Assembly (NCBI GenBank): GCA_001800075.1
Contig: MGUR01000075.1
Coordinates: 34,986 to 77,509 of the forward strand
Source of the DNA: Elusimicrobia bacterium RIFCSPLOWO2_01_FULL_59_12
GTDB taxonomy: Bacteria > Elusimicrobiota > Elusimicrobia > 2-01-FULL-59-12
Reading direction: 5' to 3'
DNA: 42,524 nt
A program made the position numbers and the translations under genes. Below are positions 1-42,524 of the stretch, piece by piece; positions within the stretch are counted from its first letter, which is position 1; every line of letters starts with the position of its first letter. Under the pieces are notes generated by a model. The model searched no databases. It was given only the letters and a program-made list of their open reading frames with translations, and had not been told where the DNA came from.

Positions 1-323
1 GAACGCGGGAATTCCCCATGATGCAGAAAGAGGACGATCGCCGAAGCAACCACTTGTCCTACGGCGATGCTTTTGATGATGGAGATGGCATCCGACAGGC
101 TCGCGTAGCGCCAGACACAGCGATACAAACCGAAATAGTAAAAGGCGGCCAGGTTGGCAACCAGAACCATGGGCAGCGTCGCCCAAAAATGAGACACCCA
201 AGGTTGTCCCACGTGAAAATCAAACCGCAGGAGGAACGCGACCCAATAAGCAGCGAGCACGGAGATGACATCCCAGATGAAGATGCTCAGTCGCTTAAAA
301 CGGTCTTTCTTAATCAAACCCAT
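1..323 (-). CDS. Polysaccharide biosynthesis protein, CapD/WbpM/PglF-like; membrane N-terminal part only, 3' end lies beyond the left edge of the window
   Basis: This ORF is not in the supplied track because it has no stop inside the window. My minus-strand translation from ATG at 323 reads MGLIKKDRFKRLSIFIWDVISVLAAYWVAFLLRFDFHVGQPWVSHFWATLPMVLVANLAAFYYFGLYRCVWRYASLSDAISIIKSIAVGQVVASAIVLFLHHGEFPR. It has several hydrophobic helices plus the LRFDF and YRxxWRYxS pattern I associate with the N-terminal membrane part of CapD/WbpM-type nucleotide-sugar dehydratases. The ATG overlaps the upstream stop (ATGGGTTTGA). Confidence 0.55.
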   Translation of the reverse strand, partial: MGLIKKDRFKRLSIFIWDVISVLAAYWVAFLLRFDFHVGQPWVSHFWATLPMVLVANLAAFYYFGLYRCVWRYASLSDAISIIKSIAVGQVVASAIVLFLHHGEFPR

Positions 324-1222
324 ACATAGACCCCGAACGCGAGCAGGGCGGTGGCCCCCAGACAAATCGCCACCGATCGCTCTGTCCCCAGCCCTGATCG
401 TGCCAGCACATCGTAAAGATGGTCCCGATCGCCTTCAAAGAGAGGTCCTCCGCGAAGAAGCCGGCGAATTACGGTGCATCCGAGGTCCAAGAGCGGAAAC
501 CCAAAGAGCAGGGCCATCGAAACAAGTTGAAGGGCCGTCGGCTGTTTTTCGAAAGAATAGGCGATCAGGCCGGCAATCCAGGACCCCAGCAGCAAGCTGC
601 CCGCATCCCCCATCAGAATTGTGGAAGGATGCCAATTAAAGCGCAAAAAGCCGAGGCAGGCACCACAGAGGATAAGGCCCAATAAAGCCAGCCCCATTTC
701 CCCTTGGCGGAGCGCGATCAGAGCGCTGCCGGCCCCGAAGAGAGCTGCTGTGCCGGCGGCTAGGCCGTCCATGCCGTCAATGAGATTCATCGCATTGCAA
801 GCAATCGGGAAGAGTAGGATGGAAACTATCGCGATCGGCCACGGCAGTTGACTGGTCAAGGTCCATAGGAGCCCCACGACTATTTGAGCGATCAGGCGGC
901 TGTAGGGCGAGAGTTTCTGTATATCGTCGAGCAGACCGACGGCCATCAAAAAACTACCGCCAATCAGGAACTTCAGTGCCCAGGCATATTTCAAAACTCC
1001 CGGAAAGACGGTTTGAGCCACCACGATCCCCGCCAGCAGACCCCAAAACAAGGCGAAGCCTCCCAAGTAGGCCTTTGGCGTTGCGTGTAACTTGAGAGGT
1101 CCCGGCCGATCCACGATATCCCAGGTCCACGCCAGGCTCCGTACAACCGGTGTAAGGATCGCTGCGATAAACAGCGCGCTCAAAAAGCCCGCTGGAAGCG
1201 CTCTAAGCATCGGCCGTCCCAA
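314..1222 (-). CDS. Polyprenyl-phosphate HexNAc-1-phosphate transferase, MraY/WecA family (initiating transferase)
   Basis: 302-aa polytopic membrane ORF. The motifs LLDDIQKL, NAMNLIDGMDGLAAG and ILMGDAGSLLLG match the MraY/WecA (PF00953) signatures. An alternative ATG at 1210 gives an 8-nt ATGCTTAG overlap with the upstream stop. Confidence 0.85.
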   Translation of the reverse strand: MGRPMLRALPAGFLSALFIAAILTPVVRSLAWTWDIVDRPGPLKLHATPKAYLGGFALFWGLLAGIVVAQTVFPGVLKYAWALKFLIGGSFLMAVGLLDDIQKLSPYSRLIAQIVVGLLWTLTSQLPWPIAIVSILLFPIACNAMNLIDGMDGLAAGTAALFGAGSALIALRQGEMGLALLGLILCGACLGFLRFNWHPSTILMGDAGSLLLGSWIAGLIAYSFEKQPTALQLVSMALLFGFPLLDLGCTVIRRLLRGGPLFEGDRDHLYDVLARSGLGTERSVAICLGATALLAFGVYVWV

Positions 1223-2411
1223 CTTCCCGAATGGGTTGCCAAAAAGCTTCAGCGCGTCCCGTGCAGGCTTTCCAGATTCCTACGGCGGAGGCCGCCTGGA
1301 CGACGCAGAAATGATAAGGCGCGCTCGTAAGTTTCAGTATCAAGGGAGAATTCCATTGCCGTGATTCTGCTAGGGCACCGGCAGCAGCAAGGGCATAAAA
1401 GAACGTTTGGCCTGAAAAAAACCATAATCCGATACGGTCCGCGTGCATGCTAACACTCAGCGTGTAAGCGAGGAGCATCGCAGCGAAAGCCCACCAACGC
1501 AGGAATTTGTGCGACAGCAGAGCAATGGCATTCCATCCGTACCTGAAGGGATTGAGCAGGTGACGGTTGCGCCAGAGAGACAAATAATCCTTTGAAATAA
1601 TGCGCACTTTGGTCCGAAAAAGCCCTTTTGAACTGCGAACGACGTCATCGTAAACCGTTGCGCGGTCCACCTGCACGACACGGAAGCCGGCTTGCAGAGT
1701 CCGCAGGGGCAATACCCAATCGTCGCCTTCCGTAGGCTGCAGGGGTTTGAATAAATTCCGCCTGAGGCCCAGCATCCATGCCGATCCCATCATTAGAATG
1801 CCCAGACGGTTTTCCATCCCACGAAGCCAAACTTCATACTTCCAATAAAGTCCTTCGCTGGTCCCGGCCTCTGATCCATGAACCGGGCGGTAAGTGCTCC
1901 GTCCTGTGGCACATCCCACGGAAGGGTCTGAAAAGGCTGCCGCCAGGGACCGAAGCGCCATAGGGTCGAAATGAGCGCCGGCATCCGTAAAAACCAAGAT
2001 CTCATGACGCGCTACCTCGACCGCTTCGTTCTGCGCCTGGCTCTTGCCTTTCTGGCTGCGCAGAGCCACGCTATCCCAATTCGGCGACCCGCCTGCCCGC
2101 GCCCAGTCCTCCATCATTCTTTCAAACCGGGCGACCGTCCGGTCCGTGGACCCATCCGACGCCAGAATCACTTCGAGCCGTTCCATGGGGAAGTCCAGTC
2201 CGCGCACATTAGCTACTTTGGATGCTATGGCCTGCTCCTCGTTATGTGCAGTGATAATCAAAGAAACCTTGGGAACGGATTCGCCTGACGTTTGCGGCGG
2301 TTTTCTCCGCGACACCCGGCTGGCTATCCAGAGCGCGGCCGGATAACCGAGATAGATATATCCCAGCAGCGCGAACATACAGACCAGGATGCCCGTCATC
2401 CACTCCATCAT
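1203..2411 (-). CDS. Membrane-anchored family 2 glycosyltransferase (GT-A fold)
   Basis: An N-terminal TM helix is followed by VSLIITAHNEE, ILASDGSTDRT and VFTDAGAHFD (DxD-type), then C-terminal TM helices. The start shares 1 nt with the upstream stop (TGATG). Confidence 0.8.
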   Translation of the reverse strand: MMEWMTGILVCMFALLGYIYLGYPAALWIASRVSRRKPPQTSGESVPKVSLIITAHNEEQAIASKVANVRGLDFPMERLEVILASDGSTDRTVARFERMMEDWARAGGSPNWDSVALRSQKGKSQAQNEAVEVARHEILVFTDAGAHFDPMALRSLAAAFSDPSVGCATGRSTYRPVHGSEAGTSEGLYWKYEVWLRGMENRLGILMMGSAWMLGLRRNLFKPLQPTEGDDWVLPLRTLQAGFRVVQVDRATVYDDVVRSSKGLFRTKVRIISKDYLSLWRNRHLLNPFRYGWNAIALLSHKFLRWWAFAAMLLAYTLSVSMHADRIGLWFFSGQTFFYALAAAGALAESRQWNSPLILKLTSAPYHFCVVQAASAVGIWKACTGRAEAFWQPIREVGTADA

Positions 2412-3610
2412 CAGCTCGCCATGGCCCGGCCGTAAAACGCTTGGTAATCCGTGACCATGCGCTCCGCCAGGAATGCCTGCTTCACACGCTCGCGTCCCCG
2501 TTGCGCCATGGCCGTCGCTGCCTGGCGGTCAGAGAGGACCTCCAGGATGGTGTATGCCAGCGCGGTGGGATTCTGCACAGGGAACAAGGATCCAGACACG
2601 GTGTCTTCAACAATTTCACGGAATACGTCAATATCAGAAGCGATCACAGGAATTCCCATGTACATCGCTTCGGCGAGAGCCAAACCAAAACCTGCCAAGG
2701 TAGGGGCAAAGACGAAAAGATCTAAGGAGGACAAAGCGGGGGCCAAATCTTTCATCCGATCAACGAAGAGAACACGGCCCCCGGTGCCTAGTTGTTCGGC
2801 CAATCGCCGCAGCTGGCCATCGGTCTCCGGCTCAAATACAACTTTGGCGCCGATGAACACGAAGTAAGCGTCCGGCCGGTGTTTCAGCACTTCGGCGGCC
2901 GCATAAAGGAGACAGAGTTCTCCCTTAATCTTCTCTCGACCGGTGAGGGTCCCGATGACGGGAGCGCCGGGAGGAATCCCCCATTGCGGACGGAGGTCCG
3001 CTTTCCCCCCGGACATTTCGAAGCGTTTCGAGCGGATTCCGTTATAGACACGATCGACGCGGGCGAATGACGGATTAAAACGGCGAATATACCCGCAAAC
3101 TGTCTGAGAAACTCCAGCGATCCTGTCCCAACGTCCGCAGAAGCTCGATAACAACCATCGACGCAGCCGGACGGTCTGGTAAGCAAACGTCCGGCCGTCG
3201 GAATAGTAGTTTAAGGGATTATGCATGGTGAGCACGCGACGGACCTTTGGAAGGCCCATCGAGGCGGCCAGGCCCGTAACTCCCGCAAAGAGATTGTGTG
3301 CGTGGAGAATGGCGATTCGCTCCCTGACCAAAAGCCCGCGGATTTGCCATATCACCTTAAGCAGGCGCAGGTACTGCAGAGGATCCAAGGGCGATCCGAT
3401 ATCGTAGATGTATACGGGGATCCCTTTTTCGCGGAGCATCTCCGCGTAACAGCCCCCGCCGCGGATCCCACACACAACGGGGCGAAACCGATCAGGATCC
3501 AACCCGCAACATACGGTGGAGGCTATCTCCGTCACGCCATCCCCGCGTTCCAACCCTGTCACCAGATGCAAGACCGTGAACGGTCCGCCCGGCTCGTGGT
3601 TAGCGAACAC
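2411..3610 (-). CDS. GT-B fold glycosyltransferase (GT4-like)
   Basis: 399 aa. The C-terminal half has VFIGAK...RVLFVDR and GFGLALAEAMYMGIPVIASD, typical of Glycos_transf_1. GTG start overlaps the upstream gene by 11 nt. Confidence 0.8.
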   Translation of the reverse strand: MFANHEPGGPFTVLHLVTGLERGDGVTEIASTVCCGLDPDRFRPVVCGIRGGGCYAEMLREKGIPVYIYDIGSPLDPLQYLRLLKVIWQIRGLLVRERIAILHAHNLFAGVTGLAASMGLPKVRRVLTMHNPLNYYSDGRTFAYQTVRLRRWLLSSFCGRWDRIAGVSQTVCGYIRRFNPSFARVDRVYNGIRSKRFEMSGGKADLRPQWGIPPGAPVIGTLTGREKIKGELCLLYAAAEVLKHRPDAYFVFIGAKVVFEPETDGQLRRLAEQLGTGGRVLFVDRMKDLAPALSSLDLFVFAPTLAGFGLALAEAMYMGIPVIASDIDVFREIVEDTVSGSLFPVQNPTALAYTILEVLSDRQAATAMAQRGRERVKQAFLAERMVTDYQAFYGRAMAS

Positions 3611-6600
3611 CGGCCGCCTCCTTCCCCGCTAGGGCTTGAAGGCAACCCTCAATTCGACGGTTCCAATTATTCTCGCGAGCAAAAGCCCTTCGCCGTTCCA
3701 CCTGTGCCGGGTCTTGCTCTTTCATCGCGGTATCGATCAGCTTCACAAACGAGTCCTGGTCATGGGCCACGTACAGGAGATCCTTTAGCCGAAGTGATTC
3801 ATGCATGGCTGTCGAGACGACGGGCTTGCCCAATGCCAGGTACTGAAAGACCTTGTTAAAGAAAGTGTGATGGGTATATTCCATCACCCGAAAAGGCATG
3901 AGGAGGACATTCATTCTCTGAAGATAACTGGGGAGATCTTCATAAGGTTTTTCCCCTAAATAACGCACATTGGGTTTAGAGAGAAGGCGGTTGAGCCCCA
4001 ATGACGTCCGAAAGGCTCGACGGCCATTGATGGGACCGATGAGCATAAAGCTCGCACCGGGCCAGCGATCAGCGGCATGACAGAGCAAGTCCAGATCCAT
4101 TTGTTCATTGATCGATCCAGCGAAACCGATCCAGGGACGGGGCAGAGCGTTGATCTCCAGCTCGATGGGCGCCTTATTTTGAGATCCAAAACACTCAGTA
4201 TCGGCGGCGGCATACAGAGGAAACACTCGGGGATGTCGTTCGCGGTATCGCCAGAGGAGACGTTCCGAATTGACAAAGATGAGATCCACTTCGTCCACCA
4301 CGGCCTTTCCCAGCCAGGCGTTCAGTCGATTTTCAAAACCGGTTTGCTGAGGGTTGCGCTCGTAAAGGTCGTAGCATTCATAAACTTTGCGGTATTCGCC
4401 GGCCAGGCCCAAGCAGTTCTTTTGGTAGGGATGTTGGATCCACGAGATCCGAAGCGGTGAACAGAACTTTGAAGTGATGAGCGCGCGTTTGATTTGACGG
4501 CTAAGGAGGACTCGGTTCAGGGCGAGCCCCCCTGGAACGAACGCTGCCAGAGCATCATGGGCCCAGACCATCGGGGTCAACATGAAGAGGTTTTCAGCCA
4601 GCGCATGCAAGGAGGGCTCTTTCAACCACCTCTGGAATTTTTGCTCATGTTTCCACGGCGTCGTCCAGGGACAGATGGGCCGTTCCACACATAACAGACG
4701 GCCGCCCGAAAGCTGTAGGGCCCGCGCCAGATGCTCGATCATGGGCCGGCGGTGAAAATTACTCCAAGATGAGTACTGCGGCAAATACATGACGATGTCA
4801 AAAGAGGACGTTCTCGGTGCGATCCGCAGGCATCGAGCAATCTCATCGGCGCGACTTTGCCAAGTGTGCAAAGCGACTGCGTGCCTACGTCCTTGAGCTC
4901 GTTGGGAACCGCTTTCACTCATGGCTTCCGCAATGGCTTTCTCTAAGCGCTCGGGATCTTCCGGGACGATGGACACGACGTCATGGAAAGTGTCTGCCTC
5001 CGCGCAAGGAGTCGAAACCACGGGTTTTCCCGCCGCCAAGTAGAGGTAAATCTTGGTACAACTGCCTGTTTTGTTCAGTGCTGTGTCTCGGTAAAGTGAA
5101 AGGCAGACGTCAAAACCAGCCAGGTATCGAGGCAGCTGCTCATAAGGCCGCGGGCCCAAGAAATAGGCATTAGGCAGTTTTCGAAGTTCCTCCACTTCGG
5201 AAACTCCGGGGGAAACGTCCCCAATGAATACGAACGACCATTCGGGGCGGTTGTGCAAAATAGGCCGGAGCAGCCCGAAGTTCATACGCGGTGTTAATCG
5301 GCCCACGTACCCGACCCGTGGCCTTGGAATAGACCGCAGTTCTTCAGCCATGCCGTCGGGACCCGTTTTGGCGAAAGCGTTAAGATCGACTCCGTTGGGG
5401 AGCAGCGCCACGCGGGGATGCTGACGGCGCTTCTCGTCGTACACGCATGCCGCGCTAGCGAAGATCTGATCCGCGGCCGAAGTTAAGCCGCGGTCTTCCT
5501 CTCGGAGCCATTCTTGTATGGAGGGGGATAGGCCGGGAAACGCGGAGAAATCTTCATTGACGTCATAGCACAGGAGACGCTCTCCAAACTGGCCAGCCCA
5601 TTTGGAAGTCCCAAAAGGATGTGTGATAAAAAGAATGACGTCCTTGAACTGATGTCTTTTCATCAGGCGGCGAATCGTAGGCCTCTCCAAGATCCATGCC
5701 AGCCTTTCTTGCAGGCGACGAAGCCGAGACCAAGGCAGGAATGGAAGAAGCTTCAAGGGTGTCCATATATAGATGCTCCCCTCTTGGTAGAACCATCCGC
5801 GCCTGAAGACCCTTTTCCAGCGCGAGGCTGTGGCGGCGTCTGTTTTGCCCAGGAGATATTTCAGAAATGAAAATGCCGTCAAAGGTCTTTCGATATACAA
5901 AACCTTCCGGACGTGGCCCTGACTCGCCAGCGTATGCATCAATTTTTGGCGCCGGTTGTGCCAATCGTCCCATTGATCTCCGAAGCACACCGTGTCGTAG
6001 GACGTGCCTTTACGGACCCACATCGAAAGCGCCTGGCCCATTCCCAACCATCCGCCTAACGCCACAAAGGCTCCGCGCCAACGACGCTCAAGTCTTTCCG
6101 TCCATGTCCCATCGGAAGGAAAATCGTTCTGGCCCGGGGTGACTTGGGTTTCAATCACCGTGAGGCCGTTTCGTTCGACCATCCTTTGCAGCGTACGGGG
6201 AGAGAATCCGAACACATGAAAAGGCGAGTGGAGAGGCGAAAGCCGCGTCGTGTAAGACGATCCTCGCAGGCGAAAATAGAGATCTCCGATCTTTGACACC
6301 AAGCTCTCCTCATTTGGAACGCAGATGAACAACACGCCTCTCTCTTTTAGTATTCGGGATATTTCCCTCAGAAGTCCGGACGGATCGTACGCATGTTCGA
6401 GAACCGAATTCAGGCAGACCGCATCAAAATAATCCGCTGGGAAGCGCGCCTCGTGGAGGGTTCCCTGATGGATCTCCGCAGATGTGAGTCTTTTCTGGCA
6501 GAATTCCACCAGGGGCTTCGATACGTCGAGCCCATGCACGTCCCAACCAGCTTCCTGGGCAAGCGACAGAAAATCACCGGCGCCGCACCCTATATCTAGA

Positions 6601-6938
6601 ATCCGTCCGCCGGAGATGAGAGTTTCCATTTTATGAAGGACATCCCGGTGGCCTTGCAGCCGGTGGTCCCGGAAAGAGATATTGTGAAAGTCATCAGGCG
6701 TAAAGTCCGAAGCTTCAGAAGCTTCCTGCACCGCCATGGGGTAGCTATAAATTAGGCCGCACCCCGAACATCTGGCGACACGGACGGTTGGCGCGCCTTT
6801 CTTGCCGACAGGCGCATCATGGGTTCCTGCTCCTTTCCAACCCAGAATCTCGGGCCGGTCATGCCCGCAAAGATTGCAGGCTGTCCCTATATCTGGTCGT
6901 TCTTGAGCAAGTAACTCAGCAGCTTGCGGTTTTTCCAT
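3600..6938 (-). CDS. Tri-domain protein: zinc-ribbon plus class I SAM methyltransferase fused to two tandem GT-B-like glycosyltransferase modules (1112 aa)
   Basis: The ORF is continuous up to 7055. The first 39 codons overlap the radical SAM gene, so I placed the start at ATG 6938 (MEKPQAAELL), the last ATG before the CNLCG...CSGCG zinc ribbon. The MT part has motif I ILDIGCGAGDF, then LNSVLEHAYDP and VLFICVPNE. Two repeated GT modules follow: PRVGYVGRL...FIGD...YFLGPRPYEQLPRYLAGFDVCL...GKPVVSTP and PWIGFAGSI...LIGP...RYLGEKPYEDLPSYLQRMNVLLMP...GKPVVSTA. Confidence 0.75.
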   Translation of the reverse strand: MEKPQAAELLAQERPDIGTACNLCGHDRPEILGWKGAGTHDAPVGKKGAPTVRVARCSGCGLIYSYPMAVQEASEASDFTPDDFHNISFRDHRLQGHRDVLHKMETLISGGRILDIGCGAGDFLSLAQEAGWDVHGLDVSKPLVEFCQKRLTSAEIHQGTLHEARFPADYFDAVCLNSVLEHAYDPSGLLREISRILKERGVLFICVPNEESLVSKIGDLYFRLRGSSYTTRLSPLHSPFHVFGFSPRTLQRMVERNGLTVIETQVTPGQNDFPSDGTWTERLERRWRGAFVALGGWLGMGQALSMWVRKGTSYDTVCFGDQWDDWHNRRQKLMHTLASQGHVRKVLYIERPLTAFSFLKYLLGKTDAATASRWKRVFRRGWFYQEGSIYIWTPLKLLPFLPWSRLRRLQERLAWILERPTIRRLMKRHQFKDVILFITHPFGTSKWAGQFGERLLCYDVNEDFSAFPGLSPSIQEWLREEDRGLTSAADQIFASAACVYDEKRRQHPRVALLPNGVDLNAFAKTGPDGMAEELRSIPRPRVGYVGRLTPRMNFGLLRPILHNRPEWSFVFIGDVSPGVSEVEELRKLPNAYFLGPRPYEQLPRYLAGFDVCLSLYRDTALNKTGSCTKIYLYLAAGKPVVSTPCAEADTFHDVVSIVPEDPERLEKAIAEAMSESGSQRAQGRRHAVALHTWQSRADEIARCLRIAPRTSSFDIVMYLPQYSSWSNFHRRPMIEHLARALQLSGGRLLCVERPICPWTTPWKHEQKFQRWLKEPSLHALAENLFMLTPMVWAHDALAAFVPGGLALNRVLLSRQIKRALITSKFCSPLRISWIQHPYQKNCLGLAGEYRKVYECYDLYERNPQQTGFENRLNAWLGKAVVDEVDLIFVNSERLLWRYRERHPRVFPLYAAADTECFGSQNKAPIELEINALPRPWIGFAGSINEQMDLDLLCHAADRWPGASFMLIGPINGRRAFRTSLGLNRLLSKPNVRYLGEKPYEDLPSYLQRMNVLLMPFRVMEYTHHTFFNKVFQYLALGKPVVSTAMHESLRLKDLLYVAHDQDSFVKLIDTAMKEQDPAQVERRRAFARENNWNRRIEGCLQALAGKEAAGVR

Positions 6939-8017
6939 GGTGACAAGAGAGCGCTCGCCCGTAGGTTTTCTCCAGTGTGGCAAAAACAGTACTTGCAGGC
7001 GTCCGGCAATTCCCCCTTCTTTTCGTCGTAACGAAAGGCCCCCAACTTGTTCCAAAGTTGTTGGGCGCTTTCTTGTTTCACATTGCCCACTTGGCTCGAC
7101 AAAATGGAACAGGGGCGGGCCGCCCCGTCGAAATCAACGAACATGGATCGATTGATTTTCATGCACCGAAAGTCGGACATAAGCTCCTTCTGGAACAGGC
7201 CGTTGGATGACTGGCCGAGCGACCGGAAGTAGGGCACGGCATAGAGCTTAAACGTCGGGAGGTTGGTTTGAAGACCGTACCGCTTCGCTTCGGTGATTCC
7301 TTCGTCGATGACGCGATTCAGACATTCCCATTCCACCGGCATGCGCGGCACCAAATCGATTTTGGATTCTATGGCGTGCGTTCCATTAAAAATGGAAATC
7401 GGACTGATCGGCTGAAACTCCAGCGAAAAGATGCCCAAGCGCGCGGCCAGACGGCAAAGGTGCGGTATCTGAGTCAGGTTCTTATTCATCACCACGGTCG
7501 TGATCGCGAGATCCGGCCGCTTTTCTTGCAGCAAGATATGAATGGACTTCATGACGCGTTCAGTCGTGCCGGGAACGCCCCGGAGCTCATCATTTTGCGG
7601 AGGGTCTGCCGAATCAATCGAAATGCGCAATAGGCCGACGGCCTTTCGGAGAATCTCCAATTGGGGAGGTGTAAAGCGGTCGACAAAGGTCGCGTTGGAG
7701 GTCACCGTGACTTGCGCTTTGCGTTTGTGCAAGTAAGCCAATATGTCCCAGATATCCTTTCGGACAAAGGGCTCCCCTCCAACCAGATGAAAGCCGCGAA
7801 CCGGCATATGACTCATCATCTCATCGATGAGTTCGTGCATACGTTGCAATGGGACATCCTTCGAGGTGGAAAAAGGGACCTCGCAGAAGATGCATTTGGA
7901 ATTGCATCCGCCGGTAATGGCCCAGTTGATCATCACGGGCGACCTCTTTCCCGAATAGAGGAAGTTCATGGAACGTTGATCGCGCAGCGCCCCAATGCCC
8001 TTTCGAATCGAAATCAT
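6887..8017 (-). CDS. Radical SAM enzyme with partial SPASM/twitch-type C-terminal domain
   Basis: The CX3CX2C motif is GGCNSKCIFCEV. GGEPF and RGVPGTTERV are also present. The C-terminus has CX12GX4C (CMKINRSMFVDFDGAARPC), then CKYCFC about 37 aa later. GAGG lies upstream of the ATG. Confidence 0.85.
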   Translation of the reverse strand: MISIRKGIGALRDQRSMNFLYSGKRSPVMINWAITGGCNSKCIFCEVPFSTSKDVPLQRMHELIDEMMSHMPVRGFHLVGGEPFVRKDIWDILAYLHKRKAQVTVTSNATFVDRFTPPQLEILRKAVGLLRISIDSADPPQNDELRGVPGTTERVMKSIHILLQEKRPDLAITTVVMNKNLTQIPHLCRLAARLGIFSLEFQPISPISIFNGTHAIESKIDLVPRMPVEWECLNRVIDEGITEAKRYGLQTNLPTFKLYAVPYFRSLGQSSNGLFQKELMSDFRCMKINRSMFVDFDGAARPCSILSSQVGNVKQESAQQLWNKLGAFRYDEKKGELPDACKYCFCHTGENLRASALLSPWKNRKLLSYLLKNDQI

Positions 8018-8026
8018 TCCTTTACC

Positions 8027-9154
8027 TCACGCTTTCATTGGAGACAACAAACTCACGGACTCCAATTGCCTCAGGCAACTCCGTAAGACGGCCTCCGGGC
8101 TGATGCACGACATGCAGTTTCGGTCGCAGGCCGTCGGGTAATAGCATTCACAAGCGGGCATCGGCTCTAGAATTTCGCCGAGACCGTAAAGTTCAAATTC
8201 ATGTTTATTAAAAATATTGTTCAGAAGGACGAGCCGCTTTCTTAAAGCCAGCGCGACATGCATGGCCATGCTGACGGAGGTGACGACCAGGTCGCATCGG
8301 TTCACCAAGGAAAAGAATTCTTCCAAAGGGCGCACCCCGGGATAAATGGCCCCCGTTTGTCGGGCCAGCGACTGGCTGCATTCATGTTCCTGAGCCCCAC
8401 CCAGAATGAGGACGGCGGCGCCTTGACGCTGCAAACCCATGGCCAGCGTTTCCCAGCAGGTATCGGGCCAGCGTCGCATGGGCCAACGGTCGCCGCATCC
8501 GATATTGAGCCCAACCATCGGAGCTGTTCCGGGAAGCGAAAGAAACTCGATTTGTTTTGGCGCAGCCATCAGGTAGGGCTCCCCTTTAAAAGAAAAACCG
8601 CAGATATCAAAAAGCATCTGCGGATAGCTTTTCCGATTGGCACGGCTAATCGGGTCGAAAAGGCCGATCTCCCACGCCTCCTCAGCCAATGCGTTGATGG
8701 GATGGCAACATCCTTCTTTGAGAGTAAATCCCCACGATCCATCCGCCTTGACCTGGGAAGCAATCGCGCAGGCCAGGGGATCTTTGTCGAGGCTGTACAG
8801 GGCGTCAAAACGTTGGCCGATCATCGTGCTCCAGAATGTCATAAAGTTTGAGGAATGACGAGCACCTGAAGCATCGGGCAACGGCAAGGGAACCACCTTA
8901 TCGACAACGCCGGTTACGAAAGCAGGGAAGTGCGTCACCCAGGTGATCTCCGCCCCAGGAAATTTCTTCCGGATGGGATGGAGGATCGGTGTCGTCCGAA
9001 GGACATCACCCGCCGCCCCCAATTTAATAAGAAGGACACGTTTCCCCCTCTTTTGGTAATAGGAACAGTTCCCGCAGAGAACCCCGTAGCTCTTGTGCGG
9101 GGCGCAGGGGCGGTCCCCTTTAAAATGCCGACAGTCCGTTCGCAGTTCAATCAT
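8027..9154 (-). CDS. Family 9 glycosyltransferase (heptosyltransferase-like) with Cys-rich N-terminal extension
   Basis: LLIKLGAAGDVLRTTPIL is the GT9 N-terminal signature. The N-terminus has CRHFKGDRPCAPHKSYGVLCGNC and the C-terminus has CECYYPTACDRNCMSC. I placed the start at ATG 9154 (MIELRTD), 4 nt after the upstream stop. The track start at 9271 would overlap the upstream gene by 113 nt. Confidence 0.75.
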   Translation of the reverse strand: MIELRTDCRHFKGDRPCAPHKSYGVLCGNCSYYQKRGKRVLLIKLGAAGDVLRTTPILHPIRKKFPGAEITWVTHFPAFVTGVVDKVVPLPLPDASGARHSSNFMTFWSTMIGQRFDALYSLDKDPLACAIASQVKADGSWGFTLKEGCCHPINALAEEAWEIGLFDPISRANRKSYPQMLFDICGFSFKGEPYLMAAPKQIEFLSLPGTAPMVGLNIGCGDRWPMRRWPDTCWETLAMGLQRQGAAVLILGGAQEHECSQSLARQTGAIYPGVRPLEEFFSLVNRCDLVVTSVSMAMHVALALRKRLVLLNNIFNKHEFELYGLGEILEPMPACECYYPTACDRNCMSCISPEAVLRSCLRQLESVSLLSPMKA

Positions 9155-9158
9155 CGAC

Positions 9159-10295
9159 TCAGACCAAGGACCGATAAATCGACTCCAAACGGCGGTAATG
9201 GTCACGAACGTTGAATTTTTCAAGTACCCGCAGGCGGCCTGCCTGGCCCATGGTCCGCCGCATGGCCTCATTCTTCAACAGCGTCACCAGATGGCGAGCG
9301 AGTTCACCGACGTTGCCCGGTTCGAACAGGAGACCGTTTTGCCCTTCCTCCACCACCGTCGGCACGGCGCTCGCCCGTGTCGCCACGACCGGGATGCCCG
9401 CGAACATGGCTTCGGTCAGGACCAGCCCGAAGGCTTCATACTGGCTGGGCAGGGCGAAAATAGTGGCGTGAAGAAAGGCGCTCAACAGATCGGCTCGTTC
9501 CAAGGTTCCGCCATAAATGACGTGGTCCCTGATTCCCAGACGCTTGGCCAAATGCTCCATCTCGCGCCAATACCCGAAATCGTATCCCGCGACAAAGAAA
9601 ACAACGTCCGGTTGATCGCCGAGCACCCCGACGGCGGCCCGGAAGAGCAAATCCAATCCCTTGTCAGGCGCAATGCGCCCGACAAAAAGGACGATCGGGC
9701 GGGAAGCGATCCCATAACGTTCAAAGACGTTATGGCGGATGGCTTTGAACTCTTCAGGGTCCACTCCGCTGGAGATCACTTCCAATCGCTTGGGTTTAAA
9801 GCCTTCTTGAAGGATTAATCGTTTTTCCCATTCCGAAACGGCCACGACCACATCTGCCGCCTGGATGGTTTGAGCCCCGACGGTTCGTTGATACCGGTTC
9901 CAGAAGGTCGAACGACGTGGCGAAAAATGAGGGTTGAATACAAATGGAATTTTCCGTTTCTTACACACTCGGGCGGCCGCGTCCGCCGGGAAATACCAGA
10001 ACGCATGCGCGTGCACCACGTCCGCCCGGCTCCACCAGAGGCGAACCGGCAACGACGGCATGACCGGATACGTGATCCTCGGCGGAGTGAAAGACCAACA
10101 CCGTTTCACGGGGATCCCATTTACGGTGGGCGAGCCCTTCTTTAATTTCACACCCCGCAGATGTTCCGCCAAATCGGAACAGAGAACCTCAACCTCATGG
10201 CCTTGTCCCTTAAGCCACTCACACTCTTGGCGCAGCGTCACTTCCACCCCTCCATGAGCTGGAAAATACTTGGTTCCCATCTGCACGATTTTCAT
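9159..10295 (-). CDS. GT4-family glycosyltransferase (GT-B fold)
   Basis: The EX7E motif is PSQYEAFGLVLTEAMFAGIPVVAT, with FVGRIAPDKG upstream. ATGA overlap with the upstream stop at 10292-10295. Confidence 0.85.
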   Translation of the reverse strand: MKIVQMGTKYFPAHGGVEVTLRQECEWLKGQGHEVEVLCSDLAEHLRGVKLKKGSPTVNGIPVKRCWSFTPPRITYPVMPSLPVRLWWSRADVVHAHAFWYFPADAAARVCKKRKIPFVFNPHFSPRRSTFWNRYQRTVGAQTIQAADVVVAVSEWEKRLILQEGFKPKRLEVISSGVDPEEFKAIRHNVFERYGIASRPIVLFVGRIAPDKGLDLLFRAAVGVLGDQPDVVFFVAGYDFGYWREMEHLAKRLGIRDHVIYGGTLERADLLSAFLHATIFALPSQYEAFGLVLTEAMFAGIPVVATRASAVPTVVEEGQNGLLFEPGNVGELARHLVTLLKNEAMRRTMGQAGRLRVLEKFNVRDHYRRLESIYRSLV

Positions 10296-12691
10296 GCTTC
10301 TACCGCCTGCGCGCCGACCTTGCGGGAAAGCTTGAGAGCTTCGCTTACCGAATGCTGCACTGCAGCCAGCGTGAGATCCTGCATGCAGCGATGCGCTTTT
10401 TCATCCCGACATTCGTAGCGGTAACAGGGGGCACACTCGACCGGATTCCGAACCATGAAAAATTGCTCGCTCGGGTATCCCCATTTCTGTACATCGCCCG
10501 GACCAAAGAGTGCGACCGTTGGAATCCCCAAAGCGGCCGCCAAATGCATAGCCCCGGTATCGACGGAAATAAACAGGTCACAACAAGCCACCAAGCCTGT
10601 GAGCTCTCGCAGGGATAAAAGGCCGGCGGCATTGAACGCGGGAACGCCCGCCAATTGAATAAGTCCCTCGATCCGCTGTCGTTCCTTACTGGATCCTGTG
10701 AACAGGACTTGGAATCCATGCTGGGTGTGGATCAGGCGCGCCAGCTCCGCCATCCGCTCCTCTTTCCACCATCGGGTCGGCCTCTTCCCGAACGGATGAA
10801 GGCCTACCCAAGGCCGATCGGCCGGCGCTCCGTGATTTGTCAAAAGCTCTAAAACCCGCTGCCGCTCCTGGGGAGATACCCTGATCGAAGGCCGCTCTTG
10901 GGTCTTGGACACGCCAAGCACTTTGAGTAAGTCGAGGTTTCGTTCGCACTCACGCTTGATCGGTGCCGAAGGAACAAGCAAGTTATAAAATCCAGGCCAT
11001 TCCGATTCCGAAAAGCCGAGACGATAAGGAACGCCTGCCAACCAGGTCGCCAGACCGAATCGCCCATCCGTCTCTTGCGAGGACATGATGACCAGGTCCG
11101 GCTGTTCTTTGCGAATCCAGCGCCAGGACTGTATTATTTGGCGTAGTGACATCGCGTCCCACGCAGGCCATGTTTTCAAGTGGATGTTGTCGCACCCGCT
11201 CAACAAAGGGACCACCGCCGCGGCCAAGGGGGTAGTCGCGACGGTGGTTGAGGCACGAGGATAGGCGTGCCGAAGTGCATCCAGTGTGGGCAGAAACACC
11301 ACCATATCCCCGAAAGCGCCGGTGCGAAAGACAAGGACCTTCCGAAGCTTCTCTTTCTCTGGAGCCGGAACCGCCTTTTGCAGATAACGCGCCACCGCGT
11401 GGACCATGGATCCCGCATAGAAACCAAGGCTTCGGGATCGACATAGCCACATGGCCGTTGCTAAGGTCACCCCCCCGGTCGCAAAATCGCTGACTACGGT
11501 GGCGAGGCTGGCCCCGCGAGACCCCATCGATGGGATCCATTGCCAGTCCAAAAACGCGATGAAGGAGAGGCCCAACAGAGAGTAGAGGGCATAACGCTTT
11601 TGGTAGCCGGCGGCAATCAGAACGCTCCCTGAGAGTTGCCCAATGAATGAGGCCATAATGGACCATGCCAAAATCGCTAGGCACGGCGTGGCGGCAGCAA
11701 AGGCAGGGCCGTAGAGCCATTGGACCAGTTGCGCTCGGCATAGAAGGACCCCGAGCGCGGCCACCGGGCCCACCAACAGGAAATATCGGAGGAGGGTCCA
11801 AAACGTCGATCGGAAAAGTGGCCGATCGTTCTGGGAGGCCCAAGAAAGGGTTGGGAAGACGGCCCCCATCAGAATTCCAGGAATCAACTGAAACGCATGA
11901 AGAATTTGGTAGGCCGCGGTGTACCATCCGACCTCCTTCGGCCCACGGAAGTGCGAAAGGAACATCACGTCGATACGGTCATAAACCGAAAAGGACAGCG
12001 CGCCTAAACCTAGCGGGAACGCCCCCCATAAGACTTTTCGGACAAAGTTTAAATCCCACTGCAGCGGCACTTTGAAATAGGCGTATTGAAAGACGGCCAC
12101 ATTCACGCCCAGCTCGATTGCGCTGGCTGCACAGAGCGCCCAGGCCAAGGCGACCACGTCTTTAAAATACCAGGCGGATACTCCAGCGAGGGCCACCCGG
12201 ACAACTCCGGAGATCCCGTGAACCATCCATTCCAGCTCCATACGCTCAAAGGCCCTAAACACGGGGCTGAAGAGAGACGAGACCGCCGAGATCATCATTG
12301 AAACCGCGATGCCGGCCACCACCCAGCGGACATCCTTGCTCTGATGGGAGACCCAGACGGTCCCAAGCATGAGAACCAAACCAAGAACGGCCAACGCCAA
12401 CTTCAGAATCACTAGATTTCCAAGATACCGCGGAGCGGAGCTGCGGTCTTTGGCAATCTCCCGAGTGCAATAGAGATGAATCCCCGGGTTGATCAGACCA
12501 CAAACAATTTGGCTTAAGACCGTAGCATAGGCCAGTTTGCCGAAACCGGCATCGCCTAACTGGCGTGCGACGATGGCGTTATACAGGATGGCCAGCGCAA
12601 AACCTGTGGCCAGATCCAAATAAAGGAATACCGCATTCTTGGTTATGCGGCGACCCGCGACAACGACCGGTTCAGTGTACGCAGAGGACAC
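10292..12691 (-). CDS. Fusion protein: MOP-superfamily oligosaccharide flippase (Wzx-like, about aa 1-450) plus C-terminal GT9 glycosyltransferase domain (about aa 455-799)
   Basis: Single uninterrupted 799-codon ORF. The N-terminal half is polytopic with the usual Wzx-type start (KNAVFLYLDLATGFALAILYNAIVARQLGDAGFGKLAYA). From about 11329 downward come KVLVFRTGAFGDMVVFLPTL, then DTGAMHLAAALGIPTVALFGP and CAPCYRYECRDEKAHRC, as in the two stand-alone GT9 genes. GTG start overlaps the upstream gene by 20 nt. Confidence 0.75.
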   Translation of the reverse strand: MSSAYTEPVVVAGRRITKNAVFLYLDLATGFALAILYNAIVARQLGDAGFGKLAYATVLSQIVCGLINPGIHLYCTREIAKDRSSAPRYLGNLVILKLALAVLGLVLMLGTVWVSHQSKDVRWVVAGIAVSMMISAVSSLFSPVFRAFERMELEWMVHGISGVVRVALAGVSAWYFKDVVALAWALCAASAIELGVNVAVFQYAYFKVPLQWDLNFVRKVLWGAFPLGLGALSFSVYDRIDVMFLSHFRGPKEVGWYTAAYQILHAFQLIPGILMGAVFPTLSWASQNDRPLFRSTFWTLLRYFLLVGPVAALGVLLCRAQLVQWLYGPAFAAATPCLAILAWSIMASFIGQLSGSVLIAAGYQKRYALYSLLGLSFIAFLDWQWIPSMGSRGASLATVVSDFATGGVTLATAMWLCRSRSLGFYAGSMVHAVARYLQKAVPAPEKEKLRKVLVFRTGAFGDMVVFLPTLDALRHAYPRASTTVATTPLAAAVVPLLSGCDNIHLKTWPAWDAMSLRQIIQSWRWIRKEQPDLVIMSSQETDGRFGLATWLAGVPYRLGFSESEWPGFYNLLVPSAPIKRECERNLDLLKVLGVSKTQERPSIRVSPQERQRVLELLTNHGAPADRPWVGLHPFGKRPTRWWKEERMAELARLIHTQHGFQVLFTGSSKERQRIEGLIQLAGVPAFNAAGLLSLRELTGLVACCDLFISVDTGAMHLAAALGIPTVALFGPGDVQKWGYPSEQFFMVRNPVECAPCYRYECRDEKAHRCMQDLTLAAVQHSVSEALKLSRKVGAQAVEA

Positions 12692-13928
12692 GTTGACCCA
12701 CAGGATCCCTGAAGAGAGACTTGGCGGCTTTCAAAACATCTTCGATGGAGATCGCCTCCATGCAGTCGTGCCGCGGACGGTTGCATTCCGAGAGACCGCA
12801 GGGGGCGCAGGGCACCTCTTTTTGCAGCAAGACCTGCCGCTGCCCCAGCGGTTTCCATACGTTCATACGGTTGGTCCCACTGAAGAGTCCCACGAGGGGA
12901 ATACCCAGAGCCGCCGCCAGATGCATCGGTCCGCTGTCGACGGAAATGAAAAGAGAGCAATTGGCGATCAATTCGGCCAGATCTCGGACGTTGGTTCGGC
13001 CGACAAAATTAAGGGGCTGGGTCCGCATCGATCTTTTTGCCTGTTGGTAAAAAGAGACGTCGCCCGGAGTCCCCGTCCAGAGAACTTGAGCTTTGTACTT
13101 GAGCGTCAAATGATCCGAAAGCCTGCCGACCTTCTCTGGATTCCAATCCTTGGATGGGCACCCGGCGCGCGCGTGTACGCCCATTAAAGGACGCCGTTCA
13201 TCCCACCCGTGGTGTCGCAAGTCATCGCGCGCGGACAGACAATCGCATTTCGCAAGATGAACCCGTGGGAAGTCAGTCGATAGCGCGGCGATACCCATCG
13301 CCGCCATTTTGCGGCGTTGACGGTCTAAAACAGGGGTGCTGTCATCAAAATCGGTCGCCTGCGTGAGCAAAAAACCCTCCCCCCGACGCGCATCTCCAAT
13401 GCGGAGCGGCGCGCGACTGAGGTAGGTGAGCAGCAGTGTAATCCAGTGACTGCCACTGGAAAGATCAACGGCCACATCAAAGGGCCGCCAGGCCAAGCGG
13501 CACGTTAGACGAAGCAACGCGAGCATCCGCCCACCAGGCACGCGCGTCCCTTGATCCTGGTTCCGATCAAAAAAGGGGTCCTTCCAATAGAGAATTTCAT
13601 CAAAGAAAAAGATCCAGGAGGCCCATGGTTCTGCATGATGCCCCGTAATCAACGTGAGACGTCCCTGCGGATAGTGGCGACGGATGGCTTCCAGCGCCGG
13701 GAGAGTCAGGATAAAATCCCCCAAATGATCGAGTTTGACGATCAACACTCTCGGCCTTTCGGGATTATTTTTGAGGGACTTTTTCATAAGGACTTGCCAG
13801 AAGGAGCGGACGGTTTGGAGGGTCGATGAAAGGGCAATGAGGAGGCACGTCCAAAGCCACAGGCGGGTCTTATTCTGGAATCGGTAGCCAGAAAATAACG
13901 TGAACGGGTTAACCGCGCGCACTTTCAT
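12672..13928 (-). CDS. Family 9 glycosyltransferase (heptosyltransferase-like) with possible N-terminal membrane anchor
   Basis: Motifs VLIVKLDHLGDFILTLPALEAI, SVDSGPMHLAAALGIPLVGLFS and CAPCGLSECNRPRHDC. A hydrophobic stretch RLWLWTCLLIALSSTL lies near the N-terminus. An alternative internal start at 13787 (MKKSLKNN) would remove it. Confidence 0.75.
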   Translation of the reverse strand: MKVRAVNPFTLFSGYRFQNKTRLWLWTCLLIALSSTLQTVRSFWQVLMKKSLKNNPERPRVLIVKLDHLGDFILTLPALEAIRRHYPQGRLTLITGHHAEPWASWIFFFDEILYWKDPFFDRNQDQGTRVPGGRMLALLRLTCRLAWRPFDVAVDLSSGSHWITLLLTYLSRAPLRIGDARRGEGFLLTQATDFDDSTPVLDRQRRKMAAMGIAALSTDFPRVHLAKCDCLSARDDLRHHGWDERRPLMGVHARAGCPSKDWNPEKVGRLSDHLTLKYKAQVLWTGTPGDVSFYQQAKRSMRTQPLNFVGRTNVRDLAELIANCSLFISVDSGPMHLAAALGIPLVGLFSGTNRMNVWKPLGQRQVLLQKEVPCAPCGLSECNRPRHDCMEAISIEDVLKAAKSLFRDPVGQRVLCVH

Positions 13929-14928
13929 ATCCTTTTAAAATGACTTCCAAACTATGCGCATTGTCACTAGCCGCGATAATAGACTCTCGACCGTTGCGGA
14001 TACACGCGATAAAATGGTGAAAGGAGTCGGGACCCGCCGGATGGGGCTCTAGGGGGTGTGTAACCCCCTTCGGAAGGCGGTTCGCGTTCCAATCAATGTA
14101 GTCACGGGGACAGAATTGGATTCGTGCCATGACCTGATCGCCTACCAGCGTGAAATGCCCATCGCAAGGGTAACCATTCCAGCTCATTTGCAGCGTTACC
14201 AAGGGGCCTTGTCGCATCTGCAGGAAAGCCAGCGCCTCGTCTTCGACGTCAGAAGCAGGACGTCGACGACTGTGAATCATGCGGACCTGCTCCACCTCGT
14301 CGTCCAACACGTAGCGCGCCAGATCAACCAAGTGAATACCCAGGTCCATGAACACGCCTCCCCCCGCGTGGTCCTTTTGAAAGTGCCACGCTTGACGGGG
14401 GCCTGAATGACTGAAGGTCATATCCATCTTGATCACCTTTCCAAACGTTCCCGCTTTGAGCAACTGTCGAGCCCAATACACTCCTTTTGAAAAACGGAAA
14501 TTTTGGCGTACCAGAAGCAATCGCCCACTCTTTTCGGCCATCAACACAAGTGATTCAAGTTCAGGTGTCGAGGTCACCATGGGTTTTTCCACCATCACAT
14601 GCAGACCGGCTTGCAGACAATAAGCGGCCATCTCGAAATGATCCGCAGGCGGAGTGGCAATACTCACGGCATCCAGAGGTTCTTCATCGACCATTTGTCT
14701 CCAATCCGAGTATCGCTTCTCCACGCCAAAGGACTCCGCGATACGTTCTAAGCGGTCGGGGCCGCCGCGCCCCGACAGCGCTTGGATGGAACAGCCTTCG
14801 ACCGCCCTCAATCCAGGAAGATGTTGCTCTTGAGCGACTGCTCCAACGCCGATAACCCCAATGGAGATCTTCCTGGCTCTAGGGGGGAGGTGGCCCAGGA
14901 GACTCTGCACGATTTGAGTGGCATTCAC
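13909..14928 (-). CDS. Gfo/Idh/MocA-family NAD(P)-dependent oxidoreductase (probable sugar dehydrogenase)
   Basis: N-terminal Rossmann start ISIGVIGVGAVAQEQHLPGL, followed by VMVEKPM. Length and layout fit the family. GTG start in a GTGA overlap with the upstream stop. Confidence 0.75.
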   Translation of the reverse strand: MNATQIVQSLLGHLPPRARKISIGVIGVGAVAQEQHLPGLRAVEGCSIQALSGRGGPDRLERIAESFGVEKRYSDWRQMVDEEPLDAVSIATPPADHFEMAAYCLQAGLHVMVEKPMVTSTPELESLVLMAEKSGRLLLVRQNFRFSKGVYWARQLLKAGTFGKVIKMDMTFSHSGPRQAWHFQKDHAGGGVFMDLGIHLVDLARYVLDDEVEQVRMIHSRRRPASDVEDEALAFLQMRQGPLVTLQMSWNGYPCDGHFTLVGDQVMARIQFCPRDYIDWNANRLPKGVTHPLEPHPAGPDSFHHFIACIRNGRESIIAASDNAHSLEVILKGYESARG

Positions 14929-16112
14929 GAGGACGACCGCGCCAGCACGCCCGGGACGTGTTTTCTTTGCCGCATGGATTTATAGAACCGATCGGCCACC
15001 TTGAGACCCGCGCCCATGCTCAAATGCATCGATTCCACGGCGCGAGGGCATTTGGCACAAATGGGAAAAAACGTGTGCTTCCTCAAGTAGAGTCGCAGCC
15101 GCCGCATGGGTTCGTTATTCCAAATGTCCCTGAGCGACTCTTGGTAGATATTGCCAAGGACATAATCCGGGAAATCTGTGCAGAGGACGACATTTCCATT
15201 CGGCTGGATCGTTAATACCTTGTCCATGACCTTGCAATGAGCCTCGGGTGGATACAACCCGTTGATCGATGGAAATTTAGGGTTCTTAAAAAACCCCTGG
15301 AGCTGATCGGCTTTATCGATACCATAGATGATTACTTTCGGGTGGTCCTTCACTTTGTTGATTTGGTTTTGAAGAATCTCCAGATCAATACCCTCGCCGT
15401 GCCCTCTCCAACCCTCCCAGGTCTTCGCATGGCACCCGAACTCCTGCATCATGAACTTCTCGTGTTCCTGGCCAAGCGAATCCTGAACGAAACGAGGGAG
15501 ATGGAACTGAATCATGTCGAAACCATTCGAGAATTCAGTCTCGAAAAACATGAGGCTCTTTTCGAGGGCGTGGTAGTTATGGTGAGTGATCACGGAGTTG
15601 ATCACCACCACGGGCGCAAAAGGCTTTCGGACGGCCGCCAGCGCTCGGAAGTTCTTCAATATTCGCTCGGTCGTCCCGATGACCCCCCGGCTGGCGTCAT
15701 TTTCATCGGGATTGGACGAATCGATCGAAACAGTCAACCCGCTGAGGTTTCTGATCATCGAGTCCAGATGAGGGCCTATGATCGTTCCGTTGGTTGTCAT
15801 CCACACGACCTGCGCCCTCTCTCGCGCGAGTTCCATCAGGGGGCCGATGAACCGGTAGGTCATGGGCTCGCCGCCAAAGAGATGAAGCGACTCCCAGGAG
15901 GGCCGTTCGTCGAGCACCCGCTTCAAATCTTCAAAACGAATCTCTTCCTTAATGAACATTCGCTTTTCCGGATCTTCACCAAAAAAACTGACCTGTCCGC
16001 ACATTTTGCATTTGAGATTGCATCGCAAGGTCATCAGAAGAATCAAGGAACGGATGTTTTCGAAGCGATCGAATCCAAGCGCAACGCCTTCTTTTTCCAA
16101 GGCCTCACTCAT
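14925..16112 (-). CDS. Radical SAM enzyme with partial SPASM/twitch-type C-terminal domain (paralogue of 6887..8017)
   Basis: The CX3CX2C motif is RCNLKCKMCGQ. GGEPM and RGVIGTTERI are present. The C-terminus has CX12GX4C (CKVMDKVLTIQPNGNVVLC), then CAKC about 40 aa later. I placed the start at ATG 16112, which has GGAGG 5 nt upstream and an ATGAGTGA overlap with the upstream stop. Confidence 0.85.
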   Translation of the reverse strand: MSEALEKEGVALGFDRFENIRSLILLMTLRCNLKCKMCGQVSFFGEDPEKRMFIKEEIRFEDLKRVLDERPSWESLHLFGGEPMTYRFIGPLMELARERAQVVWMTTNGTIIGPHLDSMIRNLSGLTVSIDSSNPDENDASRGVIGTTERILKNFRALAAVRKPFAPVVVINSVITHHNYHALEKSLMFFETEFSNGFDMIQFHLPRFVQDSLGQEHEKFMMQEFGCHAKTWEGWRGHGEGIDLEILQNQINKVKDHPKVIIYGIDKADQLQGFFKNPKFPSINGLYPPEAHCKVMDKVLTIQPNGNVVLCTDFPDYVLGNIYQESLRDIWNNEPMRRLRLYLRKHTFFPICAKCPRAVESMHLSMGAGLKVADRFYKSMRQRKHVPGVLARSSS

Positions 16113-17073
16113 ATGTTCCTCCCACGGGAATCGGCGAACTGGTGCTGTGCGCGATAATCTTGAAAACATTGGGACACCGCAGAGAACGTGCAAGCCCTGT
16201 GAGCCAGGCGTGACGGTAAAGACAGAACTTTTCAGACCGAAGAATCTGAAGCCCCTGAGTCTTGAGAACCGCGATCACCTCCTGCTCATCAATGCCGCCG
16301 CAAACATCGTGATATTCGACGAGGGAGATGTCGGGCTTTGTCTTGGTCTCTGAATCTGGGGTCCGTTGGCTCGCACCGGACGCATAAAACATCCGCCAGG
16401 CCTTTTGGATAGCGTCGGGAAGCGAGTTAGCCCAAAAACGCTCGCAGAGGTATCGAATACGGTACAACGATGCATTAACCCATTTTTCTTCAAGCTCAGA
16501 GGCTCTGGCCATCCATCGGTTCAGGGGAGTCATCATTTTCCGGTTCAGGGGATCCGTAGCGATATAGAGAAATCCTCCGGGCAAAAGACGCCGGCAGGCC
16601 TGTTTCAGCGTCTCCAGATAATCTGGGAGATGGTGCAAAACGGAATGGAAGACGATCCCATCGTATAAGGCATCCGTGTTGGCAAGGAACTTATCGACGT
16701 CTTCTTCAACAATTTGAATAGAAGCCGTAAGGGTGGTGCAGGCTTCAATCGCTATCTTTCTTCTGAGTTCTGCCAGCATCCCGCTGGAAATGTCGACGGA
16801 AGTGACCCAGCACAATTGTTCAGCAAAGGCCAGGGTCATGAATCCGGTTCCGCATCCCAAATCCAGCACGCGCGGTGAATCTTTCGGGAAAAAGGACCGC
16901 AAGTAACGGATGTCCTTTTGAAATTCGGTAACAGCCGAGGGCATCATATAGGGCTGTTTGTCATCGTATGTCGTGGCCCCCAAATCGTGTGCCCAGCGAT
17001 TATGTTCGCGGATCTTTTCCGCCTGTTCAGGTGTTATTCCCAAGGGGTTGAATCTTTCTACCTCTGTCGGCAT
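16105..17073 (-). CDS. Class I SAM-dependent methyltransferase
   Basis: Motif I VLDLGCGTGFMT, then IVFHSVLHHLPD and GGFLYIATDP. Confidence 0.8.
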   Translation of the reverse strand: MPTEVERFNPLGITPEQAEKIREHNRWAHDLGATTYDDKQPYMMPSAVTEFQKDIRYLRSFFPKDSPRVLDLGCGTGFMTLAFAEQLCWVTSVDISSGMLAELRRKIAIEACTTLTASIQIVEEDVDKFLANTDALYDGIVFHSVLHHLPDYLETLKQACRRLLPGGFLYIATDPLNRKMMTPLNRWMARASELEEKWVNASLYRIRYLCERFWANSLPDAIQKAWRMFYASGASQRTPDSETKTKPDISLVEYHDVCGGIDEQEVIAVLKTQGLQILRSEKFCLYRHAWLTGLARSLRCPNVFKIIAHSTSSPIPVGGTYE

Positions 17074-18578
17074 AGGCTCCCCTCAATGCGACGCAAGGCC
17101 GCCAATATCCCCAACAACAAACCTATCCATATGGCACTTCGACTGAAGGTTGGACTGGGACCGGTGATGCAAACCAATGCCAAAGTCTGCAAGCTCACCG
17201 CCGTCCCCCCGAGGAGCGCCTCGTTTTCCGGCATCTGGCGATGGGCCGTCAGGACGCGGAGAGCATCAATTTCCTGTCCTACTTGACGAAAAAACCATGC
17301 GAAGATGGCAAAACCCGTGACGCCGAGATGGAGCAAGATAAAGGCGTAGAAATTGTGAGTATTCGTCTGCCGATAAAGGCGAGGCAGATATTCATAGAGC
17401 TGCCATCGACCCCCCATCCCTACTCCGAACAAAGGATTCTCCCACCACGTCCGTATGGCATTCTTCGTTTCAATCCAGCGGTATTGGAAGGAGTAGCTTT
17501 GCTGCCAATAATCAAAGCTGTGGTATTTCCACGCATGCCACGCCTGGGAGCTGTCCATCTGAAGAAGGGAAGTCCAGATCACTAACGCGCCTCCCAGTGA
17601 CAAGAGAATGGCCCAATACTTGGTTCGGGATTGCGCTTGAGGCGTCCAGCGGAAAAAAAGGAGTCCTAATCCAAAGAGAACTCCCACCTCCCACTCCCTG
17701 ACAAAGGAAAAGAGCAAACAGAATCCCATCAGCGTCAAGCCTATTCCCAGCAGGAACGCTGATGCGATGTTCATGTGGGCATATTGAAGCCGGGCCGTCA
17801 TAAACAGGATGGCGCTTACAAAGAAAAATAGCTCATCCCCAAGGAAGATTCGGACTCCAAACTCCTCCAGGAATCCAATGCCCATAAAATACCGGAAAAC
17901 GCCCATCACGGCGCGAATCAGCAAGAGACCGCCCACCGTTTCAACAAAAAGCCTTAACTGTTTCTGCGAACGCACAATCTTGTAAAACAGCCAACAAACG
18001 AGCGGCACGTAGGATAAAGGTCGGAATTCGTTAATCGCAATGGTTGCTGGAGAATCGTAGTCTAAAAAGCTGTATGTACCCAAGAGAGCGGAGTAAATGA
18101 CGCCACCGATGGCGCAGCCCATAAAAGCAACCAGGGGGACTATAAAGCGACTTTTGGGTAGGAACGCTTCATGATCTTGCGAGCGGATGATCACCACGAC
18201 TACTAACACGAGCAACATCAACTCTAGAGCTGTAAAGTGCGCAAGAGGCAGATGAAGCCTGTAAAAAGGGTGGAATTCGCCGTGTTTGATCTTCTGCGCA
18301 TGGGTCGGAATATCCTCGAGCAAAATGATGATGCCGGTTAAAGAGAGAAGCCCTGTGAGGGGTGAATAAACGCTGATCGCTGCAAAAATCGCAATGGCGA
18401 GAAGACCTAACGTGAAGATCGGTTCGATCGTCTGCACCCGCAGAAATAGGAAACCGGTCACCAGCGCCGTAAGGGCAGAAACAGCCAGCGTGTTGGGGAT
18501 CTTTCCCATCACCCGTTGTGGTGTAGCGTTCCAAGCCCAAAGACGCATTCCTTCCATCATCGGATCAGTTCCGCTCAT
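17058..18578 (-). CDS. Wzy_C-family polytopic membrane protein (O-antigen/EPS polymerase or ligase-like)
   Basis: At least 10 hydrophobic helices. FGVGMGGRW...THNFYAFILLHLGVTGF resembles the Wzy_C (PF04932) core. Alternative ATGs at 18560 and 18557 would remove the 14-nt overlap. Confidence 0.65.
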   Translation of the reverse strand: MSGTDPMMEGMRLWAWNATPQRVMGKIPNTLAVSALTALVTGFLFLRVQTIEPIFTLGLLAIAIFAAISVYSPLTGLLSLTGIIILLEDIPTHAQKIKHGEFHPFYRLHLPLAHFTALELMLLVLVVVVIIRSQDHEAFLPKSRFIVPLVAFMGCAIGGVIYSALLGTYSFLDYDSPATIAINEFRPLSYVPLVCWLFYKIVRSQKQLRLFVETVGGLLLIRAVMGVFRYFMGIGFLEEFGVRIFLGDELFFFVSAILFMTARLQYAHMNIASAFLLGIGLTLMGFCLLFSFVREWEVGVLFGLGLLFFRWTPQAQSRTKYWAILLSLGGALVIWTSLLQMDSSQAWHAWKYHSFDYWQQSYSFQYRWIETKNAIRTWWENPLFGVGMGGRWQLYEYLPRLYRQTNTHNFYAFILLHLGVTGFAIFAWFFRQVGQEIDALRVLTAHRQMPENEALLGGTAVSLQTLALVCITGPSPTFSRSAIWIGLLLGILAALRRIEGSLCRQR

Positions 18579-19485
18579 TTCTTCTACGTTCTACTCGTTG
18601 GGCGATCATTTCAATGGAATCGTGGGTGTTCACGTAAACAAGGAAATCCTTTAAACGGCAGAACGCCAAGATCTGAAGCGCGGTCCGACAAAGAATGGGG
18701 TTGTAATTTTTGAATCGCGATACCCAATAACTCAACGTGAAGTATTTTCCGTAAGCGCTGATCGCGAGCGTCCGAAAACCCGCTTCCGCCAAGGCGGCTT
18801 GGAGGGTCAGGCGTGAAAAATAGAAAATATGCGCCGGCCTCAATCCCCACCATGCACCCTTCATGACCCTGGCAAAGAAACTGTCGACATCCGGGGTCGC
18901 CACATAGGCGATCCCGGTCGGTGCCAAGATACGGCGGATCTCGCGCAACAAACCTTTGGGATCGGCGACATGTTCGATGACATCGGCCAACACAACCACG
19001 TCAAAGGTCGAATCGGGGAACCGCGCTTCCTCCAACGTTCCCGCGAATACCGGAACATTGAATTCGCGGCGCGCGTACTCCGCCGCCCAATGGGAAGGTT
19101 CTACGCCTTCGACTTGCCAGCGGTTTTGCGCGACGTCGAGAAGGATCCCTGTCGCACATCCCACCTCCAGAAGGCGCCCCGAAGGTTTAAAGCGCTCGAT
19201 CGCTCGAAGGCTGCGCAGAGCCGCCCCGCGTCTTCCCTCGATCTCCACCACATAGCTAGCATCTTCCACCGATCGGTAAGCCGCAAGAAGCTCAGTCGCG
19301 TCAAGCCTCGGGTGGGTATAGAGCAGACGGCATCGGAGACATTCCACGACGCGTCCATAGCCGTCGTAGACATCGGTCGTTGCGGCATAGTGACATGAAT
19401 CGAGAACGGTCACGTCATGCTGTTCGCTTTGAAAGCGAACCTCGTAGCGCGCGGATCCGCAGAGGTTGCAGGAAACACCATTCAT
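18565..19485 (-). CDS. Class I SAM-dependent methyltransferase with N-terminal zinc ribbon
   Basis: CNLCGS...CLRCRLLYTHP, motif I LLEVGCATGILL and VVLADVIEHVADP. The architecture matches the MT domain of the 1112-aa protein. ATGA overlap at 19482-19485. Confidence 0.8.
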   Translation of the reverse strand: MNGVSCNLCGSARYEVRFQSEQHDVTVLDSCHYAATTDVYDGYGRVVECLRCRLLYTHPRLDATELLAAYRSVEDASYVVEIEGRRGAALRSLRAIERFKPSGRLLEVGCATGILLDVAQNRWQVEGVEPSHWAAEYARREFNVPVFAGTLEEARFPDSTFDVVVLADVIEHVADPKGLLREIRRILAPTGIAYVATPDVDSFFARVMKGAWWGLRPAHIFYFSRLTLQAALAEAGFRTLAISAYGKYFTLSYWVSRFKNYNPILCRTALQILAFCRLKDFLVYVNTHDSIEMIAQRVERRRNERN

Positions 19486-20954
19486 CGTGACACCCGAAAG
19501 AGATATAAACCAATTTTGGGATAACGCTGAATATCCAGTTGCATGTAGAGTGTGTTCAGAAGCTGGGGATAATAATCACCGGTCTTTAAGTTGTGCGAAA
19601 GGACCAGCCAGGCTCGTTTATAGCGATGCTCCAGAGCTTTGCGCAATTGGGTCTCTTCATCGAGAGTCAGAGGAACGTTTTGTGACAGGGCCATCCGTGG
19701 AAGAGGCCGTTTCGCGTAATAGTTGTAGGGGATCTGACTATGGGGGGCATCAAAGAGCAGGGTGTCTCCGTCCAGCGAGTGACTGGCAACGTATTGCGTG
19801 ACGGCCCGCCAAGGCTCCCGTTGAGAGGCCGGATCAAAATAGTAATGCGCCAAAGAGGTGAATGAAAGAAGGCCAACTAGACCTCCTGCGATCCAGTTCC
19901 AGGGATGAAGCAACCGACAAAGGCCCCAGGCCATCAGCAGACAGAACGGCGGAAGGACCACGCTCAGATGATTCGGCATCAGCCAATTGATTCGGAGGCT
20001 GACCAAAAACGTCAGGACGAAAGGGACGATAATCAAGAAACGCAAACAACGACCATAAACCCCACGTGCGTTCAACTGCTTCCAACCACTCAGGATCAAC
20101 GGCAGAATAAAGAGGATGAATGGAGTCTTGACTAAGAGTCTTCCCCACGCATCCGTGGGTTCAATCGGGGCACCAAAGCCGCGCAGGGAGAAAGTGAAGC
20201 CGTGCGCAAAGTTAAAAAGGATTGTGCCAACCATCCACATCAAATCTCGAAGGGGCAAGGGTTTCTCAATTCCGAGTTGGTGGGAAGAGGCCCAGAAGTA
20301 AAGATATTCACGGAAGGAGAGAAACACGTACGGCATCAGGCAGAGAGCCAGGAACCCCTGGGTTTTTAGCCACGTTCTCCAGAGTGGCCGGAACGCCCGT
20401 GCATGAAAGAGCATGAAGACGTTCAGCGCGACAATCGAGAGCGCTGCTACGGATTGAACGTAGGTGCCGATGACAAGCAATCCCGTGGCGATCCACACGT
20501 CTCGTGATTGTCCTGACTGGAGCCAGCGTGTAAAATACAGGAGAGCGGCAGTTAATACGACTATCACGATCGCATAGGGACGCGCCTCCTGAGAGAAATA
20601 AATGTGAAACGGCGAAATCGTGAGCAACAGAGCGGCAACCATTCCGGTCGCTGCATCAAAGAGCCGTCGGCCGAGAAGAAACATCAAGGGGATGGTAAGC
20701 GTTCCGGCCAGAGCGGATGGAAAACGCATCATCCATTCGCCAGTGCCTGAAATAGGGAGTACGTGCAGGAGAAGAAAATAGAGCGGCGGATAGACCGGAT
20801 GTAGGGGTGAAAAAATGATCTCAGACGCCAGCTGCCGAGATTGGATGACCGTCGCCACCTCGTCATACCAGAAACTAAAATGAGACAGATAGAAGAATCG
20901 AAGTGCCGCACCGGCACCTATCAGGAGGAAGAGAATGACCCCTTCGCGCTTCAT
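19482..20954 (-). CDS. GT-C fold glycosyltransferase, ArnT/PMT-like (GT39/GT83-type, PMT_2)
   Basis: FSFWYDEVATV...HPVYPPLYFLLLH...RFPSALAGTLTIPLMFLLGRRL...SQEARPYA is the characteristic N-terminal pattern. The protein is polytopic. I placed the start at ATG 20954, which makes an ATGA overlap with the upstream stop. Confidence 0.8.
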   Translation of the reverse strand: MKREGVILFLLIGAGAALRFFYLSHFSFWYDEVATVIQSRQLASEIIFSPLHPVYPPLYFLLLHVLPISGTGEWMMRFPSALAGTLTIPLMFLLGRRLFDAATGMVAALLLTISPFHIYFSQEARPYAIVIVVLTAALLYFTRWLQSGQSRDVWIATGLLVIGTYVQSVAALSIVALNVFMLFHARAFRPLWRTWLKTQGFLALCLMPYVFLSFREYLYFWASSHQLGIEKPLPLRDLMWMVGTILFNFAHGFTFSLRGFGAPIEPTDAWGRLLVKTPFILFILPLILSGWKQLNARGVYGRCLRFLIIVPFVLTFLVSLRINWLMPNHLSVVLPPFCLLMAWGLCRLLHPWNWIAGGLVGLLSFTSLAHYYFDPASQREPWRAVTQYVASHSLDGDTLLFDAPHSQIPYNYYAKRPLPRMALSQNVPLTLDEETQLRKALEHRYKRAWLVLSHNLKTGDYYPQLLNTLYMQLDIQRYPKIGLYLFRVSR

Positions 20955-23284
20955 TCGGTCTCTCGCGCTTGCTGAACACGCCGAGACCATGTCCATACCT
21001 CGTCATCGCGGGGATCCAATACATGCCAGGTTGAGAACTCTGCCTGCGCGCCGGCGTAGTCATGGCCCCAATACAGCATCTGACCGTAATATTTGTGAAA
21101 TGAGACGTTCCTCGGACTAAGCCCCAGGGCTCGTTGCACGGCTTGTATCCCTCGTTCTCGCTCGTCGAGTCCGTAGAAAAGATAATCTCCAAGCTGAAAG
21201 TGAAGGAAAGCGTCATCGGGGGTTTGACGGAGGCGCTGTTCTGAAAGTTTCACCGCTTCCCGGAATGCCGCCTTGGCCTCTTGCTTGCTTCCTTGATCTT
21301 TCAACACATAGGCCCAGGCTCCCATAAGACTAGGATCGTTTGCAACCCATAGGCTTAAAAGCTTTCTTCCGTTTCCTCTTCGCGCGCATTGGGCCAAAAG
21401 GTCCCGCCCCTCCGAAGGGTTCAATCGGTACGCCTCTTTAAAAGAGCCGTCTGCGAGTTCGCCCAAAAGGTAGCGGGCGGCATCTGAGGGATTGTTTAGC
21501 AACCTGTAAAAGCCCCATTGAGCGAAAGAACGGTAAATAAAGGGATCTTTAGGCGCGCAGGCGATGGCGCGTCGAAAGGCGCTGATGGCCGCCGCAATAT
21601 TTCCTAGATTGCCGTAGGTCCAGGCCAACCCTTGCCATGAGGCAGCCAGATAGGAATTGACACGGATCGCCTCACGATATTGGTCTGCCGCTTTGTGCAG
21701 CCACTCCCCTGCTTCCAACGGATGGTGCTGCGCCAACAGAACATAGTGACCCGCTAAAACTTGGTGGTATAAAGGATTCGACCGCTGGAGGGAAATGGCT
21801 TTCTCAAGGTAAATCTGGCGTTGCTCCAGAGGAAGGGTATGCGTTTTCACCTCGAAATACGCCGCGAGCCCCGGCTGGAGGACCAGGAAGACCAAACCGA
21901 CCAGGGCGGCACACGTCCCTCCGAGACGGATAGCCCATTGACCTACCTGGGAGCCCCGGACGAGTGGGATCCAGGTCCGACGGCTTAGAGAGCCCGGATG
22001 AACGCCGGGCATCTCCAGGGCGTTTTGTGTAAGGGCTATGACCGTCAAGAACAAGAAGAGGATAAACGGGATACGCAAGCTGAACTCCACAAAACCATGG
22101 GAGGCCATCGCCGCCATGGAGGCCAAACCGGCGGCTCCCAGGCTGTGGAGGAATACGTCTTGTCGACGACTGAGGAACTGCTGCATCCTCCAGAACCAAA
22201 ACAAAACAGGCGCCAGTATCCCTCCGAAGCCGATGAAGCCTGCTTCGGACAACCATTCCAGATACTCGTTATGAGCATGTGTCACCGAAAATGGAAAGGC
22301 GGCGATTTGATGGACCGGAAATTGTGTGGCAAACGCTCCCAGGCCTACGCCAAAGAGGGGACAATTCCCGATCATTCGGTAAGCCGCTTGCCAGATCTGC
22401 AAACGCCATCGGACACTTCCGACGCTTTGAATAGTCTCAAACGGCAACACGTCCTTATTGATCCATACCCAAGTCAAAGCCAAGACCCCGGCCAGAATAA
22501 TGAGACTGACAGAGATTTTAAAAAAGGCGCCGTAGCGGACCGGCTGAGTTTTCCAGAGAAACATCCAGCCTACACCTGCCGCAGCCGTGAGGCTGCCGGC
22601 TCTTGAACCGCACATCCAAAGGGCCCAGCCCATAAAAATCCACAAAACAGCGCCGAAAGCCTTTTTTGCCCCCTGCTCCTGAGTCCATGTGGCCCACCCT
22701 AAGGGAAGCAACATTCCCATCGCGCTTGCGAAATGGTCTCTGTTCACAAACGGCCCAAAAAAGTGCGGGGCCCGCGTCAGGCTCAAGTGGCGAACCCAGT
22801 AGATTTTTTCCGTACCGCTGAACTGCTGGGCGAGCCCCAGGAAGGCCAGGCTAAATCCAAGGATCAAGAGGCCCCAGAGGAAACGCCGGAGCGCTTCTGG
22901 GGTCTGGAGACTATGCAGCATCAAGAGGAAATAGAGGCCGCCAGCTCCGTAAAGAACGAGCATGTCCACCGTGGCTTGGCGGTCTGTACTGGCGGCACGG
23001 TTCGAGAGAAGCTGAGCGGCCCCAAGAACCCCTAGAACCATCCACAACACCAGTAAGGGTGAACCGCGGATGGCCAAGGAATCCTGCCCAGAGGGCCTGC
23101 AGAGAACTGCGACCGTCAACAAGAGCACGCCCCCCTCCAAAACCCGTAGCGCCCAAAATTCCACCCCTCCAAAGGCCAATGCTGAAAACGCGAGCAGTAA
23201 AAAAAGAGGAGTGGGAAACCCGCGCGTACAACGCGGTATATGGGCCGCGGGTCTAAACGGAGAGCGGACTGGGTCGCCGTACAT
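20951..23284 (-). CDS. Wzy_C-family (O-antigen ligase-like) membrane protein with C-terminal TPR domain
   Basis: FGVGLGAFATQF...THAHNEYLEWLSEAGFIGF is the O-antigen-ligase-type motif. The last roughly 330 aa are TPR-like (SWQGLAWTYGNLGNIAAAISAFRRAIACAPKD and others). The start is uncertain. All in-frame ATGs (23344, 23338, 23299, 23284) overlap the end of the kinase gene, and I took 23284 (GGGAAG upstream). Confidence 0.7.
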   Translation of the reverse strand: MYGDPVRSPFRPAAHIPRCTRGFPTPLFLLLAFSALAFGGVEFWALRVLEGGVLLLTVAVLCRPSGQDSLAIRGSPLLVLWMVLGVLGAAQLLSNRAASTDRQATVDMLVLYGAGGLYFLLMLHSLQTPEALRRFLWGLLILGFSLAFLGLAQQFSGTEKIYWVRHLSLTRAPHFFGPFVNRDHFASAMGMLLPLGWATWTQEQGAKKAFGAVLWIFMGWALWMCGSRAGSLTAAAGVGWMFLWKTQPVRYGAFFKISVSLIILAGVLALTWVWINKDVLPFETIQSVGSVRWRLQIWQAAYRMIGNCPLFGVGLGAFATQFPVHQIAAFPFSVTHAHNEYLEWLSEAGFIGFGGILAPVLFWFWRMQQFLSRRQDVFLHSLGAAGLASMAAMASHGFVEFSLRIPFILFLFLTVIALTQNALEMPGVHPGSLSRRTWIPLVRGSQVGQWAIRLGGTCAALVGLVFLVLQPGLAAYFEVKTHTLPLEQRQIYLEKAISLQRSNPLYHQVLAGHYVLLAQHHPLEAGEWLHKAADQYREAIRVNSYLAASWQGLAWTYGNLGNIAAAISAFRRAIACAPKDPFIYRSFAQWGFYRLLNNPSDAARYLLGELADGSFKEAYRLNPSEGRDLLAQCARRGNGRKLLSLWVANDPSLMGAWAYVLKDQGSKQEAKAAFREAVKLSEQRLRQTPDDAFLHFQLGDYLFYGLDERERGIQAVQRALGLSPRNVSFHKYYGQMLYWGHDYAGAQAEFSTWHVLDPRDDEVWTWSRRVQQARETE

Positions 23285-25043
23285 CCGACTTCCCGCCATT
23301 GCCGCGGTGACTGTAGGGACTGTAGTAGCCACACCCATATCCATAAGGTGAATACGTGCCTGGGGTCGCTTGGAAATCGTTGATTACCACTCCCAAAAGC
23401 GGCGTGTTCGTTTCTTGAAACCTCTCCACGTGACGCTTGGCGATCGGGGGATGCGTTTTTCCATAGCGCACGACCATCAAGACGCCATCCATTTGTGGAG
23501 CCAAAATCATGGCGTCGGTGACGTAGCTCAGCGGAGGGGTGTCGAAAATCACTAGATCAAACTGCGATGTCATCTCCGCAAGCACCCCTCCCATCCTCTT
23601 GGAGCCCAGAATCTCTGCAGGATGAGGGCAATTGAAACCTGCAGGAACCAGGGAAACGTTTTTTACGGACGTCTCTTGAACAACCGCACCCAAAGGCGCC
23701 TCGCCCGCCAGGAGATCTTGAAAACCCAGGTTGTGATCGGGTTTTCCCCACACGGCGCCTAATTGCGGCCGGCGAAGATCGGCGTCCACCAAGAGAATGC
23801 GCAAGCCGCCTGCGGCCAGTATGATGGCCAGATTGGAAGAAAAGAGCGTTTTCCCTTCCTTGACTCCCGCGCTGGTGACTAGAAGAGTCTTGGGGGAGCG
23901 TGTCTTGGCCATTTGAAGGAGACGCGTTCGTACGCCACGAAAGGCCTCGGTGACAGGAGACTCTGGCGCCTCCCGGGAATAGAGATATCCCTTCAAGGAG
24001 TCTTTTTTACCCAGCTTGATCGAAGGTATGTATCCGAAGAAAGGAACTTCAAGGAACTTCTCCACGTCCTCCTGGGTTTTAATCGTTGTATCCCAGTAAT
24101 TCACTAGCAAGGCCAATCCCCATCCTCCAAAAAGTCCCAAGAACGATGCCATCAACAGATTCATCCATAAAATAGGACGAACCGGCTTCAAAGGCACCTC
24201 CGCTGGGTCTACCACGCGGATGTTGTTTCCCTTGAATTGTCCGGAGACTTGCGTTTTCAGACTCTGCAATATGTGCTGGGTTTCCGTTTGGATTTGCGCC
24301 TGCAGGGATTGACGTTGTGCCATAACACGCTGCAGACTGGGATGCTTTGGTTTGTACCGATGGGCCAGATCGGCGTATTTGATCTCCACATCGGCCAGAT
24401 TTATCTTCAGTCTTTGAATCAATTCATTATTGACGACCGATGGCAGAGCATCCACGAATTCATGATGGGCGGACAATATTTCAAACCGTTTGTAAGCAGC
24501 TTGAACTCCTCCGCTCCCATCAGTGCTTGGAAGAATTCCGGACAATTCGCGCGAAATGAAAAAGCGGTTTTCAACATTCTGCTGGATATAAGCCTCGGCG
24601 AGTGCATTGGCCATCCGAGCCGCCAAGACGGCATCGGGAAATTCCACATGAATGTTGACGAGACGGCTGTTACGAACAGGTTCTATACGAACCGTTTTCT
24701 CAAAGCGGGCGAGCGGATCCGGTCCTTGGCGAAAGAAGGGGTGTTCCTCGAGACGAACGGTGGCCATGGTCCTGCGAGCCAGGGAACGACTTTGAAGAAT
24801 TTGATACTGCGTCTGATAATAATCGTCTTGCGCGCTGTCGACCGAGACTTCTTCGCGAAACGCAAATTGTTGATTAGCCTCTTTTTCAATTAAGAGCACT
24901 GTCGTAGCCCGATAAACCGGCTGCATACGCAGCGTCCCCAGCAATACGACACAGAGCAGTGTAAAAAGGAAAGTCAACATGACACCTTTGCGGTGCCAGA
25001 GGATTTGAAGGGACTCTCGTAGCGGGATCGTATCGGCGTTCAA
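23253..25043 (-). CDS. Polysaccharide co-polymerase / bacterial tyrosine autokinase (PCP-2a, Wzc/GumC-like)
   Basis: It has an N-terminal Wzz-type TM plus periplasmic coiled region, then a second TM. Walker A is TSAGVKEGKT, Walker A' is LLVDADLRRP and Walker B is LVIFDTPP. The C-terminal Tyr cluster is YSPYGYGCGYYSPY. TTG start in a TTGA overlap. Confidence 0.85.
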   Translation of the reverse strand: MNADTIPLRESLQILWHRKGVMLTFLFTLLCVVLLGTLRMQPVYRATTVLLIEKEANQQFAFREEVSVDSAQDDYYQTQYQILQSRSLARRTMATVRLEEHPFFRQGPDPLARFEKTVRIEPVRNSRLVNIHVEFPDAVLAARMANALAEAYIQQNVENRFFISRELSGILPSTDGSGGVQAAYKRFEILSAHHEFVDALPSVVNNELIQRLKINLADVEIKYADLAHRYKPKHPSLQRVMAQRQSLQAQIQTETQHILQSLKTQVSGQFKGNNIRVVDPAEVPLKPVRPILWMNLLMASFLGLFGGWGLALLVNYWDTTIKTQEDVEKFLEVPFFGYIPSIKLGKKDSLKGYLYSREAPESPVTEAFRGVRTRLLQMAKTRSPKTLLVTSAGVKEGKTLFSSNLAIILAAGGLRILLVDADLRRPQLGAVWGKPDHNLGFQDLLAGEAPLGAVVQETSVKNVSLVPAGFNCPHPAEILGSKRMGGVLAEMTSQFDLVIFDTPPLSYVTDAMILAPQMDGVLMVVRYGKTHPPIAKRHVERFQETNTPLLGVVINDFQATPGTYSPYGYGCGYYSPYSHRGNGGKSDVRRPSPLSV

Positions 25044-25723
25044 AAGAAGACTTCAGGCACAAAAATAATGTCGTTAGGGAGAACGGGGATATCTTTCATG
25101 CGATCTCCGTGATGGGTGATGTCCGATACCTTGACCGTGATGCGCTCCGTGAGACCATCGCGTATCCGTATCACACAGGTCCGATCCAGCGCAGCGAGCT
25201 CTGTGAATCCTCCCGCCTGTGAGATTGCCTCCACGACGGTGAGCCGCTTATCCATGGGCAAAGGGTAAGAGGCGGGATGGTGAACCTGGCCGAGGATAAA
25301 GATCCGTTTATCCTGGTATTCCTTCACAAAAATACTCACCTGGGGGTCGATCAGGTAATCTTCGCCGAGCAATTGAGCCAACATGCTCTCCGCTTCCGCC
25401 ACTGTTCTGCCGGCGACCTTGACGGAACCGACCAATGGGAGAGTGATAGAACCACTGTCGGAGACCCTGACTTCACGCCGCAGATCATCCTCTTGATAGA
25501 CGCGTACCTCTAAAAGATCCTGTGGATTAATGGGCGCATCCTGTACTTTCAACTCTTTTAACGCGCGCTGAAGGTCCTGTTCCGCCCGCGGGGAAACTGT
25601 CTGGCGAGCGGCTGATGGGTCAAGAACCGCCGTCTGCATGACGAGCGATTGAATTTCAGTGGAAGCCCCCGTCAGCGGCGCAACAAGGCAAAACATCATA
25701 AGGATAAGGGAGGGCTTCCTCAC
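25040..25723 (-). CDS. Short outer-membrane polysaccharide export (OPX) protein, Poly_export plus one SLBB domain
   Basis: Signal peptide, then LEVRVYQEDDLRREVRVSDSGSITLPLVGSVKVAGRTVAEAE (PES/Poly_export motif) and FILGQV...LTVVEAISQAGG (SLBB). At 227 aa it has no C-terminal amphipathic helix region. GTGA overlap. Confidence 0.8.
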   Translation of the reverse strand: MRKPSLILMMFCLVAPLTGASTEIQSLVMQTAVLDPSAARQTVSPRAEQDLQRALKELKVQDAPINPQDLLEVRVYQEDDLRREVRVSDSGSITLPLVGSVKVAGRTVAEAESMLAQLLGEDYLIDPQVSIFVKEYQDKRIFILGQVHHPASYPLPMDKRLTVVEAISQAGGFTELAALDRTCVIRIRDGLTERITVKVSDITHHGDRMKDIPVLPNDIIFVPEVFF

Positions 25724-26898
25724 AAAGAGGCCTTGATGGTCAACGCCACGAGGTTATCGCGGTATTCGAACTGGCTGAAATTGGAGGCGCGCTGCCGCCT
25801 CTGATAATGGAGGTCCGCATGGAGCCATTTTTGGAGCGCGTAGTCTATTCCGACATTCACACGCCAAAGACGGTCGCTGCGTTGGTCGGTGATCCCGCTC
25901 TCGGTCCGCGGCTGAGGGTATCCAGCGAGCGTTATATCTCCATCGAGATGGGCACGCCATTTTAGAGCCACTTGGCGCGATAGATTGGATCCGAAGCGTG
26001 TGCTTCGGTAGAACAGGTTGTTTTCAAAAACCGATTCGACGACGCTGCGCTCACCGATGAACTCTACCTCGGTCGATGCATCGGGGCGATAAGCCGCGTT
26101 CAAAGTGGCGACAGTGGTCTTCGCCTTATTTCCTGTGGCCAGGTATTGGCGATACTGGCCTCCCATTTTGAAAATCAGTTTGATCTTTGGCGTGATCTGT
26201 CCCTGAACGCCTCCTTGGAATTGATCGTATTTCGAATCTTTCCCATTGGATGACGTGTCATACGTGAGCCCGCCCCGATCGTATTCAAGGAAGGTCTGGA
26301 CTTTCGGCCGCACGTGATAGTTGAGGTTGACGATCGCTAAGCGTTCACTGCGGTCCAGCAAGGGCCGGAGAGTGGCATCCTCGTATGACGTCGAATAGAA
26401 TGAGTAGCCCGCTCCCAACCCCATATGATGGCCCAAGGGGGTCGAGCCCAGCGCCTGTGCCGTATTTTGGCGGTAGTTCACACGGCCCGTCAATTCGCTG
26501 ATGGGTGGGTCCGATGAGACTTGATACTGATCGCTGAGGGTCATCGCCGGCCCCTGCCGGGACCGAAGATTCAATTGGCTAAGCAAAGAATGATGGATCG
26601 AATTGTATTGGCTCGAGTTCTTGCTGTATCGAAGGATGTCCGAGCGATAGTCCAATACGGCAGAACTTTCGCCCATGGGCAAGGTCGCTTTAAGACCTGG
26701 GGAAATGACGCCTATATAGGAGCTGATCGTATTGCTTGAGGTTAAAAGCACGTTGTCGTCATAGCGATTTTCAAGGCTCAGGGAAGGCGACACTTTCAGA
26801 GCCCCTGTCCGCATCTCAGCATAACCGCCTGAAGAGATGAAAATGCACGACAGCCATCCAAGGGTGAAGAAATGTATTGACTTTATCCGCATGCGCAT
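25720..26898 (-). CDS. Outer-membrane beta-barrel protein of the polysaccharide export module
   Basis: Signal peptide (FFTLGWLSCIFISSGGYA). Alternating hydrophobic/polar beta-strand pattern with many Y/G/S/N/R residues throughout. GGAGGAA RBS in the 11-nt gap upstream. The function is inferred from position next to OPX/PCP. Confidence 0.55.
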   Translation of the reverse strand: MRMRIKSIHFFTLGWLSCIFISSGGYAEMRTGALKVSPSLSLENRYDDNVLLTSSNTISSYIGVISPGLKATLPMGESSAVLDYRSDILRYSKNSSQYNSIHHSLLSQLNLRSRQGPAMTLSDQYQVSSDPPISELTGRVNYRQNTAQALGSTPLGHHMGLGAGYSFYSTSYEDATLRPLLDRSERLAIVNLNYHVRPKVQTFLEYDRGGLTYDTSSNGKDSKYDQFQGGVQGQITPKIKLIFKMGGQYRQYLATGNKAKTTVATLNAAYRPDASTEVEFIGERSVVESVFENNLFYRSTRFGSNLSRQVALKWRAHLDGDITLAGYPQPRTESGITDQRSDRLWRVNVGIDYALQKWLHADLHYQRRQRASNFSQFEYRDNLVALTIKASL

Positions 26899-26909
26899 TC
26901 GATTCCTCC

Positions 26910-27557
26910 TTATCTCGGTGTAAAAGGACTGATCGGATCCAACTTTTCGTGTTGACCCGGCTCGGGCGCCAGCAAAAGCAGCCCTGAGGGCTCCTCTCCT
27001 ACTACAACGGTTTCCGGCGCGGTCGCGGAAACTTCCTTCACCTGCCCATAAACGGTGACGGTGCCCGCCAATACCTTAATCGATGCGACTTTGGTTGTGG
27101 GGTCGGTCACCAAAGCTATGGCGTCGCCCGGTTTCAGAGTCACATGGGCCTTACCCACAGTGACACGAATCTCGCCGGCGCTCTCCGAAGTGGCCCCGAT
27201 CGCGATCGCGCCTGTTTGGCTATTGATCCGAACCGCCAAGCTGCTGCTTTCGGCCATATCGACTAACGCATCGTCGATGCGCAACCTTGCATGTCCGTAA
27301 ACCGCGCGAATCGCGGTCGCGAAAGAACTTAGTTCGATACTCGTCGACGGAGAAGCATGGAAGACCTTCCCGTCCGGCTTGACCACCAGGACCGTACCCT
27401 CGACGGATTCAAAATGAACCTGGCGCGCAGAGGGAGGAGCTGCCCATGTCAATGAGTGGAGAGTTAAACTACTAAGGAAGGCAACAAAAAACCGCCGCGT
27501 ACTGTCGCGACGGCTCTGCAGCTGGGGATCGGCGCCGACGGATGCATTACACTGCAT
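26910..27557 (-). CDS. Secreted protein of unknown function (possible FecR-like beta domain), first gene of the polysaccharide operon
   Basis: N-terminal STRRFFVAFLSSLTLHSLTWA-AP looks like a twin-arginine-type signal peptide. The mature part is beta-rich with an Ala/Val/Thr bias. I recognised no catalytic motif. Confidence 0.45.
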   Translation of the reverse strand: MQCNASVGADPQLQSRRDSTRRFFVAFLSSLTLHSLTWAAPPSARQVHFESVEGTVLVVKPDGKVFHASPSTSIELSSFATAIRAVYGHARLRIDDALVDMAESSSLAVRINSQTGAIAIGATSESAGEIRVTVGKAHVTLKPGDAIALVTDPTTKVASIKVLAGTVTVYGQVKEVSATAPETVVVGEEPSGLLLLAPEPGQHEKLDPISPFTPR

Positions 27558-27582
27558 GGTAGAAAGTCCTGCGCTTTCTACC
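27558..27582 (-). promoter_or_regulatory. Perfect 9-bp stem / 7-nt loop hairpin in the 5' UTR, ending at the start codon of the first operon gene
   Basis: The minus-strand RNA reads GGUAGAAAG-CGCAGGA-CUUUCUACC, directly followed by AUG (27557). The only SD-like element (AGGA) lies in the loop. Confidence 0.6.
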
Positions 27583-27597
27583 CTTCCGGCTTGTGGG

Positions 27598-27626
27598 ATT
27601 TAATAAAGCTTTAAAGCGGATGTCAA
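27598..27626 (-). promoter_or_regulatory. Candidate sigma70-type promoter of the polysaccharide operon
   Basis: The minus strand has TTGACA (27626-27621), a 17-nt spacer and TTAAAT (27603-27598). An A/T-rich UP-like stretch (ttctcaaattttt) precedes the -35. The predicted TSS near 27591 gives a 5' UTR of about 33 nt containing the hairpin. Confidence 0.5.
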
Positions 27627-27711
27627 GAAAAATTTGAGAAATCGATACATGAAAATTACGAGGGGATGAAGAAGCAGCCGGACTGACCTGTTATCAAAAT
27701 GTGACATAGCT

Positions 27712-27719
27712 CCCCCCCC
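27712..27719. repeat. Homopolymeric C8/G8 tract in the divergent intergenic region
   Basis: The plus strand reads agcTCCCCCCCCTGGGGtt. I saw no other homopolymer run this long in the intergenic DNA, though I did not scan the coding regions exhaustively. Confidence 0.9.
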
Positions 27720-27882
27720 TGGGGTTAGAAAACCTTTGCATCGCCGTGATATAGTGATCGACAAATCAATACGATTTTGATGCCGCTTCAATTATCTGAC
27801 AATCAGTTAGCAACTGTTTGCAGTTCGACGGCCGTATTGAATTTCTGTGTTTGACATGGTACGAAAGCGCTGGGGAGAAAGA

Positions 27883-28551
27883 ATGTCACAGGCCTTAAAA
27901 ACAATTTTAATCGCCGATGATGAGGCAAGTGTAACATCTGTCCTGCAACGCGTGGTAACCCGTTTGGGATACGAAGTCGCGGGGATTGCCAAGGACGGAC
28001 CTGAGGCGCTTACATTGGTTCGTTCCAAGAAACCGAACGTCGCCTTGATGGATATTCACATGCCCGGGATGGATGGTCTGGAGGTGACCCGACTGCTCCT
28101 TCCTTTGGAGACCACAGGTGTTGTCATCATCACGGCTGATCCGGAGCCCGCTCCTGCCCGTAAAGCGATGGATCTCGGCGCCTGTGGATACATCCTGAAG
28201 CCCTTTGATGTAAACGCCATTGGGCCCATCATGGAAGCCGCCTGGCATCGATTCCTAACAATGAAGGACATGAGAGAAGAAAGCAGGACGTTGGTTGAGG
28301 CGCTTGAGACACGCAAGCTAATGGAAAGAGCCAAGGGTGTTTTGATGAAACAGCGGGGCATGCAAGAAGCAATCGCTCATCGCAGCCTGCAGCAAATGAG
28401 CCAGGATCATGGAATTTCTCTGAAAGAGGCGTGTCGCATCGTCATCGAAGGAAGCCCGGAAGGGCCGCCCCTGAAAAATAGAGCCGTTTTCGTACGCCAG
28501 GTCGCTGCTGAAGTCCAGCGGCATAGACTCACGGATTCACCCAAGTCATAA
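27883..28551 (+). CDS. Response regulator with ANTAR RNA-binding output domain (REC-ANTAR)
   Basis: REC motifs are ILIADDE, ALMDIHMPGMDG and YILKPF. The ANTAR region is ALETRKLMERAKGVLMKQRGMQEAIAHRSLQQMSQDHGISLKEACRIV. I placed the start at ATG 27883, which has GGGGAG 6-7 nt upstream. The track start at 27847 is a GTG. Confidence 0.85.
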   Translation: MSQALKTILIADDEASVTSVLQRVVTRLGYEVAGIAKDGPEALTLVRSKKPNVALMDIHMPGMDGLEVTRLLLPLETTGVVIITADPEPAPARKAMDLGACGYILKPFDVNAIGPIMEAAWHRFLTMKDMREESRTLVEALETRKLMERAKGVLMKQRGMQEAIAHRSLQQMSQDHGISLKEACRIVIEGSPEGPPLKNRAVFVRQVAAEVQRHRLTDSPKS

Positions 28552-28602
28552 AACGATCGTAACGGAGTGAGAGCGGCCACATAGCCGCCACTGACAGGCG
28601 AG

Positions 28603-28640
28603 GAGGTCTGTCCCTTAAGGGACGGACCTCTTTTTCATTT
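28603..28640 (+). terminator. Rho-independent terminator between the ANTAR regulator gene and the protease gene
   Basis: GAGGTCTGTCCC-TTAA-GGGACGGACCTC forms 12 bp with one G-U pair, followed by TTTTTCATTT. Confidence 0.8.
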
Positions 28641-28692
28641 GTCCCGGAACCCTTCCTTAAGCAGACCCCCAAAGCCTTTTCACGAAAAAGCG

Positions 28693-29376
28693 ATGAAAAC
28701 ATTTTTACAAATCCTGGTTTCATGCACAATCCTCGTTAACCTATCCACGGAGGGCCTTCTGGCTAATCGGAACCCCAAGAATCTTCTGCTCCCTGCTGTG
28801 GCCGAGAAAACAAAACCAGCCGTGGTCAGAATCGAGAGGCTGATCTTTGACGAATACGAACAAGGGCGGTTACCGAAGTTCTCAGGAAGCGGCGTGTTGG
28901 TGTCCCCTCAAGGCCACATTTTGACCTGCGCTCACGTTCTCAGGCACGATCACGTCGTCCGCGTCATCTTGTGGGATGGGACCCAGGCAAAGGCTCGCGT
29001 CGTGTCTGTCGATGCGACCAACGATCTGGCACTTCTCCAGCTTATCCACTCCAAGAAGGAGACTCCCTTTGTGGGGTTTGCGAGTCCCGCAAGACTTGAC
29101 GAACCCGTGTATGTCATTGGACACCCTCTTGGGCTCCCCTGGGAAATTACCTTCGGGGTCATTACGCACCTTTCCGGAACCCTTCTGCAGTCAGACGCCC
29201 AGGTCCACCCAGGTTCAAGCGGCGGCGGCGTGTTCAGTGCCGAGGGCAAGTTAACGGCCCTGACGCAGGCGGTGCTTGAAAGCGCCCCCTCCACTTCGGA
29301 AGCCATACTGATAGACGGCCAGGTCTGTCAACGATTCTGGCAAAACTCGCGTTCACATTTTGTTTCGTCGAATTGA
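28693..29376 (+). CDS. Secreted trypsin-like serine protease (S1 family, no PDZ domain)
   Basis: Signal peptide MKTFLQILVSCTILVNLS. The catalytic triad context is TCAHVL (His), NDLALLQ (Asp) and GSSGGGVF (Ser). I placed the start at ATG 28693 because the track start at 28639 lies inside the terminator. Confidence 0.8.
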   Translation: MKTFLQILVSCTILVNLSTEGLLANRNPKNLLLPAVAEKTKPAVVRIERLIFDEYEQGRLPKFSGSGVLVSPQGHILTCAHVLRHDHVVRVILWDGTQAKARVVSVDATNDLALLQLIHSKKETPFVGFASPARLDEPVYVIGHPLGLPWEITFGVITHLSGTLLQSDAQVHPGSSGGGVFSAEGKLTALTQAVLESAPSTSEAILIDGQVCQRFWQNSRSHFVSSN

Positions 29377-29440
29377 TGGCACCCTCCAGCTAAGACCTGT
29401 GCCCGAACTCCGCCGCGTGGCGTCTGCCTCTTTAAGCGTC

Positions 29441-30775
29441 TTAGGCAGCCACAGGCAGCGCCGAATCCACGGCTTCCAGCGGCAAATACACCTTAAAAAT
29501 CGCTCCTTGTCCGGGTGTTGATTGCACCTCCATGCAGCCGCCGTAGGCACGGACAATATCAGAAACGATGCTGAGCCCCAGGCCCGTCCCTTGAGTACCT
29601 GATTTGGTTGTGATGAACGGTTCAAAAATCCGTTTGCGCAACTGTTCCGGAATCCCGACGCCTGTGTCCTGCACGGAAATGACGACCCAGTCCCGACCCG
29701 AAGCGCGCGTCTGTTCTGTGCGCAAAGTCAGCGTTCCCCCCTTGGGCATGGCGTCGATGGCATTGGTGCAAAGATTGACTACAACCTGTTCGATTTCACT
29801 TCGCCGGCCAACATACGGGCTCTCAACCCGGAGATCGGTCGTGACCTTCACGTCGAGCGCCTTCCTGCCGAGACGAGCCAGCATCACGGACTCTTCTAGG
29901 GCCTCTGAAAGATTAAACGGTTCTTTTTCTTTCGGCAACCGGGCAAACCGCAATAGATTTTCCACCAGACGGTTGCAGCGCTGGGCGCAGCGGTCGACCG
30001 CGGCCAGTGCCGCTCGATCGGAATGAGACGGGGGCATGCGCTCCAAGATATCGCATACATACCCAATGATGACGGACAAGGGGTTTCGGATTTCGTGTGC
30101 CAAGGCACCGGCCATATGGCCCATAGCAGAGAGCTTTTCCGCCTGAATCAGGGCTGCTTGCTTTTTGTCCAGTTCACCGGCTGTCGCCTTAAGTTCTTGC
30201 TTGAGTATCGCTTGCGTCGATTCCAGCTTTCGGAGCAGGGTGCGCTGTCTGGTGGTTTCCTCTGAGAGATAGCTTGTATAAATTGCGATCACGAAGAAAA
30301 GCGGAAACCGCAGAAGCATTTGCGGATTGAGGAGTTCCAAGGGTTTATCTTGGTGCATTAAAAGAGCCACATAGAGCAGGCCGCCCAGAAAGGTGAATGG
30401 GATGGCGTCCCGCAGGCGATGCCCCAGGCTCGATAGGTAAACGAGCAGGAAACAAATGAGATACAGATCCGCATCCACGCCGACGGTTTTGTAGAGTATG
30501 CCGCCCACAAGCACCGTATCCAGCAAAAAGGCCGTCGCTCCGCGATGCGGCGGGATTGCCCCAGTGTGCGCCAGCCACCAGAGCAGGATATTGGAAAGCG
30601 CATACAAGCCCAAAAACAGAAAAGAAGAGAGACTTGAGCCCGGATTGGCATCGCCATGGTATAGGGTCAGAAAGAAAAGGAGGGTCCAAAGAAGCCAGCG
30701 CAGACAAAGCAGGTTTCCACTCTCGGAGAGCAGGAGAGATTTCCGGGTTAGAGCAAACCAACTCACGAAAGCCAT
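29441..30775 (-). CDS. Membrane sensor histidine kinase (multi-TM N-terminal sensor, HisKA, HATPase_c)
   Basis: About 6 TM helices with only short loops, then a coiled coil. H-box AHEIRNPLSVI, N-box NLCTNAIDAM, G-boxes QDTGVGIP and GTGLGLSIV. I preferred ATG 30775 to the TTG at 30811. Confidence 0.85.
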   Translation of the reverse strand: MAFVSWFALTRKSLLLSESGNLLCLRWLLWTLLFFLTLYHGDANPGSSLSSFLFLGLYALSNILLWWLAHTGAIPPHRGATAFLLDTVLVGGILYKTVGVDADLYLICFLLVYLSSLGHRLRDAIPFTFLGGLLYVALLMHQDKPLELLNPQMLLRFPLFFVIAIYTSYLSEETTRQRTLLRKLESTQAILKQELKATAGELDKKQAALIQAEKLSAMGHMAGALAHEIRNPLSVIIGYVCDILERMPPSHSDRAALAAVDRCAQRCNRLVENLLRFARLPKEKEPFNLSEALEESVMLARLGRKALDVKVTTDLRVESPYVGRRSEIEQVVVNLCTNAIDAMPKGGTLTLRTEQTRASGRDWVVISVQDTGVGIPEQLRKRIFEPFITTKSGTQGTGLGLSIVSDIVRAYGGCMEVQSTPGQGAIFKVYLPLEAVDSALPVAA

Positions 30776-30837
30776 CGCTCTCTCTTTAGCGCGTCTCGCG
30801 CCTCTCCTCAAGGAAACTAAACGTAAACTAACTTCTG

Positions 30838-31365
30838 TTAAGCTGTGGCGGTGGACACGAGACGGAAGGCAGGAGACTGCGTGAATTCAGAGAGCCAGTC
30901 GTATTGCGCTTCGGTGTCAGGCACAAGGCGCCCTCGGGCTTCAGCAATTCGTGAAAAGGCGGAATCCACACGAACTCCTCTAGCCGCCAGCACGCAAGCC
31001 GCCAAAAGCGAAGAACGCCCCACGCCCATCCGGCAATGAAGGACAATCGACTCCCCTCGTGCAAGTTTGTTGACTAACGACTGTATCAACTGAATTGAAT
31101 TTTGGTTGACTTCGGGTACGCCGTGGTCAGGAACCGGAAAATGGATAAATTCGATACCTTGGGCTTTGCAGACTATGTGTTCTTGCTGCAAAGTCCATTC
31201 TTCAACTTCCTCCGGACTGAGAAGAGACACCAGCACGTCGACATTTTCCTCCCGCAAAGCTAATACTTCATCGACGAGTTGCACTCCCCCCCGAGGACGT
31301 GGCATGATTGCCAGACGCCCTGGAGACATTTCCGCGCTAGCAATCCAATAGACTCTGGTATTCAT
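30838..31365 (-). CDS. Cys-based protein phosphatase, dual-specificity/PTP-like (CX5R)
   Basis: P-loop VLHCRMGVGRSS (CX5R-S) and an upstream acid-loop candidate FPVPDHGVP. 175 aa. AAGGA RBS. Confidence 0.75.
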   Translation of the reverse strand: MNTRVYWIASAEMSPGRLAIMPRPRGGVQLVDEVLALREENVDVLVSLLSPEEVEEWTLQQEHIVCKAQGIEFIHFPVPDHGVPEVNQNSIQLIQSLVNKLARGESIVLHCRMGVGRSSLLAACVLAARGVRVDSAFSRIAEARGRLVPDTEAQYDWLSEFTQSPAFRLVSTATA

Positions 31366-31506
31366 CTCGTCCTTTCCGCTTCAAAAAAGCGTGCCAGTAA
31401 TTTGACTTGGGTTATTTTATTGATCTTGTGAAGTTTGCGCCACGGAAAAATGAGCACGTTCTCTCCGGGACGGATGCGTTCCGCCGTTGTCCCTTTTGTC
31501 TGGTTC

Positions 31507-32631
31507 TCAGAGCCGTTCATAAATAGGCAACTCCACAGTGAAAGTGGACCCCGCATCGACCTTGCTTTCGACATACAGAGCCCCGCGATGCTGCTGCACA
31601 ATCCCATAACAAATCGAAAGTCCAAGGCCCGTCCCTTGGCCCACAGGCTTGGTCGTGAAGAAAGGATCAAAAATCTTATCTTGAATGTCTTTCGGGATTC
31701 CATGGCCGTTGTCCGCACAGCGAACAAACACCTTGTTTCCCCGCTGTCCGGCTTCAATCACGAGCCGGCCCTTTTTGCCGCCCGCCATCGCTTGACGCGC
31801 GTTGGTCAGCAGATTCAGAAAGACCTGCTGCAGCTGGCTCGCGTCTCCCAAGATCAGCGGCAGCGTGGGAGGCACGGTCTGAGAGAGGTCGATCGCCGAG
31901 GTTGAAAAATCATATTTCACCAAGTCAAGAGTCGCCAGGAGGAGCGGCGCCAGATCGAGCACTTCTTGCAGAGGGTCCTTGCGACGGCTGAATTGCAGAA
32001 GGTTCTGGATGATCGTCCGGCACCTCTGGCTCTGGGCGTAGATCGTCTCGATATCTTTCCGTTGCTGGGCCGTCAGGCCGGCGTCCTCCAAAAGGAGCTG
32101 GGCGAAGCCCATGACGCCGCTTAACGGATTGTTGAGCTCATGCGCCACCCCGGCCGCCAGCTGCCCGATCCCCGCCAGTTTTTCCGATTGAATAAGCTGC
32201 ATTTGCGTCGCTTCCAACTTTTTCTTGGTCTCCCGCAGTTCGAGGATCGTTCTCCGGAGATCGCCTTTCTCCAGGGATTTTTCCGCAAGCTGGAAGAGCT
32301 CCTCCAGATTGAAAGGTTTTTGGACAAAGTCGTAAGCCCCTTTTTTCATCGCCATGACGGCGTCCTCGATGGTGGCGTAGCCTGTCATCATGATGACTTC
32401 CATGTCCGAGTCCAACTTCCGGATGTGCTCCAGGATCTCCAGGCCCCCCATTTTGGGCATATTGATGTCGCAGAGGACCAATTGGAATGTTTGCTGCGCC
32501 AGTTTTTCCAGGGCTTGACACCCATCCATCGCGGTGTCCACCTGGTACCCTTGCAGGGCAAACTCGTGAGACAGCAGATCGCGCAATCCCGCCTCATCAT
32601 CGATCACCAGGATTCGGGCATCCTTATTCAT
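31507..32631 (-). CDS. Cytoplasmic hybrid kinase: N-terminal REC domain plus HisKA and HATPase_c
   Basis: REC motifs are ILVIDDE, VLCDINMPKMGG and DFVQKPF. H-box AHELNNPLSGV, N-box LLTNARQAM, G-boxes DNGHGIP and GTGLGLSICYGIV. ATG 32631 lies 4 nt after the ATPase stop. The track start at 32667 is a TTG inside the ATPase gene. Confidence 0.85.
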   Translation of the reverse strand: MNKDARILVIDDEAGLRDLLSHEFALQGYQVDTAMDGCQALEKLAQQTFQLVLCDINMPKMGGLEILEHIRKLDSDMEVIMMTGYATIEDAVMAMKKGAYDFVQKPFNLEELFQLAEKSLEKGDLRRTILELRETKKKLEATQMQLIQSEKLAGIGQLAAGVAHELNNPLSGVMGFAQLLLEDAGLTAQQRKDIETIYAQSQRCRTIIQNLLQFSRRKDPLQEVLDLAPLLLATLDLVKYDFSTSAIDLSQTVPPTLPLILGDASQLQQVFLNLLTNARQAMAGGKKGRLVIEAGQRGNKVFVRCADNGHGIPKDIQDKIFDPFFTTKPVGQGTGLGLSICYGIVQQHRGALYVESKVDAGSTFTVELPIYERL

Positions 32632-32635
32632 CGCA

Positions 32636-33880
32636 TTACTGCACCGTATTCCGGAAAACTTCTTCAATCGTTGTGAATCCTCGACAAACCAAGTCCAGCC
32701 CGGACTGCCGGAGCGTGGCCATGCCCTGGTCTTGCGCCAATTTCTTGAGTTCTTCGACAGATGCCTCGGCTTGAATCAGTCGCTTCAGTTCATCGGTCAC
32801 CGGCATGAGCTCAAAAATGCCCTGCCGCCCGCAATACCCCGCGTCCTGACAGCGCGCGCACCCTTTGGGTCGGTAGAGCGTCGGGATCGTGCCGGTCTTC
32901 AACCCTGGAAATAGATTCTGCAGCATGCGCGCGGGGGGCTGGTAAGCTTCCTTGCAAGTCTCGCAAAGAAGGCGCATGAGACGCTGGGCCATGACCGAGA
33001 TGACCGTCGAAGCAATGAGATAGGAATCGATCCCGATGTCCAGCAAGCGGCCTACGGTTTCCGGGGCGCTGTTGGTGTGCAGAGTCGAAAGGACGAGATG
33101 CCCCGTCATGGCCGCTTTCATCGCCACCTCCGCCGTTTCTTTGTCGCGGATTTCCCCCACCATGATGACATCGGGGTCCTGCCGCAAAGAGGCCCGCAGG
33201 CCCGCCGAAAAGGTGAGACCGATCTTGGGGTTCAACTGCACCTGCGTGACACCGGCTTCGTCGTCCGCTTCGGACATCAGCTCGTATTCGATAGGGTCCT
33301 CCAACGTGATGATGTTCTTTAAAGGCGACCGCAGCCGCGTCAGAACGGAGTACAGCGTGGTCGTTTTGCCGCTGCCGGTGGGCCCGGTGACCAGAATAAT
33401 GCCCTGAGGTTTGTCGATGATCATCTCAAATTGGCTCTGGGTTTTGGGGGCCATGCCCATCTGGCCCAGGTCCATCGCGGCCACTGATTTATCAAGCAGG
33501 CGGATGACAACCTTCTCACCGTATTTTCCCGGCAGCGTGGAAATGCGCATCTCGATATCCCGGTCGCGAACCTTGGTGCGTATCTGGCCGTCTTGCGGCA
33601 GACGCTTTTCGGCGATATCCATCGCCGCCAGGATCTTGATCCGGGACACGATGGCAGGGCAGGCTTCCCTGGGAAATTGATGGATGGTTTGCAGCCCGCC
33701 ATCGATTCGGAAACGAAGAAAGAGTCCCTGCTCCTGCGGTTCGAGGTGGATGTCGCTGGCGCGCCGGCTGAGGGCCATCTCAAAAAGCTTGTCGACCACT
33801 CTCACGATGGGAGCCTGGGAATCCCCTCCCTCAAGACTCAGTTCTTTCGACAGAGGGGTCTTTGGCATTTTCGCGTTCAT
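32636..33880 (-). CDS. GspE/PilB-family secretion-type hexameric ATPase lacking the usual N-terminal domain(s)
   Basis: APIVRVVDKLFEMALSRRASDIHLEP, Walker A GPTGSGKTT, ITLEDPIEY, Walker B PDVIMVGEIRD, His box GHLVLSTLHTN, and the tetracysteine motif CETC...CARC. The start is ATG 33880 in an ATGA overlap with the upstream stop, with GGAGG 5 nt upstream. Confidence 0.85.
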   Translation of the reverse strand: MNAKMPKTPLSKELSLEGGDSQAPIVRVVDKLFEMALSRRASDIHLEPQEQGLFLRFRIDGGLQTIHQFPREACPAIVSRIKILAAMDIAEKRLPQDGQIRTKVRDRDIEMRISTLPGKYGEKVVIRLLDKSVAAMDLGQMGMAPKTQSQFEMIIDKPQGIILVTGPTGSGKTTTLYSVLTRLRSPLKNIITLEDPIEYELMSEADDEAGVTQVQLNPKIGLTFSAGLRASLRQDPDVIMVGEIRDKETAEVAMKAAMTGHLVLSTLHTNSAPETVGRLLDIGIDSYLIASTVISVMAQRLMRLLCETCKEAYQPPARMLQNLFPGLKTGTIPTLYRPKGCARCQDAGYCGRQGIFELMPVTDELKRLIQAEASVEELKKLAQDQGMATLRQSGLDLVCRGFTTIEEVFRNTVQ

Positions 33881-34263
33881 GGAGCCTCCGCGGACCTGCT
33901 TTCCGGGAGAAGCCTCTCCAGAGTCGCCGTCAAACGCTCCGGGTCCCACGGCTTGGTCAGATAATCGTCGGCGCCGCTTTCGAAACCGCGCAGCTGGTCG
34001 ATTTGTTGGCCGAGAGCAGTCAACATAACGACCGGGATCGCCTTGGTTTTAGGGTTGCTCTTGATCTGGCGGCAGATCTGCCAGCCATCCACTCTTGGCA
34101 TCATGACATCTAAAAACACCAGATCGGATGCGGCCGCCTCCAAAAGGCGAACTCCCTCTTCTCCATTGGAAGCCTCCATGACCTCATGGCCGGCCAGCTC
34201 CAAGCGCGTGCGTAAAATATCGCGATTTGCGGGATCGTCATCGATGACGAGAATCTTGCTCAT
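33877..34263 (-). CDS. Stand-alone receiver (CheY-like) response regulator
   Basis: 128 aa. Motifs ILVIDDD, VFLDVMMPRVDG, VMLTA and YLTKPW. No output domain. Confidence 0.9.
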   Translation of the reverse strand: MSKILVIDDDPANRDILRTRLELAGHEVMEASNGEEGVRLLEAAASDLVFLDVMMPRVDGWQICRQIKSNPKTKAIPVVMLTALGQQIDQLRGFESGADDYLTKPWDPERLTATLERLLPESRSAEAP

Positions 34264-34272
34264 GTTATTTCC

Positions 34273-34662
34273 TCATGCCGGTTTCGGATCCGCTTTTTGT
34301 CGGATCCAATGCGCGATCCGCTCCAACACCTCTTGGGGACGACAGGGCTTGGACATATAATCATCGCACCCCGCCTCCTTGGCTTTGAGCTCTTCCCCCG
34401 CCAACGCGTGCGCCGTGAAAGCGATGATCGGCATGTCCTCGAGCGCCGCATCCTCGCGAACGCGCTTGGCCACCTCCCATCCATTGACCCTGGGCATGGA
34501 CAGGTCCAGGAGGACCAGTTCGGGGCGTTCCGAAGCGATTTTCTCCAAGGCCTCCTCGCCGTTGGCGGCCATCACCACCTCATAACTCGCGGCCTCCAGA
34601 GCGTCCCGGATGATCGTCCGATTGTCAAAATCGTCGTCCGCCACCAGGATTTTGTGTCTCAT
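34273..34662 (-). CDS. Stand-alone receiver (CheY-like) response regulator
   Basis: 129 aa. Motifs ILVADDD, VLLDLSMPRVNG, IAFTA and YMSKP. ATGA overlap at 34659-34662. Confidence 0.9.
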   Translation of the reverse strand: MRHKILVADDDFDNRTIIRDALEAASYEVVMAANGEEALEKIASERPELVLLDLSMPRVNGWEVAKRVREDAALEDMPIIAFTAHALAGEELKAKEAGCDDYMSKPCRPQEVLERIAHWIRQKADPKPA

Positions 34663-36569
34663 CGGGCGGCCGCCTCTTTGACCGCATGGAGCTTCTCTTT
34701 CAGAAGTGAAAAAATCTCCTCAAGGCTCCGGGACCCTTTTTGGACGATCATTTCGACGCGCTGTTCCAGATACTGGGTTTCCTGGGGCGTGAGGTGCTTC
34801 GCCGTCATGGCAAAAACGCGCATGCCGTCCAAGGAAGGGTCCTTGTCGATCGCTTCCAGCACTTCAAAACCGCTGATCTGCGGCATCATCAAGTCCAAAA
34901 ATACGATGTCGGGTTTCTCTTTGGACATTTCCGTCAGCGCTTCTTCGCCGTTATGGGCGATGGCGACCCGGTAGCCTTCCTGCTTGAGGTCCCCTTCAAA
35001 GAGCCGGGTGATGGCCGGATCATCGTCAACCACGAGCACCTTATGGGGGGCCCCTTTATCGCAATTCTTTAGCTTCGCGAGCAATTCCTTTCGATCGAAC
35101 GGCTTGACGATATAGTCCGTGACGCCCAACGAAAATCCCAGGGCCTTGTTTTCCATGATCGAAATGATGAAAACAGGGATCGAACGCAGCGCCGGGTCGT
35201 TTTTCAAGAGCTGCAAGACCGACCACCCGTCCATATGCGGCATCATGATGTCCAGGGTGACGGCGTGGGGATGGATCTGACGCGCCAGGGCGAGACCTTC
35301 CTGCCCGCTCTGGGCGCCGACAAATTTGAACCCGGTCCCTTGAAGGCTGTCCGCCAGCAAGGCCAGGACTTCCGGGTCGTCGTCAATGGACAGGATGACT
35401 TTTTGATTATTTTGAACGCCTTCCGGGGCCTTGGAGACAGGGATTTCATCTGGCACAGCCATGCTTTCCATGGGCAAGGTGACCGTGAATGTCGATCCGA
35501 CTCCGACGGCGCTTTTGACCTGGATAGCGCCCCCGAAGAGCTCTACGATTTTCTTGGTGATGGACAAACCCAGCCCGGTCCCGCCGTATTCCCGGGTGGG
35601 AGACGCGTCCAGCTGTTTGAATTCCTCGAAAACAAGGGGAAGGTCCTCGTCCTTAATGCCGATGCCGGTGTCCTGAACGTAGAGACGGACCCGGGAAGGC
35701 CCCGTCAACGCCTCGGCCTTGATCGAGACGCCGCCTTGATGGGTGAATTTGATCGCGTTGCCGATGAGATTGATCAGGACTTGCTTCAGCTTGGTTTTAT
35801 CGGTCCGAAGGAGGATGGGTTCTGAAACGTCCGAGGTCAAGGTCAGTTTCCGCTCGCGGGCCAGGCAGTCCATCGTCCCCAGGACCTCCTCCGTGATGTC
35901 CTTCAGGTCGCACGGCTCAACAAACAAAGACATGCGCCCGGCGGCGAGCTTGGAGAGGTCGAGGATATTATTGATGAGCTGCAAAAGATTTTTCGCGTTG
36001 GTATCGATGCGTTTGATCCCCTGTTCTTGTTTCGGCGAGATCTCCCCGTAGACCTTGTCCAGCAAAAGAGACGAATAGCCGATGATGGCGTTCATGGGGG
36101 TGCGCAGCTCATGGCTCATGTTGGCCAGAAATTCCGATTTCAAACGATTCATCTCCTCCAGATGACCGACTTTCGCCCTGAGGCTGCGGCGTTCCAGGGC
36201 TTTGTCGAAGATGACGCAAAGCTGGTCGAGTCCGTAGGGTTTGGGGATGTAATCAAACGCGCCTTGCTTCATCGATTCGACGGCGGTCTCCAACGTCGCA
36301 TACCCGGTCGCCATGATCACTTCGGCCTCAGGCTGGATCTCTTTGATGCCTTTCAGGACCTCCACCCCGCCGATGCCCGGCATCATGATGTCGCTGACCA
36401 CCAGGTCGAACTTTTCATGTTTGGCTTTTTCCAAACCCTCTTCCCCGCTGGCCGCGGCCACGACCCGGTACCCGCGGTCCGTCAGGCCGAACGCCAGCAT
36501 GTCCCGCAAGCCGGTTTCGTCATCGATCACCAAAACGTTTTGAGTCGCGTCCTTCATCGTTTTACTCAT
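34659..36569 (-). CDS. Hybrid histidine kinase, REC-HisKA-HATPase_c-REC-REC
   Basis: REC1 has VLVIDDE and VVSDIMMPGIGG. H-box SHELRTPMNAI, N-box NLIGNAIKFT, G-boxes DTGIGI and GGTGLGLSI. REC2 has ILSIDDD and TLDIMMPHMDG. REC3 has VLVVDDD and VFLDLMMPQISG. I saw no TM helix. Confidence 0.9.
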   Translation of the reverse strand: MSKTMKDATQNVLVIDDETGLRDMLAFGLTDRGYRVVAAASGEEGLEKAKHEKFDLVVSDIMMPGIGGVEVLKGIKEIQPEAEVIMATGYATLETAVESMKQGAFDYIPKPYGLDQLCVIFDKALERRSLRAKVGHLEEMNRLKSEFLANMSHELRTPMNAIIGYSSLLLDKVYGEISPKQEQGIKRIDTNAKNLLQLINNILDLSKLAAGRMSLFVEPCDLKDITEEVLGTMDCLARERKLTLTSDVSEPILLRTDKTKLKQVLINLIGNAIKFTHQGGVSIKAEALTGPSRVRLYVQDTGIGIKDEDLPLVFEEFKQLDASPTREYGGTGLGLSITKKIVELFGGAIQVKSAVGVGSTFTVTLPMESMAVPDEIPVSKAPEGVQNNQKVILSIDDDPEVLALLADSLQGTGFKFVGAQSGQEGLALARQIHPHAVTLDIMMPHMDGWSVLQLLKNDPALRSIPVFIISIMENKALGFSLGVTDYIVKPFDRKELLAKLKNCDKGAPHKVLVVDDDPAITRLFEGDLKQEGYRVAIAHNGEEALTEMSKEKPDIVFLDLMMPQISGFEVLEAIDKDPSLDGMRVFAMTAKHLTPQETQYLEQRVEMIVQKGSRSLEEIFSLLKEKLHAVKEAAAR

Positions 36570-37011
36570 GGGTCACCCTCCCGCATTGTTGGCACTGGGA
36601 CAGGCGTTCCACCGCCTGCCGGACGCGCGCCATTAAATGTTCCAAGTCGTAGGGTTTAAGCACAAAATCGAAGGCCCCCTTTTTCATCGCGTGGACGGCG
36701 GTTTCCACCGCGCCGAAGCCCGTGGCGACGATCACCTCGGTTTGAGGGTTTGTTTTTTTAATATTTTCCAGGAGTTTTAGTCCATCCATCTCGGGCATGG
36801 TGATGTCGGTGATGATCACGTCGAATTTTGTTTCCCCGGCCCTCTGGACCCCTTCGGCCCCGTTTTCCGCGGTCTCCACGCTCATCCCGCGATTGTTCAG
36901 TTCCCACTTCAGCAGGTTCCTGAAGCCGGGTTCATCATCCACCACCAGGACCATCAACGTTTTTGGCGGCTGCGGGCGGTTTTTATCCGGGATTTCATTC
37001 TCTGGGTTCAT
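36562..37011 (-). CDS. Stand-alone receiver response regulator (NtrC-type REC, no output domain)
   Basis: Motifs VLVVDDE, IITDITMPEMDG, VATGFG and DFVLKPY. ATGA overlap at 37008-37011. Confidence 0.9.
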   Translation of the reverse strand: MNPENEIPDKNRPQPPKTLMVLVVDDEPGFRNLLKWELNNRGMSVETAENGAEGVQRAGETKFDVIITDITMPEMDGLKLLENIKKTNPQTEVIVATGFGAVETAVHAMKKGAFDFVLKPYDLEHLMARVRQAVERLSQCQQCGRVTHE

Positions 37012-38873
37012 GATTTCGCCATGTTCGCTGGGCTTATGGGAAGACCGGCGGCGCGCACGGGGAACTTGGCGCAGAATTCCGTGCGCCCGGGACGGCTTTC
37101 CACATCAATGGTCCCTGAATGTTTTTTTATGATCTCATGCACCAGGCTCAGCCCCAGGCCCGTTCCTTTGCCTACCGGCTTGGTCGTAAAGAAGGGATCG
37201 AAGATGCGGGACTGGATCTCCCCCGGGATGCCGGGCCCGGTGTCCAGCACCTTCAAACACACCCAGGACAGCGGGCCTTCTTTCAGGTTTTCGGTTTTGA
37301 AGGTCAGCAGGCCCTCCGCGTCTCCCATGGCATCCAGCGCGTTATTGGCGAGGTTGACGATGATCTGTTGAATCTGGTTCAGATTGCCCAGGATCCGGGG
37401 CAGATCGGGGGCCAGCTCTTTGCGCACATCCACATGCGTCAGGCGCGCCTGGGCGATCACCAGGGAAAGGGCCCCTTCCACGGCCCGGTTGACGTCCAGC
37501 GGTTCCCGGTCGATTTTGGAAACCCTGGAAAAGGTGAGAAGGTCCTGGACCAATCCCTTGCACCGGACGGCCTCCTTTTCGATGGATTTCAAAGGGAGTT
37601 CCAGCGGATCGTTCGGTTGTAAGCGGCGAACGACCGCCTGGGCAAACCCCAGGATCACTCCCAGCGGATTGTTGATCTCATGCGCGACCCCCGCGGCCAG
37701 CTGTCCCACGGCGGACAATTTCTCCGACTGGCGGATCGCCCCTTCCAATTTCTTGCGTTCTCTCATGTCCTTGGCCACGGCGATGATCCCGGTGGGACGG
37801 CCTTCAGTGTCCTTGAGCGTGGAGCTGGAGAAAAGGACCGGGACTTTGACGCCCGTTTTCGTCAGGAAATCCAGCTCCAGGTTCCGGACCGATCCCTTTC
37901 CGATCAACGTCTCCTGCTCGGCCGCGTCCGATATTTTGTCCTTGGCTACAAATAAGATAGGGGCGCGCCGGCCTTCCAGCTCTTCTTTCGCATACCCCAA
38001 AAGGTCTATCGTGGCCTGGTTCACCATTCGAATGACGCCGTCCTTTGTCATCACAATCAGCGGGTCGATCATATGGGAAAGGACGTCTCCCAGGAAATTC
38101 TTGGATACCGTCGTTTCGCCCAGGACCCTGCTCATGCGGTTGAAATCCTCCGCCAATCGGCCCAGTTCATCTTTGGATAGAACGGGGACGCTGACGCCGT
38201 ATTCCCCGCGGCTGATTTGTGAAGTCCCCCTGGAGAGGAGTTTGATCGGCCGGAGCAGCCGGCGCATCAAGATGAGGACCAGCGAAAGGCCGATCCCGGC
38301 GGTCATGAGCACGATGGCGGCGATCTTGCGGAAAAGCCGGCGCTGCGTGTTGAAAACTTCTTTCAACGGCAGGCCGAGCCGCACCGTCCCCAGGCGGGTC
38401 CTGCCGGGCGCCTCCCCCCCTCCTAAAAGGAACTCCTCCTCCACATCGGCTTTCGGAGCGGACCAGACAGGGACCGAAACCAGCATGACGGGGCTCCCCC
38501 TCCATTCGGATGACCCGGTCACAGGCGAGAGGGCCTTCAGCCCTTCGAGCGTGGCGGCGTCGTCATAAATTTTCCCTTTCTCGGTTACATTCGTGTGCGC
38601 CAACACCTCTCCGGACAAACCGAGCGCCTCCGCGTACATGGCGCCGGCGCGCTCCTGGGCGGATTGCAGAAGCGGCAGCAGCGCTTGTTCGCGCCGCGCC
38701 GCGAGGCCCGCCGAGGCGCTTTCGGCCAGGCTGGAGGCGCTTAAGACGCCCCGCCTTTCAACATCTTTCAGGAGGATTTGACGCACGGCGTTTCGGACCG
38801 TCAAGAGGAGCGGCCCCCCCAGGAGCAGGGCCACTGAAGTGAAGATCAGCAGGATCTTAAATTGAAGCCTCAT
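37008..38873 (-). CDS. Membrane sensor histidine kinase (TM, periplasmic domain, TM, HAMP, PAS, HisKA, HATPase_c)
   Basis: I placed the start at ATG 38873 (MRLQFKILLIFTSVALLLGG), which makes an ATGA overlap with the upstream stop. The second TM is IAAIVLMTAGIGLSLVLILM. HAMP region LSKDELGRLAEDFNRM, PAS-like DPLIVMTKDGVIRMVNQATIDLLGY, H-box AHEINNPLGVI, G-box GTGLGLSLV. Confidence 0.85.
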   Translation of the reverse strand: MRLQFKILLIFTSVALLLGGPLLLTVRNAVRQILLKDVERRGVLSASSLAESASAGLAARREQALLPLLQSAQERAGAMYAEALGLSGEVLAHTNVTEKGKIYDDAATLEGLKALSPVTGSSEWRGSPVMLVSVPVWSAPKADVEEEFLLGGGEAPGRTRLGTVRLGLPLKEVFNTQRRLFRKIAAIVLMTAGIGLSLVLILMRRLLRPIKLLSRGTSQISRGEYGVSVPVLSKDELGRLAEDFNRMSRVLGETTVSKNFLGDVLSHMIDPLIVMTKDGVIRMVNQATIDLLGYAKEELEGRRAPILFVAKDKISDAAEQETLIGKGSVRNLELDFLTKTGVKVPVLFSSSTLKDTEGRPTGIIAVAKDMRERKKLEGAIRQSEKLSAVGQLAAGVAHEINNPLGVILGFAQAVVRRLQPNDPLELPLKSIEKEAVRCKGLVQDLLTFSRVSKIDREPLDVNRAVEGALSLVIAQARLTHVDVRKELAPDLPRILGNLNQIQQIIVNLANNALDAMGDAEGLLTFKTENLKEGPLSWVCLKVLDTGPGIPGEIQSRIFDPFFTTKPVGKGTGLGLSLVHEIIKKHSGTIDVESRPGRTEFCAKFPVRAAGLPISPANMAKS

Positions 38874-39757
38874 GGAATCTTTTTTTCCACCTTTTGAAGG
38901 AGTTCCGGCGACAATTTCAGGCCGCATTCGGAGGCCGAGGCCATATTCACCGCGATGCGCGGCTTGTCGGGATAAACCTGGGTCTCTTTCACGGCCCCCG
39001 CCAGCAGGTCTTTGGCGGCTTGCGCCGCGATCCGGCCGATGTCGGCAAACGAGGAGGCCACCGAGGCGGTGGCCCCCTGTTCCACCAGTTCGAGGGTCGG
39101 GACATAAAAAGGGATGTGGTTGGAAGAACAAAATTCTTTGATCAAATTGAAATTGTGCGAGGTGATGAGGCGAGGGTCCGGGGGAATCCAAATCGCGTTG
39201 ATCTGGGACCGCAGGGCTCGCAGATGGTCCGGAAGATCGTCCGAACCCTCCATTTTGTCGATGATGACCCGGACTCCCATCCCGCCGCCCAGCTGCTGCA
39301 TTTGTGCGTTGAATGGGCCCCATCCCTCCGAGAGGCCCAGAATGCCCAACGTTCGCAGGTTGGGTTGGATCTCTTTGAGCGTATTCATCACCGTGGGGGC
39401 GGGCGGCATCATGTAAATTTTTACAACGGGAGCCTTCCGATCGTTGGAAGGGAGGAACATTCCCGGCGCCATGCAGTAAACCATCGCCACGTCTTTGCGC
39501 TGGATCTGCAGAGCCGCTTTCCCGCCGATCGCCACCACCACGCGCGTCCCGGCAGGAAGACTGATGTCTCCGTTGGAAAGGTAGAGCACGGGGACGGAGC
39601 GACCCAGACCTTCCTGAACGCCGGCCAAGGCCGCCTGATAGGGGCCGAGATTTGAACTGAGGACCACCGCGATCTCATCGGCCCAGGCCGCGGGGGGGCC
39701 CACCCCGCTACAAACAAGCAAGAAGACGACGAGCCGGCGTTTCATGAAGGCCCGCAT
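38870..39757 (-). CDS. Periplasmic substrate-binding-like protein (ABC_sub_bind/PF04392-like)
   Basis: Signal peptide RRLVVFLLVCSGVGPPAAWA. The alternating beta-alpha layout includes EIAVVLSS, VVVAIGGKAA, LGILGLSEG, INAIWIPPDP, HIPFYV and GATASV, as I remember for this family. I saw no ABC permease or ATPase gene nearby. An alternative start is at 39745. Confidence 0.55.
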   Translation of the reverse strand: MRAFMKRRLVVFLLVCSGVGPPAAWADEIAVVLSSNLGPYQAALAGVQEGLGRSVPVLYLSNGDISLPAGTRVVVAIGGKAALQIQRKDVAMVYCMAPGMFLPSNDRKAPVVKIYMMPPAPTVMNTLKEIQPNLRTLGILGLSEGWGPFNAQMQQLGGGMGVRVIIDKMEGSDDLPDHLRALRSQINAIWIPPDPRLITSHNFNLIKEFCSSNHIPFYVPTLELVEQGATASVASSFADIGRIAAQAAKDLLAGAVKETQVYPDKPRIAVNMASASECGLKLSPELLQKVEKKIP

Positions 39758-41691
39758 TAGAAGGAGACCTCCACGCCCCCATAGAGGGTCCGGCCCTGGT
39801 TCACGGGAAGCGAGTCGCCCGGCGCAAAACCCCAGTTGGGCAGCCAGATCTCTTGGTTGGAGAGATTGTCCACGCGGAACAACAGGGACAGGCCGCGCGC
39901 GAGCCGCCAGCCTGTCAATTTGTCCATGTCGAACCGGCTGTTCAGGTTCAGGATGTTGTAGGCGCCCGGCGAGGGGTTGACGCTGGCGTCATATTTGCCG
40001 TCCAATTTTCCCTGATAGATGTCGTACAGGCTCACGGTCACGCCTCGGTCGGCCTTGTAGCTGACCCCGGCTTTGCCGCCGGCGCTGGCGACCGGCGTCA
40101 CGGCCGTGCCGCCCGTCTGGTCCTGGCTGGTTTGATAAAGCGCGGAAGCCAGCAGGAGGAGCCGCCTGTTCAGGCGATACTTGCTCTCGATCCCCACCCC
40201 CCGGGCCTCAATTTCTCCGGTGTTGTTATAGACACCCACGGCGCCGGAGCGGTCTTGGAAGATGAGGTTTTTGAGCTTGCTGTAGAAATAATCCAAACCT
40301 AGCTGAAGGTTGTTCCGGTCGTAGCCGATCGCCAGATCGAAGGTATCGATCTTCTCGGACTTCAGGTTCGGGTTGCCTTTCAGTCCGGGATGGTTCAACC
40401 CCAGTTCATTGATCGAGGGCGCCCGGAAGGCCTGGCCGTAAAGCGCCTTGATATGGACGTGGGGGGCGGGGTGGAAGATCGCGCCGCCCCGAGGGACAGC
40501 GTCGGCATCGACCCCTTGAACCTTGTTGAACTGGAATCCCCCGATCAATTTCAGCTTGGACAACAGCCAATAGTCCATTTGGGTGTAAAGCCCATAGCTG
40601 TTTCGATCGCCGTGGGATATTTGAAAACCGGGGGCGCCGGTATATTCTTCCCGGCCGTTGGCGTGATTGACCGATCCCCCCACCGCCATCGCGAGCTTGT
40701 CGGTAGGCGTGATGAAGTGGGTCCACTCCCCGCCCAATTCATACGAATGCCTTTCCACGTGCGGCCAGGCCGTTTCCGTATTAAAGTCCGATCCGGTATA
40801 GGTCACGTTCAAGTCCATGCGCCAGAGGTCGTTGACCTGCCGGCTGTATCCGGCGTCGGCAAAACGCTTTTTCCAATTCGCCGGCCCGGGCGTCGAAATA
40901 CCCGGGATGAAAAAGGCGTTATGCCATTCGGAATACGCCGACATCACGCGCCAATTCTTATAGTCGATTGCCGTGAAGGCGCCCGGGCCCCGGTCCGGCA
41001 TGTTGATTCGTCTCGATGTGAGGCCGCTTAAACCGGCGGCATTCCACCGGGTATTCCACTCCGGTTTCTGATGGAATTTTCCCGCCGCGAGCATCCCGAA
41101 ATCGCCGCTTCGGACCTGGGCTTTGGCCATGGCATCGGCCGCGCCCTTATCGCCCTTCAGGGCGTCCACGGCGGCCCCCGTGCCTTCCGGTCTTTCTGTA
41201 ATAACGTTGATCACGCCCGACACGGCGCCGGAGCCGTAAAGCACCGAGCCGGGCCCCTTGACGACCTCGATCCGCTGGATGATGTTCACGGGGAACGATT
41301 CCAGCATGTCGCTGACGATGCCGCCCTCCATGATTTCACGCACGGGCCGGCCGTTAATCAGCAGCAGGACGTGGGCCCCGCTCGCTTTAAACTGGGCCCC
41401 GCGGACGGCGATCATGCTGCGGTCCGTCATGAATGAGGAAGCGCCGGCCAGGCCGGGGACGCGCCGGAGAATATCCGCCAGGGTGGCGCCCCCGAACCGC
41501 TCCAGCTCGTCTTTGGTCACGACGGACATGACCCCCGGCGCGTCCGACAGGTTCTGGAGGCTTTTCGACGCCGTGATCACCTTCGCTTCTTCCTGGAAAA
41601 ATTGAAAGGCATTGTCCATCTCCGCCGTCGCCGGCGAGACTTGGCTTAAGACGAGGCATAGCGACAGGACGCGTCTCTTTGCGTTATTCAT
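39757..41691 (-). CDS. TonB-dependent outer-membrane receptor
   Basis: Signal peptide, then a TonB-box-like AKVITAS. Plug motifs are VVTKDELERFGGATLADILRRVPGL and VVKGPGSVLYGSGAVSGVINVIT. The beta-barrel body ends in a terminal Phe (YGGVEVSF). Confidence 0.9.
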   Translation of the reverse strand: MNNAKRRVLSLCLVLSQVSPATAEMDNAFQFFQEEAKVITASKSLQNLSDAPGVMSVVTKDELERFGGATLADILRRVPGLAGASSFMTDRSMIAVRGAQFKASGAHVLLLINGRPVREIMEGGIVSDMLESFPVNIIQRIEVVKGPGSVLYGSGAVSGVINVITERPEGTGAAVDALKGDKGAADAMAKAQVRSGDFGMLAAGKFHQKPEWNTRWNAAGLSGLTSRRINMPDRGPGAFTAIDYKNWRVMSAYSEWHNAFFIPGISTPGPANWKKRFADAGYSRQVNDLWRMDLNVTYTGSDFNTETAWPHVERHSYELGGEWTHFITPTDKLAMAVGGSVNHANGREEYTGAPGFQISHGDRNSYGLYTQMDYWLLSKLKLIGGFQFNKVQGVDADAVPRGGAIFHPAPHVHIKALYGQAFRAPSINELGLNHPGLKGNPNLKSEKIDTFDLAIGYDRNNLQLGLDYFYSKLKNLIFQDRSGAVGVYNNTGEIEARGVGIESKYRLNRRLLLLASALYQTSQDQTGGTAVTPVASAGGKAGVSYKADRGVTVSLYDIYQGKLDGKYDASVNPSPGAYNILNLNSRFDMDKLTGWRLARGLSLLFRVDNLSNQEIWLPNWGFAPGDSLPVNQGRTLYGGVEVSF

Positions 41692-42523
41692 GGCATTTCT
41701 CCTTGGGGGAATCCGTTCGGCGGTCCCAGATGATCAGGCTTTGGCCGTTGTGGTCCTGTTCCTTCACGTATTTTTTTAATTCGCTGGCAATCTCCGCCAG
41801 CCGGGCGTAATGCAGGATGCGGCGGGTCGCGGTGGAAACAACCGCCACGGACAATGCCATCAAGGGAAAGGCTTTTACCTGGCCTTGACGGTCCTTCGTT
41901 TGAAGGGCCCCCCGTTCCAAATCCTCGCGGTGATACATCGCCTCCCGTTGGGCATCGAAATTCTTCGCGATCCGGGGCATGGCGGCCTCCATATGGTCCA
42001 CAATGGACAAAAAAACGAAATCATCCCCGCCCACGTGACCCGCAAATGCGCACCCGTTCGGCGCGAACTTCACCGCTTCCATTAATAAGGAGGCCAGGCG
42101 TTTAATGACCTTGTCTCCCGCTTCGTAGCCGTAAACGTCGTTATACGCCTTGAAGTTGTCCACGTCGATATAGGCGAACGCGAAGGGGGACCCGATCTTC
42201 AACCGCTTCCAGACCTCATCCTCGATGGCGGGGCTGCCCGGGAGGCGCGTCAAGGGATGGCTGGAAAGGTCCCATCGGCGGCGCTGCAGGACGCCCTCCA
42301 ACCGCGCCTGGACCTCCTCCAGATCAAACGGCTTGCCGATGTAGTCGTCGACCCCTAGACGAAGGCCTTTCAGCTTGTCTTTCAGCGTGTTGAGCGCCGT
42401 CAGCAGAATGATCGGCAAGGAGCGCGTGGCGAAATCCGACCGTAATTTTTGACAGACGGCCAGTCCGTCCATGACCGGCATCCGCACATCCAGGAGAACG
42501 AGATCGGGGACCGACTCGCTCAC
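41684..42523 (-). CDS. Response regulator with GGDEF-like output domain carrying a GGDDF motif; 5' end lies beyond the right edge of the window
   Basis: The window starts inside the REC domain (DLVLLDVRMPVMDG, ILLTA, YIGKPF). The GGDEF-like part reads HPLTRLPGSP...FAYIDVDNFKAYNDVYGYEAGDKVIKRLA...GHVGGDDFVFL. The stop overlaps the TBDR start (ATGAATAA). Confidence 0.8.
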   Translation of the reverse strand: MSESVPDLVLLDVRMPVMDGLAVCQKLRSDFATRSLPIILLTALNTLKDKLKGLRLGVDDYIGKPFDLEEVQARLEGVLQRRRWDLSSHPLTRLPGSPAIEDEVWKRLKIGSPFAFAYIDVDNFKAYNDVYGYEAGDKVIKRLASLLMEAVKFAPNGCAFAGHVGGDDFVFLSIVDHMEAAMPRIAKNFDAQREAMYHREDLERGALQTKDRQGQVKAFPLMALSVAVVSTATRRILHYARLAEIASELKKYVKEQDHNGQSLIIWDRRTDSPKEKCHE

Positions 42524-42524
42524 G

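What the first reader, a model, noticed from the sequence alone, without database searches (positions are those of the whole stretch)
32636..34662. Orphan, N-terminally short GspE/PilB-type ATPase translationally coupled to CheY-like receivers
The 414-aa ORF (32636-33880) has the complete secretion-ATPase core: ASDIHLEP, Walker A GPTGSGKTT, Asp box, Walker B, His box and the CETC...CARC tetracysteine. It begins only about 25 aa before that core. It therefore lacks the N1E/GspL-binding or MshEN-type N-domains that normally tether or regulate these motors.

Its ATG overlaps the stop of a stand-alone REC gene (ATGA, with GGAGG upstream). A second stand-alone REC gene lies 9 nt further up, and a REC-HK starts 4 nt downstream. 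I saw no GspF/PilC platform, pilin, prepilin peptidase or secretin anywhere in the 42.5 kb.

Inference: the hexameric ATPase serves as an output or modulator of a phosphorelay. A phosphorylated REC protein may replace the missing N-domain. The target could be the adjacent polysaccharide machinery rather than a classical T2SS/T4P.
Basis: partly seen in the sequence, partly recalled or inferred. Interest (0 to 1): 0.7.

Follow-up and report, generated by a model that had tools for sequence, protein, structure and literature searches.

The report
PilB-like ATPase wired into a phosphorelay
A pilus/secretion-type motor ATPase that has lost its usual docking domain sits directly behind its own conserved CheY-like receiver gene inside a histidine-kinase operon, here and in about fifteen related uncultured bacteria, so it looks like a motor switched by phosphorylation rather than an ordinary secretion gene.

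Summary
The 414-aa ORF (33880-32636, minus strand) is a complete PilB/GspE-type ATPase core, N2 plus C-terminal domain, with all catalytic motifs and the zinc tetracysteine. It has no N1/MshEN domain. Its start overlaps the stop of a stand-alone receiver gene, inside a ~13-kb operon made almost entirely of two-component genes. No platform, pilin, peptidase or secretin gene lies in the 42.5 kb.

Comparative data add three points.
- **Clade.** The ATPase belongs to a mostly Elusimicrobial clade marked by a 7-aa insertion after the Asp box.
- **Context.** In 15 of 18 distinct loci a single-domain receiver lies immediately upstream, and in the 14 whose sequences were compared it belongs to one orthologous family, "REC-P". 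Ten loci have a REC-HK-REC-REC hybrid kinase before it. PilC/GspF is present in 1 of 18 loci, against 44 of 63 control PilB/GspE loci.
- **N1 loss.** It is recurrent and late. The closest orthologue (75% identity) sits in the same operon and keeps half an N1 domain, and deeper relatives keep a full MshEN.

So the link to the phosphorelay is well supported. "REC replaces the N-domain" is not supported as stated, because REC-P predates the loss. The EPS link is not conserved. Whether a pilus platform exists elsewhere in the genome is untested.

The parts
32636..33880 (-). PilB/GspE-type ATPase, 414 aa, N2 domain plus C-terminal ATPase domain only, with no N1/MshEN domain
   Evidence: Pfam finds T2SSE over 21-410 only. 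NCBIfam scores for GspE and PilB are below cut-off and start at model positions 98 and 173. PDB alignment. AF2 model and Foldseek. Catalytic and zinc residues are invariant in an 86-sequence alignment.
33254..33277 (-). Clade-marking insertion (residues 202-209, MSEADDEA; 7 extra residues compared with ordinary PilB/GspE) directly after the Asp box
   Evidence: Alignment of 117 homologues: present in P0001-P0080, P0082 and P0109, absent in all other PilB/GspE hits. In the AF2 model it is a coil between strands 190-194 and 211-215, with a local pLDDT dip.
33877..34263 (-). REC-P: stand-alone receiver, 128 aa; its stop overlaps the ATPase start (ATGA)
   Evidence: Pfam Response_reg only. Acidic residues D8-D10, D52, T82 and K104 are present (read). 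It belongs to one orthologous family found immediately upstream of the ATPase; 14 loci were compared.
34273..34662 (-). REC-D: second stand-alone receiver, 129 aa
   Evidence: Pfam Response_reg. D9-D11, D53, T83 and K105 are present. It belongs to a separate orthologous family seen only with the ~500-aa and short ATPases.
34659..36569 (-). Hybrid histidine kinase REC-HisKA-HATPase-REC-REC, 636 aa
   Evidence: Pfam. The same architecture lies in the same position in 10 distinct loci.
36562..37011 (-). Stand-alone receiver, 149 aa
   Evidence: Pfam. The syntenic gene is present in L001 and L007.
37008..38873 (-). sCache-HAMP-PAS histidine kinase (621 aa by the database gene call; the 771-aa ORF listed is an over-extension)
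   Evidence: Pfam; gene call in L003.
38870..39757 (-). Periplasmic ABC_sub_bind (PF04392) protein
   Evidence: Pfam. It recurs with the kinase in L001, L007, L008 and L084.
39757..41691 (-). TonB-dependent receptor (Plug plus beta-barrel)
   Evidence: Pfam. It recurs in L001, L007 and L008.
41684..42472 (-). REC-GGDEF-like protein, first gene of the operon; the motif reads GGDDF
   Evidence: Pfam; translation; gene call and upstream intergenic gap in L003.
31507..32631 (-). REC-HisKA-HATPase kinase, 374 aa, starting 4 nt after the ATPase stop
   Evidence: Pfam; sequence. A REC-(GAF)-HK gene lies downstream of the ATPase in L001, L007, L008, L084 and L086-88.
30838..31365 (-). Dual-specificity/Tyr-type phosphatase, 175 aa
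   Evidence: Pfam DSPc, PTP-SAK and Tc-R-P. Seen only on this organism's own contigs (L003, L004), so it is not part of the conserved core.
29441..30775 (-). DUF4118 membrane histidine kinase, last gene of the operon
   Evidence: Pfam; gene call. It is followed by genes on the opposite strand.

Best explanation
**What it is.** The gene encodes an active hexameric motor ATPase of the type IV pilus extension (PilB) lineage. This lineage has become the dedicated effector of a phosphorelay.

**Conserved core.** The core is a hybrid kinase (REC-HK-REC-REC), then a stand-alone receiver of one orthologous family (REC-P), then the ATPase. In the branch that holds this window there is also a second receiver family (REC-D) and a REC-HK gene downstream.

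**Proposed mechanism.**
1. The outer-membrane receptor, periplasmic binding protein and HAMP-PAS kinase at the head of the operon sense an external ligand.
2. The kinases phosphorylate REC-P, and REC-D acts as a competing or second input.
3. Phosphorylated REC-P binds the N2/CTD core of the ATPase.
4. That binding gates hexamer closure, ATP turnover or recruitment to a type IV pilus-like platform encoded elsewhere.

**History of the N-terminus.** The clade's relatives show a series. There is a full MshEN with one receiver, then half an N1 (the MshEN_C part) with two receivers, then no N1, as here. Control in cis through the N-terminus was progressively given up. In this protein, regulation and any docking must go through the core or through partner proteins.

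**Shown versus inferred.**
- Shown: domain content, intact motifs, operon structure, conserved synteny, REC-P orthology, and absence of nearby platform genes.
- Inferred: phosphotransfer to REC-P, REC-P binding to the ATPase, and the pilus platform as the final target.
For: - **Intact enzyme.** Walker A, Asp box, Walker B, His box, the arginines and four Cys are invariant across 86 homologues. The model is confident and matches the PilB/PilF cores.
- **Tight operon.** Junctions are 4-8-nt overlaps or gaps of 4-9 nt from the kinase genes through the ATPase to the next kinase. No DNA-binding output domain is encoded in the operon.
- **Synteny.** REC lies immediately upstream in 15 of 18 distinct clade loci, against 2 of 63 controls (Fisher p = 1e-11). 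T2SSF is present in 1 of 18, against 44 of 63 (p = 9e-7).
- **REC-P.** It forms one orthologous group across short, ~500-aa and full-length ATPase loci (45-62% identity for five pairs against the window's copy; 41% for the most distant one, L167). It is distinct from REC-D and from generic receivers. Both window receivers keep the phospho-acceptor Asp, Thr and Lys.
- **Pilus ancestry.** The basal lineage of the insertion clade (L113, about 80% identical to P0069) is a second PilB inside a canonical pilD-pilB-pilC-pilT-pilin-pilMN-pilO locus.
- **Independent parallels.** REC-PilB-PilC (L104) and REC/HK-REC-PilB (L075) arrangements exist outside the clade.
- **Precedent.** Response-regulator proteins bind PilB1 in Synechocystis (bioRxiv 10.1101/2021.06.11.447907). 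PilB cofactors are reviewed in PMC11656802.
Against: - No direct evidence of REC-P binding to the ATPase. No REC-ATPase fusion appears among the 120 closest homologues.
- In Synechocystis the PATAN domain, not the receiver, binds PilB1, and it binds the N-terminal region. Plain CheY-type proteins did not bind. Here there is no PATAN domain and no N1.
- N1 is thought to dock extension ATPases to PilM/GspL (PMC11656802). An N1-less protein may therefore be unable to engage a pilus machine at all.
- No platform gene was found in any Elusimicrobial locus examined. Whether this genome has one is unknown. The only pil-locus relative is from a Margulisbacteria-like organism.
Confidence: 0.5

Rival explanations
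1. **Exapted signalling ATPase.** The PilB-derived hexamer no longer works on any pilus or secretion platform. It is a cytoplasmic component of the phosphorelay itself, for example an ATP-driven scaffold, timer or remodeller that sets the activity of the flanking kinases. Its state would be read by, or set by, REC-P and REC-D.
For: - N1, the presumed docking domain for PilM/GspL, has been lost repeatedly while the catalytic core stays invariant.
- The gene is sandwiched between kinases in a conserved order, with a REC-HK directly downstream.
- Platform, pilin and peptidase genes are absent from all 17 kinase-embedded loci.
- The operon has no other obvious output apart from a GGDDF-type GGDEF protein.
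- M. xanthus PilB is reported to act as a signalling protein for EPS (PMC5544727).
Against: - No T2SSE-family ATPase is known to work without a membrane platform.
- The zinc tetracysteine and the whole PilB-type core are conserved as in working motors.
- Type IV pilus genes are often scattered, so absence within +/-10 kb is weak evidence.
- The basal relatives sit in a pil locus.
Confidence: 0.2
2. **Ordinary pilus or T2SS ATPase, co-transcribed only.** The ATPase is a normal extension motor for a machine encoded elsewhere. It sits in the operon only so that its amount follows the operon's transcription. The receivers act on other targets and do not touch the ATPase.
For: - Pilus genes are commonly dispersed.
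- Elusimicrobiota are reported to encode pilins, PilD and Tad-like systems (PMC11257099; PMC8809381; PMC6668835).
- The enzyme core is indistinguishable from working PilB/GspE.
Against: - One specific receiver family stays immediately upstream of the ATPase, often with overlapping start and stop codons, down to about 54% ATPase identity and in MAGs labelled as three phyla. Co-expression alone does not easily explain that.
- No transcription-factor output is encoded in the operon.
- The scores fall below the NCBIfam equivalog cut-offs for both GspE and PilB.
- N1 is missing.
Confidence: 0.2
3. **The first reader's version.** A phosphorylated receiver stands in for the lost N-domain, and the motor acts on the adjacent Wza/Wzc/Wzy polysaccharide export machinery.
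For: - The EPS cluster (1-27 kb) lies 2-3 kb downstream of the operon on the same strand.
- A Tyr/dual-specificity phosphatase in the operon could serve the Wzc-like kinase.
- M. xanthus PilB influences EPS (PMC5544727).
Against: - The EPS neighbourhood is not conserved in orthologous loci.
- REC-P accompanies ATPases that still have N1 or a full MshEN, so it is not a replacement.
- Two opposite-strand genes and an intergenic region separate the operon from the EPS genes.
Confidence: 0.07
4. **Decaying remnant.** This is an N-terminally truncated, non-functional relic of a PilB gene.
For: It lacks a domain that most relatives have.
Against: - All catalytic and zinc residues are intact.
- Four contigs from three assemblies carry the identical 414-aa protein.
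- Short forms with the same precise boundary, keeping the KELxL linker motif, recur in several lineages and keep the upstream receiver genes.
- A ribosome-binding site and start/stop overlap are in place.
Confidence: 0.03

Closest known systems
Type IVa pilus extension ATPase PilB (Geobacter PilB 5TSH/5ZFR; Thermus PilF core 5OIU/5IT5)
   Same: Same N2+CTD fold (Foldseek TM up to 0.88/0.94, 45-48% identity), the same motifs and the same zinc tetracysteine. The clade's basal lineage lies in a pil locus.
   Different: - No N1D/GSPII domain. The review PMC11656802 says this domain distinguishes extension from retraction ATPases.
- A 7-aa insertion after the Asp box.
- Not next to pilC.
- Below the NCBIfam PilB cut-off (522 against 675 bits).
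T2SS ATPase GspE/EpsE (4PHT, 1P9R, 4KSR)
   Same: Best sequence match in the PDB (E = 1e-118). The natural protein corresponds almost exactly to the engineered N1-deleted EpsE construct 1P9R.
   Different: - Lacks N1E, the domain that binds GspL.
- No gsp genes nearby.
- Below the GspE equivalog cut-off (529 against 630 bits).
Synechocystis PatA-type (PATAN-REC) regulators PixE/PixG/LsiR acting on PilB1
   Same: Response-regulator proteins that act directly on a pilus extension ATPase instead of on DNA.
   Different: - There the PATAN domain binds the N-terminal region of PilB1, and plain CheY-type proteins did not bind.
- Here the receivers have no PATAN domain and the ATPase has no N-terminal region.
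- Here the genes form one operon with the kinases.
MshE/PilB c-di-GMP control through MshEN (V. cholerae MshE; PMC5013675)
   Same: A regulatory input to the same ATPase family. Deeper relatives of this clade still carry a full MshEN, some with a good first c-di-GMP motif (P0069, P0082).
   Different: This protein has neither the MshEN_N four-helix bundle nor MshEN_C, so it has no c-di-GMP site of that kind. Its ~500-aa relatives keep only MshEN_C.
Pil-Chp type chemosensory control (PilG/PilH CheY-like proteins)
   Same: Single-domain receivers that control pilus motor function (PMC11656802).
   Different: No CheA, CheW or MCP genes here. The kinases are classical HisKA kinases, and the receiver gene is translationally coupled to the ATPase gene.
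PilT/PilU retraction ATPases
   Same: The same two-domain architecture without N1.
   Different: Sequence and phylogeny place this protein with PilB/GspE (about 380-400 bits against about 123 bits for PilT chains in the PDB; TIGR01420 190 against a cut-off of 319). It has the zinc tetracysteine insert of extension ATPases.

Membership tests
PilT-like/T2SSE secretion ATPase superfamily (PF00437) | Walker A, Asp box, Walker B and His box in an N2+CTD two-lobed fold | tested here: met
   Pfam 449 bits; motifs; invariant residues; AF2 model and Foldseek.
Extension-type ATPases (PilB/GspE subgroup) | Zinc-binding tetracysteine insert in the CTD | tested here: met
   C306, C309, C341 and C344 are invariant in 86 sequences.
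Extension-type ATPases (PilB/GspE subgroup) | N-terminal N1D / GSPII / MshEN domain | tested here: not met
   No PF05157 hit. The alignments to GspE, PilB and the PDB start after N1. The upstream gene overlaps the start codon, so there is no room for N1.
T2SS GspE (TIGR02533) | Score above the equivalog cut-off, and a gsp operon with GspF and GspL | tested here: not met
   529 bits against a cut-off of 630. No T2SSF, pseudopilin or secretin in the window.
T4aP PilB (TIGR02538) | Score above the equivalog cut-off, and linkage to pilC/pilM or another pil locus | tested here: not met
   522 bits against a cut-off of 675. No pil genes in the window or in 17 kinase-embedded relatives; only the basal lineage L113 is in a pil locus.
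T4aP PilB / T2SS GspE | A platform protein (PilC/GspF) somewhere in the same genome | not testable with these tools
   Only 42.5 kb of the genome is available. The genome-collection scan returned no Elusimicrobial locus.
MshE-type c-di-GMP receptors | Tandem 24-residue RLGxxLLxxGLIxxxxLxxxLxxQ motifs in MshEN_N | tested here: not met
   The region is absent from this protein.
PilT/PilU retraction ATPases (TIGR01420) | Family score above the cut-off, and no zinc insert | tested here: not met
   190 bits against a cut-off of 319. The tetracysteine is present.
CheY-like single-domain response regulators (the two upstream genes) | Receiver fold with an acidic pair, phospho-acceptor Asp, Thr/Ser and Lys, and no output domain | tested here: met
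   Pfam Response_reg only. D8-D10/D52/T82/K104 and D9-D11/D53/T83/K105 were read from the translations.
Chemosensory (Che / Pil-Chp) systems | CheA-type kinase, CheW and an MCP | tested here: not met
   The window has only HisKA-type kinases and no CheA, CheW or MCP domains.
PatA-type regulators of PilB | PATAN domain fused to the receiver | tested here: not met
   Both receiver proteins are 128-129 aa with only Response_reg.

The most novel reading that the evidence does not exclude
A pilus-motor ATPase has been taken out of the pilus machine and now works as a soluble, ATP-driven component inside a two-component phosphorelay. It would have been stripped step by step of its c-di-GMP-binding and docking domains. 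The conserved set of hybrid kinase, REC-P, ATPase and REC-HK would then be a new kind of signalling device in which a hexameric motor, not a transcription factor or cyclase, processes or emits the signal.
Probability: 0.2. Interest if true: 0.85.

Novelty: new variant of a known kind. Interest (0 to 1): 0.6.

Why it matters
**What is known.** Extension ATPases of type IV pili and T2SS are controlled by c-di-GMP bound to their N-terminal domain, by PilZ/FimX, and in cyanobacteria by PATAN-REC proteins.

**What this adds.** A conserved operon-level pairing with a dedicated plain receiver and hybrid kinase has, as far as my literature searches show, not been described. It comes with a natural series from full MshEN to half N1 to no N1.

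**If REC-P does gate the ATPase.**
- It would be the simplest known route from a histidine kinase to a pilus-type motor.
- It would show that the N1 domain is dispensable in nature. That bears on the open question of what N1 does.
- The short forms are natural equivalents of the core constructs used for crystallography. They would make convenient material for biochemistry.

**If the ATPase turns out to be platform-independent.** It would be a new use of this motor family.

**Annotation.** These genes are currently labelled GspE, PilB or TadA in Elusimicrobial MAGs. They should not be counted as evidence of a T2SS.

Tried and rejected
- **Genome-collection scan with the ATPase.** The peptide patterns hit only outgroup PilB/GspE genes from other phyla (50% identity or less). 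It gave no Elusimicrobial genome. I used the loci as controls instead.
- **Metagenome scan with a clade-specific segment alignment.** Only 6 of 80 loci carried the insertion; the rest served as further controls.
- **Whether a related genome has PilC.**
  - The listing of cluster members gave no organism names.
  - A PilC search from L113 showed that locus to be Saganbacteria/Margulisbacteria-like, not Elusimicrobial.
  - The E. minutum genome paper is not held.
  - The question stays open.
- **REC-ATPase fusion proteins.** None among the 120 closest homologues by their Pfam strings. More distant ones were not searched.
- **Promoter and terminator scan of the operon.** Counts were at the level of shuffled sequence and uninformative.
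- **Rfam scan of the window.** No hits.
- **Possible mis-call hiding an N-domain.** The 437-aa GTG-start reading runs into the receiver gene in another frame and has no similarity to N1. The database gene callers chose 414 aa. Rejected.
- **PilT-like retraction motor** (same two-domain layout). Rejected on sequence scores and the zinc insert.
- **Counting independent N1 losses from the NJ tree.**
  - The tree has no support values.
  - The REC-P tree disagrees with the ATPase tree on whether the window groups with L001 or L007.
  - I therefore claim only "several", with four short forms verified by locus inspection (window, L002, L007, L168).
Full report
**1. Observation**

All genes of the region lie on the minus strand.

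The ORF 33880-32636 encodes 414 aa.
- Pfam finds one domain, T2SSE (PF00437), over residues 21-410 (E = 1e-134). It finds no PF05157/MshEN.
- NCBIfam aligns the protein to positions 98-486 of the 486-position GspE model and to positions 173-563 of the 564-position PilB model. The scores are 529 and 522 bits, below the curated cut-offs of 630 and 675.
- Against solved structures the best match is V. vulnificus GspE residues 113-497. The protein is co-linear with the N1-deleted EpsE crystallisation construct 1P9R.
- An AlphaFold2 model built on 86 homologues has mean pLDDT 93.7. The first helix starts at residue 24, and residues 1-23 form no domain.
- Foldseek's best matches are the N2+CTD core constructs of Thermus PilF and Geobacter PilB (TM 0.88/0.94).
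- Walker A (166-174), Asp box (194-198), Walker B (235-246), His box (259-269) and the four Cys (306, 309, 341, 344) are present. They are invariant in the 86-sequence alignment.

- The ATPase ATG overlaps the TGA of a 128-aa receiver gene, and GGAGG lies 4 nt upstream.
- The next receiver gene ends 9 nt before that one.
- The REC-HK gene starts at ATG 32631, 4 nt after the ATPase stop.

No T2SSF, pilin, prepilin peptidase or secretin is encoded in the window. This was checked in two ways:
- Pfam on every large ORF;
- HMMs that I built from Pfam-verified examples, plus a prepilin-motif scan of all ORFs of 60 aa or more.

**2. The operon**

Using the database gene calls for the identical contig, the operon runs from 42472 to 29441 in this order:
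1. REC-GGDEF-like protein (motif GGDDF)
2. TonB-dependent receptor
3. ABC_sub_bind periplasmic protein
4. sCache-HAMP-PAS kinase
5. REC
6. REC-HK-REC-REC hybrid kinase
7. REC (here called REC-D)
8. REC (here called REC-P)
9. ATPase
10. REC-HK
11. 52-aa ORF
12. Dual-specificity-type phosphatase
13. DUF4118 kinase

Most junctions are overlaps of 4-8 nt or gaps under 10 nt. The operon encodes no DNA-binding output domain and no Hpt domain. Both ends are visible. An intergenic gap and an opposite-strand gene lie upstream, and opposite-strand protease and ANTAR-regulator genes lie downstream. No platform gene therefore hides just outside the operon.

The Wza/Wzc/Wzy polysaccharide cluster occupies 1-27 kb.

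**3. Relatives and their N-termini**

The best hits (54-75% identity) that carry names are from Elusimicrobiota/Endomicrobiales MAGs.

A neighbour-joining tree separates a clade (P0001-P0065, P0070, P0079, P0080) from ordinary PilB/GspE of other phyla. A wider superclade is marked by a 7-aa insertion directly after the Asp box (EDPIEYEL-xxxxxxx-G[IV]TQVQ). It holds P0001-P0080, P0082 and P0109. Every other hit lacks the insertion.

Three architectures occur within the superclade.
- **About 557-606 aa, full MshEN.** Some have a good first c-di-GMP motif, for example P0069 and P0082.
- **About 490-515 aa.** The N-terminus aligns only to the second half of N1 (Geobacter PilB 82-165; PilF GSPII 65-138). 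This is MshEN_C without the c-di-GMP-binding helical bundle.
- **About 400-436 aa, no N1.** This is the form in the window.

The short forms are scattered through the tree next to long sisters. The nearest relative of the window's protein, P0002 (75% identity), is a 497-aa form.

Four short forms were checked at the DNA level: the window, L002, L007 and L168. In all four a receiver gene ends at or over the ATPase start, so the shortness is real.

Most short forms begin just before a linker motif, (C)KELxL, that long forms carry between N1 and N2. The deletions are therefore clean removals of the domain.

**4. Gene context**

I obtained 18 distinct loci of the insertion superclade:
- from exact-protein look-ups with precomputed Pfam;
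- from a metagenome scan, annotated with my HMMs.

Their contexts are as follows.
- **Fifteen** have a single-domain receiver gene immediately upstream on the same strand.
- **One** (L006) has a kinase there.
- **One** (L090) has unrelated neighbours.
- **One** (L113) lies in a canonical pil locus: pilD, pilB (no insertion), pilC, pilT, pilins, the insertion-bearing ATPase, a pilM-pilN fusion, then pilO.

L113's ATPase is about 80% identical to P0069, the basal lineage. Its PilC relatives are named Saganbacteria/Margulisbacteria.

| Feature | Insertion superclade | Control PilB/GspE loci (no insertion, at least 3 kb of flank on each side) | Fisher p |
|---|---|---|---|
| T2SSF in the locus | 1 of 18 | 44 of 63 | 9e-7 |
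| Receiver gene directly adjacent | 15 of 18 | 2 of 63 | 1e-11 |

 The loci are phylogenetically related, so these p-values illustrate the contrast rather than measure independent events.

Ten loci share the REC-HK-REC-REC hybrid kinase just before the stand-alone receiver(s). Eight have a REC-(GAF)-HK gene after the ATPase.

The HK-REC-ATPase triad also occurs in MAGs labelled Planctomycetes (L166) and Armatimonadetes (L167).

**5. The receivers**

I compared the receiver sequences from 14 loci.
- The receivers directly upstream of the ATPase form one orthologous family, REC-P. It is present with full-length, half-N1 and N1-less ATPases.
- The second receiver forms a separate family, REC-D. 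It is found only with the ~500-aa and short forms.
- A REC-P profile scores its members at 180-200 bits, REC-D at 105-130 and other receivers at 85 or less. This is partly circular, because the profile was built from the members, but the gap is wide.
- Both window receivers keep the acidic pair, the phospho-acceptor Asp (D52, D53), Thr and Lys.
- Loci with a full MshEN have one stand-alone receiver upstream (L083, L089, L166, L167). Most loci with reduced or absent N1 have two upstream. The exceptions are L002 (one upstream, one downstream), L006 (a kinase upstream) and L085 (a longer REC-containing protein). The sample is small.

**6. Interpretation**

The association of this ATPase lineage with a dedicated receiver and hybrid kinase is ancient and conserved. 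The enzyme is intact, and the operon has no conventional output.

The most economical reading is this:
- the ATPase is the effector of the phosphorelay;
- REC-P is its direct regulator and acts on the N2/CTD core, because REC-P is retained where N1 is gone;
- the ancestry in a pil locus, and independent REC-PilB-PilC arrangements elsewhere (L104), point to a type IV pilus-like platform as the likely final target.

The known parallels differ from this case.
- PATAN-REC proteins bind PilB1 in Synechocystis. There the PATAN domain binds the N-terminal region, and plain CheY proteins did not bind.
- PilG/PilH and c-di-GMP/MshEN control PilB in other bacteria.

I give the main model 0.5.

The main rivals are:
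- an ATPase that has left the pilus machine and works inside the signalling pathway (0.2);
- mere co-transcription of an ordinary motor (0.2).

- REC-P predates N1 loss, so it is not a replacement.
- The EPS neighbourhood is not conserved.

**7. Novelty**

The protein is a member of the T2SSE superfamily and of the extension-ATPase subgroup by fold and motifs. It fails the defining N1 feature and both equivalog thresholds, and it has no linked platform.

Five of the literature searches found no description of a conserved hybrid kinase - receiver - PilB-like ATPase operon, or of natural N1-less PilB-type ATPases. The MshEN paper notes only that MshEN occurs fused to REC and other domains.

I class it as a new variant of a known kind.

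**8. Limits**
- The rest of the genome could not be searched for PilC/PilM.
- No complex prediction or experiment was possible.
- The tree has no support values. The ATPase and REC-P trees disagree on the window's nearest neighbour.
- Organism names of several MAGs are as deposited.

Noticed in passing
window 38870-41691, 37008-38873; also L001, L007, L008, L084: A TonB-dependent receptor, an ABC_sub_bind (PF04392) periplasmic protein and a HAMP-PAS histidine kinase recur together at the head of (or, in L008, after) the ATPase module. They look like a ligand-sensing front end running from the outer membrane to a kinase.
   Followed up: partly
window 41684-42472: The first gene of the operon is a REC-GGDEF-like protein whose signature reads GGDDF instead of GG(D/E)EF, and Pfam covers only part of the GGDEF model. 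It may be a degenerate cyclase or a receptor.
   Followed up: no
window 30838-31365 and 23253-25043: A dual-specificity/Tyr-type phosphatase sits inside the two-component operon, about 6 kb from a Wzc-like (Wzz-GNVR-AAA_31) tyrosine-kinase-type gene of the EPS cluster. It is present only on this organism's own contigs and not in orthologous loci.
   Followed up: partly
window 1-27000: A large polysaccharide cluster on the same strand. It holds Wza (Poly_export/SLBB), a BBP2 porin, a Wzc-like gene, two Wzy_C proteins (one fused to TPR repeats), a PMT_2 glycosyltransferase, three or four GT9 (heptosyltransferase-like) genes including a flippase-GT9 fusion, two radical-SAM/SPASM genes, several methyltransferases, and a 1151-aa methyltransferase-GT1-GT1 fusion.
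   Followed up: no
window 27883-28551 (+) and 28693-29376 (+): A REC-ANTAR RNA-binding response regulator and a secreted trypsin-like protease lie on the opposite strand between the signalling operon and the EPS cluster. A strong terminator-like hairpin lies at 28600-28633 between them.
   Followed up: no
L113 2267-13296: A Margulisbacteria/Saganbacteria-like pil locus with two extension ATPases. One is an ordinary PilB next to PilC and PilT. The other is an insertion-bearing PilB directly upstream of a PilM-PilN fusion and PilO. This second PilB is the nearest pilus-linked relative of the window's ATPase.
   Followed up: partly
L104 7045-11742; L075 6406-11170: Outside the clade, ordinary PilB genes also occur directly behind a single-domain receiver gene. 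L104 has RR, REC, PilB (628 aa) and PilC. L075 has REC-HK, REC and PilB. These receivers are not of the REC-P family, so the arrangement seems to have arisen more than once.
   Followed up: partly
window 33877-34263 compared with L001 and L007: The window's REC-P is more similar to that of the short-form locus L007 (62%) than to that of the long-form locus L001 (55%). The ATPase and REC-D show the opposite order. This may reflect assembly errors in L001 or changes in REC-P that accompany N1 loss.
   Followed up: no
L085 6306-7772: In one relative (P0070, 507 aa) the gene directly upstream of the ATPase encodes a 488-aa protein with a receiver domain plus a region that hits SMC_hinge, rather than a plain 125-aa receiver.
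   Followed up: no
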